A stretch of 64,000 nt of DNA, taken from NCBI GenBank assembly GCA_964593355.1, contig CAZQHM010000023.1, positions 83-64,082 on the forward strand, in the 5' to 3' direction. Position numbers and translations under genes: made by a program. Shown piece after piece: positions 1-64,000 of the stretch. Within the stretch, counting starts at the first letter, position 1. Each line of letters begins with the position of its first letter. The notes under the pieces were generated by a model. The model was not told where the DNA came from. It was given only the letters and a program-made list of their open reading frames with translations, and made no database searches. Source of the stretch: an uncultured Myxococcales bacterium (GTDB lineage: Bacteria; Myxococcota_A; UBA9042; CAIXZC01).

Positions 1-73
1 TGCACCCCCCAACTCCAAAGACCATGCCGCCGGCAATCACAACAGCCGCAATCGAACCAAACCAAATTCTCAT
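1..73 (-). CDS. 5'-partial gene (N-terminus only) of a membrane protein running off the window start
   Basis: Reverse complement of 71-73 is ATG, followed by MRIWFGSIAAVVIAGGMVFGVGGC..., a hydrophobic N-terminus. Its ATG overlaps the TGA of the upstream 67-aa ORF (ATGA). Confidence 0.3.
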   Translation of the reverse strand, partial: MRIWFGSIAAVVIAGGMVFGVGGC

Positions 74-315
74 CAGGCACCTCCGTTGCCACGCAGCATA
101 ACAAACTTAAACCCTCGCACAAGATGAACTTGCCCGCACGGGTTCGGATCCGTTGCCAGGGACCGGGCCGCCCAAGGGACGCATTTCGTGGCCGTAGTCC
201 TGCCAAAGCGAGAACGAAGATGGGCGGACTGCTTGCCCTCCGAAGCAGACTTGCGTACTTCGCAACCTCGTGTCATGACTTGGCGCTGGAAGAACAGTGA
301 ATAGGAGGCTTAGCC

Positions 316-1233
316 ATGGTACGGAAAACAGTCTTATGGTCTCTGGTAGTGGTCATGGGTTTGGCGGGTCTGAATTCGTGTGGAGGGAGTTCAAAGGAGC
401 CCACTTCGGTGGGCGGTGATTCGCTGGGGACTGACGATATTCGTGACGTTGAGGAGAGCGGTGACGGGGCTGCGCAGGACGAGTCTGGAGTGGACGGTTC
501 TGTGCCCGATGGCGACGTCCAACACGATGGCAGGCCGCTGGATTTGGATACGGCCTTGCCCGATGAGAGCGGGACAGTGGACGTTGATTTGGCGACGGAC
601 CTTGACCCTGGTAACTGCGACGCCGCCGGCGGGCCAATCCCGTATGTGCCAGGCGAAGAATATCTTGCGCTTTGTATGCGCGAAGAGTGCTGGACTGGCG
701 TTTATATTGATCCTGCGCCGGTTAGCTTTGGGCCTTACCAAATCGAATGGACGATGTCTGCCGTGAACCCCTTGCCGCCTTGTGTTGAGCCGCATGATAA
801 CCTTCTTATTGTTCGAACCAAATGGCGAAACGTCTTTGGTGATTTGCCCGGCGCATCCGCGATGAGCGACTTGCCTTGCGGCGGAATGTGCTTGCCTTCG
901 AGCGGCAAGGTTTACTTGGTCGATACGACGACAGACAGCGTCCGCTATTTGGGAGATGAGGATCCTGGGGGGTGGGGCGCCGCCATTTTGCCGGAGGCTG
1001 TTAATGGTGGCTGGAAGTTGCAAGTTAGCCCAACCAAGGACTACGTCTTTCATCGGTCAGGGTGTGGAATGGGAACCATGGATGGGTTGCCATATATTCT
1101 AGGCTGGGCAGCGTGTGTCGTGGAGATTAAGAACACAGCGTGCTTGCACTTTCCGATGCGAGCTGACCCGGGGCCATGTCCTGTCGACCAGATCGAGTAT
1201 TTGATGGATGGAGGACAATGCTCCACATGGTAG
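316..1233 (+). CDS. hypothetical acidic lipoprotein
   Basis: Lipoprotein-type signal peptide MVRKTVLWSLVVVMGLAGLNSC, then a D/E/G-rich low-complexity linker and a Cys-containing C-terminal domain. AGGAGG RBS at about 302-307. Confidence 0.6.
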   Translation: MVRKTVLWSLVVVMGLAGLNSCGGSSKEPTSVGGDSLGTDDIRDVEESGDGAAQDESGVDGSVPDGDVQHDGRPLDLDTALPDESGTVDVDLATDLDPGNCDAAGGPIPYVPGEEYLALCMREECWTGVYIDPAPVSFGPYQIEWTMSAVNPLPPCVEPHDNLLIVRTKWRNVFGDLPGASAMSDLPCGGMCLPSSGKVYLVDTTTDSVRYLGDEDPGGWGAAILPEAVNGGWKLQVSPTKDYVFHRSGCGMGTMDGLPYILGWAACVVEIKNTACLHFPMRADPGPCPVDQIEYLMDGGQCSTW

Positions 1234-1390
1234 GTCGATCGGGATGATCGTCCGAAACCCAACGTTCGTGCCCCTTCCAATGGCCGGGACGTTACGCCAC
1301 CGGCGGGCGGACCACTTGATCTTGACCTGCAACGCCTCACCAGAGTACCGTGTGGTCCCAGAAGGAACATGGGGTTCGGAGGAGGTCATT

Positions 1391-2617
1391 ATGGAACGCT
1401 TCCAGGCAACAATGCCGATAGTTTTGCTGGCGATTCTCATATCAACAAACGCCGCAGCAGAGTACCCCGCAGAGTGCCTTGGCATCGATACGCCCAGCGC
1501 TCCATTCTGCGGTTCATACACCGAACCGGGTTGCTGCGACGACCAGGGACGCGTGGTCTGGTGTGAAGCAGGGGAACTCTACTGCATCGACTGCCCCTCC
1601 CAGGACACCACCTGCGGCTGGCTGGCAGAGAAGGGATTCTACGACTGCGAGCAGACAGGAGGCGATCCTTCGGGAACATACCCCCAGAACTGCCTGGCCT
1701 CCTGCTCCCCCCCTTGCCCCTCGGGACAATACTGCGTTCAGGGGCAATGCATGGGAACGCCCTCGGGATGCGCCGGAAGCCTCTTCCCAATTGGCTCCGA
1801 CTGCGGGGCCGTCACCATGGAAGGATGCTGCAATACCCAGGGCATGGTCCTCTGGTGTGAATTGGGCAACCTCCACTGCATCGATTGTATTAGTGTAGAA
1901 AACCCAACCTGCGGATGGAACGCAGAAGGCAGCTATTACGATTGTGGTACCGCCGGTTCGGCAGACCCGGCTGGCCTCTATCCCATGACTTGTGGCAGCG
2001 GCGTTGGCCCATGCACGGCCAACTGCATCGGCAAAGTCTGTGGAGATGATGGTTGTGGTGGAAGCTGCGGAAGCTGCGGAGCCTATAGCTCCTGCGTCAC
2101 CGGCCAATGCCTTTGCGAATACCTTCCCTGCGGCGGCAAGTGCTGTGAACCATCGGCCAAATGCTTCGAAGGTTCATGCTGTGTGCCCTCCTGCGCAGGG
2201 ATGGAATGCGGTACCGACGGCTGTGGCGGCAGTTGTGGAACTTGCCCTGCTGGTTACCAGTGCCTTAGCGGCCAGTGCTCCAACGGCACCCATCCAGATC
2301 CTGAACCCGACGTCGTCTCACCCGACGTCGTCGAACAGGATCTCACCTCCAATGATATGGTCCGCCCGGACAACATCACCGGCAACGACCAGATTGGTCA
2401 GGACCAGTTCTCACCCCCTCCCCAGGACAGCTCCACACAGCCCGGCACCAAGGACACCACGGTGTTCATCGTCCCGGAAGACCAACTCGACTCATCTCCA
2501 GCCAAATCCACCGGTTGTTCAACCTCGGCGCAAGCCACGCCCCTCCATGCCCTCATGCTGCTGGCACTCTTCCTCTCACTCTTCGGTCTTCGGCGATTGG
2601 GCCGCAGCCACTCCTAA
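1391..2617 (+). CDS. secreted Cys-rich repeat protein with MYXO-CTERM-like C-terminal sorting tail
   Basis: GGAGG RBS at 1381, 5 nt before the ATG at 1391. Signal peptide MERFQATMPIVLLAILISTNAAA. Two ~75-aa Cys-rich modules (CxxDxxxxxCG...GCC..QG.V.WCE.G.L.CIDC.....TCGW), then two CGxDGCGGSCG.C repeats and a Pro/Asp-rich linker. The C-terminus GCSTSAQATPLHALMLLALFLSLFGLRRLGRSHS has a GC motif, a hydrophobic helix and a basic tail, as in the MYXO-CTERM family. Confidence 0.7.
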   Translation: MERFQATMPIVLLAILISTNAAAEYPAECLGIDTPSAPFCGSYTEPGCCDDQGRVVWCEAGELYCIDCPSQDTTCGWLAEKGFYDCEQTGGDPSGTYPQNCLASCSPPCPSGQYCVQGQCMGTPSGCAGSLFPIGSDCGAVTMEGCCNTQGMVLWCELGNLHCIDCISVENPTCGWNAEGSYYDCGTAGSADPAGLYPMTCGSGVGPCTANCIGKVCGDDGCGGSCGSCGAYSSCVTGQCLCEYLPCGGKCCEPSAKCFEGSCCVPSCAGMECGTDGCGGSCGTCPAGYQCLSGQCSNGTHPDPEPDVVSPDVVEQDLTSNDMVRPDNITGNDQIGQDQFSPPPQDSSTQPGTKDTTVFIVPEDQLDSSPAKSTGCSTSAQATPLHALMLLALFLSLFGLRRLGRSHS

Positions 2618-2636
2618 CCCGAAGACACGAAGGCAA

Positions 2637-2653
2637 AACCAGTGACCTTCATT
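2637..2653 (+). repeat. copy 1 of a dispersed 17-nt motif AACCAGTGACCTTCATT
   Basis: Exact 17-mer in the convergent intergenic region after the MYXO-CTERM gene. Flanked by a short inverted repeat ACGAAG...CTTCGT. Confidence 0.6.
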
Positions 2654-2783
2654 ACTTCGTCTGCCTGAAAACGCAGCATCAGGCGGGCTCGGTCCGTTCA
2701 CCTGATCGGCGCTGGAGTATAGGCCGACAGAGCTAATCGGGGTGGCTAAAGCTAATTGGGGTGAAGGTGCTGGCCGGACAGGA

Positions 2784-4553
2784 CTAACCGCAAGAAGGAG
2801 CTTCACCCTGCTGGGCGGGGGGAGCACCCTCCAACTGCTGCTTGCAGCCCTCGAAGGTGGGATTGGCACCGCAGATGCCCTGCTGAATCCCGGCGGGGTC
2901 TATGCCCTGGAAGAGGCTCTTGTTGTTCACCAGCCACGTGGGGCTTGCGCTGATATTAAGGGACAAAGCCAGAGCTGCCTCGGCCTTGAGCAGTTCTTTT
3001 CCTTCCTTATTGAAGCACTCTTCTACCTTGGCGCTCTCCAGGCCCACCAGCTCAGCACACTTGGTCCAAGCCGTGTCCGGTTCCTGATTTCTGATGGTCT
3101 CGTTGCGACACCAGATGTAATCCATGAATTTGTAATTCTCCGGAACCATTTTCTTTACGCAAAGTTGCCTGATACTCTCGTCAACTTCAATCTGGCCATG
3201 TAGAGCGTTGAACTCACCGCCCATATCAGTAACAATGTAGTGAATATCAAACTTGATCTCTGTGCCAAAGGCCTTGAGCACGTCTTTCATGGCGTCCAAA
3301 GCCCGCAGGCCGAAGGGGCAGTGGGTCATGACGAAGACCTTGAGGTCACCCTTCTGCTCCGGTCGGCAGACCAGCTTATCCTTGCAGTGGTCATCATCAC
3401 AATCGACCTTGCCGTCGGCGGTATCGTCGATCTTGTTGTCGCAGATCTCCTTCCTGGGATCGTGATAAGCCTCGATCATGAGCAGTTGATATCCCTCTTT
3501 TTTGGTGGGGCGCAGGTACTGGGCAAGCTTGCTGTTTGCCTCGGCATCCTTGGCGAGGGAGTCATCGAAGATCATGGCGGGAAGGAACTCCAGGCCATGC
3601 TCTTCGAAGGCCTTCTTGGCTTCGGGGGTCTCCCAGTCCAGCACGGTGAACTCGAGACCGGGCACCGGCATCTTAAGGCTGTTGGTAATAGGAACGGTGT
3701 TGCAGGTTCGGTCGCTGCAACGCTTGTCGGCGATAACCAGCAGCTTCACCGGGACTGGCTTCGGGAGGTTGGCACAAATCTCAGGGGCTGGATCACCCAG
3801 CTTGGCGCAGATACCCTTGATGAAGGATATCTCGTCCCTTCCTTCGGTCCACGGTTCGCCGTTGATAAACACGGTGGGGCTGCCTTGTGCGCCAGCCTTG
3901 CCAGCCTTCTCGAAGGAGGCTTTGAGCATCTCACGCCCCTCAGCCCCATCAATACATCCGGCCAGCTTCGTCTTGAGCTCCTCGCTCAGCGAGGACTTGG
4001 AAGCGCACTCTTTCCAGTTGTCGGGGAGAGCCTGGAAGTTGGCGTTCCAGCAGGTGAACATATCCATCCACTTGTCGGGGACGTGCTTCATCGTGCAAAG
4101 CTCTACGATGTTGCCGGCCACCTCGGGGTCACCATGCAGAGACTGAAACTTGTCGCCCTCCATGCCGCCGATGAAGTCCAGCTTGAAATCAACATGGTCA
4201 CCGATCTTGCGCAGAGCAGGGATTACGCCATCCAGCACCTGCACACCGAAGGGGCATTGAGACATGATGTAGAACTGGAGCTCAACCTTCTTGGAACCAG
4301 CGGCACCCTCATTTCCCGCAGTGCCCGTAGGAGCCCCAGCGGCCTTCTCTGGCTCTGCCGCAGGGGGAACGGCCTTCTTGTCGCTGGCAGGCTCGGCGGG
4401 CTTCGCCTCCGGGGCCTTGGCCGCCTCGGGCTGTGCAGGGACAGGCTGTGCAGTGCCAGGGGCCTCTCCCCCCGGTGCAGGCTTGTCGTTGGTGCAGGCC
4501 GCTGCCCCAATGAGCAGTGACAGAATCAATCCCTTTGTCATGGTGCTCTTCAT
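2784..4553 (-). CDS. lipoprotein with two tandem thioredoxin-fold-like domains (CPFG motif), function unknown
   Basis: Start re-set to the internal ATG at 4553 (MKSTMTKGLILSLLIGAAAC, lipobox). A/P/E-rich linker, then two homologous ~230-aa domains, each with a [QH]CPFG motif (FYIMSQCPFGVQVLDGV... and VFVMTHCPFGLRALDAM...) resembling DsbA/thioredoxin-fold proteins but lacking the second Cys of a CxxC. Confidence 0.65.
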   Translation of the reverse strand: MKSTMTKGLILSLLIGAAACTNDKPAPGGEAPGTAQPVPAQPEAAKAPEAKPAEPASDKKAVPPAAEPEKAAGAPTGTAGNEGAAGSKKVELQFYIMSQCPFGVQVLDGVIPALRKIGDHVDFKLDFIGGMEGDKFQSLHGDPEVAGNIVELCTMKHVPDKWMDMFTCWNANFQALPDNWKECASKSSLSEELKTKLAGCIDGAEGREMLKASFEKAGKAGAQGSPTVFINGEPWTEGRDEISFIKGICAKLGDPAPEICANLPKPVPVKLLVIADKRCSDRTCNTVPITNSLKMPVPGLEFTVLDWETPEAKKAFEEHGLEFLPAMIFDDSLAKDAEANSKLAQYLRPTKKEGYQLLMIEAYHDPRKEICDNKIDDTADGKVDCDDDHCKDKLVCRPEQKGDLKVFVMTHCPFGLRALDAMKDVLKAFGTEIKFDIHYIVTDMGGEFNALHGQIEVDESIRQLCVKKMVPENYKFMDYIWCRNETIRNQEPDTAWTKCAELVGLESAKVEECFNKEGKELLKAEAALALSLNISASPTWLVNNKSLFQGIDPAGIQQGICGANPTFEGCKQQLEGAPPAQQGEAPSCG

Positions 4554-4851
4554 TCCGCAATCCCCTCTGTGGGTTGAAGTTGGCCTGCTTCTACCGCCGC
4601 AACATCCATTAGGCAAGGGAAATGGTGGAGAGCTGTAGTCGTGGGACGTAGGCCGAGTCGAGGAGTGGGGCTTGGTCGGGAACGAAAAGCGACGGGGCCG
4701 GCGAGTGAAGAAGAAGAGGGAGCGGAGGTAGCTTTCCCACGCCGAACAGGGCGGTTTATTCGTTGACACTCCATCGGCCCACGGGTACCCTTCGCCCTGT
4801 GTGCGGTGGCGTATTAATGATAGCTTGCCGCTTCCCTGGAGGGTGCATACG

Positions 4852-6972
4852 ATGACGGCCAGATTGTTCAATGTAACGGGCTTGGTGATTTTGGGTGTGG
4901 CGGTTCTGGGGACGGCGTGCGGCGGTTCAGGTGACGGAGGTACTTCCGGCGAGACCTACCCTGAAATAGAAATCCTCCCCGCAGGCATCTGCCAGGTCAA
5001 CTCAAGCAACGTTGTGACCAGTTGTTCATACGGGGTAGACCAGTCGCAACTGCTTGTGGGTCAATCGACCACCTTCGCCGTGCGAGTAAAAAACACGGGC
5101 GAAAGGAAAATGGCCATTGAGGATATCGCCTTGCAGTACACATCGCCCGAAGGCGTGCAAGAAGACCCGCCTGCCTTCGCACTGACCCTGCCGGCGGCCT
5201 ATAAGGCGGCTGTTGAGTCAGGCAGCGAGTTCTTCGTGGCTCCGGCTGGGGCAGGCAACGACTCCATGCCCGATGAGATCGTGCTCAGCATAGTCTTCAC
5301 TCGATACGATGAAGACAACAGAGGGGCAACCCTCGTAATTGACACCGATGCGGCCAACGCCCCCTCGGGTAAGGTATCCATCAACCTCAGCACCTCCGTG
5401 GGACCGCCCTCCATTTCCCTGCTTCCCGACCGAATCGACTTCGGCACCGTGGGAATGTCCAAGGTCGACACAGAGAAGGTGACAATCCTGAACGTGGGTG
5501 GGTCGGACCTCCTCTTCACCGGCTTCAACCTCAAAGGAAGCCCCTACTTCTCCGTCCTCGTTGAGGGCTCAGAGTATGCCTCCAGTGCCGCCAGTGCCGC
5601 AGGGATTACATTCGAAGAGCCCATCATTATCCCCCCCCAGAAGACCTTCGATATCCAGGTAGCCTTTGCGCCAAAGACCGACGATCCTGCCACAGGACGT
5701 GTGACGGTCTTCTCTAACGACGCTAAGAAGCCCGACGGTGTGGAAGTGGTCCTTACTGGCAATGAGGCGGTGCCCTGCATCGAGACTATTCCTGCTCAGG
5801 TCAATTTCGGTGCCAGGAAGATTGTCGAGATGGCATCCGTGCCCGTAGAGATCAGAGCCTGCGGTGAAGCTCCGCTGAGTATCTATGGCTTCGAGATGAA
5901 AGAGGGCTCCTCTGGGGACTTCGACTTCGATACCAGCACCCTGGAATTCGACCCGTCCAACAACAATCCTATCGTGGTTCCCATCGGTGGCAGCGTTGTG
6001 GTGAAGGTCACCTACGTACCCGATGTACCAAATCCCCTGGATGCAAACAATAACCCGATTCTCGACATGGGAACGCTGATTATCAAGAACGACGCGTTCC
6101 AGCAAAACTATGAAGTCCCGCTCTCGGGCCTTGGAGTAGAAATCAAGTGCCCCGTGGCAGTAATCAAGTGCCAGGAAGGCGACGAGGTGATTCCTCAGAC
6201 CATCCTCCACCTGCGAGGCGACCAGAGCTACGCCCTGGATGGCTCCACCCTCGAGAAATGGGAGTGGTCCGTGGTACAGCCCGAAGGCTCTGCCTCGACT
6301 TTCATACCCTCAATCAACTTCCCCAATCCCTCCTTCGAAACCAACGTGGCAGGGCTCTACACCTTCTCCCTGGACGTCTATGACAACCAGGGGCTCAAAT
6401 CCTGCGAACCCGCTGTTTACGAGGTAGTGGTCATCCCAGACGAAGCCATACACATAGAACTGCTCTGGCACACCCCGGAAGATCCCGATGAAACCGACAC
6501 GGGACCAGAAGCGGGCTCGGATGTGGACCTCCACTTCGTACACCCGATGGGTGGCGGCCCTGACCTCGATGGCGACGGAAAGCCGGATGGATGGTTTGCA
6601 ATTCCTTACGATTGCTACTGGTACAACCCCCACCCCAATTGGGGAAGCTGGGACCCCGCCGTGAACGACGACCCAGGTTTGGACCGTGACGATACCGATG
6701 GCGCCGGCCCCGAGAACGTCAACCTTGACCTCCCCGAAGAGGACACGACTTACAGAGTTGGCGTTCACTACTGGGAAGACCATGGCTTCGGAAAGTCACT
6801 TTCCACGCTCAGAGTCTACATCTACTCCAACCTGGTCTTCGAGGCCAAGGATGTCTTGATGATGGAACTGGATATGTGGGAGGTTTGCACTATACATTGG
6901 CCATCGGGCAAAGTGCAGGTTGTCGTTGATGATATGGGTCAGTACAAGATAACACCAGATTACATCAATTAG
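4852..6972 (+). CDS. large secreted lipoprotein with multiple beta-sandwich domains and a PPC-like C-terminal domain
   Basis: GGAGGG RBS at 4836-4841. ATG at 4852 gives MTARLFNVTGLVILGVAVLGTAC (lipobox). The C-terminal ~170 aa (SDVDLHFVHPMGGGPDLDGDG...YRVGVHYWEDHG) is homologous to an internal domain of the 25758..28559 protein (TDVDLHVVEPGG...YTVRVDFYEDCDYQG). Confidence 0.65.
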   Translation: MTARLFNVTGLVILGVAVLGTACGGSGDGGTSGETYPEIEILPAGICQVNSSNVVTSCSYGVDQSQLLVGQSTTFAVRVKNTGERKMAIEDIALQYTSPEGVQEDPPAFALTLPAAYKAAVESGSEFFVAPAGAGNDSMPDEIVLSIVFTRYDEDNRGATLVIDTDAANAPSGKVSINLSTSVGPPSISLLPDRIDFGTVGMSKVDTEKVTILNVGGSDLLFTGFNLKGSPYFSVLVEGSEYASSAASAAGITFEEPIIIPPQKTFDIQVAFAPKTDDPATGRVTVFSNDAKKPDGVEVVLTGNEAVPCIETIPAQVNFGARKIVEMASVPVEIRACGEAPLSIYGFEMKEGSSGDFDFDTSTLEFDPSNNNPIVVPIGGSVVVKVTYVPDVPNPLDANNNPILDMGTLIIKNDAFQQNYEVPLSGLGVEIKCPVAVIKCQEGDEVIPQTILHLRGDQSYALDGSTLEKWEWSVVQPEGSASTFIPSINFPNPSFETNVAGLYTFSLDVYDNQGLKSCEPAVYEVVVIPDEAIHIELLWHTPEDPDETDTGPEAGSDVDLHFVHPMGGGPDLDGDGKPDGWFAIPYDCYWYNPHPNWGSWDPAVNDDPGLDRDDTDGAGPENVNLDLPEEDTTYRVGVHYWEDHGFGKSLSTLRVYIYSNLVFEAKDVLMMELDMWEVCTIHWPSGKVQVVVDDMGQYKITPDYIN

Positions 6973-7001
6973 TTGAGAACCTCGGCAGTAGGGGTGTGCT
7001 G

Positions 7002-7787
7002 ATGAAGAATCTCACTGAGCAACTTGCTAAGTGGATGACCCCTGGCGATGCCAAGGCCCTCCTCAATACCTTCACCACCGGTCTCGGCTTTCAGGCCGTT
7101 GTTCCCTTGGGAGAGCACGGAGTCAGACTCTCTTTGTGGCTTCAAAAGGGGCAGGAAGAACAGGTGATCATTCCCGATACCTCGGAGTGTCCCCAGAGCG
7201 TCGCAGCGCTGATCCTATCCAGGCTCGGCTCTCCGGCCGTGGGAGACAGGGAGCAGGATCATCCCGCTGTGGAGGTAGAACTCATTGGCGACATCGTCTG
7301 CGGCGAGTGTGGCACAGCTAACCACAGCTCCTCACTGTTGTGCCGACGCTGTGGCAATGGCCTTGTAGAGCAGGTCAGCCGCAGCCAGGTTACGCAGGAA
7401 GAGGTACTTGTGCTCCTTCACCTGCTGGTAGCTCGAACCCAGGCCGAGAGTGGTGAGCCAGAGCGCGGCCTGGAGGTGCTGGAGTCGCAGTTGGACTCCC
7501 TTCCTCCTCACCAGCTTCTGCTCCACGAGATGGGAATCTACCTGGCGCTTCTGGGACGTTTCTACGAAGCCGCCACATACCTCTGGCTCGCCTCCACCGT
7601 TGAACCTTGGCTCTCACTTACCAGGCCAAAGAACATTGGTCTGCTGGTCAAAAGACTACTCGAGCTGCACGCCAGCTCAGCTCCCGCCGTTGAAGCAGTT
7701 TCGCTGCCCCTGGAACTGCCCCGGCTGGATGAGACCCGCATGAAGGTCGCCCTGGGCGCCCTCAAGCGCGCACTGCAACAGGAATAG
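7002..7787 (+). CDS. hypothetical protein with CxxC...CxxC zinc-ribbon motif
   Basis: The ORF opens with GTG at 6996. The ATG at 7002 is preceded by AGGGGTG. CGECGTANHSSSLLCRRCGN forms a zinc ribbon; the remainder is helical and leucine-rich. Confidence 0.5.
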   Translation: MKNLTEQLAKWMTPGDAKALLNTFTTGLGFQAVVPLGEHGVRLSLWLQKGQEEQVIIPDTSECPQSVAALILSRLGSPAVGDREQDHPAVEVELIGDIVCGECGTANHSSSLLCRRCGNGLVEQVSRSQVTQEEVLVLLHLLVARTQAESGEPERGLEVLESQLDSLPPHQLLLHEMGIYLALLGRFYEAATYLWLASTVEPWLSLTRPKNIGLLVKRLLELHASSAPAVEAVSLPLELPRLDETRMKVALGALKRALQQE

Positions 7788-7811
7788 CGATCACAAACTC
7801 ACGGGGCGCTC

Positions 7812-8813
7812 ATGGGGCTGAAATCCAAAATATTGGGACGGGTGTTTCAGGACAACTGCTTATATGTCGTGCTGGATTCGGGCTGCGGCCAAACAAGATT
7901 CCTCTTTGATTGCGGCATGAGTTGCCTGGATTTCTTAGGAAGAAAAGATATTCAGAAGATAGACCATCTTTGTTTCTCTCATTTTCATTTTGATCATATA
8001 GGTGGATTCGATCATTTTCTGAGATTCAATTTCCACAGAGGACCCGTCCCGGTTCAGCTCTTTGGCCCCCCTGGTGCCATAGACATTCTGCAACACCGCC
8101 TTCAGGGATTCGTTTGGAACCTGGTCGAAGATTCGCCGGGAATTATGAGTGTTTCTGAGATATCGGAGAACTCATGTAAGAAGTCAGATTTTTATGTGAG
8201 AGAAGGATACAAAGTCAGACATAATCAAAACGAAACAGGTCAGGCAGGAGTGATAAGGGAAAATGATGAGTTTTCCCTTGAGGTCTATTTCTTAGACCAC
8301 ATAATTCCCAGTGTCGCATATAAGTTGACGCACAAGGCACATCCTCTGGTAGACGCCAAGGCCGTTGAGGCCATGGGACTCACCAAAGGGCCCTGGCTGA
8401 AAGACCTGAAGAATCCGAAGGTTCCGGACCACGCAGAGTTCATCCTCGATGGCCGCCGATATACCGCAGGCACACTCAGGAGCACCATCCTGCGCCTCTC
8501 CCCAAAAGAGAGCCTCGCTTACCTGACAGACTTCCGTCTGGCACCAGACCAGCTTCAGCCCCTGGCCCATTGGCTCCGTGGTACGGATCAACTCTATTGC
8601 GAAAGCCACTTTCTGGGCCGAGACTCTCAGATGGCCTGGAACAAGGGCCACATGACCGCTGCCGCTTCGGCGACGCTGGCAGCAGAGGCCAAGGTGGGCA
8701 GGCTGGAGCTGTTCCATCTGTCTGAGCGTTACAGAGAGGCAGAGCTTCCTGTTTTCCTAGAAGAGGCTAAAACCATCTTTCCAAACACACATATAGCTGG
8801 CTATGAACAATGA
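7812..8813 (+). CDS. MBL-fold metallohydrolase, ribonuclease Z / RNase BN-like
   Basis: HxHxDH motif (HFHFDHIGG) and an upstream LFDCG motif, typical of the RNase Z/ElaC branch of metallo-beta-lactamases. Its stop overlaps the start of the downstream nucleotidyltransferase gene (8810/8813). Confidence 0.55.
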   Translation: MGLKSKILGRVFQDNCLYVVLDSGCGQTRFLFDCGMSCLDFLGRKDIQKIDHLCFSHFHFDHIGGFDHFLRFNFHRGPVPVQLFGPPGAIDILQHRLQGFVWNLVEDSPGIMSVSEISENSCKKSDFYVREGYKVRHNQNETGQAGVIRENDEFSLEVYFLDHIIPSVAYKLTHKAHPLVDAKAVEAMGLTKGPWLKDLKNPKVPDHAEFILDGRRYTAGTLRSTILRLSPKESLAYLTDFRLAPDQLQPLAHWLRGTDQLYCESHFLGRDSQMAWNKGHMTAAASATLAAEAKVGRLELFHLSERYREAELPVFLEEAKTIFPNTHIAGYEQ

Positions 8814-10135
8814 AGGGCTATGTCCAAAACCTATTGGCAGAGAAGCAGCCATGGGTAGAGGTTATAAAGATACTGCAACAAAACAATCATCGAGCTTATC
8901 TGGTTGGTGGATGTGTTCGGGACATGTTGCTTGGAATAAGTACGAAGGACGCAGATATAGCCACAAGCGCCGAACCGGATCACGTGGAGCGGCTCTTCAA
9001 TCAAACAATCCCAGTAGGAAAGGCCTTTGGCGTAATCATCGTTCTCCATAAAGGCGAACAGATGGAGGTGGCCACATTTAGGAAGGATGGCAGCTATAGT
9101 GATGGTCGCCACCCATCAAGTATAAGCTTCTCGCACGAGAAAGAGGACGCTTCAAGGCGAGACTTCACTATCAATGCCATGTACCTTGACCCTGTTCAAG
9201 GGCGAATCTATGACCCCGTCAAAGGCCGGAAGGACTTAGCCGCCAGGCTTATCAGAGCCGTGGGCGACCCGGCCCAACGCTTCCAGGAAGATAAGCTGCG
9301 AGTGCTCAGGGCAGTTCGATTCCACGCCCGCCTGGGGTTCCGAATAGCCTCATCCACACTCCAAGCCATGGGCGCAGTGGCCAACGACCTGGGTGGCGTC
9401 TCCGTAGAACGCATCCGCTCCGAACTCTCTATGATGCTCACCCAAGGCAATCCCTACCTGGCCTTCACCACGTTGGACAAAGCGGGTCTGCTGGATACAG
9501 TGCTGGGCGACGTGGCATCTCTGCGCAACCAGTCGCCCCTCTTCGGGAGCAGAAGGCCCTCGGCCCTTCATGAAACGCTCCTGACCATGCAGTGGTTGAA
9601 ACCAGACCAGGAGACCGTTGCATGGAGCCTGCTGCTGGCTCAGTCAGGCCGGAGGCTGGGTGCACTTGACCCCGCTGAAACCTTCAACGCCTCATCCAGG
9701 TATGCTCTCGATATACTGCGAGCACTGAATTCATCAAAACAACTGGCCGAAGAAGTTAGCGCCGTCCTGAAGAACCTCGTTGTGTGTGCCAACAGTAAGT
9801 CACTTCCAGCAGCAACAGTAAAGAAAATGCTCATGGCGCCCGAGGCAGCGAAGACACTAGAAACATTCAGAATCATATGTTTGGCGTGGCAACCCAAATG
9901 GCTCGAGCAGTGGCAGAAACTGTCTGTAGAGCATTGGGCACTGTTGGAACATCCATTCCACCTTTCTGACTGGATAACGGGCGGCGAGCTGGCAGAGTTG
10001 GGATTCAAACAGGGGCCAATGGTCGGTGTTATTATGCGCAAGGTAGAAGATAAAGTATTAAACAGAGAGCTGAATACCAAGATAGAGGTTAAGGAGTATA
10101 TCGAAAACGAGTTTGGCGACAAGAGGACAACCTAA
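8810..10135 (+). CDS. cca: CCA-adding tRNA nucleotidyltransferase / poly(A) polymerase family protein
   Basis: Pol-beta-superfamily head-domain motifs GGCVRDMLLG...DADIAT and RRDFTINAMY. No clear C-terminal HD motif, so the choice between CCA-adding enzyme and poly(A) polymerase is unresolved. Confidence 0.75.
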   Translation: MKGYVQNLLAEKQPWVEVIKILQQNNHRAYLVGGCVRDMLLGISTKDADIATSAEPDHVERLFNQTIPVGKAFGVIIVLHKGEQMEVATFRKDGSYSDGRHPSSISFSHEKEDASRRDFTINAMYLDPVQGRIYDPVKGRKDLAARLIRAVGDPAQRFQEDKLRVLRAVRFHARLGFRIASSTLQAMGAVANDLGGVSVERIRSELSMMLTQGNPYLAFTTLDKAGLLDTVLGDVASLRNQSPLFGSRRPSALHETLLTMQWLKPDQETVAWSLLLAQSGRRLGALDPAETFNASSRYALDILRALNSSKQLAEEVSAVLKNLVVCANSKSLPAATVKKMLMAPEAAKTLETFRIICLAWQPKWLEQWQKLSVEHWALLEHPFHLSDWITGGELAELGFKQGPMVGVIMRKVEDKVLNRELNTKIEVKEYIENEFGDKRTT

Positions 10136-10193
10136 ACGGCTGACCGGGAGTCAACAGATAGCAAAGTGCAGAAATGGCTATGCGGAGGTTAGA

Positions 10194-10724
10194 ATGGAAG
10201 GATATCTTCACACTATTATCGGTCCCATGTTCAGCGGAAAGACCTCCTTTCTCCTCCATGAACTGGAGAGGTTTGCCCGAGCGGGTAAGAGGGTGATTCT
10301 ATTCTCAGGCGACAACCGGGAAGAGACCCCCGTCATTCATAGCAGACGACCCATCTATAAGGGCATACATATCCACAAAACCCGATGCGCTTCAGCAATG
10401 ATCGAGCTGGCGCAACAATATGACGTCGTGGGCGTCGACGAGGTGCAGTTCTGCGACGAAAACCTGAGCCAGGCCCTCTCCTCACTGGCCTCCAACGGCA
10501 AGATAGTCCTGGCCAGTGGCCTGGACCAGGACTACAAGAAAGAGCCCTTCATGACAACCCTGGGGCTCATCCCCGAAAGTGAGAAAGTCACCAGGCTCAC
10601 ATCGGTCTGCCAGAAATGCGGCTCCCTGAACGCCATAAGAAACGTCCGCAAGGTCTGCTCAAATGAGCGGGTACTCGAAGGTGCCGAAGAGCTGTACGAG
10701 GTTCGATGCAGGCGGTGCCAGTAA
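10194..10724 (+). CDS. tdk: thymidine kinase
   Basis: P-loop GPMFSGKTS, a VIGVDEVQF-like segment and the C-terminal zinc ribbon CQKCG...CRRC. GGAGG RBS at 10184, before the internal ATG at 10194. Confidence 0.85.
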   Translation: MEGYLHTIIGPMFSGKTSFLLHELERFARAGKRVILFSGDNREETPVIHSRRPIYKGIHIHKTRCASAMIELAQQYDVVGVDEVQFCDENLSQALSSLASNGKIVLASGLDQDYKKEPFMTTLGLIPESEKVTRLTSVCQKCGSLNAIRNVRKVCSNERVLEGAEELYEVRCRRCQ

Positions 10725-10814
10725 GGCCCCCGCAGAACCCATAGCCGCCCTGAACCAACGCCGTCAGCCGAAAGCCCATTGGCCTGATCTATCCACCCGT
10801 GTTCATCGTGACAA

Positions 10815-12185
10815 TCAGAAGGTGTGATCGTACCAGACGTACGTAACCACGGGCCAGTGAGGGTACACAGCGTCGGCCTCGGGAGAGTAGGCCACGTCGA
10901 CCCGAATCATGACCGACTCGCCCCACTGTAGCCTCACGCCGCCGCCAACGCCGTATCGTAACCCCAACCCACTGCCATCCAGCACAGGATCGCTGGACCA
11001 GTCGGTCCACATGCGCCCCAAATCCGCAAATGCAACGTTTCCAAGTCTGAACCGGTGCCCACCTATCCAGAACCTCGGATACATCAACCGCAGCTCCGTG
11101 TTGGCAACAACTCGCACCTTGCCGGCGTAACGTCCAATGGAGACCCCTCGAAGGCCCGTAGCACCACCCAGCAAATAGAGCGTCTGAAATGCCCCACCCC
11201 TGGCCAACTCGTAAAACGGCACGTTCCCGAACGTGTCGTCAGTAAGCACCCTACCAGCCAACACCAGCCAGTCATCCACCAGAGAAAGATAGCCCCGAAG
11301 GTTCGCCGTCACCCCCCCGTAGATGATCTCTTGCTCCGCGGGCAAAGCAAAAGCGCCACGCAGACTCAACTCGGCATACAACCCGCTGCTGGGCGCTGTC
11401 TCGTGGTCCCTTGTGTCCCACATCAACCCCACAGCTCCCTGAAATAGCCCGTGAGGCTCCGTCCCCAATATCCGCTCCCCTGCCACCCCCGAGCCGGCAC
11501 CAAGATCCAACTCCAACCGACTACCTTCATAAACACCAATATCAATATATCTAATATATGTTCCAGCCCATAAACTCAGATTTTTAGTCAGGGCCATACT
11601 TCCATTAAAGCGTAGTCTTGGCTCTGTAATAAGATATTGATATCGATGGTCAGGGTCCGGGGTGCTGTCTCTCGAAATGGCGTTTGGGTCCGCTGTGATA
11701 CCCTGCCCGAAATATCCCTCGTTCTCCGTCCGGCTGAATGCTGCCTCAGCCGTGACTCTAAAGTTATGCCGGGTCAATCCCGTAACGTCCCACTGGGTCA
11801 GCACTGAACTCCAGGGCACCGATGCCCCATCGGGCGTCTCCTTCACACTGAACGCAGCGGTGTTGACCGTTCTCCAGTGGTACGGGTGGTGCTCGGGGTC
11901 AAAATCGGCGAAAACGAAAACCCCACCAATCTGAAACCCCTGCTCCGTATTTCGCCCCAAAGCCGGAATCAACGACCATTCGGTCCTTGTGGCGTCAAGC
12001 TCCGACTCTTGATCAGAATCGGTGGTCGCTTCACCTTCCGCAGCGGCATCGGATGTTGCCTCCAATGGCAAGGCCGGCCCACCACCAGACGCCAGCGCAA
12101 CTGCACCACCGGGGAGGACCAACAGCAGCGCCACTACTGCTCGAAAGGACAAGCCCACAACCTCCTCCAAACCCACAGACCACAT
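10815..12185 (-). CDS. Omp85-family (surface antigen D15-type) outer-membrane beta-barrel protein
   Basis: Signal peptide, then a C-terminal Bac_surface_Ag-like pattern (LGG.TGLRG...ELR.....F.D.G) ending ...VWYDHTF with a terminal aromatic residue. No obvious POTRA repeats. Confidence 0.55.
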   Translation of the reverse strand: MWSVGLEEVVGLSFRAVVALLLVLPGGAVALASGGGPALPLEATSDAAAEGEATTDSDQESELDATRTEWSLIPALGRNTEQGFQIGGVFVFADFDPEHHPYHWRTVNTAAFSVKETPDGASVPWSSVLTQWDVTGLTRHNFRVTAEAAFSRTENEGYFGQGITADPNAISRDSTPDPDHRYQYLITEPRLRFNGSMALTKNLSLWAGTYIRYIDIGVYEGSRLELDLGAGSGVAGERILGTEPHGLFQGAVGLMWDTRDHETAPSSGLYAELSLRGAFALPAEQEIIYGGVTANLRGYLSLVDDWLVLAGRVLTDDTFGNVPFYELARGGAFQTLYLLGGATGLRGVSIGRYAGKVRVVANTELRLMYPRFWIGGHRFRLGNVAFADLGRMWTDWSSDPVLDGSGLGLRYGVGGGVRLQWGESVMIRVDVAYSPEADAVYPHWPVVTYVWYDHTF

Positions 12186-12284
12186 CTGCGGCCCCTACAG
12201 CCAGGCGATACAGCCACAAGCCCAGCCCTCAAGCCGCCCTATACCACAAACCCCATCAGTTTCAAGTGAGTTATCAGTGAACAA

Positions 12285-14564
12285 TCACTCGTGAAGCCAC
12301 CGCAGCAACATCTCGGGAACCAGAGGCAGTCTGGTTGGAGTCCGACTGCAGGCGTGGCCAACAGCAATAGCCACCGCAGCAGGAACGGTTATGAGACTCG
12401 GCTCACCAATGCCCTTGGCCCCGTAGGGACCGTCAGGGTATGGATCCTCTATCCAGGAGACATCCATCTCAGGAATGTCCATTGCCCCGGGGATAAGATA
12501 GTCCGCCAGCCCGGGGTTCAAGACCCTGCCGTGGTCCAGCTGCAGATTCTCGAACAATGCCCACCCCATCCCCTGAACTATGCCTCCGTGCGCCTGACCT
12601 TCAAGCATCGCCGGGTTTATTGCCTTGCCAACATCATGCACCGCCCACACCTTGCGCACCCTGGCCAGCCCCGACATGGCGTCAACCTCCACGTCGGCCA
12701 CATGGCCGGCAAAGCAGTAAGTCACGTAGGCAACACCCTGACCTGTCTCCTTGTCCCACGGCTTCTCCGGCGGTGCGTACCACCCCGATGCAGTGAGATG
12801 CACACGGTTTCTTCCAGCCTCCCGGACAAGTTCCGAAAATGGTATGGAGCGATTTCCAGAACGGTACATCCCCCCATCCAACTCTATGGTCTCGCCCGGA
12901 ACCCGCCAGATGCCCGCCAGAAACTGCACCAACCTCTGCTGAATCTGTCGGGCAGCATCCAACACGGCGTTGCCGCTCATTATTGTCGTTCGTGAAGCTA
13001 CCGTCGGCCCGGAATCGGGCACCAGCCCCGTATCGGATTGCAACGTGCGAATATTGCCAAAGGGTGCCCCCAACGTGTGCGCAGCTATCTGCGCTGCCAT
13101 AGTATTCGCCCCCTGACCAAGCTCCGTGCCCCCAATTGTTACCTCTACGGATCCGTCGGAACGAACCTGAACCAGGGCCCCGGAACCCTCCATGTGCTGG
13201 CCCCCGGCATGCAGGCAGCATCCGTACATGTTCAGAGCCAGCCCCACACCACGCTTGGTCCACCGGCTGGTCTCATTGTGCTTCTCGGCATCAGCCTTCA
13301 GTCGGTAGTAGTCAGAACGGGTCAACAGCGTCTCAAGAACTTCCATGGATGGAGCAGACGGAGGTAACGGTGCCCCCGTTATCAGAGTGTCGCCCAACTG
13401 GAGCAGATTCTTGCGCCTAAGCTCCACCGGGTCCATGGCCAACTTCCAGGCCAGAATATCCATGGTGCTCTCCATGGCAAACGTCGTCTGAGGCGTGCCG
13501 AAACCACGGAAAGCTCCACCAAGGAGATTGTTGGTATAAACAACCAGAGTGTCTATGTGAACATTTGGTACTTTATATGGCCCAGTAGCGCTGGAGTTGG
13601 CACGCTCGGCCACAACCGTGGAGAGGCCAGCATAGGCGCCGGCATCAACCTGAATCGTAGCATGAACAGATTTTATTATCCCATCTTTAGTAGCGCCAAT
13701 CTTATAATGCAGTCGCATTCTATGACGCTTAGGTGTGACCTGCATGTCCTCCTGGCGTGTATAAACCAACTTGCATGGAGCACCCGTAAGAACAGCCGCC
13801 AGCGCCACGCATGACGCCACCTCGCTGGGATACTCCTCCTTTCCCCCAAACGCCCCGCCCGTCGTGGCCTGAACCACCCGCACCTGCGCCAGGTTGTAGC
13901 CAAGAACCCTCGCCACCGCACTCTGGACATACGCCGGAGCCTGCATGCTGCCTGAAACCGTAACCAGACGACCGCTGGGCACTGCCATCATCCCCTGAGG
14001 CTCCAGATAGGCGTGCTCCTGGTAGTTGACCTCGAACTCCTGCTCGGCAATGACCTCGGACTCACTGTGAATGCCCAGCCCCGACCCGTGCCGCACCTTG
14101 AGGTGTGCAATAAGATTGCCACCGGCCTGAATCCTGGGCGCACTGTCAGACAGAGCCTCGGAAACATCATGAACCGAAGGCAGAGCCCTGTACTCCACAA
14201 CCACTTTGGCAGCAGCTTCACGGGCAATGGCCGCACTGGTAGCCACAACAAGAGCCACTCGGTCCCCTACAAACCTCACCCGCTCATGCTGAAGCAGAGG
14301 CTGGTCCGGGAAAACGCACCCCACCTGATTTTGCCCAGGAATATCCTTGGCAACTATTACCCTGACCACACCAGCAACGTCCAAGGCCGGAGCTGGATTA
14401 ATGTATAAAATATCAGCATGAGGCTGGGTCGAAGTTACAACAGCGACATGCAATGTCCCACGATAGTTGAAGTCATCAATATACTTGGCGCTCCCCCGAA
14501 TCTTGTCGCAAGAATCCACCCTGGGCACCCTGGCACCCACTACTCTTGGCTCCATGGGACTCAT
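12285..14564 (-). CDS. molybdopterin-dependent hydroxylase large (Mo-binding) subunit, xanthine dehydrogenase/CO dehydrogenase/aldehyde oxidoreductase family
   Basis: GGAFGGKEEY and GQGANTMAAQIAA motifs. 759 aa. Start overlaps the stop of the 2Fe-2S subunit gene (14561/14564). Confidence 0.85.
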   Translation of the reverse strand: MSPMEPRVVGARVPRVDSCDKIRGSAKYIDDFNYRGTLHVAVVTSTQPHADILYINPAPALDVAGVVRVIVAKDIPGQNQVGCVFPDQPLLQHERVRFVGDRVALVVATSAAIAREAAAKVVVEYRALPSVHDVSEALSDSAPRIQAGGNLIAHLKVRHGSGLGIHSESEVIAEQEFEVNYQEHAYLEPQGMMAVPSGRLVTVSGSMQAPAYVQSAVARVLGYNLAQVRVVQATTGGAFGGKEEYPSEVASCVALAAVLTGAPCKLVYTRQEDMQVTPKRHRMRLHYKIGATKDGIIKSVHATIQVDAGAYAGLSTVVAERANSSATGPYKVPNVHIDTLVVYTNNLLGGAFRGFGTPQTTFAMESTMDILAWKLAMDPVELRRKNLLQLGDTLITGAPLPPSAPSMEVLETLLTRSDYYRLKADAEKHNETSRWTKRGVGLALNMYGCCLHAGGQHMEGSGALVQVRSDGSVEVTIGGTELGQGANTMAAQIAAHTLGAPFGNIRTLQSDTGLVPDSGPTVASRTTIMSGNAVLDAARQIQQRLVQFLAGIWRVPGETIELDGGMYRSGNRSIPFSELVREAGRNRVHLTASGWYAPPEKPWDKETGQGVAYVTYCFAGHVADVEVDAMSGLARVRKVWAVHDVGKAINPAMLEGQAHGGIVQGMGWALFENLQLDHGRVLNPGLADYLIPGAMDIPEMDVSWIEDPYPDGPYGAKGIGEPSLITVPAAVAIAVGHACSRTPTRLPLVPEMLLRWLHE

Positions 14565-15028
14565 GGCATCCCTCCTTCCGCTGCCAGGCGTTCAACAGCA
14601 CGGAAGATGGCCTCGTACCCCGTACAGCGGCACAGATGGCCCGAGAGCGAGCGCTGAATCTCCTCCCGAGAAGGATGACGCTTCTCCTTCAGCAGCGAAT
14701 AGATGGAGAGCACGAACCCCGGCGTGCAGAAGCCGCATTGAACAGCGTGTTCCTCCTTCATTACCCGCTCTATCCGATCCAATGCCGCAGCGGGAAGCCC
14801 CTTCACCGTGACGATGCTTCGCCCGGATACCTGCCAGGCAAGCAGTATGCACGACGTTACAGGACGCCCGTCCAGCAGCACCGTGCAGGCACCACACTCC
14901 CCCTCGCCACACCCCTCCTTCACCTCGGTGCAAGTAAATACGTTCCGCAACAGGTCTACAAGGCGGTCCTTGGCGGCCACCTCGGCCGAGACCTGCTTAC
15001 CGTTAAGCTGGAATTGAATCGGTCTCAT
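14561..15028 (-). CDS. molybdenum hydroxylase small subunit, [2Fe-2S]-binding
   Basis: Plant-type ferredoxin Cys cluster (CGEGECGACTV) and a second cluster motif (CGFCTPG). Confidence 0.85.
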   Translation of the reverse strand: MRPIQFQLNGKQVSAEVAAKDRLVDLLRNVFTCTEVKEGCGEGECGACTVLLDGRPVTSCILLAWQVSGRSIVTVKGLPAAALDRIERVMKEEHAVQCGFCTPGFVLSIYSLLKEKRHPSREEIQRSLSGHLCRCTGYEAIFRAVERLAAEGGMP

Positions 15029-15033
15029 GGTGC

Positions 15034-15930
15034 TTATGCCTCGCTAGCCTGCTGTCTGAGAGCAGAAAGGTCCTCCAAGACTCTGAAGATGGCCATCTCA
15101 ATAGCCTTGCTCTTGTACCAACGACTGCCACGTATATCAGAAATGGGTGATATATCCTTGGTCAATAGCTTCGTTATTTCCGCTTTCATCTGAATGGTGT
15201 CAAGCTCGTCAAGAGAGCGCCGCAACAGTATGTTCTCAACGTTCCGCAGCCTGCTGGGCACCGGTGCAATAGAGCCCGCCGCCAGCCTCACCGACGATAC
15301 CCTCGACTCAGCAACCACCACCCTCACCGCAAGATTCGCCGAGGCAATAACATTCGAACCCCTGGGCCCGAACTTGTAGAAGAAGGTGTGTTCCCCCACT
15401 CTCTCAGGAACAGGAATGTGAATCTCAGTCAACAACTCGTTATCGTGAATCTCTGTCTTGCTTGGCCCGGCAAAGAAACGCTCCACAGGAAGAACTCGAT
15501 GTCCCTGTATCGTCTCCAACTTCACCGAGGCCCCGTAAGCCAGCAAGGCTGGAGCACTGTCACAAGCCGGACATGCATTGACCAGATTGCCCCCAAGTGT
15601 GGAGATGTTCCTGATCTGTGGAGACCCGATTCGCCCCAGCGCTTCACGCAGCAGCGGCACCTGCTGCCCCAGAACTACGTCTCCAACCAACTCGGTGATG
15701 GTGCACAGAGCAGAGATGCGAACAAATCCATCTTCAACCCAGCAAACAGGGCCGGAGCAGTGAGGCAGCTGAATTAGCCCGATGGGGGTCTTAACTCCAC
15801 GCCGCAGCTTCAACACCAGATCCGTTCCGCCTCCCACAAACTCTACGCTCTCCCCAAATTCCTGCTTCAGCCGCATAGCGTCGGCAACACTCTTCGGAAG
15901 ATAAAACTGTACTCTGGGATTCTTTACCAT
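15034..15930 (-). CDS. molybdenum hydroxylase medium subunit, FAD-binding (CoxM/XdhB-like)
   Basis: FVGGGTDLVLKL FAD-binding motif. Start set to the ATG at 15930 (MVKNPRVQFYLPKSV), which has a GAGG RBS; the ORF track extends to 15981. Confidence 0.8.
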   Translation of the reverse strand: MVKNPRVQFYLPKSVADAMRLKQEFGESVEFVGGGTDLVLKLRRGVKTPIGLIQLPHCSGPVCWVEDGFVRISALCTITELVGDVVLGQQVPLLREALGRIGSPQIRNISTLGGNLVNACPACDSAPALLAYGASVKLETIQGHRVLPVERFFAGPSKTEIHDNELLTEIHIPVPERVGEHTFFYKFGPRGSNVIASANLAVRVVVAESRVSSVRLAAGSIAPVPSRLRNVENILLRRSLDELDTIQMKAEITKLLTKDISPISDIRGSRWYKSKAIEMAIFRVLEDLSALRQQASEA

Positions 15931-16172
15931 TTCAGACCTCGGTCTTAGTAAACCAGCGATCTTCATTCCTGCGACCCGCATGATAGCTCACCGCCCCCCA
16001 TCTGAGCAACGAGAAAGCGGCCCGCTTCGCCTCTCCAACAACCGGCGCCAACCATGCCACTCCCAACCAGGAGGGCGCCACAATTCCCAGCCAACCAGAA
16101 CCGTAGGTCCCAAAGTTGACGCCAGACCAGCCCCAGCCGTATACTCAGGCCACAATTTTCGGAGGTTCCCCC

Positions 16173-17324
16173 ATGACCAGACTCTTCATACTTGCGGCAT
16201 TGAGCCTGTTTGCTGCGGCCTGCTCCGGGTCCAGCGACGTTGAACCCGTTGTTGACCTTGTCTACGACTCCACCCAAGAGGACCAGAAAGGCGCCGATAC
16301 CAGCCACGACCAGCTGCAGAACGACTCGGTCGAAGATGGCCAATCGGGCGATCTCGTCGATCCGGACTCAGCCGCTGACATGACCCCCACCGACATGCTG
16401 ACCGACCATGACCCTCTGGAAGACCTCGTTCCGGACACAGACCAGGATCTGCTGCCTGAAGACCTCGACGCAACCCCTGACACCACGCCCGATACCCTGC
16501 CCGAGGCCGTAACGTGCTACGACTACGTCATGTGCATGCGTGAGGCCATGTGCGACCCCCTGGCGGACTGCCCCGCCTGCGCATCCCTGGCCCTCGGTCC
16601 CAAGGCAACCAACGAGATCAACTCCATCAAAACCTGTATCGCCGACAACTGCAGTAACCTGCCCGACCCCCAATTCGGTGAGTGCATCGGCCAGCAGTGC
16701 AACATGGAGTGGTTCCATTGTGTCGGCGGTGAGGGCACCGCAGAGTGCGGCGAAGTCCTCGAATGCACATCCCTCTGCCAGGAGGAAGATGGACCGGAGT
16801 GCATGGAAGCCTGCATCAGCACCGCCAGCGAGGCAGCACTGGAGCTTCTGGTCATCCTCTTCATAACGCCCGAAGAAAACGGCAACCAGACCTTTACCGC
16901 CATAGCTGATTGTGTCGGCGGCAGTGGCAGCGCCACATGCGGTGAAACCGTCCAGTGCCTCAACCTCTGCGGCGAGGACAATGCAGGCTGCGCCATCCAG
17001 TGCATGGCCCAAACCAGCCAGGAGGCCGTCAATGGCATGAAAGATATGTTCGGCTGCGGGGAAGAACCCTGCTTCGGTCCAATGGTGCTCTGTATTGGAG
17101 GCAGCGGTACCGCCGGCTGCCAGGAGGCCCTCTCATGTCTCCAGACCTGCAACGGCCAGGGCGAAGACGAAGAGGGTCAGTGCTTCTCACAGTGCATCCT
17201 CCAAACTACCCCCGCAGCGGCCCAGCAAATTGTCGATGTCATGGAGTGTGTCGAGGAGAAGTGCGGGGGCCAACCCGAAGGATGCCCCGCTGCCATGGAA
17301 TGCATGGCCCTCTGCGTTAGCTGA
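16173..17324 (+). CDS. secreted lipoprotein with three ~45-aa Cys-rich tandem repeats
   Basis: GGAGG RBS at 16161. MTRLFILAALSLFAAAC lipobox, then a D/E/P-rich linker. Repeats follow the pattern [hC]VGG[ES]G[ST]A.CGE...C..LC.E....C...C......EA. Confidence 0.65.
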   Translation: MTRLFILAALSLFAAACSGSSDVEPVVDLVYDSTQEDQKGADTSHDQLQNDSVEDGQSGDLVDPDSAADMTPTDMLTDHDPLEDLVPDTDQDLLPEDLDATPDTTPDTLPEAVTCYDYVMCMREAMCDPLADCPACASLALGPKATNEINSIKTCIADNCSNLPDPQFGECIGQQCNMEWFHCVGGEGTAECGEVLECTSLCQEEDGPECMEACISTASEAALELLVILFITPEENGNQTFTAIADCVGGSGSATCGETVQCLNLCGEDNAGCAIQCMAQTSQEAVNGMKDMFGCGEEPCFGPMVLCIGGSGTAGCQEALSCLQTCNGQGEDEEGQCFSQCILQTTPAAAQQIVDVMECVEEKCGGQPEGCPAAMECMALCVS

Positions 17325-17368
17325 GATTTCTAACGGGGCACCTCCCCACTTGATAGCGGATATTAGCC

Positions 17369-18202
17369 TTGGAACTGCTCTTGACCCTTGTGGGTTACCT
17401 ATTTGTCTCCTTCGCCGCTGGGCTCTTTGGCTCTCTCCTGGGCCTGGGCGGTGGCCTTATCGTGGTCCCAGCCCTGACCCTGGGCTTCGGGCTCGAAATC
17501 CGCTATGCAATCGGTGCCAGCATGGTCTGCCTCATCGCTACCTCCAGCGGTGCTGCCGCGGCCTACGTAAGAGACCGCCTCACTAACATCCGGGTGGCCA
17601 TGTTCCTGGAAACGGGGACGGCAACAGGTGCCCTGGTCGGCGCTCTGGCGGCGGGGTTCGTCGAGGCTCGCTGGCTTTACCTGCTGTTTGGAAGCTTCCT
17701 GGCCGTGTCGTCGGTCATGATGCTGAAGAAACGCTCCGACCGCTCCAATCCGGACCTGCCCGACGACCCCCTCGCCGTTCGACTCGACCTGGCCGGCTCT
17801 CTCCCCATGCCTGATGGCAAAACCCGACCCTACAAGGTCTACGGTGCAAAGCCAGCTTGGCTCATCATGGTAGCGGCCGGCGTTGCCTCAGGACTGCTTG
17901 GCATAGGCTCCGGCGCCCTCAAGGTTCCAGCAATGGATCTCCTTATGAAACTTCCCATAAAAGCATCCAGCGCTACAAGCAATTTCATGATAGGCGTAAC
18001 AGCAACAACAGGAGCAGCTATATACCTGGCCAGAGGGGACATCTTGCCCCAGGTTGCCGGCCCCGTTGCCCTGGGAGTGCTGGCCGGTTCTTTCGCCGGT
18101 GCACGACTGCTTACCCACATAAAGGGCTCCTGGCTTAGAGTCGTCTTCTTCGTTGTAATATGCCTGGTTGCGGCCCAGATGCTAATGAAAGGAATTCAGT
18201 GA
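17369..18202 (+). CDS. sulfite/anion exporter TauE/SafE family membrane protein
   Basis: Polytopic membrane protein with duplicated halves and Gly-rich TM helices (GLFGSLLGLGGG, ASGLLGIGSG), typical of TauE/SafE. Confidence 0.8.
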   Translation: MELLLTLVGYLFVSFAAGLFGSLLGLGGGLIVVPALTLGFGLEIRYAIGASMVCLIATSSGAAAAYVRDRLTNIRVAMFLETGTATGALVGALAAGFVEARWLYLLFGSFLAVSSVMMLKKRSDRSNPDLPDDPLAVRLDLAGSLPMPDGKTRPYKVYGAKPAWLIMVAAGVASGLLGIGSGALKVPAMDLLMKLPIKASSATSNFMIGVTATTGAAIYLARGDILPQVAGPVALGVLAGSFAGARLLTHIKGSWLRVVFFVVICLVAAQMLMKGIQ

Positions 18203-18558
18203 TGGAGCTTATCATCTCCAGGATTCTCAGAAGCGGAGTGGTTGCCAGCGCCATTATCATCTCTTCCGGGCTCATCTGGTTTCTTGTCCGTCACCTTTCA
18301 GCTTCTTCAGGGGATGACGGTCCCGATCTGGTAGCACTGGCCGGTGCCCACGACGGGGCCATGGATGGTGCCAGCCAATCCCTTATCTGCCCTGGTAAAC
18401 TGATAACTCTTGGAATTATAGTTCTTCTGTGTACTCCAGCCATTCGTGTGTTTGCTTCAGCTTATATGTTTATGAAACAAAAAGACTGGGCATTCGCTGT
18501 AATGACTATTTGGGTAATATTATCGATGATAGCTGGACTGGTAGCTTCACTGCTATGA
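18202..18558 (+). CDS. small membrane protein (DUF1634-like partner of TauE)
   Basis: Overlapping TGATG junction with the TauE gene. Two to three TM helices. This arrangement commonly follows TauE genes. Confidence 0.55.
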   Translation: MELIISRILRSGVVASAIIISSGLIWFLVRHLSASSGDDGPDLVALAGAHDGAMDGASQSLICPGKLITLGIIVLLCTPAIRVFASAYMFMKQKDWAFAVMTIWVILSMIAGLVASLL

Positions 18559-18569
18559 ATGGGCGATCC

Positions 18570-19922
18570 TTATCGGAACCTTCGGAAAACAACCAAGAGC
18601 GATGATAGGATTCCAAGCAGTACCAAAACGGCAGCGGCTTTGCCGCTTCGGCTGGCTAAGCCACCGCTCTCTACCTCTCCATCTATGTCGGAACAAGGCA
18701 GCTTCTCGTAGAAAATGTTCTCAAGCAGCTTGAGCCCCGAGGGCCAACGCTTGAAGGTGATGTCGGTTACCATGGCCTCGGCCTTGAGCACCCCGGAAAA
18801 TCTGGTAACACCATACTTCCCCTCGGCCATGGCCACGATCTCATCAGGCCAGGACTCAGGCAGTTCCAGTCCAACCGATTCAGGGGTTACGTAAGAATAG
18901 CTGAACACCGGCATTCTCAACTCACGGGTGAAGAGTTGATTGCTGCCCAACCCCCCCATGATTCGGTCATAGTACTCAACCACAAGGCCCCCCCGTGGGG
19001 TGAAGCCCTTTCGAACAGCCGCCAGCCCATCGTCCCACTGGCTCTTGTTAAGCATCTGCCCCACGGGCATAGGCAACCAGTCCACCGAGGCGGTGACAAG
19101 GGGATCCTTCTCCACGGGAGAGACAACCCACAGTATCAGCTCAAGTCCCGCCTGGGGTGCCGCAAGAGCTGTGAGCTTCATGGGGTAGATGGCCTCTTCA
19201 TAGTCAAGCCCCTCCAGGCGGAAAGTCAGAGGCTTGATGGGCAGTTTCGGGTCGAGGTCTGGAAGAAGCTTGCCGGCAAATACGAAGGAACCATCAAGAA
19301 TCGTGGGCTTGTCGGTGATGCCGGAAGGAACGACGTAGCCTTCCTTCTCCAGCCACTCCACCAGAGCGGCACTGCCCTGAGCCGAGAGCACGACATACTC
19401 GAATTGCTCTGTGGTACCAGAGCCCCAGACCTTGACATCGCTCTCTGCCTTGGCCGCACGGGAACCGCTGCCATCACCCTTCGTGTCGGCGGAACCTGCA
19501 CAACCGAACCACCCACTGGAGGGCTCCTCTTCATAACAGAAGGGTACGAAAACGGGAGAGGTCAGGCGCTCCAAAGCATCAAAAAGCCCGGCGTTGGCAT
19601 CCGACACTTTGGGTACCACCGGAAAGGGCACAATCCAGGCGGCCGCACCGGCCTTTCGTTCGAACATAGGCTGAATCATCACATCCCAACTGCCATCCCT
19701 GAACCAGAGCACCGCTCGCTGGGCAGTCGCCGATGGCGTGCTGCCTTCAGCCTGGGCCACCTCCATGTGGTATGTAACCATGCCGTCAGCCAATGCCGGT
19801 GCGATAGGGGCCAGGGCCGCCAGCGTCAGGGTGGCTGCAGCCAGAACTACCAGCGCCCCTCCACGTCGCATCTGAAACGAAATGCGCCCGAAAACAGCTT
19901 CGAGCAGGCCATTGCTTGCCAT
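18570..19922 (-). CDS. exported hypothetical protein with C-terminal hydrophobic anchor (sorting-signal-like tail)
   Basis: The ATG at 19922 is preceded by GGAG. N-terminal signal ...MRRGGALVVLAAATLTLAALAPIAPALA. C-terminus SGGLASRSGKAAAVLVLLGILSSLLVVFRRFR has a GG motif, TM helix and basic tail. Confidence 0.55.
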   Translation of the reverse strand: MASNGLLEAVFGRISFQMRRGGALVVLAAATLTLAALAPIAPALADGMVTYHMEVAQAEGSTPSATAQRAVLWFRDGSWDVMIQPMFERKAGAAAWIVPFPVVPKVSDANAGLFDALERLTSPVFVPFCYEEEPSSGWFGCAGSADTKGDGSGSRAAKAESDVKVWGSGTTEQFEYVVLSAQGSAALVEWLEKEGYVVPSGITDKPTILDGSFVFAGKLLPDLDPKLPIKPLTFRLEGLDYEEAIYPMKLTALAAPQAGLELILWVVSPVEKDPLVTASVDWLPMPVGQMLNKSQWDDGLAAVRKGFTPRGGLVVEYYDRIMGGLGSNQLFTRELRMPVFSYSYVTPESVGLELPESWPDEIVAMAEGKYGVTRFSGVLKAEAMVTDITFKRWPSGLKLLENIFYEKLPCSDIDGEVESGGLASRSGKAAAVLVLLGILSSLLVVFRRFR

Positions 19923-20036
19923 GTGCAACTCCACAGTCCAATTGGGGCCAGGGCCCCGAAAAGCTCACCAAAGAGGCCGCTATCATAACAGTGAGCAGGG
20001 CAAATCGCCAGCCCTCACCCGTCCCGGCCCTCACCC

Positions 20037-20072
20037 GGCCCCTTTGGGGCCGACCTCTCCCGGCGGGAGAGG
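20037..20072. other. two adjacent perfect hairpins (GGCCCC-TTT-GGGGCC and CCTCTCCCG-G-CGGGAGAGG) in an intergenic region
   Basis: Read directly from the sequence. No U-run follows on either strand, so an intrinsic-terminator role is unproven. Adjacent direct repeat GCCCTCACCCG x2 at 20011-20036. Confidence 0.3.
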
Positions 20073-20172
20073 TGATTGGCGGTGCGGCTATGCCACTGGG
20101 TAGCTGATTTGCAGCAGGACGGTCACCGATATGCGGGCTGCTGGAGCACCGATCAGGTAAACGGACCGAGGC

Positions 20173-20631
20173 TTAGAGGCAGATGGAGGCGTAGTACTCG
20201 ATGCAGGTGGTCAGGTAGGCGTCCCTGAAGCTTTCGTTGGGGTTATCACCACACACCATGATGTTGCAGGTGCACCAGAAGGGCTGGCCGGCGTGGTCGA
20301 CCTCTTCGGTCTCCAAGCAGGAGCAGTACTCGTCGTTGGCACTGACGGCCATGCACTCGCAGTAAGAGGTCGTCCCGGTACAGCCCAGGTCACCGCCAGC
20401 GGTATCCGTGGGCGGCGTGACGTTGTCCTTAGTCACGGAGGTGTCCTCTTTGTCTACCACCGAGGTCTCCTCTACTACTTCGTCAACGGCGATGAGGCCG
20501 CCGCTGTTTCCGTAGCTCTGCCCGGCGGTGGAATAGCCTGGTTTGGGACCATAACCGGTGCCAGCTTCAAAATCTCGCTCGCAGGCCGAAAGGGCCATGA
20601 CAACAAGGACGCTCAAGAAAAATCGGGCCAT
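20173..20631 (-). CDS. small Cys-rich lipoprotein
   Basis: Internal ATG at 20631 (MARFFLSVLVVMALSAC) with a GGAGG RBS. C-terminal half has about 10 Cys. Confidence 0.5.
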   Translation of the reverse strand: MARFFLSVLVVMALSACERDFEAGTGYGPKPGYSTAGQSYGNSGGLIAVDEVVEETSVVDKEDTSVTKDNVTPPTDTAGGDLGCTGTTSYCECMAVSANDEYCSCLETEEVDHAGQPFWCTCNIMVCGDNPNESFRDAYLTTCIEYYASICL

Positions 20632-20803
20632 GAGAAACCTCCACCCCATTGGGTCACGGCACATTCTAATGGCGGGGCCCGAAGCGGTCAAAAAATGTTG
20701 CGCAGAAGGCAACGGCGCAAATCAGCTTCAAGCTCGAAATGGTGAAGAGGAAGCGGGCAAGAGGAGCGAAATCTGACCGGCGACTTCGAATCTCTCAGTT
20801 CTT

Positions 20804-21442
20804 CTACTTGGAAGAGGATCGTTCCTGGTTCAACCGGTTGAGGATGCTCATGGCAGCCTCTTGCGCCGAGTCAATTTCGGACTCGGGGCCCGTCAGAATC
20901 AACCTGCCCGTAGCACCCCACGGTTGGACCATGGAGAGCTTGACCCTCGCTGCTTTGAGCGCCTCATTACAGGCAATGGCGAGGTAAGCTGCTGGGTTGG
21001 TTTCCATTATGAGCAGCGAATCCCCGGCCAGGCACATGTCGCCCCTGGAGAGACCCGTGATGGCAATGGCGTGGTCCTGCTCCACACCACGAATGATGTG
21101 GTTCTGGAGGATCTTGACCTCCGATCGATTGGCCAGAGTAAGCCCCGTCTCCTGGAGAACGATTCTGCCAGCCTCGATTACCTCGCCCTGATCCGGATGG
21201 TGAACTTCCATCAAGCCGTACTGGCGCTCGGTGACCAGCGTACCAAGCCGAACCTTCGTCCGCTTCAGCACCAGGTCGATCATGCGGTGGATCTCCATGG
21301 CAGGAGCCAACTCTACGAAGAGCGAAGCGTCGTACTCGGCAGGGTCATAAACCCTGTTCTCTTTGGCGATATACTGAGCAAGCCTGGGCTGCAGGCTGTC
21401 AATGAACGTGTAAACCCTCAACTCGAACGACTTGTCCGCCAT
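20804..21442 (-). CDS. tandem BMC-domain protein (BMC-T-type bacterial microcompartment shell protein)
   Basis: Two consecutive ~90-aa domains each match the BMC (PF00936-type) pattern. Domain 2 (LIMETNPAAYLAIACNEALKAARVKLSMVQPWGATGRLILTGPESEIDSAQEAA) can be compared with PduA ([50 protein letters not shown]). ATG at 21442 (MADKSFEL) has a GGAGGG RBS; the ORF track starts at 21508. Confidence 0.6.
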   Translation of the reverse strand: MADKSFELRVYTFIDSLQPRLAQYIAKENRVYDPAEYDASLFVELAPAMEIHRMIDLVLKRTKVRLGTLVTERQYGLMEVHHPDQGEVIEAGRIVLQETGLTLANRSEVKILQNHIIRGVEQDHAIAITGLSRGDMCLAGDSLLIMETNPAAYLAIACNEALKAARVKLSMVQPWGATGRLILTGPESEIDSAQEAAMSILNRLNQERSSSK

Positions 21443-21700
21443 GAAATCCCTCCAATGAGAACTACCCACACGGTCTATCAAACCAAGCACCGGAGTGCCA
21501 GGCATCAACGCTCAACCAGCCCTCAATAAGACAACCGGCCTCCCGACTGGGGCACGACGCCAACAGGGCATACGGAAGTTGATTTAGCCCAAACCGCCCC
21601 CGTTCGCAAGCTTTAGATTGGCGCAGCGACGATCCTCTCGGAGTTCGGAACGGGTGCGCCAATCACGGGCAGATACTGCACAGCCCCCCTCCTCCCTCAC

Positions 21701-22969
21701 TCACTCAGACTTCTCCGGGATTTCCATGGGAGCCTCTTCTTCTGGCCGGACCACCCCACCGGGATAGCCCTCCTCTTCACGATACTGCTCGTTTAGATCC
21801 TGCCCATCGGGGCCCTCGTGCCATTCGCCAGGATACTCCGATGGATATTTCTCGCTGGAAGTCCGAATCCCCAGAAACATATAGGCGCCAGCACCCAACA
21901 GCACCGAGATCCCCATGCTGCCCGAAATCCTCCACTCGAAGACACCCTTCTTGAAAGAGACCTTGCCCGATGCCTTGGCCATTCCGGCCATGGTCTCTAC
22001 CAGTTTGAGGAATCCCTTTCGGTCGCGCAGTAGCCCAGAGAACTCTTCGGGAATCTCCTCGGGAGCAATAGAGGCGATGCCCAGCAGGCCAAGCCCCAAT
22101 CCCCTCGCAACGTAGGGCGCAGCACTCAACATCTGGTTTACGCCCGACGCCAGGTCCAACATGGCCTGCCCCCGAACGTCGTCGTTCAGCCTCTCCCACA
22201 GAACAATCTCTCGCTCCGATAGGGCCACCACCCACTCATCAGTCCGGGCCAGAAAATCGGTCCACTCACGGCCAAGGCCCATGCTTTGCACCAGACCGAT
22301 GGCTCGCAAGATGTTCCAGTTCACATAGCCGATGCCCGCAGCCTTGGACATCGAAGCGGCCTTGGGCAGCCCAGCCACCTTGCCGGCCTTGAAGTTCTTG
22401 GCCATGGCAGCGGCCTTCACCGAATCGATATCACCAACCACAAGGTCTTTGCCCGTGTAGAAGACGGCAGGTTGGAACGCAAATGGGCCCCCGAAGTCTC
22501 CCTCTCCGATTCTCAACTCCTTGGAATTAACCACCTCCACTCGCCCCGGTGCCTCAGCCAGCGCTGCCCTTATGCCCGTGTTCTCGAAGTTGCCCGAGAC
22601 CACCATGAGAAACTGCAGCTTCCCATCTACCATGGAGACACTGACCGTCACCGTGGATATGTCCTGGAGCACATTGAGCCCAACCTCCCTCAACAATGGC
22701 TTCGTTATTTGAGTCCGGACCTCCTCAACCACAAAATTCAGCTGCTCCCCCAAGAGACCGCTCTTCACCACTGCGGGATCAACAGCCAGCTTCTCCAGTG
22801 GCCCCATCACAGCATTCCATGCCGTCTTGACGTCCACAAAGACATAAACCGCCGGATTCGCTATGGCTCCACCAGACACCTTGGATGCTGCTCCTCTGGC
22901 TTCTCCGATGCCCGGAATCACTGCCAGCAACAGCCCCACGATAAACAGAAACCGAGATACTCTCTGCAT
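21701..22969 (-). CDS. exported protein with C-terminal TM anchor and acidic cytoplasmic tail
   Basis: ATG at 22969 (MQRVSRFLFIVGLLLAVIPGIGEA signal peptide). TM helix ISVLLGAGAYMFLGI near the C-terminus, then an E/P/Y-rich tail. Confidence 0.5.
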   Translation of the reverse strand: MQRVSRFLFIVGLLLAVIPGIGEARGAASKVSGGAIANPAVYVFVDVKTAWNAVMGPLEKLAVDPAVVKSGLLGEQLNFVVEEVRTQITKPLLREVGLNVLQDISTVTVSVSMVDGKLQFLMVVSGNFENTGIRAALAEAPGRVEVVNSKELRIGEGDFGGPFAFQPAVFYTGKDLVVGDIDSVKAAAMAKNFKAGKVAGLPKAASMSKAAGIGYVNWNILRAIGLVQSMGLGREWTDFLARTDEWVVALSEREIVLWERLNDDVRGQAMLDLASGVNQMLSAAPYVARGLGLGLLGIASIAPEEIPEEFSGLLRDRKGFLKLVETMAGMAKASGKVSFKKGVFEWRISGSMGISVLLGAGAYMFLGIRTSSEKYPSEYPGEWHEGPDGQDLNEQYREEEGYPGGVVRPEEEAPMEIPEKSE

Positions 22970-23222
22970 GGTTATCCCCCCCCGAAAAGGCAATCTTGAA
23001 CCCGCAGACCTTAGCAACGGCGCTGGATTCCTACAAGGGAAAACCCAGAGGAGCTTTGGCCTTGCTCAGTGGGCCAGGAAACAGCAGGGAAGGCACAGAA
23101 ACGGAAATAAACGCTCACCATCAGGGCCGAATCTGGCCGCAATAAACCATTAGATAGCGCCATAAACTTCCAGTCCGGTGGGTAGCGAGAACAAGTGAAG
23201 GCCGATTCGGTAAAAAAAGGTA

Positions 23223-23251
23223 TTGACAATGAGCACCGGAGGGCCTAATCA
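23223..23251 (+). promoter_or_regulatory. putative sigma70-like promoter (TTGACA-N17-TAATCA) for the 92-aa ORF
   Basis: TTGACA at 23223-23228, TAATCA at 23246-23251, 42 nt upstream of the ATG. Confidence 0.25.
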
Positions 23252-23293
23252 TCCTCCCCACGGATCTTCTTTTTCAAACGGAGGGAGCTAGAC

Positions 23294-23572
23294 ATGGAAA
23301 TTAAGAGCATTTCGCTGGAGGACTTTCAGGGAGTATTGGCGTCCAATGGACGGAGATCGACCTATGGGCACAACCAGGTACTCCTCAAGAAGGCTGAATC
23401 GGAACCCGTAGCACTCAAGTTCGAATCAGAGAAGAAGGCCGTATCCAAGCTTACGGCCCTGTACGTCGTGCGAAGAAAGATGGCCGCTCAGGTCAAGATC
23501 GTCCGAAGAGAAGACACTGTCTACATCGGACCTGGTGAGTACCTGCCAAGCCTTCGCAAGAGCCGCAAGTAG
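23294..23572 (+). CDS. small hypothetical protein (92 aa, basic C-terminus)
   Basis: GGAGGG RBS at 23281-23286. Putative TTGACA-N17-TAATCA promoter at 23223-23251. Lies in a 324-bp AT-richer intergenic region. Confidence 0.4.
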   Translation: MEIKSISLEDFQGVLASNGRRSTYGHNQVLLKKAESEPVALKFESEKKAVSKLTALYVVRRKMAAQVKIVRREDTVYIGPGEYLPSLRKSRK

Positions 23573-23729
23573 TACTACAGCACCCCGCCCACCTCTCTCT
23601 TCAACTCGCCAATAATTCTGACACACACTTGACGGCGCTCTGGCCAGAAGCAGGCCTTGCACCAGTCAGGCAGCAGGATCATAATGGTTCCCAGCAACGA
23701 TGCGTAGATCCAGGGCTCTGTTTGCGCCA

Positions 23730-25742
23730 TTATTTCTTGGTAAGTGACTCAAAACTCTCGAAGATAGCAAGGGCGTCCTCTCTGGAGACAACCCCCTCGG
23801 CCTGGGTCTCCTCCATCAACTCCGACGGTATCTCGTGGATGAACCTGGAGAGCTTGTACCTGTGCATCTCCCCCCGCTCCTCACGGTTTCTGAAGCTGGA
23901 GAGAATCAGATAGCGCTTGGCCCTGGTGATAGCAACGTAGAAGAGCCTGCGCTCCTCCTCGATTCCAGCCTCATCGGGGGCCGACTTGGCGTGGGGGAAA
24001 AGCTGGTCCACCATCCCGGCCACGATAACCGCCTGAAACTCAAGCCCCTTGGAAGCATGCACAGTCATGAGCGTGACCAGTTTGTCCTTGCTCTCGCCAG
24101 AACCGAAGTCTGCCTCGTTCTGCTGCAATGCCAGCCTCTCCAGGAAACCCTCGAGGTTGTGGCAAAGACCATCGTGAACCGCCTTGCGCATCATCCCCAT
24201 GAGCCCCTGAACCGACTGCCACGCATGCCCCTCCCTGGCCAGCAGATCCTCCTTCATCCCCGACCGCAAGAGCAGCGACTCGCAGTAGTGGACCATGGCA
24301 TCGCCAGAAAGAACCGCCAGCCTCTCGTTAGCCTCTTTCATCAGGCCCAGGAACTCCCCAAGGGCCCTGGCCGTTTTTGGAGGCAATGAACTGCCCTCCT
24401 CATCCATCATGCGCCTGGCCGCATCGATAACGCTGAGACCTTTGCGCCTCTGCTGGTCAATGCGCTGCATGGTGGCCAGACCAACCCCACGAACCGGGTA
24501 GTTGATAACACGGCGGAACGAAGCCTCGTCAGCGGGGTTCGCGGCCAGTCGCAAATAGGCCATCAAATCCCGGATCTCTTTCCTGTCGAAGAAGTCGAAC
24601 GAGCCCACAACTCGATATCCGATGGATGCCAGCCTGAAGGCCTCCTGCAACGCACGGGCCTGCCCCTTGGTCCGGTAGAGCACGGCGATCTCGTCGGGAG
24701 GCAGCCCCTCGGCAAACCAGCTCTTGACCTTGCGGGTAATGGCCGTCGCCTCCTCCTTGTCGTTCTCGCATACCGTGCGTTTCACGGGCACCGACATCCG
24801 ATTCTTCGTCCACAGCTCCTTGCTGTGCCGCTTGGTGTTGTGGGAAATGAGGGCGTTGGCGATCCCAAGAATGTTCTGCTCCGACCGGTAGTTCTGTGTG
24901 AGCTTAATAACCCTGGCACCCTGGAAGTGCTTGTCGAACTCCAGAATGTTCTCGATTCTGGCACCCCTCCAGCCGTAGATGGACTGGTCATCGTCACCAA
25001 CCACGGCCAAATTCCGCCGTTGGTCCACCAGAGACTCCAGAAGCTGGAACTGCAGCAGGTTCGTGTCCTGATACTCGTCGACCATAACATAGTCGAACAT
25101 CGACGAAACTTTAGCTTTCAATTCACTATTGGCAGAAAGAATCTTAACCGGCATCAGTATCAAATCGTCAAAATCCAGACACCGAGCTAGTTTCAGTCGT
25201 TCACGGTACTGATTATAAAAATCCTCAAAATGGGCCGATTTGACATAGCCGAAGGAGCGCCCGACCTCCACGGCATCCTCGCCCAAGCCCTTGACCCTCA
25301 TCAGAAAGGCAGATAGCTCGTCGGCGGAAATCTCCCGCTCCGTGATGTTCAACTCCTGCCGAATCTGCCGAATCATGGCGCTGCGGTCAGCCTCATCCAT
25401 CACCTGGCATCCAACATCCACGCCCATCTGCTTGGCGAATCGCCGCACCAGCCACAAGCCAAAGGAGTGGAAGGTTGAGACAAAGAGCTGTGCTGCCAGA
25501 TCCGGACCCGTCAGCCGCCTCACACGCTCGGCCATCTCCCGGGAAGCCTTGTTCGTGAAGGTAACAGCCAGTATCCGATCCGGAGAAACCCCTTCCCTCA
25601 GCAACCGGGCCACACGGCATGTGATGACCCTGGTCTTACCGCTGCCGGCACCGGCCAGCACCAGCATCGGTCCGCCGTTGTGAAAAACGGCATCCCTCTG
25701 AGGAGGATTTAATCTTGATAGTTCAGAATCTAGTGCAGACAT
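23730..25742 (-). CDS. UvrD/Rep/PcrA-family ATP-dependent DNA helicase
   Basis: Walker A motif GAGSGKTRV near the N-terminus. 670 aa. Motifs typical of SF1A helicases (TFHSFG, VDEYQDTN, QNYRS). Confidence 0.85.
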   Translation of the reverse strand: MSALDSELSRLNPPQRDAVFHNGGPMLVLAGAGSGKTRVITCRVARLLREGVSPDRILAVTFTNKASREMAERVRRLTGPDLAAQLFVSTFHSFGLWLVRRFAKQMGVDVGCQVMDEADRSAMIRQIRQELNITEREISADELSAFLMRVKGLGEDAVEVGRSFGYVKSAHFEDFYNQYRERLKLARCLDFDDLILMPVKILSANSELKAKVSSMFDYVMVDEYQDTNLLQFQLLESLVDQRRNLAVVGDDDQSIYGWRGARIENILEFDKHFQGARVIKLTQNYRSEQNILGIANALISHNTKRHSKELWTKNRMSVPVKRTVCENDKEEATAITRKVKSWFAEGLPPDEIAVLYRTKGQARALQEAFRLASIGYRVVGSFDFFDRKEIRDLMAYLRLAANPADEASFRRVINYPVRGVGLATMQRIDQQRRKGLSVIDAARRMMDEEGSSLPPKTARALGEFLGLMKEANERLAVLSGDAMVHYCESLLLRSGMKEDLLAREGHAWQSVQGLMGMMRKAVHDGLCHNLEGFLERLALQQNEADFGSGESKDKLVTLMTVHASKGLEFQAVIVAGMVDQLFPHAKSAPDEAGIEEERRLFYVAITRAKRYLILSSFRNREERGEMHRYKLSRFIHEIPSELMEETQAEGVVSREDALAIFESFESLTKK

Positions 25743-25757
25743 ATTACTCGAAATACA

Positions 25758-28559
25758 CTAATGAATGCAGGCAGCGGGGCCCTGGAAGTCAAACGGAAAC
25801 TCAGCGTGCTCCAGCAACGAAGTGACCCCGGGCTTGCTGCTCCAGCCACGGCAGAACCAGCCGTCCAGGAAATCAACCAAGTCCACCCCAGGCACCCCTC
25901 GGTCAACAAAATGCTGGCTCTTGAAGTATGAGAATATGGAGTCGAACACAGCCAGCCTTCGGCCGTGCACGGCGTCATGGGCTTCGGCGTCGCCGCTGTC
26001 AACCATGTCCCACAGCACCGACGAGACCAGATACTCCGACAGCAGGCCGCTCATCATCCCGTTCTCCGTCTTGAAGCCGAAGGGCGACTCGCTGGTCTCA
26101 ATGTCGTCAACAAGAAAGACTCCGAAAGGCCGGCTGTTCACGAAGTGCTTGTCCCTCAACACATCGCAGGCAAAGAATGTGGAAACGCCCTCAGTCCATG
26201 CCTTGCGTGGATCGTCCCTGGTGCCGTCGTGACCGCCGCCAGGGTTGTTGTCAACAGAGACTCTGGCCAAAGCAAACTTGAAGAATTCTTTGAGAATGAC
26301 CATGTCGTCGTACTCATCACGGTCCGTATCTTTGCCCTGGACCGATAGAGCCATGTACTCAGAGCATACGCCAGTGTCGTACAGGTACTTGGCGCAGAAG
26401 AGAGTGTCCGTTGTATCCGCACCCGTGGCCCAGTAGATGTTCAGCAGGCCCAGATCGGCACCGGTCATGAGCCTGATCAGGTCGTAGCCGTCAATGGCAA
26501 CGTCAAAAATGTTGAAGGCGCCAGCGCCCACCACCTCGGGAATGTCCAGATTCAGAATTGGAGACTCTGCTTCAACCTCGTTGATGACCTGTGAGGAGAC
26601 CCCGTAAAGCTGTTTGAACTTCGGATGGTTCATGACGGCGATCTCTCTGAGGCCCTCCTCAAAATTGGTCTGCGCCCGGGCCGTAATGTAGATGCCGGGA
26701 GCACCCTTGTTGGAGAACTGAACCTCGTAGTTGCCGTCACGGTCGGTATAGCCCGTGGCCAGCACCGTGTTGTCCGAAGCTCTCTTGACCTCCAGGGTGG
26801 CGTAACGAACCGGACGCCACGTGGAGCCAGAGAATCCCCGCTGGTCGAAAGCCCGATCCTCGTACCGCACTCGGCCTCTAAGCAGGCGCCCGCAATTGTC
26901 GTTGTTGAACTGCGTCACCTGGACCCCGGAACCGGCCCCGCCGCTTGTGGATGTGCCCGGAGCGAAACTCCCCTGGAAAGTCTCCAGCTCGCCGCAATAG
27001 TGCACCGTGACGGTGTAGTTGGCACCCTGGTAATCACAGTCCTCGTAGAAGTCCACCCTGACGGTGTAGGTGCCCACCGGCGCCTTGCCGTCGGGCCAGA
27101 ATACGTTCTCATTCTTGATGTGATCGATGCTGCACGCCGGGTTGGAGTCAAGATCCAGCCAGCCACCAGAGACGCACTGTTTGTGCCCGTAGTAAAGCTC
27201 GCACCCGCCTGGCTCCACGACATGCAGGTCCACGTCGGTCTCCGTGTCCCAGGAGATGCTCACCTGAATATCCCCGGATCCCACCGACTGCACCGATAGC
27301 TGGTGAGTCTTGTAGGCCGAAATCCGCCCTCGAACATCCTTGACCCCGATCTTCAAAGGCAGCTTCGAGGGGACCGTCTCGCCATCCAGGAAGACCCGCA
27401 TGAAGACCATCAACTCCTCGTCACCAAGACTGCCCTCCAGCGGAACAACGTAGTGCCCGGCCCAGCCATCGGCGCCAACGATGATTCCAACAATCTCCTT
27501 GGGGAAAGGATAGGTGCTGAAATCGGCGCTCACGCTTGCCGTGCCGCCCGTGATGATGAACTCAGAACCGTAAACCAGGCTCACAGGCTGCTGCTCCCAA
27601 TCCTGCGTCGTCGCCGGGGCGTCCGATGCAACAAAGATACCCCTGGCTACTCGAATGGGCAGAGTTGGCCGGTTGTTCAGCGCCAACTCCATATGAGGAA
27701 AATCTTGCGTATGCTGCCCATCAGACACTGTAACTGATACATTATATACACCATCTACAACAGTATTGTCCATTGAGAGGGTGTAGTTAATCATATACTT
27801 GCCACCGCCGATTTCGTATACCTCCTCGTCCCCGGGCTCGAATTCGGAGTCGATGCTGCTCAGATCTGCGGTGATATCCATGCCAGGCTTGCCCGTCTCA
27901 ACGAACAGGCTCACCTCTTCTCCGTTCTTGTATCGGTACTCAACGGAATAGGCTCGCTTCAGGTCCCAGGTGGGATTGTTCAGTACGATGGAGCGCGAGT
28001 CCTCGGCACTCTTGGGTCCGATTCTGGCCTCGGCCCTCAGAGTCGCAGAGGATAGCTGGTGCTTTCTTGTGTCCAGCACAAACCCCGTGGGGAGCTTGGC
28101 ATCCCGGAATACCTCCTGGTTGTCCAGAAAGACCTTCAGGGTGTCCACACGAAGCTCCTCAACCCCTACCGGAATCACCTTCACCACGATGCTTCCGGTC
28201 ACTTCGGCGCCATCGTCGGGCGAAACAAGCTGGATAGCGAACTGCTCAGGTATGTCCAAGTCCGTGGTGTAATCCGGCCCCGTTGTCGAATCGGTATCCG
28301 GAACGGAGATGTCGACGTCGGGGGGGATCCACATCTCACCGCCGTGGTCGTCGATCATATCTGGGATCACGGTCCCATCCTTTCCCATATCCCCAGCTGC
28401 ATCCTGCGGGTCTTGATCACCCTGGAGCATGTCTGTAGCGGCATCAGCAGCACCGTCCGGCGCCGTATCACCCTGGGGCTTGGCGTCGCCACCACCCGAA
28501 TCAGAACCGCAACCCACGAAAACCAGTGCCAAAAACGACCAAAGGATAACTCGCTTCAT
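25758..28559 (-). CDS. large secreted multidomain lipoprotein (PPC-like domain plus carboxypeptidase-regulatory-like domain)
   Basis: ATG at 28559 gives MKRVILWSFLALVFVGC (lipobox). Contains the DVDLHVVEP...YTVRVDFYED domain shared with the 4852..6972 protein. A CarboxypepD_reg-like segment (RGRVRYED...GYTDRDGNYEV) precedes a ~300-aa C-terminal domain of unknown function. Confidence 0.65.
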   Translation of the reverse strand: MKRVILWSFLALVFVGCGSDSGGGDAKPQGDTAPDGAADAATDMLQGDQDPQDAAGDMGKDGTVIPDMIDDHGGEMWIPPDVDISVPDTDSTTGPDYTTDLDIPEQFAIQLVSPDDGAEVTGSIVVKVIPVGVEELRVDTLKVFLDNQEVFRDAKLPTGFVLDTRKHQLSSATLRAEARIGPKSAEDSRSIVLNNPTWDLKRAYSVEYRYKNGEEVSLFVETGKPGMDITADLSSIDSEFEPGDEEVYEIGGGKYMINYTLSMDNTVVDGVYNVSVTVSDGQHTQDFPHMELALNNRPTLPIRVARGIFVASDAPATTQDWEQQPVSLVYGSEFIITGGTASVSADFSTYPFPKEIVGIIVGADGWAGHYVVPLEGSLGDEELMVFMRVFLDGETVPSKLPLKIGVKDVRGRISAYKTHQLSVQSVGSGDIQVSISWDTETDVDLHVVEPGGCELYYGHKQCVSGGWLDLDSNPACSIDHIKNENVFWPDGKAPVGTYTVRVDFYEDCDYQGANYTVTVHYCGELETFQGSFAPGTSTSGGAGSGVQVTQFNNDNCGRLLRGRVRYEDRAFDQRGFSGSTWRPVRYATLEVKRASDNTVLATGYTDRDGNYEVQFSNKGAPGIYITARAQTNFEEGLREIAVMNHPKFKQLYGVSSQVINEVEAESPILNLDIPEVVGAGAFNIFDVAIDGYDLIRLMTGADLGLLNIYWATGADTTDTLFCAKYLYDTGVCSEYMALSVQGKDTDRDEYDDMVILKEFFKFALARVSVDNNPGGGHDGTRDDPRKAWTEGVSTFFACDVLRDKHFVNSRPFGVFLVDDIETSESPFGFKTENGMMSGLLSEYLVSSVLWDMVDSGDAEAHDAVHGRRLAVFDSIFSYFKSQHFVDRGVPGVDLVDFLDGWFCRGWSSKPGVTSLLEHAEFPFDFQGPAACIH

Positions 28560-28746
28560 CCGTACCCTCGCCAGCGCCACGACAGGGGAAGCAGCCTCGT
28601 GCTGCACTCCGCCAACAAACAAGGCGGCCATTATAGCGTGCATCGCCACTACTTCAAAAGAGAAACGCCTGCCGTGGGCATCGGCGCCGAATTCCGGCCT
28701 CATCCCCACCACAGAGTGTACTTGATTGGAATCGTCGAGCCCCAAC

Positions 28747-29451
28747 TCACCCCTTGCGGCCAACCAGTACCCGGGCCGGACGCAGCAACTCTCCATCAAG
28801 GCGGTATCCGGCCAGCTCTACCTGGGCCACCCGGCCATCCAGCTCTTCCGCTGCCGCTATCATTCCCAGTGCATCATGCTGCTCCGGGTCGAAGGGCTCA
28901 CCCTTGGGCTCGAACCGCTCCAACCCCGATGCCCGGAATACCTCGATCATTTGGCGCCACACCAGCCTCACACCAGCGGCCAGTGGAGTGTCACTCTCGG
29001 ACCCCGATGCAGTCAGACTTCGATCAAGATTGTCCAGGGGCTCCAGAAGTCCGGAGAAGAGCTTCTGCTTCTCCAGGGCCAACCGCCTCACCCTGTCCCG
29101 CTCCAGTCGCTCCCTGACGCGGGAGGTCTCTTCCTCCAGATTTCGGTACGACTGCAGAACCTGCGCCAAACGACTCTCCAACTCCAGGTTACGATCGCGC
29201 ATCGTCAACAGCGTCCGCTCCATGCCACGGATTATCGTCTCGCTGTCATTGTTGCCCCCACCCGAGCCCTCCCCCACGTCCTCTTCGCCCCCTTCCTCCC
29301 CCTGTTCGTCCTGGGCCGCCTCTCCATCACCAGCATAACCCGACTCCTCGCCAGCCTCGAACTCCGCCTCGCCGGCCTCCTCCCGCTCATCCACAACCTC
29401 GTAGCCAGGCTTCTGGCCTAAGCCTTCCGTCTCGTTATGCTCGTCTTCCAT
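28747..29451 (-). CDS. grpE: nucleotide exchange factor GrpE
   Basis: Acidic N-terminus, coiled-coil segment and conserved C-terminal GrpE region (...FDPEQHDALGMIAAAEELDGRVAQVELAGYRLDGELLRPARVLV). Start set to the ATG at 29451 (MEDEHNE); the ORF track starts at 29580. Confidence 0.75.
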   Translation of the reverse strand: MEDEHNETEGLGQKPGYEVVDEREEAGEAEFEAGEESGYAGDGEAAQDEQGEEGGEEDVGEGSGGGNNDSETIIRGMERTLLTMRDRNLELESRLAQVLQSYRNLEEETSRVRERLERDRVRRLALEKQKLFSGLLEPLDNLDRSLTASGSESDTPLAAGVRLVWRQMIEVFRASGLERFEPKGEPFDPEQHDALGMIAAAEELDGRVAQVELAGYRLDGELLRPARVLVGRKG

Positions 29452-29718
29452 CAGGGGCGGAATATCGTTCAGAATGTCGTCTCTTCCCGCACTGCTCACA
29501 ATGGCCTCCTCCGGCAAAGAACCCCCAAGAATGAACCCCCAACACCAAACCAGCGAGCCCCACTCAGGCCGCCCGCCCATCCGTTATCGCCTACCCATCG
29601 AAGGGCCCTCTGCCAACTCTCACCGTTGACGGGAGCCTACCCCTCGACGTGGCCTGCGGCCAGCTCTCGCCCACCGCCTGCCCCGTAAAGTAATGAGAAC
29701 TGCCCTTGCTGCAACCTG

Positions 29719-29735
29719 AACCAGTGACCTTCATT
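29719..29735 (+). repeat. copy 2 of the dispersed 17-nt motif (20-nt identity TGAACCAGTGACCTTCATTC with copy 3)
   Basis: Lies 20 nt beyond the crtI-like stop (29755, minus strand) and upstream of grpE. Confidence 0.6.
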
Positions 29736-29754
29736 CCAGAAACCAGGACGCAAA

Positions 29755-31248
29755 TCAGGGCAGGTTGGAGACGAACTCACGCTTGGCGTCACGACACAAC
29801 CTCATGACGAGATGCCTTGGTCCAAAGAGGCATGGTGGAATACCACCGCCCGGTTCTACCCACTGCCCCACCATATGGAAGCCCCCCAGTCCCGGCAGAG
29901 TCTTGGGCGGCGGATTCCGGAAGGCCTCGGGAGTCATCAAGAAACCTTCATAGTAGCCGTTCTGATTCAGCGTGTATCGCCAAGTCGTGTATGGGGTGGC
30001 CACATCCACCATCTCAACATTGCCCTTCATGCCAGGAATAATCGGCGAAAGCACCCCCAGAATCTCCTCGGCCAGCTTCTCTTTGGCCGCATCGTAGGCC
30101 GGCCGGTCCGACGCAAGACCCTTCCAGTAGCTCCACTCGGCCTCGACGATGACCTGAACAATGGAGTGGCCTTCGGGTGCCAGCCCCTGGTCATGGTGGA
30201 AGCTCCTGAAGTGGAGCTTGTTGGAGGTGCGGCCTGTGCAGCGAATTTCTTCTTGAGTCACCATAGAGGTGGCCTCTACACCACCCCCGAGATCATTGTT
30301 GACACCGTATGTGATCATACATATTGGCGTGAATCGTGGCCAGTGTTTGTATATATGTTTGATCTTCTCGTCTGTGAACCCGCCTCCCAGCATCTCCACT
30401 ATGGTCGAGTGGCCGTCGGCAGCAGAAACCACAATGTCGGCTTCAACCTCTGACCCATCATCCAGCACAACGCCAACGGCCTTCTGCTCCTTGACCATTA
30501 CCCGCTGCACCTTGCTCTTGAGTCTCAAGTCTCCTCCCAGTCCCTGGTAGCGCTTCGCCATCCGCTGTGCGAAGAGCAGAGAGCCTCCACGATAGCCTGC
30601 CAGTTGCCCTTTCTGCAGCTGGGAGAGCAAGATGATGCCGAACAACACCGGCATCTCGGGCACGAAGAGCATAGGAAGGAACATCTTAAGTTTGTCACTT
30701 TTGAATCTTCCACAGAACTCATCCATTGGCTTCATAAATTTAGCCAAAGTAGGTATAAATGGAAGCATTTTGGTATAAAAACGCATGCGCTCGCCGAAGC
30801 CCATAAGATCCGTGGGGGCCAGCACCGGCATGGGGAACTCGGCACACTTTCGCACGGCCTGACACAACTGCCTGATGAGCTTGCCATCCTCGGGCCCCAA
30901 CTCCAGCATCTCTCGTTCCAGCCTGTCGATGTCTGCCGTCACATGGAGTTCGCTACCACCCTCCTCATCAAGGAATCGACCATACTCCCGGATAGGAATC
31001 AGACTGTCCGGCTCAATAACGCCGACCTCCTGATAGACCCGATACATCTCATCTTCGGGTCGACATCCCATCAGCCAGTGAATGCAGCCGTCAATTGTAT
31101 ATCCCTTACGTTTCCAAGAGGTACACACACCACCAGGAATGCTATGCTGTTCAAATATCGTAGTGTCATACCCGTTCTGCTGAGCATATATCCCGGTGGC
31201 CATCCCAGCCACCCCGCCGCCGATGATCACCATTCGTTTTCTGGACAT
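29755..31248 (-). CDS. FAD-dependent oxidoreductase of the phytoene desaturase (CrtI-like) family
   Basis: ATG at 31248 with a GGGAGG RBS. N-terminal dinucleotide fold MVIIGGGVAGMATGIYAQQNGYDTTIFEQHSIPGGVCTSW. About 497 aa. Confidence 0.75.
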   Translation of the reverse strand: MSRKRMVIIGGGVAGMATGIYAQQNGYDTTIFEQHSIPGGVCTSWKRKGYTIDGCIHWLMGCRPEDEMYRVYQEVGVIEPDSLIPIREYGRFLDEEGGSELHVTADIDRLEREMLELGPEDGKLIRQLCQAVRKCAEFPMPVLAPTDLMGFGERMRFYTKMLPFIPTLAKFMKPMDEFCGRFKSDKLKMFLPMLFVPEMPVLFGIILLSQLQKGQLAGYRGGSLLFAQRMAKRYQGLGGDLRLKSKVQRVMVKEQKAVGVVLDDGSEVEADIVVSAADGHSTIVEMLGGGFTDEKIKHIYKHWPRFTPICMITYGVNNDLGGGVEATSMVTQEEIRCTGRTSNKLHFRSFHHDQGLAPEGHSIVQVIVEAEWSYWKGLASDRPAYDAAKEKLAEEILGVLSPIIPGMKGNVEMVDVATPYTTWRYTLNQNGYYEGFLMTPEAFRNPPPKTLPGLGGFHMVGQWVEPGGGIPPCLFGPRHLVMRLCRDAKREFVSNLP

Positions 31249-31553
31249 GCTTTCGCCTCCCGTGGGTAGAAGCCACCATATGGCCTTGCAGGCTCCAGGC
31301 CTACATCCAACAGGGCCAGCGGCAGTACCGCTGCTTCCCAAACCCCATTCGATTATTGGCCCTTTCTTCTCAAGCGCAAGCAGAACAAACTCGATGCCGC
31401 TCCTCATTCTGGTAACCGACAGCCCTCAGTCCACATAATCTTAGTTGGTTAGGGACGAGAGTTGACCTCGGTGACGCAAGTCGGATGGGCAGAATAGAGG
31501 GCTACAATGGTCCCATGGGCGATTCCATCAACTTAGCCTTTGCGGTAGATGTG

Positions 31554-31570
31554 AACCAGTGACCTTCATT
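31554..31570 (+). repeat. copy 3 of the dispersed 17-nt motif
   Basis: Lies 306 nt upstream of the crtI-like start, inside the 583-bp intergenic region. Confidence 0.6.
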
Positions 31571-31701
31571 CTCGCCCCTACCCCTCGACTCGGCACCAGC
31601 CTCGCTCGGGGTAAACGGCTGGGGGGCGGATCGAGATATCTGGCCAGCCGTTTACACGGCAGGGAGGCGGGTCGAGATACCGATGACCCCAGGAAACCAG
31701 A

Positions 31702-31721
31702 CAACCGATCGACAACCGATC
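31702..31721 (+). promoter_or_regulatory. direct repeat CAACCGATC-GA-CAACCGATC (possible operator) immediately upstream of the putative -35 element
   Basis: Seen in the sequence. Confidence 0.2.
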
Positions 31722-31728
31722 ACATTTT

Positions 31729-31756
31729 TTGCCTCCGGATCTGGCCAGCCTACAAT
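31729..31756 (+). promoter_or_regulatory. putative sigma70-like promoter TTGCCT-N16-TACAAT upstream of the 31832 gene
   Basis: TTGCCT at 31729-31734, TACAAT at 31751-31756. Preceded by a 9-bp direct repeat CAACCGATC x2 (31702-31721). Confidence 0.3.
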
Positions 31757-31831
31757 GCCCACGGTGACCAGGGGTCTGCTCCGCTCTCATGAGCCGCCCC
31801 GGGTTGACCACTGGCCCCACGGAGGAACACA

Positions 31832-32692
31832 ATGAAACGAATTGCCAGCCTTTCCATCGCAGCCCTGGCCGCTGCCTGCTTAACCATGGGATTCGGCCCC
31901 ACGACCCCGCAAGCCTTCGCCCAGTCGGACGATACCGATGAGTACGACACTCCCGAAGAGCAGCCCCGGGCCAGAGTGCCCGAAGCTAAACTCCCTGCTC
32001 CTGAAAGAGCCGAGAAGCCCACGGTCAAACTCCCCGCTACCAAGGGTGCAGCCATCGTTGCCAAGAGCAAAGAGAAGAAGAAGCCCGTCGATGAGGCCTT
32101 CAGCGTCATCGGAGCAGGCCCCGTCCGAAAAGACGTAACCCCCATCAGGGTGGCTATGGGCTATCCGGAACTGGACGTGGTCTACCACATTCCAATCTCC
32201 GATGACTTCGAACTGGCTTTCGGCGGAGGACTATTCTATGGCCTCAACGCACACAGCGCCGGCCAACTCTTTGGCCCCAAAGGTATGATCGAAGCCAAGT
32301 GGCGAGTCTGGCGCGATGAAGAACACTCCCTGGCTGTCACCGCTACCCCCACCGCCTACTTCCAGATCTACCCCGATGCTGCCTTTGGTATCATCGCAGG
32401 CGCCCCTGGCGTGCTCTACGAATACGCAATCCAGAACCGCCACCGGGCAGTGCTTGGCCTCTCGGTGCCCTGGGGCGTCTTCTTCCACAACGGTGACAAA
32501 GACGGCTACTTCAAAGAAGAGGGCGTAACCGCCCGTATCCCCGTCGTCTTCAAGATGGGCATGGAGTTCGCCCTTAAAGAGTCTTTCAACATCTTCTTCA
32601 CATCCGAAACCGGCATCGACGTCTGGGCCGGTCAGGCCGATGACGCTGCCCTCTTCGTCAGAACCATGGGCGGTATAGCCTTCGCCCTTTGA
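31832..32692 (+). CDS. exported hypothetical protein (possible outer-membrane beta-barrel)
   Basis: GGAGG RBS at 31819. Signal peptide MKRIASLSIAALAAACLTMGFGPTTPQAFA. Basic/proline linker, then alternating hydrophobic beta-strand-like segments. Confidence 0.55.
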   Translation: MKRIASLSIAALAAACLTMGFGPTTPQAFAQSDDTDEYDTPEEQPRARVPEAKLPAPERAEKPTVKLPATKGAAIVAKSKEKKKPVDEAFSVIGAGPVRKDVTPIRVAMGYPELDVVYHIPISDDFELAFGGGLFYGLNAHSAGQLFGPKGMIEAKWRVWRDEEHSLAVTATPTAYFQIYPDAAFGIIAGAPGVLYEYAIQNRHRAVLGLSVPWGVFFHNGDKDGYFKEEGVTARIPVVFKMGMEFALKESFNIFFTSETGIDVWAGQADDAALFVRTMGGIAFAL

Positions 32693-32847
32693 GCCCACCC
32701 CCGTTGATCTCCCTCATCCCCCTGACCCCAATCTTCGCCAGGCCGCCTCTCCGGCGCCCCGGGGCGAAAACGGGCTTTCCTTTCCTGCCTGCCTCTGCTA
32801 CAAACAGCCGAAGTAAGCGGCAGCTGTCCCAACCAGGAGCATGAGAC

Positions 32848-33618
32848 ATGTCGTTGGAACATCAGGATTTTGAATCAGTAAGAGACGATAACGATAGATA
32901 CTTTAGCGCCTTGGGCCTTTATAGAGAGACAAGAATAAGATTCCTGGTGCGTAGCGCCATGAGCGTTCTGGCACTGGTGTTCGGCTTGTTTATAGTTGGC
33001 GCAAGAATATCCGATGTTTCCTACTATTTATTTGGTGGAGATACGGTTAAGGAGCTTGGGGACGTTAGAGAGAACAGACCGGATGCTGCTACTCTTCAAT
33101 CATTTGAGACGAACGATTTTGTTAGCTTCAAGAACGATGTTATTCTTTTTGACGAGCTTAAGAGTTCGGATGGAAAGTACTCTTTCTACTACTCTCCCCT
33201 CACCAAATTCATTGTTAGAACCAGCCGTGTGTTACCGGCCCTGGAGGATGATGGTTCTATTATAGAGATTAATACCAGCCACCAGGATTTGATCATTGAC
33301 AAGATAGCTTTCCCGCAGAACCTGGCGGTTAGCTTCGACGGTTCAGGACGCTTCGTCAAAGGCGAGGATGCCCCCGAGTGGGCAAGACAGATCATGGAGT
33401 TCATGGCCAACTCAAGCGGTGACTCCGTAGATTCTATCAACCTCCTCTTCGATGGAGATACACCCGACTCCTACGCCGTCTATGGGATGCTCTTCGCCGT
33501 GGCCCTCTTCCTCCTGCTGCTCACACTGCTGTTCTGGGGATTGGCGCTGCGAAAGCTGCTTGCAGTCAAAAACGAACTAAACAGACTTAAGAAGATGGGG
33601 ATTGATGTAAATGAGTAA
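32848..33618 (+). CDS. hypothetical membrane protein (N- and C-terminal TM helices)
   Basis: AGGAG RBS. TM helices SAMSVLALVFGLFIVGA and YGMLFAVALFLLLLTLLFWGLAL. The stop overlaps the rsfS start. Confidence 0.5.
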   Translation: MSLEHQDFESVRDDNDRYFSALGLYRETRIRFLVRSAMSVLALVFGLFIVGARISDVSYYLFGGDTVKELGDVRENRPDAATLQSFETNDFVSFKNDVILFDELKSSDGKYSFYYSPLTKFIVRTSRVLPALEDDGSIIEINTSHQDLIIDKIAFPQNLAVSFDGSGRFVKGEDAPEWARQIMEFMANSSGDSVDSINLLFDGDTPDSYAVYGMLFAVALFLLLLTLLFWGLALRKLLAVKNELNRLKKMGIDVNE

Positions 33619-34168
33619 GAAAAAGGAAGAATTCAAGTCCAAAGGAGAGGCGCTCCTCAAGGAGATAGTTCAAAAGGCGCTAATAGTAAAGAAGGCCAGA
33701 GATATTAAAGCTATTAACGTGGCAGGAATAGTAGACTACTCAGATCTGTTTCTCATCTGCTCCGCTACATCGGAACAGCACGTAAGAGCCCTTGCTCGCC
33801 AGATTCAGGTCGTCGCCAGAGATAGCGGCTATCTGCCCCTGGCCGTGGAAGGCACCCGCTTCAATCGCTGGGTGCTCATCGACTTCGGAACCGTCATGAT
33901 ACATGTGTTCCTTGAGTCGCTTCGCCAGTTCTATGACCTTGAACGCCTCTGGGTCGAAGGCAAAGAGCTCGACCTGCAACTCCCAGAGCCTCAGCCAGGT
34001 GATGCAGCATTCTGGGACCACCTGGAGGAAGACCAGGAGTGGCTCGACGACGAAGAACTGGGGGATGACTTCGTAGAACAGGACCAGGATCCTGAGATGC
34101 CCGATATCAGCGATCGAATCGATGATCTGGTTAAGCGTCGCCCTTCTCCAAAGGGTTTTAAGAAGTGA
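33611..34168 (+). CDS. rsfS: ribosomal silencing factor RsfS (iojap family)
   Basis: Core DIKAINVAGIVDYSDLFLICSATSEQHVRALARQI...NRWVLIDFGTVMIHVF matches the RsfS/Iojap family. Acidic C-terminal extension. Confidence 0.8.
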   Translation: MSKKKEEFKSKGEALLKEIVQKALIVKKARDIKAINVAGIVDYSDLFLICSATSEQHVRALARQIQVVARDSGYLPLAVEGTRFNRWVLIDFGTVMIHVFLESLRQFYDLERLWVEGKELDLQLPEPQPGDAAFWDHLEEDQEWLDDEELGDDFVEQDQDPEMPDISDRIDDLVKRRPSPKGFKK

Positions 34169-34602
34169 GTGTCTCTGTCCTTTTCCCGCACAAAATTAAA
34201 AGCAAAGAACTGGAAAGTCTGGCTTCGGATTATCTAAAGCTAGCCTCTAGATATAGAAAGAAAGATTTCCAGGTGGCGCCCCTCATGAACCGAGACCGCT
34301 CCGCTACGGCAACACTCAAGAAGTCCATGGAAAGGCAGCCCCTGTTTCTGCTCAGTGAAAGAGGAACCCCCGTGGATACCCCGTGGTTCGTCGAAAAACT
34401 GAGCAACTCAGCAAAATACCCCGGTGGCGTCGCCTTCGCCGTTGGGGACGCCTTCGGCTATCCCCAACAGTGCGAGGACAAAGCAGCTGGGCTCATCTCC
34501 TTAACCCCCTTGACGCTGCCTCATGAACTGGCTTTAGTAATTCTTTTGGAGCAACTTTGGCGGGCAGTTTCAATAATCAATAACCACCCATACCATAAAT
34601 AG
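34165..34602 (+). CDS. rlmH: 23S rRNA (pseudouridine1915-N3)-methyltransferase RlmH (SPOUT family)
   Basis: GTG start overlapping the rsfS stop (GTGA). Conserved C-terminal knot region ...FAVGDAFGY...LSLTPLTLPHELALVILLEQLWRA. Confidence 0.8.
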   Translation: MSVSVLFPHKIKSKELESLASDYLKLASRYRKKDFQVAPLMNRDRSATATLKKSMERQPLFLLSERGTPVDTPWFVEKLSNSAKYPGGVAFAVGDAFGYPQQCEDKAAGLISLTPLTLPHELALVILLEQLWRAVSIINNHPYHK

Positions 34603-34619
34603 CGATATATTGATTAGGC

Positions 34620-36020
34620 TTATATAAGATCCTTGCGGATGCCGTGTTTGGATAGCTTGTATCTCATTGACCGGAAACTTATCCCCAGCTTCCTGGCCGC
34701 CTCGGTAACGTTCCCGTGCGTCTCCGTAAGAGCCGAAAGCAGGAACTGCCGCTCGAGATCCTCGATGAAGTGGTCAAGGTTGCGCTCCTCGGAAAAACTC
34801 GCCGGAGCACCCAAAGCCAAGGCAGCATCCGATGAGATAGATCCCTGTGTAGCACCAGCCACCCGCTCGGGAATGCTCGAGACCGTTATCCAGTCCGTGG
34901 ACTCAAATGTAACGCAACGTTGGATGATGTTCTCCAGTTCCCGGATATTGCCCGGGTAGTCGTAGGCCTCCAGCATCGCCATGGCCTCGCTGGTGAACCC
35001 GTGGAACCGGCGGCCCATCTCCTCACCATACTTCTGGAGGAAGTAGTGGGCCAGCAGAGGGATATCATCCTTTCGCTCCCTCAACGGGGGAATGTTGATT
35101 TGAATTATATTTAGCCGGAAATATAAATCTTCTCTAAAGTTGCCGTTCTTGACTTCTTCTTCCAGATCTTTGTTTGTCGCGGCAACAATGCGCACATCCA
35201 GAGCGATTTCTTTGTTTCCACCCACCCGTTTGATGCGCCGCTCCTGAAGCGCCCGAAGCAGCTTCACCTGGAGATGGACACTCATCTCGCCAATCTCGTC
35301 CAGGAAGAGGGTGCCTCCCTCGGCTTCCTCGAAGAGGCCGCGCTTGTCAGCACCAGCGCCCGTAAAAGAGCCCTTCATGTGGCCGAACAGCTCGCTCTCC
35401 ATGAGTGCATCGGGAATGGCGCCGCAGTTCACCACCACCAGAGGGTTGTCCGACCTGTTGCTGTTGTAGTGCAGGGCCCGGGCGATAAGCTCCTTGCCCG
35501 TACCGCTCTCGCCCATGATGAGCACACCGGCCCTGGTGGAAGCTACCTTCCGGATGGTCTCGAAGACGCCCCTCATACTGGCACTGGTGCCAACGATGCT
35601 CTCCACCGCGAACTGCTTCTTGACGGCCCTGTTCAACCGCTGATTGGTCACCAGCAGCTGCCTCTTCTCCAAGGCCTTATCTACCACCACGCCCACTTCG
35701 TTGATCTTGAAGGGTTTGCCCAGATAGTCGTAGGCCCCGTCCCTCATGGCCTCGATTGCCGTCTCGGTGGTAGAGTAGGCGGTCATGACGATGACCTGGG
35801 TGTCGGGCCAGAGGCGCTTGGTCTCTCGAAGGACCTCCAGCCCGCCCTTTCCCGGCATCCTGAGGTCGGTGAGCACCAGGTCGAACTCCGTCTTGGTCAT
35901 TCGGTCGAAAGCGGCCTCGGCGCTCTCGGCCACGGTGACCTCGTGGCCCCGCTTCAGAAGGAATATCTCGAGAAACTCTCGCATACTCCGTTCATCGTCA
36001 ACTACCAGAATGGCCGCCAT
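34620..36020 (-). CDS. pilR: sigma-54-dependent response regulator, NtrC family (PilR-like)
   Basis: REC domain (ILVVDDE...DLRMPG), AAA+ sigma-54 activator domain (GESGTGKE, GAFTGA-type motifs) and a C-terminal HTH. ATG at 36020 with a GGAGG RBS. Sits directly downstream of the pilS-like kinase. Confidence 0.8.
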   Translation of the reverse strand: MAAILVVDDERSMREFLEIFLLKRGHEVTVAESAEAAFDRMTKTEFDLVLTDLRMPGKGGLEVLRETKRLWPDTQVIVMTAYSTTETAIEAMRDGAYDYLGKPFKINEVGVVVDKALEKRQLLVTNQRLNRAVKKQFAVESIVGTSASMRGVFETIRKVASTRAGVLIMGESGTGKELIARALHYNSNRSDNPLVVVNCGAIPDALMESELFGHMKGSFTGAGADKRGLFEEAEGGTLFLDEIGEMSVHLQVKLLRALQERRIKRVGGNKEIALDVRIVAATNKDLEEEVKNGNFREDLYFRLNIIQINIPPLRERKDDIPLLAHYFLQKYGEEMGRRFHGFTSEAMAMLEAYDYPGNIRELENIIQRCVTFESTDWITVSSIPERVAGATQGSISSDAALALGAPASFSEERNLDHFIEDLERQFLLSALTETHGNVTEAARKLGISFRSMRYKLSKHGIRKDLI

Positions 36021-36077
36021 CAAAACCTCCAGAAGCCGCTGCTACCCTAAACCACTGCTCATCATTCTCGCCCCCCC

Positions 36078-37808
36078 TCACTCCTCTCTCCTGCCCTCCA
36101 CCGAAGCTGAGACATACTCCTCGGGCTTCAATCGAGGCAGCGAAGCTATAACTGCGGCTCCACGCCCTTCAAGGCCGCCCCGCAGGGACATCTTGCCCTT
36201 CAACTCTACTACATGTCTCATGACCGTGGCCAGGCCAAGCCCGGTACCATCGGATTTGGTGGTGAAAAAGGGCTCAAAGACCCGGTGCTGAATGTCCCCG
36301 GGAATCCCAGGGCCGTTGTCCAGAACCGAGACCCTTACCAGCTCGACGCCATCCTCCACCTTGACAACCACTCTGGGCCCAGCTGCCTTGGCCTCAACGT
36401 CCGTGGAGACAGCTTGCAGTGCGTTGAGAGCAAGGTTCCAGACAACCTGCCTTATCCTCGTACCGTCACCGAAATACTTCACCTCAGAGGGTGACTCAAT
36501 CTCCAGCGCAATGCCCTCGAATCGCTCATCGTTGCGCAGAAAGTCCGCAACACCGTCCACCAGATCCCGAAGATCCAGCCACTGAGGCATCAGCGGCGTG
36601 GGCTTGGCGTACTCCAAGAACTCACTGATCCAGCGGTTGAGATGGTCCGCTTCCCGAACGACGATCTCCATAAGGCGCCTGTCCGAACCATCCACCGTAA
36701 TGCTCGAAGAGAGCAGCTGAATGGAGCCACTGAGGCTGGCCAGAGGATTTCTGATCTCGTGGGCGATACTCGCCGCAAGGCGCCCCAATGCTGCAAGCCT
36801 CTTTGAGCGCTCAACGGCCTCTTCCATCTCCTTCATGCGCGTTATGTCGAAGGCAATAAGGGTGTGACCAAGCCTGTTGCCCTCCTCGTCCCGGAACGAG
36901 GAGACCGACCAGCGCAGATAGCTCACCTTTCCACCACGGACCAGAGACTCCTCGAAGTGCTGATCCTTGGGAATGCTGCCACTGGCCATGGCTCCGTGGA
37001 GATCCGGCAGGATCGAGGAGAGGTTTTTGCCCGTCAAGGCGTCCCTGGAGAGCCCCAGCATGCTGCAAGCGCTTGGATTCACATAGGTAATATCAAGATT
37101 TGTATCCAGTGTAATTAGTGCGGCCTCAAGACTGAGCACAAGGTTCTCGTGCAGGTTGGTCAGTTGCACAAGCCGACGCCGGTGAGCCAGGGCCCTGGCG
37201 TCCGCCTCTCTCATCTGCTCTGCAAGAAAGGCCGAGAGCCATGCTACGGAGATTAGAGCCACAATGTTGAGGGCAAGAGCCGATACTATGTCGCCAAAGA
37301 CCTCAGTCTCCACCTGGCCGCCACCCAGCCAGTTGGCCTCCAGCAGCCATCTGTTCACTCCGGAGCCTAGAATGCCCCCCTGCCCAAGCCCCACTAAGGC
37401 AAGACAACAGATCTGTACTGCAGCGGAGAAGATGGCACCACCGCGATACAACACAAGCGAAGCATTAATGACAGACAGTGAGTACAAGAAAGTGAAGCCA
37501 CTGCTATACCCACCCGTGGCAACAACCATGGCTGTGCTGAAGAGGGCATCCATCCCGAATTGTGAATAAGCCAGCCAGGTTGCACCCTTATCGGTCTTGA
37601 TTCGTTCGAGAGAAATAAATGATATTACACAGAAAGCCAAAAGAAAGGATATGGCAGTGTATACCATTTCTCTTGGTACGGGAGACTGAAAGCTTATGCT
37701 GCCTTTAGCTTCAAGAACAAAAACGACGAAGAGAAGGACTACCGCAGCACCAACCCTGAAGAAGGTGATTAGTCCAAGTTTATCTCTAAGAGTAGCGTTC
37801 TCCCTCAC
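36078..37808 (-). CDS. pilS: membrane sensor histidine kinase (PilS-like), PAS + HisKA + HATPase
   Basis: Multiple N-terminal TM helices, a PAS-like segment, an H-box (AASIAHEIRNPL) and G1/G2 boxes (VLDNGPGIP, GTGLGL). GTG start 10 nt after the pilC stop. Confidence 0.75.
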   Translation of the reverse strand: MRENATLRDKLGLITFFRVGAAVVLLFVVFVLEAKGSISFQSPVPREMVYTAISFLLAFCVISFISLERIKTDKGATWLAYSQFGMDALFSTAMVVATGGYSSGFTFLYSLSVINASLVLYRGGAIFSAAVQICCLALVGLGQGGILGSGVNRWLLEANWLGGGQVETEVFGDIVSALALNIVALISVAWLSAFLAEQMREADARALAHRRRLVQLTNLHENLVLSLEAALITLDTNLDITYVNPSACSMLGLSRDALTGKNLSSILPDLHGAMASGSIPKDQHFEESLVRGGKVSYLRWSVSSFRDEEGNRLGHTLIAFDITRMKEMEEAVERSKRLAALGRLAASIAHEIRNPLASLSGSIQLLSSSITVDGSDRRLMEIVVREADHLNRWISEFLEYAKPTPLMPQWLDLRDLVDGVADFLRNDERFEGIALEIESPSEVKYFGDGTRIRQVVWNLALNALQAVSTDVEAKAAGPRVVVKVEDGVELVRVSVLDNGPGIPGDIQHRVFEPFFTTKSDGTGLGLATVMRHVVELKGKMSLRGGLEGRGAAVIASLPRLKPEEYVSASVEGRREE

Positions 37809-37817
37809 GAAGCCTCT

Positions 37818-39035
37818 CTATTTCCCGCCCCCAACGCCGTCGGCCATTGAAAAGATTGGGAGATACATGGCGATCATCACCGAGCCAATGAGCCCACCCA
37901 GAACCACCATGATCAAAGGCTCCATAATGGAGGTCACCCCGTCTACCGCCTGATCCACCTCGTCCTCGTAGAAGTCGGCGATCTTCGTCAACATAACATC
38001 CAAAGCACCGGTGCTCTCGCCAACGGCGATCATCTGGATGACCATCTTCGGGAAGAGCCTCAACTCCATCAGAGGCGCAGCGATGGTCTTGCCCTCAGAG
38101 ACACGGTCTCGAACGTAGAGAACCCCTCTCTCAACCACGCTGTTTCCCGCCGTCTTGGCCACAATCTCCATGGCGTCAAGGATGGGGACGCCGGAACCAA
38201 TCAGAGTGCCAAGGGTTCGAGTAAATTTTGCAATGGCTGATTTGATAATAATGTTGCCGAAAACAGGCAGCTTAGAGTAGAAAAGATCTGTGGCATACCG
38301 TCCTTTGGTAGTGGAGCGTATCCATTTATATAGGACGATAAAGCCAACAACACCACCGACGATAAATGGAGCCAAAGATATAAAATTGTTTGACAAATCC
38401 ACCATGAATTGAGTAATAGCCGGTAGCGGTCTGTCGCCCATACTCTTAAACATGGAGGCGAATGTAGGAACAACCTTCCACAAAAGCCCTGCCGTAATTA
38501 GCAAGGCAACCACCAAAACGGTAATTGGATACTTCATGGCGCTTTTAATACGCGCCTTGAGTTTCATGGACTTTTCAGTGTAGTCCGCCAATCGATTAAG
38601 AATAGTATCAAGAATACCGCCCATCTCTCCGGCAGCAACAAGATTTATAAATAAATTGTCAAAAACCTTGGGATGAGCCTTGAGCGAATCAGCAAAAGTG
38701 TTGCCCGACTCAACGCTCTGCTTCACCTTCGAGAGCACAGTCTTGAATCCGGGATGAGGCTCCTGCATTGATAGAATCTCAAGACACTGAACCAGCGGCA
38801 GACCGGCATCGATCATCGTGGCCATCTGCCGGGTGAAGACCACGATGCTCTTCACCGGCACACCATTCATCCCGGGAATGGAGAGGTTCAACGCTGCCGT
38901 CTTCTTCTTGATTCGGATGATGGCTATTCGGTCGCCAAGCAGCTTCTGCTCAACTACCGAGGCACTGGGAGCTTCCATCTCGCCCGTGCGAAGCTCCCCA
39001 CGTTCGTTTGTTCCCTCCCATTCAAACAATGCCAT
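37818..39035 (-). CDS. pilC: type IV pilus assembly inner-membrane platform protein PilC (GspF family)
   Basis: Duplicated GspF domains with three TM segments. GAGGTG RBS. Confidence 0.9.
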   Translation of the reverse strand: MALFEWEGTNERGELRTGEMEAPSASVVEQKLLGDRIAIIRIKKKTAALNLSIPGMNGVPVKSIVVFTRQMATMIDAGLPLVQCLEILSMQEPHPGFKTVLSKVKQSVESGNTFADSLKAHPKVFDNLFINLVAAGEMGGILDTILNRLADYTEKSMKLKARIKSAMKYPITVLVVALLITAGLLWKVVPTFASMFKSMGDRPLPAITQFMVDLSNNFISLAPFIVGGVVGFIVLYKWIRSTTKGRYATDLFYSKLPVFGNIIIKSAIAKFTRTLGTLIGSGVPILDAMEIVAKTAGNSVVERGVLYVRDRVSEGKTIAAPLMELRLFPKMVIQMIAVGESTGALDVMLTKIADFYEDEVDQAVDGVTSIMEPLIMVVLGGLIGSVMIAMYLPIFSMADGVGGGK

Positions 39036-39094
39036 AGTAACACCTCATAATACGATAATACCAGCAACCGCCCCCGAAAACAGCAACCGATCTA

Positions 39095-40186
39095 CTACAA
39101 CCCAGCCGTCTGTAACATCTTTGCAAGCTCCTGCTGGTCTGTGCTGGCGTTCCAAGCCGTCTCCCTGGAGATGATCTTCTTCTCCAACAGCTTCAGCAGG
39201 CACTGATTCATGGTCAACATCCCGGAATCCTTCTGACCCACCTGCATCTGCGAGTAGATCTGATGCGTCTTGTCATCGCGGATCAGGTGCCTGATGGCCT
39301 GGTTGGGCATCAGCAACTCGCAGGCCAGACATCGTCCGTTTCCGTCGGCACGCGGCAGCAACGCCTGACTCAAAATGCACTGCAGCGTGAACGACAACTG
39401 CGTCCGCACCATCTCCTGTTGGCTGGCAGGGAAAAAATCCATCACACGGTGGATTGTCTGAACCGCCGTATTGGTGTGCAGCGTCGCCATGGTCAAGTGG
39501 CCCGTCTCAGCAATTCGCAGCGCCGTCTCCATCGTGTCCTTGTCACGAATCTCACCGATCAGCACAAAGTCCGGATCCTGCCTCAGGGCGTACTTCAATG
39601 CTGCTGAGAACGAGTCGGTGTCCCCACCAACTTCTCTTTGATTTACAAGGCACCGTTGATGCTCATGCAAAAATTCGATGGGATCCTCAATTGTTAGTAT
39701 ATGCCCCTGGTGATACATGTTGATTTCGTTTACAATAGCTGCCAAAGTCGTAGACTTGCCGCTTCCCGTAGCCCCGGTGACCAGCACCAGCCCCGAAGGC
39801 CTGTCGATGACCTGCCGCACTATGTCCGGAAGCCCCAAACTCTCCAGCCGCTTGATCACCACAGGAATCATTCGTAGAACGCCCGATATCGACCCCTTCT
39901 GGCGGAAAAAGTTCGCCCTGAATCTAGCCTTGTCTTTCCACTTGAAAGACATGTCTATCTCGCTGTGAGACTCAAATATCTTTCGCTGCTTCTCTGTCAT
40001 AAGAGAATAGGCTATCTCCTGAGTGTCCTGGGGAGCCATGGGGGGCATCTTTAGCTTGAACAACTTCCCGTCAATGCGCATAGCCGGCGGCGAATTAACG
40101 CTGATGTGAAGATCACTGGCTCCCTTCTCTACTACAGCTTGGAGAAGTCTGTGAATATCAACATTGGTGGTTTTTCGATCCTCCAT
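39095..40186 (-). CDS. pilT: type IV pilus retraction ATPase PilT
   Basis: About 360 aa. Walker A GATGSGKSTT. PilT-specific AIRHLIRDDK-type motif (AIRHLIRDDKTHQIY). ATG at 40186; the track start at 40192 is GTG. Confidence 0.9.
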   Translation of the reverse strand: MEDRKTTNVDIHRLLQAVVEKGASDLHISVNSPPAMRIDGKLFKLKMPPMAPQDTQEIAYSLMTEKQRKIFESHSEIDMSFKWKDKARFRANFFRQKGSISGVLRMIPVVIKRLESLGLPDIVRQVIDRPSGLVLVTGATGSGKSTTLAAIVNEINMYHQGHILTIEDPIEFLHEHQRCLVNQREVGGDTDSFSAALKYALRQDPDFVLIGEIRDKDTMETALRIAETGHLTMATLHTNTAVQTIHRVMDFFPASQQEMVRTQLSFTLQCILSQALLPRADGNGRCLACELLMPNQAIRHLIRDDKTHQIYSQMQVGQKDSGMLTMNQCLLKLLEKKIISRETAWNASTDQQELAKMLQTAGL

Positions 40187-40260
40187 CAACACCCCCGAAA
40201 ACTATCGAACGCTAAGGAACGCCAATATTCCCAAAAAAATTGGTTGACCATTACGGAGGT

Positions 40261-42054
40261 CTAGTCACCTCTCGTAACTCTGAGGATTTCTTCAATTGTC
40301 ATGAAACCTGCCATCATCTTGCTCAAAGCAGACATACGCAAGGTCCTCATGCCTCCTCTGATAGCCTCCCGCTTCAACTCCATAGCCGAGTAACCCTGTA
40401 GTACAGCCTCTTTCAAAGGATCCGTCATGGTCATGATTTCGTAAAGAGCCACACGGCCTTTGTATCCTGTGTTGTTGCATGTTTTGCATCCAACACCCTT
40501 TTTTGTGTTTCCGGCAGCAATCATCTCTTCGGTAACTTGAGCATCAAGAAGGGCCTGCTTGGGATACTCGAAGGGAGCTCCACAATCCTTACACACCTTT
40601 CTACCAAGTCGCTGAGCAGCAATAAGGTTCACAGAAGATGTGACTAGGAATGGCTCAATACCCATATTCAACAAACGATTCACCGTGGACGGAGCATCGT
40701 TGGTGTGCAGCGTCGATAACACCAAGTGGCCCGTCAAGGCTGCCTTGACCGCAATTTCCGCCGTCTCGAAGTCTCGAATCTCGCCCACCATGATGATGTC
40801 CGGATCCTGACGCAGGAACGAACGCAACGCAGCCGCAAAGTTCAGGCCGATACCGTCGTTGATGTGCACCTGATTGATGCCGGCCATGTTGAACTCCACC
40901 GGATCCTCTGCGGTGGAGATGTTCTCCGATACCTTGTTCAACTCCATGAGGGCCGAATAGAGCGTCGTCGTCTTTCCCGACCCCGTGGGGCCCGTCACAA
41001 GAACCATCCCCCACGGCTGGTGAATGGCATGCTTGAACTCAACCAGCTGCTGCTCCTCAAAGCCCAGCATCGTCATGTCCAGCTGCAGATTTGACTTGTC
41101 GAGAATTCGCATAACCACCTTCTCGCCAAACAGCGTAGGCAGCACCGAAACTCGAAAGTCCACCTCCTTCTTCTTGCCCAACACCAACTTGATACGACCG
41201 TCCTGGGGCAATCGCCGCTCGGCAATATCAAGCTCCGACATAATCTTGATTCGAGAGACAATGGCGTTCTTTAATCTCAGCGGAGGCCTCATAGTCTCCT
41301 GAAGAACACCGTCAATTCTTAATCGAATACGAAATTCTTTTTCATATGGTTCTATATGAATATCAGACGCCTTTCGCCTGATAGCATCAACCAATACAAG
41401 GTTGCAAAGACGGATGATCGCATCCTCTTTGGACTCCCGCTCCAACTCCTCGATGTCGATGCCCTCATCCGTGGTCAGAAGGCTGATGTCCTCCTCGGCC
41501 ATCCCATCGAAAATTTCATCGATCTGCTCAGCGATGGGTTCAGTATAGTAATCTTCAAGCGCTGACTGAATGGAAGACTCTGACGCAACAACAACTTCAA
41601 CATTGTAGCCCGTCAAGAACTTGATGTCGTCCATCGCATAGATGTTCGCTGGATCACTTACGGCCACAATCAGCGACGAACCATGTTGGTCGATGGGAAG
41701 AATCCCGTGCCGGAGCGCTACTTCCCGCGGAACCTTGTCCAGAATGTCCTGAGGTACCGCCAACTCCTCCAACTGCACCGCCGGAACCCCGTACTGCTTC
41801 GAAAGGAAGTCCACCAGCGCCTGCTCCGAAACATACCCCAGCTTCGCCAGAGTGCTGCCCAAGCGACCGCCGTATTTCTCAATGTCCTTCTTGGCTTCAT
41901 CAAGCTGAACCAGCGAGACCACGTTCTCCCGCAACAACATCTCGCCAAGCCCGGCACCCTGCGCCTTGGCCTTGGGAGCATCACGCCTAACCCTGCTTGG
42001 GTCCATCGCCGTCCTGGGATCACTACCGGGCCCGCCTCCACGCTTCTGATCCAT
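40261..42054 (-). CDS. pilB: type IV pilus extension ATPase PilB
   Basis: N-terminal GSPII-like domains (LGEMLLRENVVSLVQLDEA...), Walker A GPTGSGKTTT and a tetracysteine motif (CKDCG...CKTCNNTGY). ATG at 42054 has a GGAG RBS; the exact start is uncertain (the track ORF extends to 42090). Confidence 0.9.
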   Translation of the reverse strand: MDQKRGGGPGSDPRTAMDPSRVRRDAPKAKAQGAGLGEMLLRENVVSLVQLDEAKKDIEKYGGRLGSTLAKLGYVSEQALVDFLSKQYGVPAVQLEELAVPQDILDKVPREVALRHGILPIDQHGSSLIVAVSDPANIYAMDDIKFLTGYNVEVVVASESSIQSALEDYYTEPIAEQIDEIFDGMAEEDISLLTTDEGIDIEELERESKEDAIIRLCNLVLVDAIRRKASDIHIEPYEKEFRIRLRIDGVLQETMRPPLRLKNAIVSRIKIMSELDIAERRLPQDGRIKLVLGKKKEVDFRVSVLPTLFGEKVVMRILDKSNLQLDMTMLGFEEQQLVEFKHAIHQPWGMVLVTGPTGSGKTTTLYSALMELNKVSENISTAEDPVEFNMAGINQVHINDGIGLNFAAALRSFLRQDPDIIMVGEIRDFETAEIAVKAALTGHLVLSTLHTNDAPSTVNRLLNMGIEPFLVTSSVNLIAAQRLGRKVCKDCGAPFEYPKQALLDAQVTEEMIAAGNTKKGVGCKTCNNTGYKGRVALYEIMTMTDPLKEAVLQGYSAMELKREAIRGGMRTLRMSALSKMMAGFMTIEEILRVTRGD

Positions 42055-42248
42055 GCTTTGTCTCCGCTTGTCCCGTTGGCTCCATCTCATTAACTGCTAT
42101 AGGGCACACCGCAACCACGCAATCCTATACCGCCCCCCTGAACCCGTCAATCTTACTGCCATACCCAAAAGGCCGGGCCCCCAGGCACATAGATCAACTT
42201 CCTCTCCCGCACCCACTACTCAAGCCCACAACCCGCCGCCACCGCTCC

Positions 42249-43511
42249 TCAACGGCACCCCAGCAGGTCCACAAACAGCCGCCCCGCTACGCGGGCAAAC
42301 TGCATCAACTCCTCGATGGAGACGCTCTCCCCCGCCACATGGAACTGGTCCTCGTCGCCGGGCCCAAACCCTACCGCCGGAATTCCACCCAGGTTGAACC
42401 CCTTGGCAAAGGTGCCGCCGCCAATGCCGATGACCGCCGGCTGCTTGGCCAGAACACCCTCACAAGCCCTGCCCAAGGCACCAACCATGGGGTGACTGCC
42501 CTCCATGGCGTGGGGGGGCGCATCGCTCTCTACTTTCACCGTTGCCTTTCCACCAGCCCCCCAAGCCTGCAACGCCTTGTCCGCCCTCTCCTGCAACGCC
42601 TGCCGAATACCTTCCGCCGTCTGTCCCGGAATGTACCGCACGTCAACCCATGCCCGGCACTCCTTGGGAATAGTGTTGCTGGCCTCGCCACCACGAACGA
42701 TGCCGATGCTCAGGGTGGGCGCCCCAAGCAGTGGGTGCGGCTCAAGGCCGAACTCGAACCTGTTAATGGCCGACAAAACCTCGGCCATCAGCATGTTGGC
42801 GTTGAGCCTGTGGGGAACCGAGGCGTGCCCATCCTTCCCCTCAACCTCCACCACGAACGAGATTCTCCCCTTCTCCGCAATGTCGATGATGGTCATGTTC
42901 TCGCCCACGTCAGGCACCAGAGCCATATCCGGCTTGATAAGCCCCTTGGAGAGCAGAAACCCGACCCCGGGGTCGGGCTCGTTGGCCGCATGAAACTCCT
43001 CAGAGGCTATGCCGGCTACGGTCAACGTTCCTTCGGGGGCAATGCCGGCAAGCTTCATGGCCTTGAGCGCTACCAAAACCGCAGCAATGGGACCCTTGTT
43101 ATCCATCACACCACGACCGACGAGACGCCCCTTCTCCTCGACGGCAACAAAAGGATCCCGCCCCTCCCATTTCGCCAGTTCACCAGGAGGCACCACGTCC
43201 AGGTGCAGGGCCACCAGCAACTCCGGCGTTCCCTCTCCCCAGCGTGCAATCAGATTTCCACGCATGGGGGCCCCCTCGTGAACCTCGTATCCTATGCCGA
43301 GCCCGTCCAGCCATCGCCCCAGCACCTCGCATGCCAGACTCTCCTGACCCGGCTCCTTCAGGTACGGGAAGAGGTGCAGGTCGCTTCGGGCAACGTTTAC
43401 CGTGGGCACAGCCACAAGTTCCTTTATAGCCTGAACCATGTAAGATTGCAGATCGGAATAGTTGTCAAGAAATGCCTTGTCAAAAGAGTCGAATATGTTT
43501 GTCATCTTCAT
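42249..43511 (-). CDS. M20-family metallopeptidase / amidohydrolase (ArgE/DapE-like)
   Basis: M20 signatures (HLDVVP, GRGVMDNKG, TVAGIASEE, dimerisation-domain pattern). Confidence 0.8.
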   Translation of the reverse strand: MKMTNIFDSFDKAFLDNYSDLQSYMVQAIKELVAVPTVNVARSDLHLFPYLKEPGQESLACEVLGRWLDGLGIGYEVHEGAPMRGNLIARWGEGTPELLVALHLDVVPPGELAKWEGRDPFVAVEEKGRLVGRGVMDNKGPIAAVLVALKAMKLAGIAPEGTLTVAGIASEEFHAANEPDPGVGFLLSKGLIKPDMALVPDVGENMTIIDIAEKGRISFVVEVEGKDGHASVPHRLNANMLMAEVLSAINRFEFGLEPHPLLGAPTLSIGIVRGGEASNTIPKECRAWVDVRYIPGQTAEGIRQALQERADKALQAWGAGGKATVKVESDAPPHAMEGSHPMVGALGRACEGVLAKQPAVIGIGGGTFAKGFNLGGIPAVGFGPGDEDQFHVAGESVSIEELMQFARVAGRLFVDLLGCR

Positions 43512-43578
43512 CTCCCACTGTGACCGAATGAAAACGGTGCCGCAGCCATGGAGCCACTGAGCAGCCGGAAAAAAGGCC

Positions 43579-44208
43579 TTACGCCAGAATCATCCCCACA
43601 ACCCACACCACGAACCCAGCCCCTCCAACGACGGCCCAAGGCATCCTTCGGAACTGCTCATCGTCCCAACGCCAGGCAAGCACCCCGAGCCCCGTCACGT
43701 AGGCCAGAAAGCCAAGTCCCATGAGCATCAGCCACCATGCCGAACCCCCTCGGGCCCCCCTCTCAATGGCGGCCCTCGCCTCCTCAACACCAAGAACTAC
43801 GCCGCTCTTTCCGGCGTTGCGCAGCTCCTCGTTCCACTTGGCCAGCCCTTGGGCCAGGCCGGCGTCAGCAAGAGCCAACAGGTCAGAGTGGGGAATCATC
43901 AGCCACGCAGACCCGTGCAGCGCACCCCTGGCATCATCGTAGGCCAGCACCGCCCGGCGAAAGTCTCCCGACTCCATTGCCTCGTTCCCAATCCTCAACA
44001 ACTGCCCCACAGCCTCGGCCTGTACATCCAGCAGCGGCAAGTACCACCGGGCCGACAACAGAAAATGGCGCTGTGCCAGCTCCACATCCCCGGCCTCCAC
44101 CGCATCGTATGCCTTGCCCAGCTCCAGCCGCCCCTCGACAGCCACGCGCACCACCAGGGTCAAAGCCACCAGTCCCACAGCAATGCCTATGATCAAACCG
44201 TTCTTCAA
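43579..44208 (-). CDS. hypothetical membrane protein (N-terminal TM, helical repeat middle, C-terminal TM pair)
   Basis: Start overlaps the permease stop (44205/44208). Last gene of the ABC operon. Confidence 0.5.
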   Translation of the reverse strand: MKNGLIIGIAVGLVALTLVVRVAVEGRLELGKAYDAVEAGDVELAQRHFLLSARWYLPLLDVQAEAVGQLLRIGNEAMESGDFRRAVLAYDDARGALHGSAWLMIPHSDLLALADAGLAQGLAKWNEELRNAGKSGVVLGVEEARAAIERGARGGSAWWLMLMGLGFLAYVTGLGVLAWRWDDEQFRRMPWAVVGGAGFVVWVVGMILA

Positions 44209-45002
44209 ACGAACTCCCTCCGATTAAATATGGCCATTGCTGCCATTATGAAAACTATTATATAACTTAGGCCATATATGCTGGTTGATGCGATAAAGGT
44301 CCAGGGCAACTCAACATCAAGAAGTATCTGCCTCGTAATGTCAAACAAAGTAAGATCCGGAAAAATGTTCACAATCCCACTGCCAATGGGCTTGAGCCAA
44401 GGGAAAGAAGCGAATGGACCCTTGGTCGCCGTCATAAGATCATTAATGAAGTCTACCTGACGACCAACAGCATAAATACCAAAAGTAAAAATACCGGATA
44501 GAACAGGAGAAGAAAAGCTGGAAAACAATATAGCAACGGAGGCGACGATACATAGCTGGATAAAAACCAGAAACAAAGCCTGAAAATGAATACCACGGAG
44601 TATAACACCCTCCGATTTCAATACGAGTAGCCAAGCTCCAGTCATAATTATAAACATAAAAAGCAAAATCGCCAGCAGACCAAGAAATCGACCCAAAACG
44701 AACTCGAAACGTCTAACTGGCTTGGTTAATAGTGCGTATATAGTCTTCTGTGCCAGGTCTTTATATAGTAGAAGAACGCCAACAATGATAGCTATTATTA
44801 CGCCGGTAAATGATATGAAAAATAGTCCGAAGTCAAGAACCACCCTCTGTCGCTGGTCGAAAACCACCATCTGCGAGAGCAACATGGAGCCCGCAATGAG
44901 CACCAGCGCCCCCAGAAGCATCCCGATGAAGGCCCGATTCCGAACCGACTCCCAGAAGGTGCTTCCCGCTACCGCAAATACCCGCTGAAGCATCTGAGTC
45001 AT
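44205..45002 (-). CDS. ABC-2-type transporter permease
   Basis: Six predicted TM helices. Start overlaps the ATPase stop (ATGA, 44999/45002). Confidence 0.7.
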   Translation of the reverse strand: MTQMLQRVFAVAGSTFWESVRNRAFIGMLLGALVLIAGSMLLSQMVVFDQRQRVVLDFGLFFISFTGVIIAIIVGVLLLYKDLAQKTIYALLTKPVRRFEFVLGRFLGLLAILLFMFIIMTGAWLLVLKSEGVILRGIHFQALFLVFIQLCIVASVAILFSSFSSPVLSGIFTFGIYAVGRQVDFINDLMTATKGPFASFPWLKPIGSGIVNIFPDLTLFDITRQILLDVELPWTFIASTSIYGLSYIIVFIMAAMAIFNRREFV

Positions 45003-45937
45003 ATCGCCTCACCTCTCTGTGCTGCCCGAACAAATATCTCCTCCAGGGTCTCGCTGTGCGCCCCAACGGTTTCCAGGATGGCGCCGGCCGTGACCAGACC
45101 CCGGACAACATCGTTGCTTGAAGCCTCAGCACAATGAATACGGACCCGCTCCCCAATCTCCTCCACCTCAAGACCATCGGCACGAAGCCGAACCACAACC
45201 TCGGAGCTCACGCCCAAGGCCACTATCTCCACTATGCGCTTGCCCCGCTTCAACAACTCCTGAGTCTCCCCCTCGTAGAGCAGGCGACCCTTGTTAATCA
45301 TCGCTATCCTGTCGCACAAAAGCTCAACGTCTGAGAGAATGTGCGAAGAGAAGAAGAGGGTCTTCCCCTCTCGATTCAGCTTCTCGATGATATCCTTGAC
45401 CTCCTTGCGCCCGATAGGATCAAGGCCCGTCAACGGCTCATCCAGCACCACAAGCTCAGGGTCGCTTATCAATGCCTGAGCAATGCCGAAACGCTGAACC
45501 ATCCCCTTGGAATACTTCCGCAAAGTCCTGTCCCGAGCGTGACCAAGACCCACCATATTAATCAGGTCGTCAACACGTCGCCGCCGAACCGCCTTGGGCA
45601 CACCGTAGAGCTTTCCGAAGAAGTCCAGAAGCTCGTCGGGCCGAAGTGAATCGTAAAAGTAGGGATGCTCGGGAAGGTATCCGATCTTTCGCCGCGCATC
45701 CAGGTCATCCGGCGAGAGCCCAAACACCCTCACACGTCCCGAAGTAGGCCTGATAAGATCCATGCACATCTTGATGCTGGTCGTCTTGCCGGCCCCGTTT
45801 GGACCTAGAAAACCGAACACCTCACCACGCCTGACGGTGAACGAGAGCCCTCGAACCGCCTCCACCATCTTGCGCTGAAACCCGACCCTGAAGGTCTTCA
45901 CAAGCTGTTCAAGAGAGAGAACTACATCATCAGCCAT
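44999..45937 (-). CDS. ABC transporter ATP-binding protein
   Basis: Walker A GPNGAGKTT, ABC signature (YSKGMVQR), Walker B (LVVLDEP). Confidence 0.85.
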   Translation of the reverse strand: MADDVVLSLEQLVKTFRVGFQRKMVEAVRGLSFTVRRGEVFGFLGPNGAGKTTSIKMCMDLIRPTSGRVRVFGLSPDDLDARRKIGYLPEHPYFYDSLRPDELLDFFGKLYGVPKAVRRRRVDDLINMVGLGHARDRTLRKYSKGMVQRFGIAQALISDPELVVLDEPLTGLDPIGRKEVKDIIEKLNREGKTLFFSSHILSDVELLCDRIAMINKGRLLYEGETQELLKRGKRIVEIVALGVSSEVVVRLRADGLEVEEIGERVRIHCAEASSNDVVRGLVTAGAILETVGAHSETLEEIFVRAAQRGEAI

Positions 45938-45992
45938 ATACTCACCTCATAAGACCGAATTGGCAATCGGTCTAAGTGTGCCACCCATAAAA

Positions 45993-47084
45993 CTACAATA
46001 ATGGGGCTAAGGTGGCTACAACTTCGTCAACGTCCGTATCAGTCATACCGTCGTGTATGGGCAGCGCCAGACCGTCCAGGCCCAGCTGTCGGGAATGATC
46101 CACGCTCCCCAACACGGCCAGACCGCTGAAGGCAGGCTCCGACGGCAAGAAAAACCCGGCAACGGTGCTCTCGATCCCGGCAGCGGCAAACCCGGCAATG
46201 ACAAAAGGCCGCCGCCGCCAATCCTTGAGCCTCACGACCATGGACTGGAAATTGGCCCTGGTGGTTGAGTAACCCCCTGGTATCTCCACCCCTGGCAACG
46301 CCCCCAACAACTCCATGTACCGATGGCCCAGGCTCCGCCGCCGCTCCAGAATCTCGTCGAAGAGCGACAGCTGCCCCAGCCCCACTGCAGCATGAAGCTC
46401 ACTCATGCGGGCATTCACCCCGTGAGAGACAAATCTCCTCTCACCGGCCTCCACTTCCATCCCCAGGTTTCTTATCACCCGGAAATCTGCCGCATCACCC
46501 TCACTGCAGACCACTGCGCCACCCTCTCCCGTCGTGAGGACCTTGCGCGGGTGGAACGACAGAAATGCTAACCCGGAGCCCTCGCAACAGACAAGCTCAC
46601 CCTCGCCAGCACCAAGCCCACAAGCAGCATCCTCCAGCCAGTATCCTGCACCCGAGCGGTGCCAGGCTCCCCACTCGGCAAGCCACCCGGGGATACCGAA
46701 AGAATCAACCGTCATCACAACGGCACCCTCCCCCACGTCGGCTACGTGCGAGGGCCTGGGTGTAAGCCGCTCGGGCTCGATGTCCACCAAAGCCACCTCG
46801 AAACCGGCCAGGGTCGCTGCCGAAGCCACCGACGGGAACGAAAAGGCCGGAAGAATCGCCCGGCGGTATCCGCGTCGACGCAACATCAAGAACGCCAGGT
46901 AGGAGGCCTCGGTACCGCTGGAGACAGCAACAGCGCTCCGTCCCCCCACACGCTGCGACAAGCCCTCCTCAAACTCACGAACGCAGGCCCCGTTTACCAA
47001 CTGCCCGCTGGCCAACACTCCCTCTATCCTTAACAAAGTGGCCGGGGGAACTCTCGGCCTCGCCATACGTATCCTCGGCTCCAT
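45993..47084 (-). CDS. DegT/DnrJ/EryC1/StrS-family PLP-dependent sugar aminotransferase
   Basis: Family-typical N-terminus (LLRIEGVLASGQLVNGACVREFEEGLS) and central PLP-lysine region. ATG at 47084 with a GAGG RBS lying in the upstream gene's 3' end. Confidence 0.8.
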   Translation of the reverse strand: MEPRIRMARPRVPPATLLRIEGVLASGQLVNGACVREFEEGLSQRVGGRSAVAVSSGTEASYLAFLMLRRRGYRRAILPAFSFPSVASAATLAGFEVALVDIEPERLTPRPSHVADVGEGAVVMTVDSFGIPGWLAEWGAWHRSGAGYWLEDAACGLGAGEGELVCCEGSGLAFLSFHPRKVLTTGEGGAVVCSEGDAADFRVIRNLGMEVEAGERRFVSHGVNARMSELHAAVGLGQLSLFDEILERRRSLGHRYMELLGALPGVEIPGGYSTTRANFQSMVVRLKDWRRRPFVIAGFAAAGIESTVAGFFLPSEPAFSGLAVLGSVDHSRQLGLDGLALPIHDGMTDTDVDEVVATLAPLL

Positions 47085-47089
47085 GCGCC

Positions 47090-48046
47090 CTACCTCATGA
47101 GTCCCCGATACCACTCCACCGTCCGACGTAACCCCTCCTCCAGAGCAATCTTGGGCTCAAACCCCAACAACTCCCTGGCCTTGCCGATGTGCGGAATCCG
47201 AAGCTCCACGTCTGGGAAGTTCCACTCCACCTGCCTCAACACTGACTTGGAGCCAGCAATTCGAATAATCTGTTCGGCAAGATTATATATTGTTACTGTT
47301 GCCCGAGGATTGCCAATGTTAAAAGCATTACCAACGGCATTGTCGTTGTCCATAACAACCAGCACGCCATCAATAATATCGTCTATATAACACCAGCTAC
47401 GAATCTGGCTACCATCGTTATGAACAATCACATCTTCGTTTCGAATAGCGCGCACTATGAAGTGGTGAACGGCTCCCTCGCCCACCTGACGCGGCCCATA
47501 GATATTGAACGGCCTTATGGAGCAGGCCGGAACCTTCTTCTCCTTCCAGTAACTGAGCGCCAGGTGCTCCGTGGCCAGCTTGCTCACCGCATAGGTCCAA
47601 CGAGCCTCACCCACAACCCCCAACTGAGACACATCCCCCTCTGTCACCTTGTAGGCGTACCGACCAAAGACCTCGCTGGTGGAAAAATCGATGAACCGCT
47701 CCACACCATCCATCCTGCTCGCAACCTCTAGGGCATTCATGGTGCCCAGAAGACTGACCCTCATGGTCTTCACAGGATGGTTCATAACCGTGTCAACCCC
47801 CGCAATGGAGGCCATGTGCACTATCTGATGAGCCCCTCGACAGGCCTCCTCCAACGCCCCCACGTCAAGGACGTCTCCAACTACCACGGAGACGTTCTTG
47901 TGCCCCTCAAGGGCTGTGTCCTTCAAGGCGTTCCTGTGGAAGTTGTCGAAGAGCACAACCTCGTTATCCTCAACCAGCCGCTGCGCCAGCGATGTCCCAA
48001 TAAACCCGGCACCCCCAGTGATCACGATTCTCTTTCCAGAAATCAT
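47090..48046 (-). CDS. NAD-dependent nucleotide-sugar epimerase/dehydratase (UDP-glucuronate decarboxylase-like SDR)
   Basis: Rossmann motif VITGGAGFIGTSL and the YxxxK catalytic region. 318 aa. ATGA overlap with the upstream gene. Confidence 0.8.
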   Translation of the reverse strand: MISGKRIVITGGAGFIGTSLAQRLVEDNEVVLFDNFHRNALKDTALEGHKNVSVVVGDVLDVGALEEACRGAHQIVHMASIAGVDTVMNHPVKTMRVSLLGTMNALEVASRMDGVERFIDFSTSEVFGRYAYKVTEGDVSQLGVVGEARWTYAVSKLATEHLALSYWKEKKVPACSIRPFNIYGPRQVGEGAVHHFIVRAIRNEDVIVHNDGSQIRSWCYIDDIIDGVLVVMDNDNAVGNAFNIGNPRATVTIYNLAEQIIRIAGSKSVLRQVEWNFPDVELRIPHIGKARELLGFEPKIALEEGLRRTVEWYRGLMR

Positions 48047-48954
48047 CTGCTCTCCTCTTGTGATAGATTGAGCCGGGGCGCCCTTTTTATGCCAAGTACG
48101 TGGTAGAAACTCTGCGGAAGATAGGGTTTGTCTGCCAGCCAGACCTCGTCCTCATCCTCGTATCGCTGCGATAAATCGTCACGCTGTTGCCATCGAAGCT
48201 GAGCCCTCATCTGGAAGCGCTCCTCCTCACCGGAACTATAGTAGGACTTGTAAATTTGATTGACAGCGTCAGATTTCGACAGCCTTGCACCAGTGATATA
48301 AGATATAAACGAATGGCCAACACGGCTATTAGGCAGACTTGCGGCAGTAACAAAATATTTAACAGCATCAATTTTCCGCTGCGCTATCTCTTTATCATTA
48401 AGACCATCATGCTCAATATAGTAGTTGGCGCCAAGATCGTACCAGATCTCCCAGGAATCTGGACAGTAGTGAATGCCAACTTTCTCCATATACAACACTC
48501 GATCGATTATCGGCCGGTACGCACCCGCTGCAAACTTGATCGACTGACTGGCCCACAAGTAGAGCCTGGGGTTGAACGGAAACAGCCCGTCAACCCAATC
48601 CTCACACTCATCAGGAGTCAACAACAGCTGCTCCCCCTCGGGACCTCGGCAATAACCCACGATGGCAGCAAAATAGCGGTCAAGCCAGTCGTGCCTCTTG
48701 GCTCTGCCGAACCGCGATGTGAAGAAGTTGTTCGCCTGCATGAAGAGAAGATCGGAAACCATCGGCTCGAAACCCAGCGACATCGCCCGGATCACGTCGT
48801 TGCTGGGCAACGCCACCATCCCCGTGTCCTGAAAAGTCTCGTTCTCCGACTTCACCCGAAGCAGGTCAAGGTACTCGGTGCGAGAGCCAAGTACCGCAAG
48901 CAAAACCAGCGTTGACGCCACGAGCCAAGCAATTCTCCCTTTGGAACTGCCCAT
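48043..48954 (-). CDS. hypothetical membrane-anchored protein
   Basis: N-terminal TM IAWLVASTLVLLAVLG. First gene of a run of genes with overlapping or near-overlapping junctions. Confidence 0.5.
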   Translation of the reverse strand: MGSSKGRIAWLVASTLVLLAVLGSRTEYLDLLRVKSENETFQDTGMVALPSNDVIRAMSLGFEPMVSDLLFMQANNFFTSRFGRAKRHDWLDRYFAAIVGYCRGPEGEQLLLTPDECEDWVDGLFPFNPRLYLWASQSIKFAAGAYRPIIDRVLYMEKVGIHYCPDSWEIWYDLGANYYIEHDGLNDKEIAQRKIDAVKYFVTAASLPNSRVGHSFISYITGARLSKSDAVNQIYKSYYSSGEEERFQMRAQLRWQQRDDLSQRYEDEDEVWLADKPYLPQSFYHVLGIKRAPRLNLSQEESR

Positions 48955-49180
48955 GAATTACCTCCACCGCCCGCGGACTCTAGCACATGGAAATCCCTGG
49001 GAAAAGAGATTGGGCAGGGCTGAATGCGGTTCCAGCCACTCGAAGCAGTCCGCCGGGAACCCAATACGATGGGGACTTCACACCGCCGTCCATGCATCTC
49101 GCTACCACTGATCAATTTTTAAGATATGGTGTTGAGTATCTTCAAGATATGTTTACGGCCATAGAAAGATATCGTAATCA

Positions 49181-52100
49181 CTATAATGGAATGTTAAGCA
49201 GGTGGGTCTTCGTGCCGCTCTTGCCCTTGCTGCTACTGCCAATGGAGCCACCTACCTGCCCCAACGGCAGGTTGCCTGGGAGTGTTCCCGCTGCCCCGCC
49301 TTCGCCCCCCGGGCCCAGGTCGTACTCCAGATCCAAGATTGTCGGGCCGTACCCCTCGCTGTAAAGCACGGCAACAGAGAGTCCGCCCATGCCCCCTCCG
49401 CCAACGCCGCCTCGTCCGCCCCAACCGCCTGTTCCTCCTTTGCCGCCCTTTCCTGAGCCCTCCAGGCCGGGTCCTCCCTGACCACCACTCCCTCCAAGGC
49501 CGCCTGCGCCCGGACAACCGCCTTTTCCTCCTTTTCCGCCACCCAGGGTGACCACGCTGCAGCCCACCAGCTTGCTCGCGGATTTGTCCAGCACGAACCC
49601 GAAGGAGCCCCCTCCTGAGCCGCCACCAACGCCGCCGCCCCCTCCTGTTCCACCACCACCACCGCCACCACCGGCGCCGCCTTTGTAGTCGCAGAAGGTC
49701 CCTGAGTAGGTTGCACCTCTCCCGCCGCCGCCGCCGCCGCAGCCCGAACTGCCTGGTGCCCCGTCTGCCCCACGAGTGCCTCTCCAGCCAGTGCCAGTGA
49801 GGTACCCTTTGCCCTCACCGCCCTTCCCGTGGGAGCCGTTGGCGCCGTTGACCCCTGGCCCTCCGGCTTCTCCATTCCCGCCTTGTCCACTGCCCTGGTC
49901 TCCGCCGTAGCCCCCCTTGGCCGCCCCTGCCAACCGGTAGCAGCACGAGGGCTCTCCCTGGGCGGATGGATCCCACTGATTAAGGATAGTCGCGTTCCAC
50001 TCGCCCTGAACGCTCATCTTCGAGTTCCCTTGCCCGTACCCGCCACAAATTGTGGACATGGGGTTGCCGCCGAATGTGGCGGAGGGGCATGTGTTGTCGC
50101 TCCAGGGGTGGTAACAGACTCCCCACGTTCCGGTGACGCACCCGTTTCCGCCATTGGCGCCGGACTCACCGCTCACTCCGTCCAGGCCCGCCAGTCCGTT
50201 GTTTCCATCGGCGCCTTTCCTTGCTCTCACCGCGAGGCCATAAAACTCAGCCCCGGCTGAGGCAGAAACAAGGACCCCAATGCAGCTTCCGCCATTACTG
50301 TGGGGCAGCCCCGTCTCCAGATACAAGCGTCCTGCAACGGTCCTGGCCTGGGCAGCGACAACTGTCAGGGTAGTGCTGCCACCCGCAATGAGCGTCGAAC
50401 CAGAGGTAGCCGGTTGCCACCCCTTCTTGGCATCGTAGCCTCCCCACAGCTTCACCCCTTCGGGCAGTTCCAGCGGGCCGTCGTACCAGCCCGTGGTAAC
50501 CGCCACGACCCTCCTCTCCTCGTCGTACTTTGCGGCATTCAAGGCGGCAGCAATGGTCGCCATAGGCTGTGCAACGGTCCCTGGACCACCGTCCCAGCCC
50601 GTGGCAGCATCCACGAAATAGGTAGAGTTCCAGTCGCCGTCGAAGCCGTCGCAGTTGAGGTCGTCCCAATCCAGGTCGGGTTCGTCCACAACCATGGGAT
50701 GAACCTCGGAACGCAGGTCGTCGCAATCGGGCAACATTCCGTGGCACAGGGCGCAACCCTCTTCAACTACGGTGTCGGGCGAGCAGAAGCCGTCGCCGTC
50801 AATATCGATGGCCTCGTCCGCCACGCCGTCACAGTTGTCGTCAGCGCCGTTGCACCTCTCTTTGGCGCCAGGGAACCGGGTCTTGTCAAGGGGCGAGCAA
50901 TCACCGAATCCCAAGGGGCAGACCGCCATCATGCCAGCGCATTTCTCAGAAAGACTTCCCCGACTCAGCAGGCAGAGCAGGTAGTAGACCGGTGGGTCAC
51001 CCGCACAGTAACCGTCCTTGTCTTGATCACATGTCTCATCGGGAACCCCGTCACAGTTGTTGTCAAGGCCATCGCACACCTCTATTCGACCCGGGTTCAT
51101 GAAGGCGTCGGAGTCGTTGCAGTCGATTTGGGGGTAGTGGCATGCGTGGCCAGGTCCCCACACGACGATGTCTTTTGAGCAGTAGCCATCGCCATCCAGG
51201 TCGCACCCCTCATCGGTGCCGCCATCACAATTGTTGTCGATGCCATCACACCACTCATCGGCGAAGGGGTGAACCATTGGGTCGATATCCAGGCAGTCCA
51301 ACTCGGGAAACCTGCATACCAGATCGGGTCCGAAGGCAAGGGCCGGTTTTCCGCAATAGCCGTCTCCATCCAGGTCGCACTCCTCATCCACCTGGCCATC
51401 GCAGTCGTTGTCCTTGCCGTCGCAGGTTTCTATGGCATCAGGGTTTACCAGGACCGAGCTGTCGTCGCAGTCAGCGTTGTTGTCGACCACACCGGCCAAC
51501 GGGACGCACAAACAGATGGCCGTTCCAGCACCGTAGCCGTCGCCGTCCTTGTCGTAGTACCAGGTGGTGCATCCCAACGCCCCCTCCTCGTCGGTTTGCC
51601 CGTCGCAGTCGTCATCGTTGCCGTTGCAGCTCTCCTGCTGCGGCACAGGACCCAGGCACAGCACGCTGCCTGAATCGCACCTGGTAGTGCCGGTGCATGA
51701 GCCGAAGTCATTGCTGTTGGAGCAGGGCTCCTCGGGGACGTCGTCGTCAACGATTCCGTTGCAGTCGTTGTCGACGGCGTCGCAGCTCTCTTGTGCGGGA
51801 ACCGTGGCGTCACAGGCCGAGGCCCCATCTTCGAGGCAAGAGAATCGCCCGCTGCACTCTCCGAACCCATTTCCGACGACGCAGCGCCCATCGAGGCCGA
51901 TATTTGATTCCACGGCTTCACAAGCGCAGTTCTCCAACGAAACCGAACAGAGACCGCCCTGGCCGCATTCGCTACCGTCCTGGCAAGGCTTTTCGTGGGT
52001 ACAACGTGCAGTGCAGTAGAAGAGTCCGCTGCCTTCGTCCATGGAGCAAGCCGAAGCCGAGTCGCCAGTGAAGCGGCGGCACTCGTCGTCATGGCTGCAT

Positions 52101-52543
52101 GGGCGGCAGACGGGGAGATAGTCGCTGATGCAGTAGAGGTCGACCCTCTCCGGGACCGGCGAGCATGTGTATCCCGGCAGACATTCGTCGCTGCAGAGTG
52201 TGGCGCAGAATCGCCCCTCTGCCCCCTCTACACAGAGCCCGCTTCCACAGTCCTGGTCATGGAGGCATGATCCGTCGGGCAAGGGTTCTGCGTCGGATCC
52301 ATCCTGCTCCAAGAGATCGCCAGAGACCGTCTCCTCTGCCTCGAGATCTGGGCCCAGGTGGCCGAGATCGCCAAAGTAGAGGTCGAATTCGGGAGACGTT
52401 TCGGGCTCGGAGAGCAGGTCGTCGGAAGCATCAGAATCATCTTCAACCCAGTTGTCAGCAGCGGGTGTGGTCTGGGCCGGAGAACAGCCCGCTACGGCCA
52501 GGATTAGCGCACATAACCAACGGAAATAATTAGAATTTTTCAT
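49181..52543 (-). CDS. giant secreted lipoprotein with MopE-like CDGxDNDCDG metal-binding repeats and a C-terminal poly-glycine domain
   Basis: MKNSNYFRWLCALILAVAGC lipobox. At least four repeats of [CD]DG.D[ND][DN]CDG..DE.CD.D.DGYC (PF11617-like). Central Gly/Asn-rich beta-helix-like region. C-terminal ~350 aa are mostly G runs (GGAGGGGGGGGTGGGGGVGGGSGGGS...). Confidence 0.7.
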   Translation of the reverse strand: MKNSNYFRWLCALILAVAGCSPAQTTPAADNWVEDDSDASDDLLSEPETSPEFDLYFGDLGHLGPDLEAEETVSGDLLEQDGSDAEPLPDGSCLHDQDCGSGLCVEGAEGRFCATLCSDECLPGYTCSPVPERVDLYCISDYLPVCRPCSHDDECRRFTGDSASACSMDEGSGLFYCTARCTHEKPCQDGSECGQGGLCSVSLENCACEAVESNIGLDGRCVVGNGFGECSGRFSCLEDGASACDATVPAQESCDAVDNDCNGIVDDDVPEEPCSNSNDFGSCTGTTRCDSGSVLCLGPVPQQESCNGNDDDCDGQTDEEGALGCTTWYYDKDGDGYGAGTAICLCVPLAGVVDNNADCDDSSVLVNPDAIETCDGKDNDCDGQVDEECDLDGDGYCGKPALAFGPDLVCRFPELDCLDIDPMVHPFADEWCDGIDNNCDGGTDEGCDLDGDGYCSKDIVVWGPGHACHYPQIDCNDSDAFMNPGRIEVCDGLDNNCDGVPDETCDQDKDGYCAGDPPVYYLLCLLSRGSLSEKCAGMMAVCPLGFGDCSPLDKTRFPGAKERCNGADDNCDGVADEAIDIDGDGFCSPDTVVEEGCALCHGMLPDCDDLRSEVHPMVVDEPDLDWDDLNCDGFDGDWNSTYFVDAATGWDGGPGTVAQPMATIAAALNAAKYDEERRVVAVTTGWYDGPLELPEGVKLWGGYDAKKGWQPATSGSTLIAGGSTTLTVVAAQARTVAGRLYLETGLPHSNGGSCIGVLVSASAGAEFYGLAVRARKGADGNNGLAGLDGVSGESGANGGNGCVTGTWGVCYHPWSDNTCPSATFGGNPMSTICGGYGQGNSKMSVQGEWNATILNQWDPSAQGEPSCCYRLAGAAKGGYGGDQGSGQGGNGEAGGPGVNGANGSHGKGGEGKGYLTGTGWRGTRGADGAPGSSGCGGGGGGRGATYSGTFCDYKGGAGGGGGGGGTGGGGGVGGGSGGGSFGFVLDKSASKLVGCSVVTLGGGKGGKGGCPGAGGLGGSGGQGGPGLEGSGKGGKGGTGGWGGRGGVGGGGMGGLSVAVLYSEGYGPTILDLEYDLGPGGEGGAAGTLPGNLPLGQVGGSIGSSSKGKSGTKTHLLNIPL

Positions 52544-52785
52544 GTTGACGCTCCCCTTTGTGGAGTACCGAATCGGTTGTCATCATCGCCGGGTGAACAG
52601 GCCGCCAGAATAGGCGGCGGGTCATCTCGGGCTTCCCACTCCCTGTGTCGTTGCCCGGGCTGGGCAGAAAGAAAAAATCGACACGAAGGTCTGCACTTCC
52701 TGAATAGTCGAAGAAGTATGGGCGTCTCGTTGCCCCGCTTCCGACCCAGTGCATCCGGGTCAATCAGCTCAAAAAGGAGGCGGAA

Positions 52786-53640
52786 ATGAAAAAGCTAGCG
52801 TTGTTTGCTGCCCTGTTTTCCTTCGTGTTTTCAACCGAGGCGCTTGCTTCGGAAACCAGCGGGTCAGGGGAGTCATCGGTAGAGAGCCAGGGCGCCACAG
52901 AAGCGAGACCGCCTCACAAGAAGGTCAAGGTTCAGCGTCGCCGGGCAGCGGATTCTTATCGGCCGGTGAGACCAGCGCCCTATCGCAGCCGAGTCATCGT
53001 GCACAGGCCGGTGGTGGTTAGCGATCCGGTTGTCTACCATGCAACCCCGAGAAACAGAGTGACCAAGAAGCAGTCGTCGGACGAGGGCGGAATTGCCATC
53101 GGCTTCCGGGCCTCGGGCATAAGCACCGAAGGCAGCAAGCTCAACCTGGCCTCCAGCGAGAACTCAACGCTGGGCGGGGTTGGGTTCCACGTGCGAGGGG
53201 CCCTGGACAGGCACTGGGCCATGGAGGTAGCCATAGACTTCCTCTATTCGAGCACAACGCTGCTGGACCAGACCACGGTGCCCCTTATGATTTCGGGTAT
53301 CTACTCTTTCGTTCCCAAGGGGCCCGTTCGTCCCTACGGCCTGGTTGGGGCAGGCATCCACATGACGGCGCTGGAGTACTACAACGGCTTCCGGTACGAC
53401 ATGGTTGAGCTGGCGGCCCAAGCGGGTGTTGGAATCGACTTCAGGCTTTCAAGAGAGTTCGGCATTCAGTTGGATTTGAGGTTCCTCGGGGTCTACAAGA
53501 ATCTGGACGACGAGGGAGACATCTACGCCAACTGCCTGCTGGATCTGGGTGCCCAGAACCCCTTCTGCGCCAGCGTCTCCACGGAGGACAAGTTCAACGT
53601 GGGTACGCAGTTCATGGTCGGGGCGAACTGGTACTTCTAA
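52786..53640 (+). CDS. outer-membrane beta-barrel protein (OmpA/OmpW/Opa-like barrel)
   Basis: GGAGG RBS. Signal peptide MKKLALFAALFSFVFSTEALA. Amphipathic beta-strands. C-terminus ...GANWYF ends in Phe. Confidence 0.6.
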   Translation: MKKLALFAALFSFVFSTEALASETSGSGESSVESQGATEARPPHKKVKVQRRRAADSYRPVRPAPYRSRVIVHRPVVVSDPVVYHATPRNRVTKKQSSDEGGIAIGFRASGISTEGSKLNLASSENSTLGGVGFHVRGALDRHWAMEVAIDFLYSSTTLLDQTTVPLMISGIYSFVPKGPVRPYGLVGAGIHMTALEYYNGFRYDMVELAAQAGVGIDFRLSREFGIQLDLRFLGVYKNLDDEGDIYANCLLDLGAQNPFCASVSTEDKFNVGTQFMVGANWYF

Positions 53641-53761
53641 GACGCCTATCTTCTCCTTCATCTCATAGCTCCTCGGTTCAGAGGCGGTGCGAGGGCGACC
53701 TCGCACCGCTTCCTCTTTTAATCCACAGCGCTTATCATGGGGTTCCAAAGCGGAGGTACTC

Positions 53762-54961
53762 ATGGATCAGCATAAGCGAGTGGGTGAGATTCAGGAGCTG
53801 TTGGGGCGGCTGGGCATCGACGGTTGGCTGCTGGCTGACTTTCACAATCGGGACACGATCTCTTGCAGGGTTCTGGGGCTTGACGAGGGTAAGTTCACCT
53901 CCAGGCGGTGGTTCTACTACATCCCCGCCCGGGGTGTTCCCACGAAGGTTGTTCACAGTGTGGAGCCAGGGAAGCTGGATTCGCTGCCTGGCCAGAAGGT
54001 TGTCTATTTACCCTGGCAGGCACTGCACAAGGCGTTGAAGCAGGCCCTAGACGGTGCTTCGAGGGTAGCGATGCAGTATTCGCCCATGAACGCCATCCCG
54101 TACGTTGACCTGGCGGACCCGGGGGTCGTGGAGCTTGTTCGAAGCTTTGGGGTGGAGGTTGTCTCCTCGGCGGACCTGGTTCAGCGGTTCGAGGCGTGCT
54201 TGACTGATGAGCAGTTGGAGACTCACACGGCAGCGTCGGTGGTAGTTCAGGGGATTAAGGATGAGGCATTCAAGATGGTAGCTTCGGCCATCTCGAGGGG
54301 TGAGACGCTCACCGAGTGGGACGTGCAGCAGTACATAATCCGAAGGTTCTCTGAGGAGGGCATGACCTGTGACGGGGAGTGGCCTATTGTGGCGGTGAAC
54401 GAGCATGCGGCAGATCCGCACTTCGAGCCCACGGAGCAGCGAACCAGCGTCATTCGCAGGGGCGACAAGTTGCTCATCGATCTGTGGGCCAGATTCGAGC
54501 GTCCCGGGGCCATCTACTACGACATCACCTGGTGCGGGTTCGTGGGCGAGGAGCCGCCAGAGGAGTACGCTGCTATTTGGGATGTGGCCACGAGAGCCCG
54601 TGATGCGGCTCTGGAGCTTGTTCGCCGACGCTTCGAATCGAACGAAGTTGTCTACGGCTGGGAGGTTGACAGGGCCGCACGAACGGTGGTGGAAGAGGCG
54701 GGATACGCTGACTATTTCGTGCATCGCACGGGGCACAGCATTGGGACGCGGGTTCACGGCAACGGCGTTCATATGGACAGCCTGGAGACAAAGGATGAGC
54801 GGGCGTTGGTACCGGGGATCTGCTTTTCTATAGAGCCCGGGATCTACATTCCTGGTCAAATGGGGGTGCGCACGGAGATTAACGTGTTCATTACCAGGGA
54901 TGGTGCCGTGAAGACGGCGGGCGCCGTGCAGAAGGCGCTGTTGAGGGTTGATCAGCCGTGA
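53762..54961 (+). CDS. M24-family metallopeptidase (Xaa-Pro aminopeptidase/creatinase-like)
   Basis: GGAGG RBS at 53752. Pita-bread fold metal ligands (...HRTGHSIGTRVHGNGVHMD..., ...FSIEPGIY...). Confidence 0.8.
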   Translation: MDQHKRVGEIQELLGRLGIDGWLLADFHNRDTISCRVLGLDEGKFTSRRWFYYIPARGVPTKVVHSVEPGKLDSLPGQKVVYLPWQALHKALKQALDGASRVAMQYSPMNAIPYVDLADPGVVELVRSFGVEVVSSADLVQRFEACLTDEQLETHTAASVVVQGIKDEAFKMVASAISRGETLTEWDVQQYIIRRFSEEGMTCDGEWPIVAVNEHAADPHFEPTEQRTSVIRRGDKLLIDLWARFERPGAIYYDITWCGFVGEEPPEEYAAIWDVATRARDAALELVRRRFESNEVVYGWEVDRAARTVVEEAGYADYFVHRTGHSIGTRVHGNGVHMDSLETKDERALVPGICFSIEPGIYIPGQMGVRTEINVFITRDGAVKTAGAVQKALLRVDQP

Positions 54962-55112
54962 TGGTTTTGGTCGATTTTCGAAGGGCGGCATTGTTTCCCC
55001 ATTTCCTTTCAACGGGCCCCCTTTTCGGGGTAGAGTGGGATGCCGATACTTTCCGTAGCCTTTTCTACTGACTGGCCGGTGCGGGTACCAGCAGCAAACT
55101 TGGAGGAGCGAC

Positions 55113-57143
55113 ATGGCTCACGAATCTTGGTTGTCTCAGATCGCCTCAATGCAGGATCGGAAGGAATTTCAGGAGCTCTCGTGGGAGGGCACCTTTGAGC
55201 AGTACCTTGAGTTGGTCAAGGAGAATCCCAGGGTTTTGCGGTCGGCCTATCAGCGGCTCTACGACATGGTGATATCGTATGGTTTCGAGGAGCGGGTAGA
55301 GCTGAAGAAGACGGTGGTTCACTACAACTTCTTTGACGATCCGAGGCACGGCGGGAAGGACGCCGTCTTCGGGCTGGACGTGTCGTTGATGAAGCTGGTG
55401 AACGTGCTTCGGGCGGCGGCATACAGGTATGGACCCGAGAAGCGGATCTTGCTGTTACACGGCCCCGTGGGGTCTGCAAAGAGCACCATCGTCAGGTTGC
55501 TCAAGAAGGGATTGGAGGACTACAGCCGCACCTCGGAAGGGGCACTCTACACACTGGAGTGGACTATGCCTGACGGCGAGGTTGTGCCTTGCCCGCTGCA
55601 CGAGGAGCCGCTGAACATCATCCCGTTGGAGCATCGTGGGGCAGTGCTTGAGAAGCTGGACTTGACCAGCGTGGACTATCCCGTGGTGCTGGACAAAGAC
55701 CTGTGCCCCGTGTGCCGTTTCAACCAGCGTTCGCTCATGCAGGAGTACGAAGGTGACTGGGCCAAGGTTGTGGAGCATGTGAAGGTGAGGCGTCTGATTT
55801 TCTCGGAGCAGGATCGAGTTGGGGTTGGGACGTTCCAGCCCAAGGACGAGAAGAATCAGGATTCAACGGAGCTGACGGGGGATATCAACTACCGGAAGAT
55901 AGCAGTCTACGGGTCGGATTCGGACCCCAGGGCCTTCAACTTCGACGGGGAGTTCTGTGTGGCCAACCGGGGGTTGATAGAGTTCGTGGAGGTGCTGAAG
56001 TTGGACGTGGCGTTCCTTTACGACCTTCTGGGAGCAAGCCAGGAGCAGAAGATCAAGCCGAAGAAGTTTGCGCAGGCGGACATTGACGAGGTGATAATCG
56101 GTCACACCAACGAGCCAGAGTTCCGGAAGTTGCAGAGCAACGAGTACATGGAGGCGCTTCGGGACAGAACGGTGAAGATCGACATCCCGTACATTACGAG
56201 ATTCACAGAAGAGACTCATATTTATAAGAAAGATTTCGGGCCAAAGAAGGTTGGCCGTGTTCATGTGGCACCGCACACCTTGGAAATGGCGGCGTTGTGG
56301 GCGGTGTTGACGAGGTTGACGGATCCAAAGAAGCATAACATCAATGTGCTGCAAAAGGCGAAACTGTATGATGGCAGAATGCTGCCTGGTTTCACCGAGG
56401 ATTCGATCAAGGAGTTGAGAAAGGAGTCGGACCGTGAGGGGATGGACGGGATATCGCCTCGTTACGTTCAGGATCGAATCAGCGAGGCGCTGGCGTCAGA
56501 GCAGACGGCGAACATGATCAATCCCTTCCTGATTCTGAACAGAATGGAGAGTGGATTGAAGCATCACAGTCTGATTTCCAGCGAGGATGTCAGGCGTCGG
56601 TTCCGGGATCTGCTGGCGCTGGTTAAAGAGGAGTACGAGGACATTATCAAGGATGAGGTTCGCAGGGCCATTTCGGCCGACGACGAGGCCATCGCCCGTC
56701 TGTGCAGTAATTACATTGACAACGTTAAGGCATACACACAGAAAGAGAAAGTCAAGAATAGATACACAAATCAATATGAGGAGCCGGATGATCGTCTGAT
56801 GCGTTCGATTGAGGAGAAAGTTGGGATTCCAGATAATAGAAAAGATGATTTCCGGCGGGAGATCATGAATTTCATCGGGGCGTTGGCTTTGGAGGGGCGC
56901 TCCTTTGATTACACGACGAACGAACGTTTGAGGAAGGCTCTGGAGTTGAAGCTGTTTGAGGACCAGAAGGATTCTATCAAGCTGGCCTCGCTGGTCTCTT
57001 CGGTTGTGGACAAGAAGACGCAGGAGAAGATCGACATAGTTAAGAACCGTCTGATCCGGAATTTCGGATACAACGAGGAGTCGGCCACGGACGTTCTGAA
57101 CTATGTTGCCAGCATCTTTGCCAGGGGCGATCAGAAAGGGTAG
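55113..57143 (+). CDS. prkA: PrkA-family serine protein kinase (AAA+ PrkA)
   Basis: GGAGG RBS. 676 aa. Walker [14 protein letters not shown] and PrkA-typical N- and C-terminal domains. Confidence 0.9.
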
Positions 57144-57151
57144 GTAGCGTC

Positions 57152-58258
57152 ATGGCGATCCAGAACATACAGAAGGATCACGCCAGGTTTCGGGACATCG
57201 TCAAGGGTGCTGTGAGGCGGAACCTGAAGGAGTACATAAGCCGTGGCGAGATTCTGGGCAAGGAGGGGGGGAAGACGGTTAAGATTCCCATCCCGGAGAT
57301 TGAGATCCCGAGGTTGAAGTTCAAGGGTGAGGGGGAGTCGGGGGTTGGGCAGGGAGATGGTGAGGAGGGGGACGTATTGGGGGAGGAGAAGGCCCCCGGT
57401 TCTGGCGAAGCTGGGCAAGATGAGGGTCAGCACGAAGTGGAGGCAGAGGTTTCTATTGAGGAGCTGGCCCAGATATTAGGAGAGGAGCTATCGCTGCCCA
57501 GAATCAAACCCAGGGGCAAATCCACAATAAGGGTCCCCACGCAGAAGTTGAGGGGTATAGCCAGAGTTGGTCCTGAGTCGTTGAAGCATTTCCGGCGCAG
57601 TTTCAGTGCGGCGTTGAAGCGACAGATAGCCGCTGGGATGTATAATTACGATGATCCTGTAATTATAGTAACGAGAGAAGATCGCAGATATAAGAGTTTT
57701 AAAGAACAACAGAGCCAAGAGAGCAATGCCGTCATTATTTACATGATGGACGTATCCGGCTCAATGGGTGAAGAACAGAAGGAGATGGTTCGTATTGAAT
57801 CCTTTTGGATTGACACCTGGCTGCGACACAACTACAGGGGTATTGTCTCTCGCTATATAATTCACGATGCAAAGGCGAGGGAGGTTGACAGAGAAACCTT
57901 CTTTAGAACGAAAGAGAGTGGCGGTACGATGATATCAAGTGCCTACACTTTGGCAGCGGAGATCATGGCAGCGGATTATCCATCCGAGGAGTGGAATATT
58001 TATCCATTTCATTTTTCGGACGGGGATAACTGGTCTGGGGATGATACATCTAAATGTCTTCAGCTGCTCACCGACAAAATACTCCCTAATTGCAATCTGT
58101 TCTGTTATGGCCAGGTTCACAGCCCCTATGGGTCGGGGCAGTTCATCAAGGATTTGGCCAAGTCATTCGGGGAGGATGATCGAGTGGTTTTGTCGGAGAT
58201 ACCGGACCGTGACGGGATAATCAACTCCATCAAGGAGTTTTTCCAGAAGGGGAAGTAA
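57152..58258 (+). CDS. YeaH/YhbH-family protein (DUF444, vWA-like)
   Basis: MIDAS-like DVSGSMG motif. Lies 8 nt after prkA; the canonical middle gene of the prkA-yeaH-spoVR module. Confidence 0.85.
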   Translation: MAIQNIQKDHARFRDIVKGAVRRNLKEYISRGEILGKEGGKTVKIPIPEIEIPRLKFKGEGESGVGQGDGEEGDVLGEEKAPGSGEAGQDEGQHEVEAEVSIEELAQILGEELSLPRIKPRGKSTIRVPTQKLRGIARVGPESLKHFRRSFSAALKRQIAAGMYNYDDPVIIVTREDRRYKSFKEQQSQESNAVIIYMMDVSGSMGEEQKEMVRIESFWIDTWLRHNYRGIVSRYIIHDAKAREVDRETFFRTKESGGTMISSAYTLAAEIMAADYPSEEWNIYPFHFSDGDNWSGDDTSKCLQLLTDKILPNCNLFCYGQVHSPYGSGQFIKDLAKSFGEDDRVVLSEIPDRDGIINSIKEFFQKGK

Positions 58259-59757
58259 TGAATCTGCCGCTGGATCTATGGACGATGAAGGAGGAGATTC
58301 GGCAGTATGCGAAGGATTACGGGCTGGATTTCTTCGAGGTCATCTACGAGATGGTCAGCTTCGAGAAGGTGAACGAGATTGCCTCGTACGGGGGGTTTCC
58401 GGTGCGGTATCCGCACTGGCGATTCGGGATGGACTTCGAGAGGATGTCGAAGAGCCATCTTTACGGCCTGCACAAAATATATGAGATGGTTATTAATAAC
58501 GATCCATGTTATGCGTATCTTGTAGAGGGGAGCAGTAATATAGACTACAAGTTAATTATGGCACATGTTTATGGCCACAGCGATTTCTTTAAGAACAATA
58601 TGTGGTTCGCTCACACGAATAGGAAGATGATGGATGAGATGGCGAATCACGCAACGAGGATTCGTCGATATATCGATAAGTACGGGATAGAAAGGGTTGA
58701 GAAGTTCATAGACGCTGTTTTGTCTGTAGATAACATGGTGGATTATCATTTCCCGGACAACGCCGGCAAGCGATCGGTCAGGGTCGAGGGTGAGGAGGGA
58801 GGCAAGGAGGCTGACCATCGCTTCTCAGGGGTTCAGGCCCCGGAGTATCTTGAGGAGTATCTCTATCCTGATGAGTACATGAAGAAACAGCAGAAGAGAG
58901 CTGATGACAAGGAGAGGCGGAGTCGGCGGGTTCCTGAGGAGCCCATGAAGGATGTGCTCTACTTCCTTGGGGAGCATGGGGCGTTGGAGCCATGGGAGAG
59001 GGATGTTCTGTCCATGTTGCGGGAGGAGTCTCTCTATTTTGCTCCGCAAGGCCAGACGAAAATCATGAATGAGGGTTGGGCAGCCTATTGGCATAGTAAG
59101 ATTTTGACAGAGAAGGCTCTAAAGAGTAGTGAGATAATCGATTTTGCAGATCAGCACTCCAAGGCAGTTGCAGTATACGGTAAGAACATAAATCCATACA
59201 AGCTTGGTCTTGAGCTCTTCCGCGATATCGAGGATCGGTGGAACAAGGGCAAGTTCGGGAAGGAGTGGGAGGAGTGCAGCGATGCCAGAGAGAGGCGCCA
59301 TTGGGATCGGGGCTTCGAGCTGGGGCGAAAGAAGATTTTCGAGGTGAGGAAGGTGTATAACGACGTCAGTTTCCTCGATGAGTTCTTGACGCCGGAATTC
59401 TGTCTGGAGAACAAGTTATTTACCTGGATCTTCAGAGAACAGTACGATAAATACATAATTGACTCGAAGGACTTCTCTGCCATCAAAGAAAGCCTGCTTT
59501 CTCAAATCACAAATTTTGGTCATCCAATTGTTAGAGTGTTCGACTCCAATCATCAGAATCGAGGGGAGCTGCTGCTGTTGCACACACACGAGGGGCGGGA
59601 TCTGGACCCGAAGTATGCGAACCACGTGCTCAAGAATCTTGTGGCGATCTGGAAACGGCCGGTCCATATTCTCACGGTGTCGCAGCGTGAGGAGCAGTTG
59701 TGGAGCCACAACGGCAAGGAGTTCAGCGCTCAGCGATATGCGCACCCACAGATGTAG
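58258..59757 (+). CDS. SpoVR/YcgB-family protein
   Basis: 499 aa. Start overlaps the upstream stop. Conserved SpoVR N- and C-domains. Confidence 0.85.
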   Translation: MNLPLDLWTMKEEIRQYAKDYGLDFFEVIYEMVSFEKVNEIASYGGFPVRYPHWRFGMDFERMSKSHLYGLHKIYEMVINNDPCYAYLVEGSSNIDYKLIMAHVYGHSDFFKNNMWFAHTNRKMMDEMANHATRIRRYIDKYGIERVEKFIDAVLSVDNMVDYHFPDNAGKRSVRVEGEEGGKEADHRFSGVQAPEYLEEYLYPDEYMKKQQKRADDKERRSRRVPEEPMKDVLYFLGEHGALEPWERDVLSMLREESLYFAPQGQTKIMNEGWAAYWHSKILTEKALKSSEIIDFADQHSKAVAVYGKNINPYKLGLELFRDIEDRWNKGKFGKEWEECSDARERRHWDRGFELGRKKIFEVRKVYNDVSFLDEFLTPEFCLENKLFTWIFREQYDKYIIDSKDFSAIKESLLSQITNFGHPIVRVFDSNHQNRGELLLLHTHEGRDLDPKYANHVLKNLVAIWKRPVHILTVSQREEQLWSHNGKEFSAQRYAHPQM

Positions 59758-59825
59758 GTTTTGAGATCTGGGGCCTGGGTGTAGAGAGAATTAGCAACAC
59801 AAGGGGCATGGAGTAGGATAGGCAT

Positions 59826-60281
59826 ATGGTGTCATCGGCTGGTGATAATGTTGTTATAGTGTATACGGATGGTGCATGTTTCGGAAACCCCGGGCCCTGT
59901 TCGGCCGCCGCATCGTTGAGGTTTGGGGGTCGGGTTCTCTACGTCTCGGAGTATCTGGGGGTTGGGACGAACAACATCGGGGAGTTGACGGCAGTGAAGA
60001 TAGCCTTGCAGTCCATGAGGCGGCGCGACGTCCCGGTGAAGATCCACAGCGACAGCACCTATGTCATCGGGGTGCTGAGCAAGAATTGGAAGGCCAAGGA
60101 GAATCTGGAGCTCATCGCCGAGATCAAGAAGCTCATGACCCTGTTTCAGAAGATTACCTTCATCAAGGTGCCGGCTCACTCTGGCGTTCCGGACAACGAG
60201 ATGGTAGATCAGATGGCGAAGGATGCCATATCCAGACGCAAAGGGACCAGGGAGCTTGTAGGGCCTTCTTCCACCACTTGA
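59826..60281 (+). CDS. rnhA: ribonuclease HI
   Basis: VIVYTDGACFGNPGP..., catalytic D/E/D/D residues (TNNIGELTA, HSDS, DNEMVDQMA). Confidence 0.85.
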   Translation: MVSSAGDNVVIVYTDGACFGNPGPCSAAASLRFGGRVLYVSEYLGVGTNNIGELTAVKIALQSMRRRDVPVKIHSDSTYVIGVLSKNWKAKENLELIAEIKKLMTLFQKITFIKVPAHSGVPDNEMVDQMAKDAISRRKGTRELVGPSSTT

Positions 60282-60400
60282 TTTCTCTATGTGCCGGCTT
60301 TGGGCGCATGGGGGGGGCGCGGCACGACCCATGGATACCCTTGAGGGTTCCATCGTGGCCGTTGTGGGTATGGTCGTTAGCGATGAGGCGGCGAAACAGG

Positions 60401-61798
60401 ATGAGTAGAGAGATCGAAAGAGGGGAAGAGGGACGGTCCAACGGTGCGGGTTTGGGTGCAGGGGGATTGGGTGCAGAGGGACGGTTGGCCTTTACGGGTT
60501 TGGGTGAAGGTGGAGTGGGTGCTGGGGAACGTTCCGCCGGTGCGGGTTTGGGTGCAATGGGATTGGGTGCAGAGGGAGGGTCGGCCTTTGCGGGTTTGGG
60601 TGCAGGGGAACGGTTTGCCGGTGCTGGTCTGGCTCTGCCGATAATGCTCTTGGTGTGGGCTGGCACTTCATGCGCCGGATGCGGGTCGGGCAGCGGTGGT
60701 GGCGGGGACACAGTTGAGTTGCTGGAGGCCGATGATTCAGGTGGCGATGTGTTGCTGGATGTAGCGACTGGAGATTTGGCGGCCGGTGATAGCTGGGAGG
60801 TTGACGGGGAGGTTGACGGGGAGGTTGACGGGGAGGGGGAGGGCTCGCTGCACTTCACGGTGATGACCTTCAACGTAGGCACTACGGATTTTCTGCCGCA
60901 CGACAACGATGAGAAGCGGGGTGAGGGGGACGGTTACACCTCGGCGCACGCTGCGGAGAATGCCAAGAAATACTCGAACAACCTGGCCTGGATGCCGGCG
61001 GAGCGGGCTCTGACGGAGTTACTTGCGGAGCGGAAGGTGGACGTGGTTCTGTTTCAGGAACTCTACTTCGACCCTTGGTGTGAGGAGGTGGAGGTGGACC
61101 CGGCCATGGAATTTGTCTGCAACGATTACTCAGCAGAGCGTGCGTGGCAGGTACGGCGGCTCTTGGGTGATGAGTACCACATTGCTTGTGCCGCCGGGCA
61201 TCGAGACAACTGTGTGGGGGTGAGGCGCAGCTTTGGGGAGATAGAAGGGTGCAATGGGGATGATGTCTGCATGAGCGGAGTGGTTGGGTTCCCTCCGGCC
61301 GGGGGCTGTACCAAGGGTGAGAGGGTTGGGACCGTAGCCGTACGCGTGATGGGCGGGCCGGTGATCCATGTGGTCAATGCCCATGTTGTCTCGGGGATGA
61401 GTGAGGAGGACATGGCGTGCCGGAAGTCCCACTTCGAGCAGATATTCGTGGACAGGGGCGATGGAGTTCCCGCGGCAAACGGGCGGTACAACATCGTCGG
61501 TGGCGACATGAATACGGACCCGTTCCTGATGGCGGATGGGGATCCGTCGGCCAGGTTCTGGAACCTTCACGTGGGTGCGGGCAAGGAGTTTCACTATGTC
61601 TCGTCGGGGGATGCGTCGGGGCCGCCCACGTTGTCCTCGCTGTTCCACATAGACCACATCATCAGCGACAGCGCCACGGGCTCGTGTGTGGTGGCTGGCC
61701 AGAGCGCCGGAGTGGCTCACGTGATGGAGACCAGCTATTGGGATCATAGACCTGTTATTTGTGATGTTGAATTGCTTTATGCTAGCAGTAAACAATAA
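60401..61798 (+). CDS. endonuclease/exonuclease/phosphatase (EEP) family protein with N-terminal Gly/Ala-rich repeat region and a hydrophobic segment
   Basis: C-terminal ~320 aa match the EEP fold (MTFNVG...E, VVLFQE, VVNAHV, IVGGDMNTDP, HIDHII). Start is ambiguous: in-frame ATGs at 60308, 60383, 60401 and 60644. The hydrophobic LALPIMLLVWAGTSCAGC segment follows the repeat region. Confidence 0.55.
   Translation: MSREIERGEEGRSNGAGLGAGGLGAEGRLAFTGLGEGGVGAGERSAGAGLGAMGLGAEGGSAFAGLGAGERFAGAGLALPIMLLVWAGTSCAGCGSGSGGGGDTVELLEADDSGGDVLLDVATGDLAAGDSWEVDGEVDGEVDGEGEGSLHFTVMTFNVGTTDFLPHDNDEKRGEGDGYTSAHAAENAKKYSNNLAWMPAERALTELLAERKVDVVLFQELYFDPWCEEVEVDPAMEFVCNDYSAERAWQVRRLLGDEYHIACAAGHRDNCVGVRRSFGEIEGCNGDDVCMSGVVGFPPAGGCTKGERVGTVAVRVMGGPVIHVVNAHVVSGMSEEDMACRKSHFEQIFVDRGDGVPAANGRYNIVGGDMNTDPFLMADGDPSARFWNLHVGAGKEFHYVSSGDASGPPTLSSLFHIDHIISDSATGSCVVAGQSAGVAHVMETSYWDHRPVICDVELLYASSKQ
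60443..60634 (+). repeat. 96-bp tandem repeat x2 (each made of two ~48-bp sub-repeats) in the 5' part of the EEP gene
   Basis: The unit starting ggtgcgggtttgggtgca (60443) recurs at 60539. Encodes (A/T)GLGAGGLGAEG..AF / GLGxG...GER.AGAGL peptide repeats. Confidence 0.7.
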
Positions 61799-61855
61799 GA
61801 TCTGGGGTTAACTTATAAAACTGGATGAGAAGAAAAGGCCGGAGGTGGATGATAA

Positions 61856-64000
61856 ATGAGAACGATATTTGGAATCGTTTTGGCCATTGTCGTAATATCA
61901 GCGGCGATCTCCTGCGGAGGGGATTCAAAGGTGGCCAAGGATGTAGTTGACTCAGGGGCGGTGAAGGACGTGCCCGACGTTTCGGGGGACCACCAGGGGG
62001 CCGACAGCGCACCGGTGGAGGTTGTGGATGTGAGTGGGCCCGAGCCTGTGGCGGACATTGAGGCCGCTGCCAGGGCCTTCAAGCTCTTCTATGCCGAGAG
62101 GGTTGACAGGACCGTCGTGGCATATAATAGATTTCAACTATTTGGGGATGTTACTTTTGGAACCACAATTGGCAAAGTTGGCATATCCAGAAAGGGTGAC
62201 GAATGGGAAATAATTGGCGGGCCGACGGACAATAATCAGATCGGGGAGTCCATGTGGCGGGCCTGGAACGCTTACCAGGTGTTCAGGAGCCGAAACCTGG
62301 AGTTGACGTTGATGCGGATGCTGGAGGGGCTGGTATTCTATGAGGCCGTGAGCGGCCATCCGGGGCTGACGGCCAGGTCTGTCTACCCAGGATGGACAAG
62401 GTATGTGGATGGCTACGCTGGCACCGTTGAGAGGACCAGGGGCGGCGTTGCATTCTCTCACCCGTTTCCTCCTTCGGCAGCACTGGAGTCGGAGATGATA
62501 GCGGCGTTCTTCGCAGACGGGAAGTTCACGTATCGTGAAGATCCGGAGGATATGCTACTTGATTATATGACTACTGCAGAGATGCATGACTTCATGGTGA
62601 CATATAGCTTTAGCATGCTTCCAAACTATCTCAGGGTCAGCGATTGTTGTGCCTCGCTGAAACGCGTGCCCGATGAGTATCCGTGGGGTGGAGCCTACTT
62701 CAGCAATCACAACTCCAGGGACAACTTTCCGGACCTGGCCATGGGTTTTCTGGTGGCCAGGGCCGCCATGAATGACCCGGAGTCTTCGGAGGAGCTACGG
62801 GGGGTAGCGACCAGGGCATGGGAGGCCGGAAAGCGGGTTGGTGATCTTGTGCAGGAGCATGGCGGAAGGTTCATGACGGTCGATGAGCACAATCCCTACG
62901 ACAAGCTCATAGTGGCCGGTGCGGTACGTCCTGATGGGGAGACAGAGCAGGAGGATCTTGGAAGCATTTCGGATTGCCAGATGGCCTTCCTGGCCCGGGC
63001 CTTGTCCAGCGAAGGGCTGGCAGTGCCGTTGCCCGAGCTGCCTGCTCCTGGGAGCGTGGAGTTTCTTCTGACGCCCATCGTGGGCGAGGAGGAGTGTCCG
63101 CTGGAGAAACCGGTGCGGTTGTGCAGGGCGCTGAACGACGGGTATTGCGGTAAGAGCTGGTCGAACATAGGGGAGCTCAAGTTTCTTGGGAAGCCGTGGC
63201 TGAAGGTGATTGAGGAGCTGGAGGCCAAGACTCCCGGCACAGCGCAGGGGCTCATAGGCAGCTTCCAGGATGACTTCCACGAGAAGACCATCGCTGCGTT
63301 GGCGCTTGTTATTCACGCCAGGCAGGTTGGCGATGAGGCGCTGCTGGAGTTGGCCCAGAGCGCTCTTGCCGAGATCACGTCGCTCCTGCGGTACTTTGGG
63401 AAGCTGGTCTGGGAGCGCACCAACCCCGCAAGCCTGGCTGAGCGCTACTATCGGATGGGGATTTACGAAGTTGATGGTGGTCTCGATGCTCCCCTGGCCG
63501 ATTTCGACTCTTTCACCAGGGCTGAAAGCCAGATGGCAAGGCTCGAAGCCCTGCTTCAGGTAGAGGAGGCCCCGGAGAAGCCACTGGTTACCGATGAGGA
63601 GTTGAAGGCGTTGGCGGATGCCAGGTTGGCCAAGCTCACCGATGCAGTTAGGGAGCGTTATGCCGAGGCTTACGGTGATGTTCCTCCGTTGCGGAGGGCT
63701 GGAGATGGCTACGAGGCCCGGATCTACCACAATGGCCAACTTGGGCCCTGGTACCCGGTTGAGAACCAGCATCACGTCACAACAGGCGGTTTCCGCTTTC
63801 TGGAGTCGGCCACGCTGTGCGTGTCGGCACCACATCTTCTTGATTGCACCTGGGCCAAGCTGGGATGCGCCCGGCCTGATTTGAACAGCGACGGCAAAGT
63901 CGATGACGCCGACGCAGCGCTGTTCAATGATGGGAAGACGAAGGCCGGAGCAGAGCCGTGCTCAGAGGGGAACTCCTGGTGCGGTGGCGCCGATCTGGAT
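61856..64000 (+). CDS. 3'-partial gene: large lipoprotein with dockerin-like Ca-binding loop motif at its C-terminal end (no stop within window)
   Basis: GGAGGTGG RBS at 61841-61848. ATG at 61856 gives MRTIFGIVLAIVVISAAISC (lipobox). The frame stays open for 715 codons to the window end. The tail contains DLNSDGKVDDAD, then GADLD at the edge. Confidence 0.6.
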   Translation, partial: MRTIFGIVLAIVVISAAISCGGDSKVAKDVVDSGAVKDVPDVSGDHQGADSAPVEVVDVSGPEPVADIEAAARAFKLFYAERVDRTVVAYNRFQLFGDVTFGTTIGKVGISRKGDEWEIIGGPTDNNQIGESMWRAWNAYQVFRSRNLELTLMRMLEGLVFYEAVSGHPGLTARSVYPGWTRYVDGYAGTVERTRGGVAFSHPFPPSAALESEMIAAFFADGKFTYREDPEDMLLDYMTTAEMHDFMVTYSFSMLPNYLRVSDCCASLKRVPDEYPWGGAYFSNHNSRDNFPDLAMGFLVARAAMNDPESSEELRGVATRAWEAGKRVGDLVQEHGGRFMTVDEHNPYDKLIVAGAVRPDGETEQEDLGSISDCQMAFLARALSSEGLAVPLPELPAPGSVEFLLTPIVGEEECPLEKPVRLCRALNDGYCGKSWSNIGELKFLGKPWLKVIEELEAKTPGTAQGLIGSFQDDFHEKTIAALALVIHARQVGDEALLELAQSALAEITSLLRYFGKLVWERTNPASLAERYYRMGIYEVDGGLDAPLADFDSFTRAESQMARLEALLQVEEAPEKPLVTDEELKALADARLAKLTDAVRERYAEAYGDVPPLRRAGDGYEARIYHNGQLGPWYPVENQHHVTTGGFRFLESATLCVSAPHLLDCTWAKLGCARPDLNSDGKVDDADAALFNDGKTKAGAEPCSEGNSWCGGADLD

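Follow-up and report, generated by a model that had tools for sequence, protein, structure and literature searches.

MopE of Methylococcus capsulatus and CorA of Methylomicrobium album are secreted or surface-associated proteins with a common C-x-D-G-x-D-N-x-C-D-G / DSNCDGxD motif, which underlies the Pfam model PF11617 (“Cu-binding_MopE”). Copper binding and copper-repressed expression characterize proteins of this type. The Cu(I) site of MopE* consists of His132, His203 and kynurenine-130 (from Trp130), the protein is stabilized by Ca2+, and in the crystal its first 46 residues lack order or are missing (PMC3423442). PF11617 has been reported to lack specificity (PMC6189053). In the outer-membrane exchange receptor TraA/TraB of Myxococcus xanthus, a surface protein with a lipid anchor carries its recognition domain at the far end of a stalk of Cys-rich tandem repeats, and a genetically linked partner is associated with the outer membrane (PMC3325183). 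The DUF1565/pectin-lyase-fold surface proteins, such as Leptospira LIC10774 and LIC10365 and phage tailspikes, carry the cap motif FVxxxxGxDxxxGTxxxPxxTIxxA...VxVxxGxY followed by the rungs of a right-handed beta-helix. In the PPII/polyglycine-II (PGII) bundles, which include the snow-flea AFP (3BOG), phage S16 gp38 (6F45), the ALK/LTK GRD (7N00/7NX1), Bxb1 gp33 and predicted PE_PGRS structures, antiparallel helices with a PPII backbone (phi about -75, psi about +150) pack together, Gly is conserved at every third position, the x residues are variable and point outward, and the chain is ordered without alpha or beta secondary structure. Mycobacterial PE_PGRS proteins have a PE domain at the N-terminus and a polymorphic GGAGGX tandem array, are rich in Gly and GGxGG units, and are secreted by ESX systems.

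The window, a 64,000-nucleotide stretch of DNA from an uncultured Myxococcota-affiliated bacterium, carries a lipoprotein gene that bears comparison with these systems (Table 1). The reading frame starts with an ATG, has a Shine–Dalgarno-like GGGGAG element 6 nt upstream, and continues without interruption over exactly the interval given in the original prediction, encoding the 1120 aa stated there, which was made from the sequence alone. About 25 collinear orthologues (1082–1166 aa, 38–50% identity) retain the lipobox Cys, a K/R-poor acidic tether, all 62 Cys in the N-terminal half and over 90 Gly positions in the C-terminal half. A protein with 100% identity (P0001) is encoded on a metagenome contig of 74 kb. 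No tandem repeat in the DNA of the gene is longer than 30 bp × 2 and the orthologues are collinear and equal in length, revealing no assembly problem. The collinear orthologues, the conserved Cys and Gly columns and the absence of repeat collapse mark this as a genuine gene evolving under selection. The original prediction held for the ORF, the lipobox, the PF11617 repeats, the Cys modules and the neighboring outer-membrane protein (OMP), and failed where it described the C-terminus as poly-glycine and, ahead of the tail, as Gly/Asn-rich. On balance, we lean toward the view that the gene product is a lipid-anchored, stalked surface binding protein.

Table 1. Features of the lipoprotein locus (positions within the window; residues refer to the lipoprotein).
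Feature	Coordinates	Strand	Basis
Lipoprotein gene, 1120 aa, complete	49181..52543	(-)	ORF listing; stop codon 49181-49183
Signal peptide with lipobox, residues 1-20, MKNSNYFRWLCALILAVAG followed by C	52484..52543	(-)	Read from sequence
Acidic tether, residues 21-92, no Lys/Arg, net charge -22	52268..52483	(-)	Sequence, orthologues
N-terminal Cys-rich modules, no family assigned, residues 93-250	51794..52267	(-)	Cys (nearly) invariant
PF11617 (“Cu-binding_MopE”) Cys/Asp repeat stalk, residues 251-617	50693..51793	(-)	PF11617, repeat register
Start of C-terminal module (DxNCDGxDG, DUF1565-like cap helix, first beta-helix rungs), residues 618-774	50222..50692	(-)	AF2, Foldseek
Glycine-scaffold body, residues 775-1120	49184..50221	(-)	Gly period-3, AF2, conservation
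Divergent intergenic region between lipoprotein and OMP genes, 242 bp	52544..52785		Coordinates
Outer-membrane beta-barrel protein, 284 aa, candidate partner	52786..53640	(+)	PF13505 36.4 bits

The design logic is that of TraA/TraB: a lipid anchor, a Cys-rich tandem-repeat stalk, a distal domain and a linked OMP partner (PMC3325183). However, the polarity is reversed, because TraA is anchored by a C-terminal MYXO-CTERM and the lipoprotein by an N-terminal lipobox. The repeats also differ (TIGR04201 in TraA, PF11617 here), as do the heads (PA14 in TraA, a Gly-scaffold module here) and the partners: TraB is an OmpA-like peptidoglycan-binding protein encoded in the same operon, whereas the partner here is a small beta-barrel encoded by a divergent gene. 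A TraA-type receptor was rejected, since Pfam and NCBIfam searches gave no PA14, TIGR04201 or MYXO-CTERM match at E≤1.

The signal peptide, as read from the sequence, ends in the lipobox L-A-V-A-G-C20, which satisfies the consensus [LVI][ASTVI][GAS]C, and the Cys is aligned in 25 of the 26 family members. From this conserved lipobox, the protein would be exported by Sec and lipidated at Cys20. The +2 residue of the orthologues is S, G, E, D or Q and never K, which is consistent with sorting to the outer membrane and probably onward to the cell surface. The lipid anchor would be followed by a flexible, strongly acidic tether of ~70 aa, which corresponds in the orthologues to a 40–103-aa linker with a net charge of -6 to -25 and 0–5 Lys plus Arg. 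Next would come a stalk of ~525 aa, holding out a distal head of ~480 aa made up of a short motif, a cap with the first beta-helix rungs and a glycine-scaffold body.

The body was described in the original prediction as a poly-glycine tail with G runs of 8–12 and GGxGG units; it is neither poly-glycine nor of low complexity. Residues 781–1120 contain 37% Gly, the G runs are of 8, 6, 5 and 4, and GGxGG units are present as predicted (24 overlapping GG.GG matches). Across 222 homologues, Gly was conserved column by column at 93 positions (≥75%), and autocorrelation of the conserved Gly gave a count of 66 at lag 3, compared with 30–35 at lags 1, 2, 4 and 5. The body comprises seven runs of 7–9 Gly-x-x triplets (21–27 residues) and one run of 4, together with three strand elements and eight Cys that are conserved within the family; the spacing of strand pairs in the module is fixed, with a mode of 76 residues. 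AF2 gave pLDDT values of 93.8 and 94.6, with a pTM of 0.86 in both models, although AF2 may overstate its confidence for repeats of this Gly-rich kind; the higher value was obtained with residues 775–1120 modelled alone. By these models, the C-terminal half is a confidently folded domain and not a floppy poly-glycine tail, and it ends in a beta-strand, not in a TM tag. DSSP assigned the Gly runs (pLDDT 95–98) to “other” among the classes H, E and other, which is compatible with PPII but not diagnostic of it. Foldseek found no fold match in the PDB for residues 775–1120 alone (best E 8.7, TM 0.06), and the solved PGII/PPII bundles 3BOG, 6F45, 7N00 and 9D93 showed no sequence or Foldseek similarity to the body. 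We infer that the Gly-x-x runs are probably PGII/PPII-type helices. Conservation and the AF2 model show a core of invariant triplets with the variable x residues facing outward, as in the known bundles; like S16 gp38, the body is placed distally in an adhesin-like protein. Compared with those bundles, it is much larger and of fixed length; it is joined to a beta-helix cap, and beta-strand pairs and disulfides alternate with its Gly runs. The predicted resemblance to PE-PGRS proteins proved to be compositional only: the lipoprotein has no PE domain, contains a single GGAGG motif, has a fixed and not a polymorphic architecture, and enters by a Sec/lipoprotein signal in a diderm Myxococcota host.

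Upstream of the body, residues 618–774 were modelled as regular short strands with pLDDT 91–98. Foldseek returned partial matches of this cap region to pectin methylesterases, GH136 and tailspikes (probability 0.94–1.0 at TM ≤0.21, and TM ≤0.22 over all matches) over about 150–200 residues. Sequence matches to pectinesterases were weak, as was the LIC10774 match in the window protein and its relatives. DUF1565 (PF07602) did not match the window protein at E≤1; in relatives it matched the cap only, with 19.2–19.5 bits, below the cutoff of 20.3. By these weak matches, the cap motif and first rungs resemble those of the DUF1565/pectin-lyase-fold proteins, with sequence scores under the family thresholds, but the likeness ends after ~150 residues and the remaining ~350 residues of the module are a Gly-triplet body. 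Regular rungs do not extend throughout the domain, and residues 775–1120 modelled alone matched no beta-helix. Of the Gly/Asn-rich, beta-helix-compatible region in the original prediction, the beta-helix element stood and the Asn-rich part did not (1.5% Asn in residues 641–774, 4% in 775–1120).

The module of ~480 aa combines a DxNCDGxDG motif, the DUF1565-like right-handed beta-helix cap and a fixed-length body with Gly-x-x periodicity, and it is not confined to this family; the motif precedes the cap in 67 of 91 module proteins. An exhaustive search found it in at least 1280 clusters at 50% identity (E≤1e-3; 226 at E≤1e-10) from Myxococcota, Gemmatimonadota and Actinomycetota, and it has no Pfam or NCBIfam model. 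In many proteins of 470–650 aa it constitutes the whole mature protein, and in others it follows Ig-like, Big_2, CARDB, choice-of-anchor-D or MopE domains; the stand-alone genes of Haliangium and Archangium have no common neighborhood. By this distribution, the head is an autonomous, widespread and so far unnamed module. The domain combination called unusual in the original prediction is accordingly one of many, and its Gly-rich part is not an added tail but belongs with the cap to one recurrent unit. We put forward tentatively, as a possibility and not as the expected outcome, that body and cap constitute an undescribed fold and family, with ~90 invariant Gly, probably stacked PGII-type helices on a beta-helix, serving as a surface-protein head in at least three phyla. 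If true, it would rank as the first large family of PGII-type domains in diderm bacteria and, like phage gp38, as a scaffold that nature uses for display. Such a Gly-rich C-terminus would usually be set aside as low-complexity sequence or mislabelled PE-PGRS, yet it belongs to a large unmodelled domain family whose fold is confidently predicted and which has no relative of solved structure. A new Pfam family and one structure would provide annotation for more than 1000 protein clusters, for which the stand-alone homologues of Sorangium, Haliangium and Archangium offer cultivable sources. Such a structure would test the glycine-scaffold (PGII-type) architecture as a general bacterial solution to surface recognition and could yield a scaffold for protein design.

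The similarity of the cap and first rungs to pectin methylesterases, GH136, GH87 and phage depolymerase tailspikes, the name DUF1565 carried by relatives, and a glycan-biosynthesis and ABC-2 export cluster downstream in this window only raise the alternative that the protein is a stalk-tethered surface enzyme from the pectin-lyase beta-helix superfamily, acting on polysaccharides as a lyase, esterase or hydrolase. We consider this improbable. The structural matches are limited to ~150–200 residues at low TM, the Gly-rich body is unlike any beta-helix enzyme, and the downstream cluster is not conserved at other loci. In addition, beyond residue 651 no Asp, Glu, His, Arg or Lys was conserved above 75% in the 222 homologues (R711 reached exactly 75%), and in the body none reached 50%; the only conserved non-Gly residues of the module are structural ones of the cap together with S980 and S1056. 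This indicates that no catalytic constellation is conserved and, together with the variable exposed positions, that the head is most likely a binding surface, putatively for a glycan, another cell surface or a matrix. It may be likened to phage gp38-type adhesins, in which a Gly-rich scaffold displays variable loops. The surface, matrix or adhesion role suggested in the original prediction is the best fit.

It is likewise improbable that the protein is a self-assembling fibre or matrix component, a trimer or polymer held together by its Gly-x-x runs as triple helices of the collagen kind or as PGII stacks between molecules. The Gly period of three in its eight runs, PDB matches of the module profile to collagens and to a collagen-like fibril protein, a top BFVD match annotated as collagen triple-helix repeat, and the Cys-rich proteins typical of extracellular matrices (PMC3325183) all agree with this reading. 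However, the PDB collagen matches are driven by composition (domain score 9 bits, bias 70, i-Evalue 5.8), the BFVD match has a TM of 0.08, the domain length is fixed across the family, and AF2 modelled the monomer as compact, with high confidence. Bacterial collagen-like proteins have long uninterrupted (Gly-X-Y)n, rich in Pro or charged residues, that form a triple helix. The runs here are short and interrupted, the longest having 9 triplets, with 4% Pro and many GG doublets; on these grounds and the biased matches, a bacterial collagen-like protein was rejected.

The stalk bears on the copper-binding function implied by the name of PF11617. The model matched the full protein with 148 bits in 6 stretches (cutoff 27), and residues 251–617 scanned alone with 160.8 bits in 7 stretches. 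The original prediction had counted at least four MopE-like motifs; five C[DN]GxD[ND][DN]CDG cores were found, at residues 306, 374, 432, 490 and 564, with a variant at 254. It had also noted further EGF-like Cys modules. Additional Cys modules do occur in residues 93–250, but the EGF-like label was not supported, as neither Pfam nor NCBIfam gave a match for this segment with thresholds relaxed to E≤10 and E≤1, respectively. Residues 93–631 contain 62 Cys, an even number, and all are (nearly) invariant in the 26 orthologues, which argues for disulfides and not free thiolates. Conservation in the stalk is restricted to Cys, Asp, Asn, Glu and Gly, and the net charge of the stalk is -62 to -96 (about -80 for residues 251–617). 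On chemical grounds, conserved oxygen ligands (Asp, Asn, Glu) would point to Ca2+-type stabilization and not to a copper site. The repeats of residues 251–617 therefore look like disulfide/Ca2+-type modules, and the stalk may be pictured as disulfide-knotted Cys/Asp-rich modules, including 5–7 PF11617 repeats, putatively stabilized by Ca2+.

That the protein is instead a MopE/CorA-like surface copper scavenger, with repeats that would capture Cu for delivery to the cell, perhaps via the neighboring OMP, is very unlikely. The PF11617 matches are strong, MopE* (2vov_A) is the best PDB sequence match of the family profile (E 0.0016), and such an acidic multi-repeat region could conceivably bind cations in bulk. 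Nevertheless, the match is confined to MopE* residues 14–52, most of which belong to the N-terminal part without ordered density in the crystal, far from the His132/His203/kynurenine-130 site (PMC3423442), and residues 91–640 have no His, Met or Trp conserved at ≥70% in the 26 orthologues. The copper-binding domain of MopE/CorA has no homology in the lipoprotein and its ligands have no counterpart. Among surface proteins of Myxococcota the motif is ubiquitous and occurs in many architectures; of 8000 candidates that were scored, 5852 reached E≤0.001, mostly through a PF11617-type repeat. By sequence, the PF11617 model is a short Cys/Asp motif from the disordered N-terminus of MopE*, without the copper site, and in the lipoprotein, which is probably surface-associated like MopE/CorA, it is a multi-copy stalk element. 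The metal scavenging offered in the original prediction was not supported, and “Cu-binding_MopE” matches, present in thousands of Myxococcota proteins annotated “putative metal-binding”, should not count as evidence of copper handling.

The remaining reading, that the Gly-rich part is a frame artefact, frameshift, collapsed repeat or disordered PE_PGRS-like tail, is consistent with a GC content of up to 0.69 and overlapping alternative-frame ORFs in the 3′ part of the gene, and with the label “PE-PGRS family protein” on one Archangium homologue, but is effectively refuted by conservation that is specific to position, both in the 26 orthologues and in the wider set of 222 homologues, by the identical protein called on independent records, the lack of DNA tandem repeats and of a PE domain, the single GGAGG motif, and the confident predicted fold.

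The divergent outer-membrane barrel gene noted in the original prediction is real, and the same divergent arrangement occurs at related loci. A scan for the sigma-70 consensus found no site in the intergenic region. The OMP also matched TIGR04565 (OMP_myx_plus) weakly. Its orthologues (40–50% identity) adjoin lipoprotein orthologues at ~10 loci; the pairing is not obligatory, as locus L089 has the OMP without the lipoprotein, and loci L002 and L086 the lipoprotein without the OMP. Genes for SerRS, an MS channel and an M24 peptidase are also syntenic, and the OMP linkage may represent lineage synteny. The OMP has an 81-aa basic N-terminal extension rich in Val, His and Arg; extension net charges range from +5 to +23, with 3–13 His. 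The charge complementarity with the acidic tether and stalk, together with the ~10 paired loci, makes the OMP a candidate partner, speculatively one that would dock or display them.

The ORF of the lipoprotein was recovered at exactly the position originally predicted. A Shine-Dalgarno-like element (GGGGAG) lies 6 nt 5′ of its ATG, and the N-terminus of the product is, as had been proposed, a signal peptide ending in a lipobox (MKNSNYFRWLCALILAVAG, followed by the lipobox Cys). Of 75 Cys residues, 62 fall within residues 93–631. The lipoprotein would be processed by Sec and Lgt/Lsp, and its putative lipid anchor would be followed by a flexible acidic tether, a rigid disulfide/Ca2+-type stalk and a distal head, whose Gly-built scaffold would present a binding surface made up of variable side chains. 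On balance, we lean towards a tethered, stalked surface binding protein, adhesin- or receptor-like and probably located at the outer membrane or cell surface, which the small, divergently encoded outer-membrane protein (OMP) may dock or display as a partner. Stalked surface lipoproteins and adhesins are a known kind of protein. Myxobacterial TraA, a lipid-anchored protein whose Cys-rich stalk carries a recognition head and which has an outer-membrane-associated partner (PMC3325183), has the same design as that proposed here, but the lipoprotein carries no TraA-defining domain.

Positions of the lipoprotein gene, its neighbours and related loci (window coordinates unless a contig is named)
Feature	Position	Strand	Remarks
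Lipoprotein ORF	49181–52543	−	ATG start, 1120 aa
Half-motif D-x-N-C-D-G-x-D-G	50624–50692		lipoprotein residues 618–640
OMP gene	52786–53640	+	related copies: L003 6934–7797, L084 4856–5800, L085 4913–5824
Downstream same-strand cluster	44205–48954	−	tightly packed, some genes overlapping or abutting
PrkA/DUF444/SpoVR three-gene set	55113–59757	+	just past the M24 peptidase gene
ORF, 1013 aa	25758–28799	−	no Pfam match at E ≤ 1e-5
ORF, 640 aa	59876–61798	+	no Pfam match at E ≤ 1e-5
ORF, 469 aa	1208–2617	+	no Pfam match at E ≤ 1e-5
ORF, 723 aa	4801–6972		HYDIN/VesB-like Ig domain only
Locus lacking the lipoprotein gene	L089 (ERZ890953 NODE-4689) 1736–3461		OMP and flanking genes kept
Stand-alone head module P0367 (Archangium gephyra)	L088 6001–7599		532 aa

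The head is an autonomous and widespread domain. When residues 636–1120 were searched exhaustively with HMMER against 1.84 billion cluster representatives, 1280 proteins were retrieved at E ≤ 1e-3, of which 226 reached E ≤ 1e-10. The majority of the retrieved proteins matched the whole query in a single stretch. Many relatives are just 470–650 aa long and consist of a signal peptide and the head module, and in others the module follows Ig-like or choice-of-anchor-D domains, Big_2, CARDB, fn3 or MopE repeats. The Sorangium protein P0308 (463 aa) is another stand-alone homologue. Named carriers include Haliangium ochraceum (“DUF1565 domain-containing protein”), several Sorangium strains, A. gephyra, and Gemmatimonadota and Actinomycetota MAGs; cluster look-up supplied no further name or taxonomy except [quoted passage not shown]. 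The stand-alone protein of A. gephyra, a cultured myxobacterium, is annotated as “PE-PGRS family protein”, likely a misannotation from Gly content. The stand-alone genes of Haliangium and Archangium had no neighbours in common, and neither PHROGs nor tblastn of 50,697 phage genomes gave any indication of a phage origin. The module is covered by neither a Pfam nor an NCBIfam model; below-threshold matches, to DUF1565 (19.2–19.5 bits; cutoff 20.3) and the Leptospira LIC10774 family, were confined to its first ~60 residues. In 67 of 91 head-module proteins, a DxNCDGxD half-motif occurs immediately before the cap, also in stand-alone proteins that have no PF11617 stalk. This half-motif, which is also what aligns to the N-terminus of MopE* (DSNCDGRD), is therefore part of the module. 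It may represent an evolutionary seed for expansion of the stalk repeats, or it may cap the helix as a Ca2+ site.

AlphaFold2 predicted a confident fold for residues 618–1120 (46-sequence alignment; mean pLDDT 93.8, pTM 0.86) and for residues 775–1120 alone (62 sequences; pLDDT 94.6, pTM 0.86). The models give the first ~160 residues a cap helix together with short, regular strands, and the remainder was almost devoid of DSSP helix or strand at a pLDDT of 95–98, the exceptions in the Gly-rich body being two strand pairs, a short hairpin, a terminal strand and four short helices. In proteins whose motifs could be located by pattern, strand pair A precedes strand pair B by a modal 76 residues and strand pair B lies ~53–61 residues from the C-terminus, an architecture of fixed length. 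Among 222 homologues aligned by HMM, Gly is conserved at ≥75% in 93 columns. These Gly residues recur with a period of 3 (66 counts at lag 3 versus 30–35 at neighbouring lags), forming seven runs of 7–9 Gly-x-x triplets and one of 4, which may adopt PGII geometry. The predicted Gly-rich C-terminus was borne out by composition (37% Gly in the last 340 residues), with G runs of 8, 6, 5 and 4 instead of 8–12; the region is not Asn-rich as had been described, and the supposed PE-PGRS-like poly-Gly tail is better described as a domain of fixed length, confidently predicted to be folded, with conserved Gly columns.

Foldseek comparison of the whole module with the PDB gave only partial matches (TM ≤ 0.21, 150–200 columns), to pectin methylesterases, GH136 and GH87 enzymes, AlgE4, PfbA and phage tailspikes. 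The beta-helix cap alone is thus matched; a BFVD search agreed (DUF1565 and parallel beta-helix phage proteins, TM ~0.2). The beta-helix originally proposed was supported for the cap only, the Gly-rich body alone being essentially unmatched among 350,542 PDB chains (two at E > 8, TM 0.06). Glycan enzymes among these targets raise the alternative that the head is itself a beta-helix glycan enzyme. We consider this improbable, because the matches cover the cap only and catalytic residues are not conserved: the sole conserved non-Gly positions in the 222 homologues are D628, D632, F643, V644, D651, P660, A671, V680, Y687, W709, S980 and S1056, among which no candidate catalytic constellation was found. 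A collagen-like or self-assembling fibre is about equally improbable. Matches of that kind were obtained, but the Gly runs are short, interrupted and Pro-poor, and the monomer models are compact. The match to the “spindlefibril/axialfibril” structures 8zxl/9ius (E 6e-13) was compositional, involving a (QGAPGAPGS)n collagen-like repeat (domain score 9, bias 70); the best BFVD match, “collagen triple helix repeat” (E 9e-8), was rejected at TM 0.08 and rmsd 52; and direct searches of PDB sequences with the lipoprotein and its Gly-rich segment returned only synthetic Gly-Ser linkers. The cap is similar to DUF1565, and the body has neither a named family nor a solved structural match. The family to which the head belongs is widespread and has no model; it may represent a new fold and deserves a family definition and a structure.

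The stalk matches PF11617 (“Cu-binding_MopE”, a 30-residue motif model), the one Pfam family found in the lipoprotein, with 148 bits in 6 stretches (160.8 bits in 7 stretches when residues 251–617 were scanned alone). At least four MopE-like copies had been predicted; five full C[DN]GxD[ND][DN]CDG cores were found, at residues 306, 374, 432, 490 and 564, and a variant at 254. Comparable motifs are known from teneurins and algal gametolysins (PMC3278476). The family name and the best match of a 26-orthologue profile against all PDB sequences, MopE* (2vov), could indicate copper scavenging, but this very unlikely reading fails both homology and ligand tests. The match has an E-value of only 0.0016 and aligns only MopE* residues 14–52 (“DCNDFAPTIHPGAAE..DSNCDGRD”). 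In MopE*, which is stabilised by Ca2+, the high-affinity Cu(I) site is formed by His132, His203 and kynurenine-130. In the crystal, the 46 residues at the N-terminus are either disordered or missing, and weak Cu(II) binding has been linked to no more than the first 24 (PMC3423442). Across the orthologue family, residues 91–640 conserve Cys (an even number), Asp, Asn, Glu and Gly and no His, Met or Trp at ≥70%. Sequence conservation thus shows the MopE copper site to be absent, and the repeats are probably disulfide-knotted, Ca2+-stabilised stalk modules. The Cys-rich residues 93–250, previously described as EGF-like, matched no Pfam or NCBIfam family even at permissive thresholds. A full-length alignment scan of genome contigs was swamped by generic PF11617-repeat proteins, with matches stopping near residue 650, so that it provided neither orthologue synteny nor reliable taxonomy. 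Such proteins were extremely common in aquatic Myxococcota MAGs (L004–L083), among which the MopE part is ordinary; several carrier contigs from automated MAG submissions bear the names “uncultured Enterobacteriaceae”, “Rickettsiales” or “Chryseobacterium”, apparently through taxonomic mislabelling.

The lipoprotein gene is real and conserved. An identical protein is encoded on a 74-kb metagenome contig (ENA ERZ27257504 k141_16108), and ~25 orthologues (1082–1166 aa, 38–50% identity) are collinear with it over the alignment. The Cys residues of 93–631 are all invariant or near-invariant, as are dozens of repeat Asp and >90 Gly positions (777–1110). Except in one apparently truncated sequence, all orthologues retain the lipobox Cys, the acidic tether (40–103 aa, 0–5 Lys+Arg, net charge −6 to −25) and the hyper-acidic repeat region (net −62 to −96). 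An artefact or a disordered PGRS-like tail is excluded for practical purposes by this conservation. Assembly collapse in the Gly-rich repeat had also been a concern, and there is no sign of it because the longest DNA tandem repeat in the gene is 30 bp × 2. UvrD of the window was closest to “Deltaproteobacteria bacterium” MAGs of the FJ109 series (52%), which also encode a lipoprotein orthologue, followed by Myxococcales MAGs (43%) and Anaeromyxobacter (40%); judged from these affinities, the host belongs to an uncultured, deep Myxococcota-affiliated lineage.

The adjoining divergent barrel gene was confirmed, 242 bp away, as encoding a 284-aa PF13505 OMP with a weak match to TIGR04565 (“OMP_myx_plus”); promoter and terminator consensus scanning of the intergenic region gave nothing useful. 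OMP orthologues share 40–50% identity, invariant Cys250 and Cys261, and a C-terminal QFMVGANxYF. The two Cys residues lie in a late barrel loop. An N-terminal extension (81 aa in the window, 81–100 aa in the set), which no family describes, is Val/His/Arg-rich and built of repeated (R/K/H)VVVH-type units, e.g. VVVHGRGPVVVAGPVVHHRHAVVVHSAPVVVH. It is basic in every orthologue (net +5 to +23, 3–13 His), and its charge is complementary to that of the acidic tether and stalk. The divergent OMP lies beside four further lipoprotein orthologues (P0007, P0015, P0006 and P0018), and, of nine metagenome loci identified through the OMP, six carried the lipoprotein gene and two of the remaining three were too short to judge. 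The pairing is not obligatory, and part of its signal may be lineage synteny, because the flanking SerRS, MS-channel and M24 peptidase genes are also syntenic. L089, from a related genome, keeps these three genes and the OMP and lacks the lipoprotein gene between MS-channel and OMP. Comparative work could make use of this natural presence/absence polymorphism. The OMP is not beside two orthologues, P0019 (L002) and P0017 (L086). These adjoin a paired SurA-like chaperone and PPIase as well as a Ser/Thr kinase accompanied by a PEGA-domain protein, a second recurrent envelope-related context.

The downstream cluster encodes a 303-aa membrane protein (no Pfam or NCBIfam match), an NAD-dependent epimerase/dehydratase, a DegT/DnrJ aminotransferase, an ABC ATPase and an ABC-2 permease. 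Its content resembles that of a unit for glycan (amino-sugar) synthesis and export, and it is not beside the orthologues at other loci. Unannotated proteins of the envelope type are numerous in the window, and its PrkA/DUF444/SpoVR set is a stress or sporulation-associated operon of the yeaG-yeaH-ycgB type.
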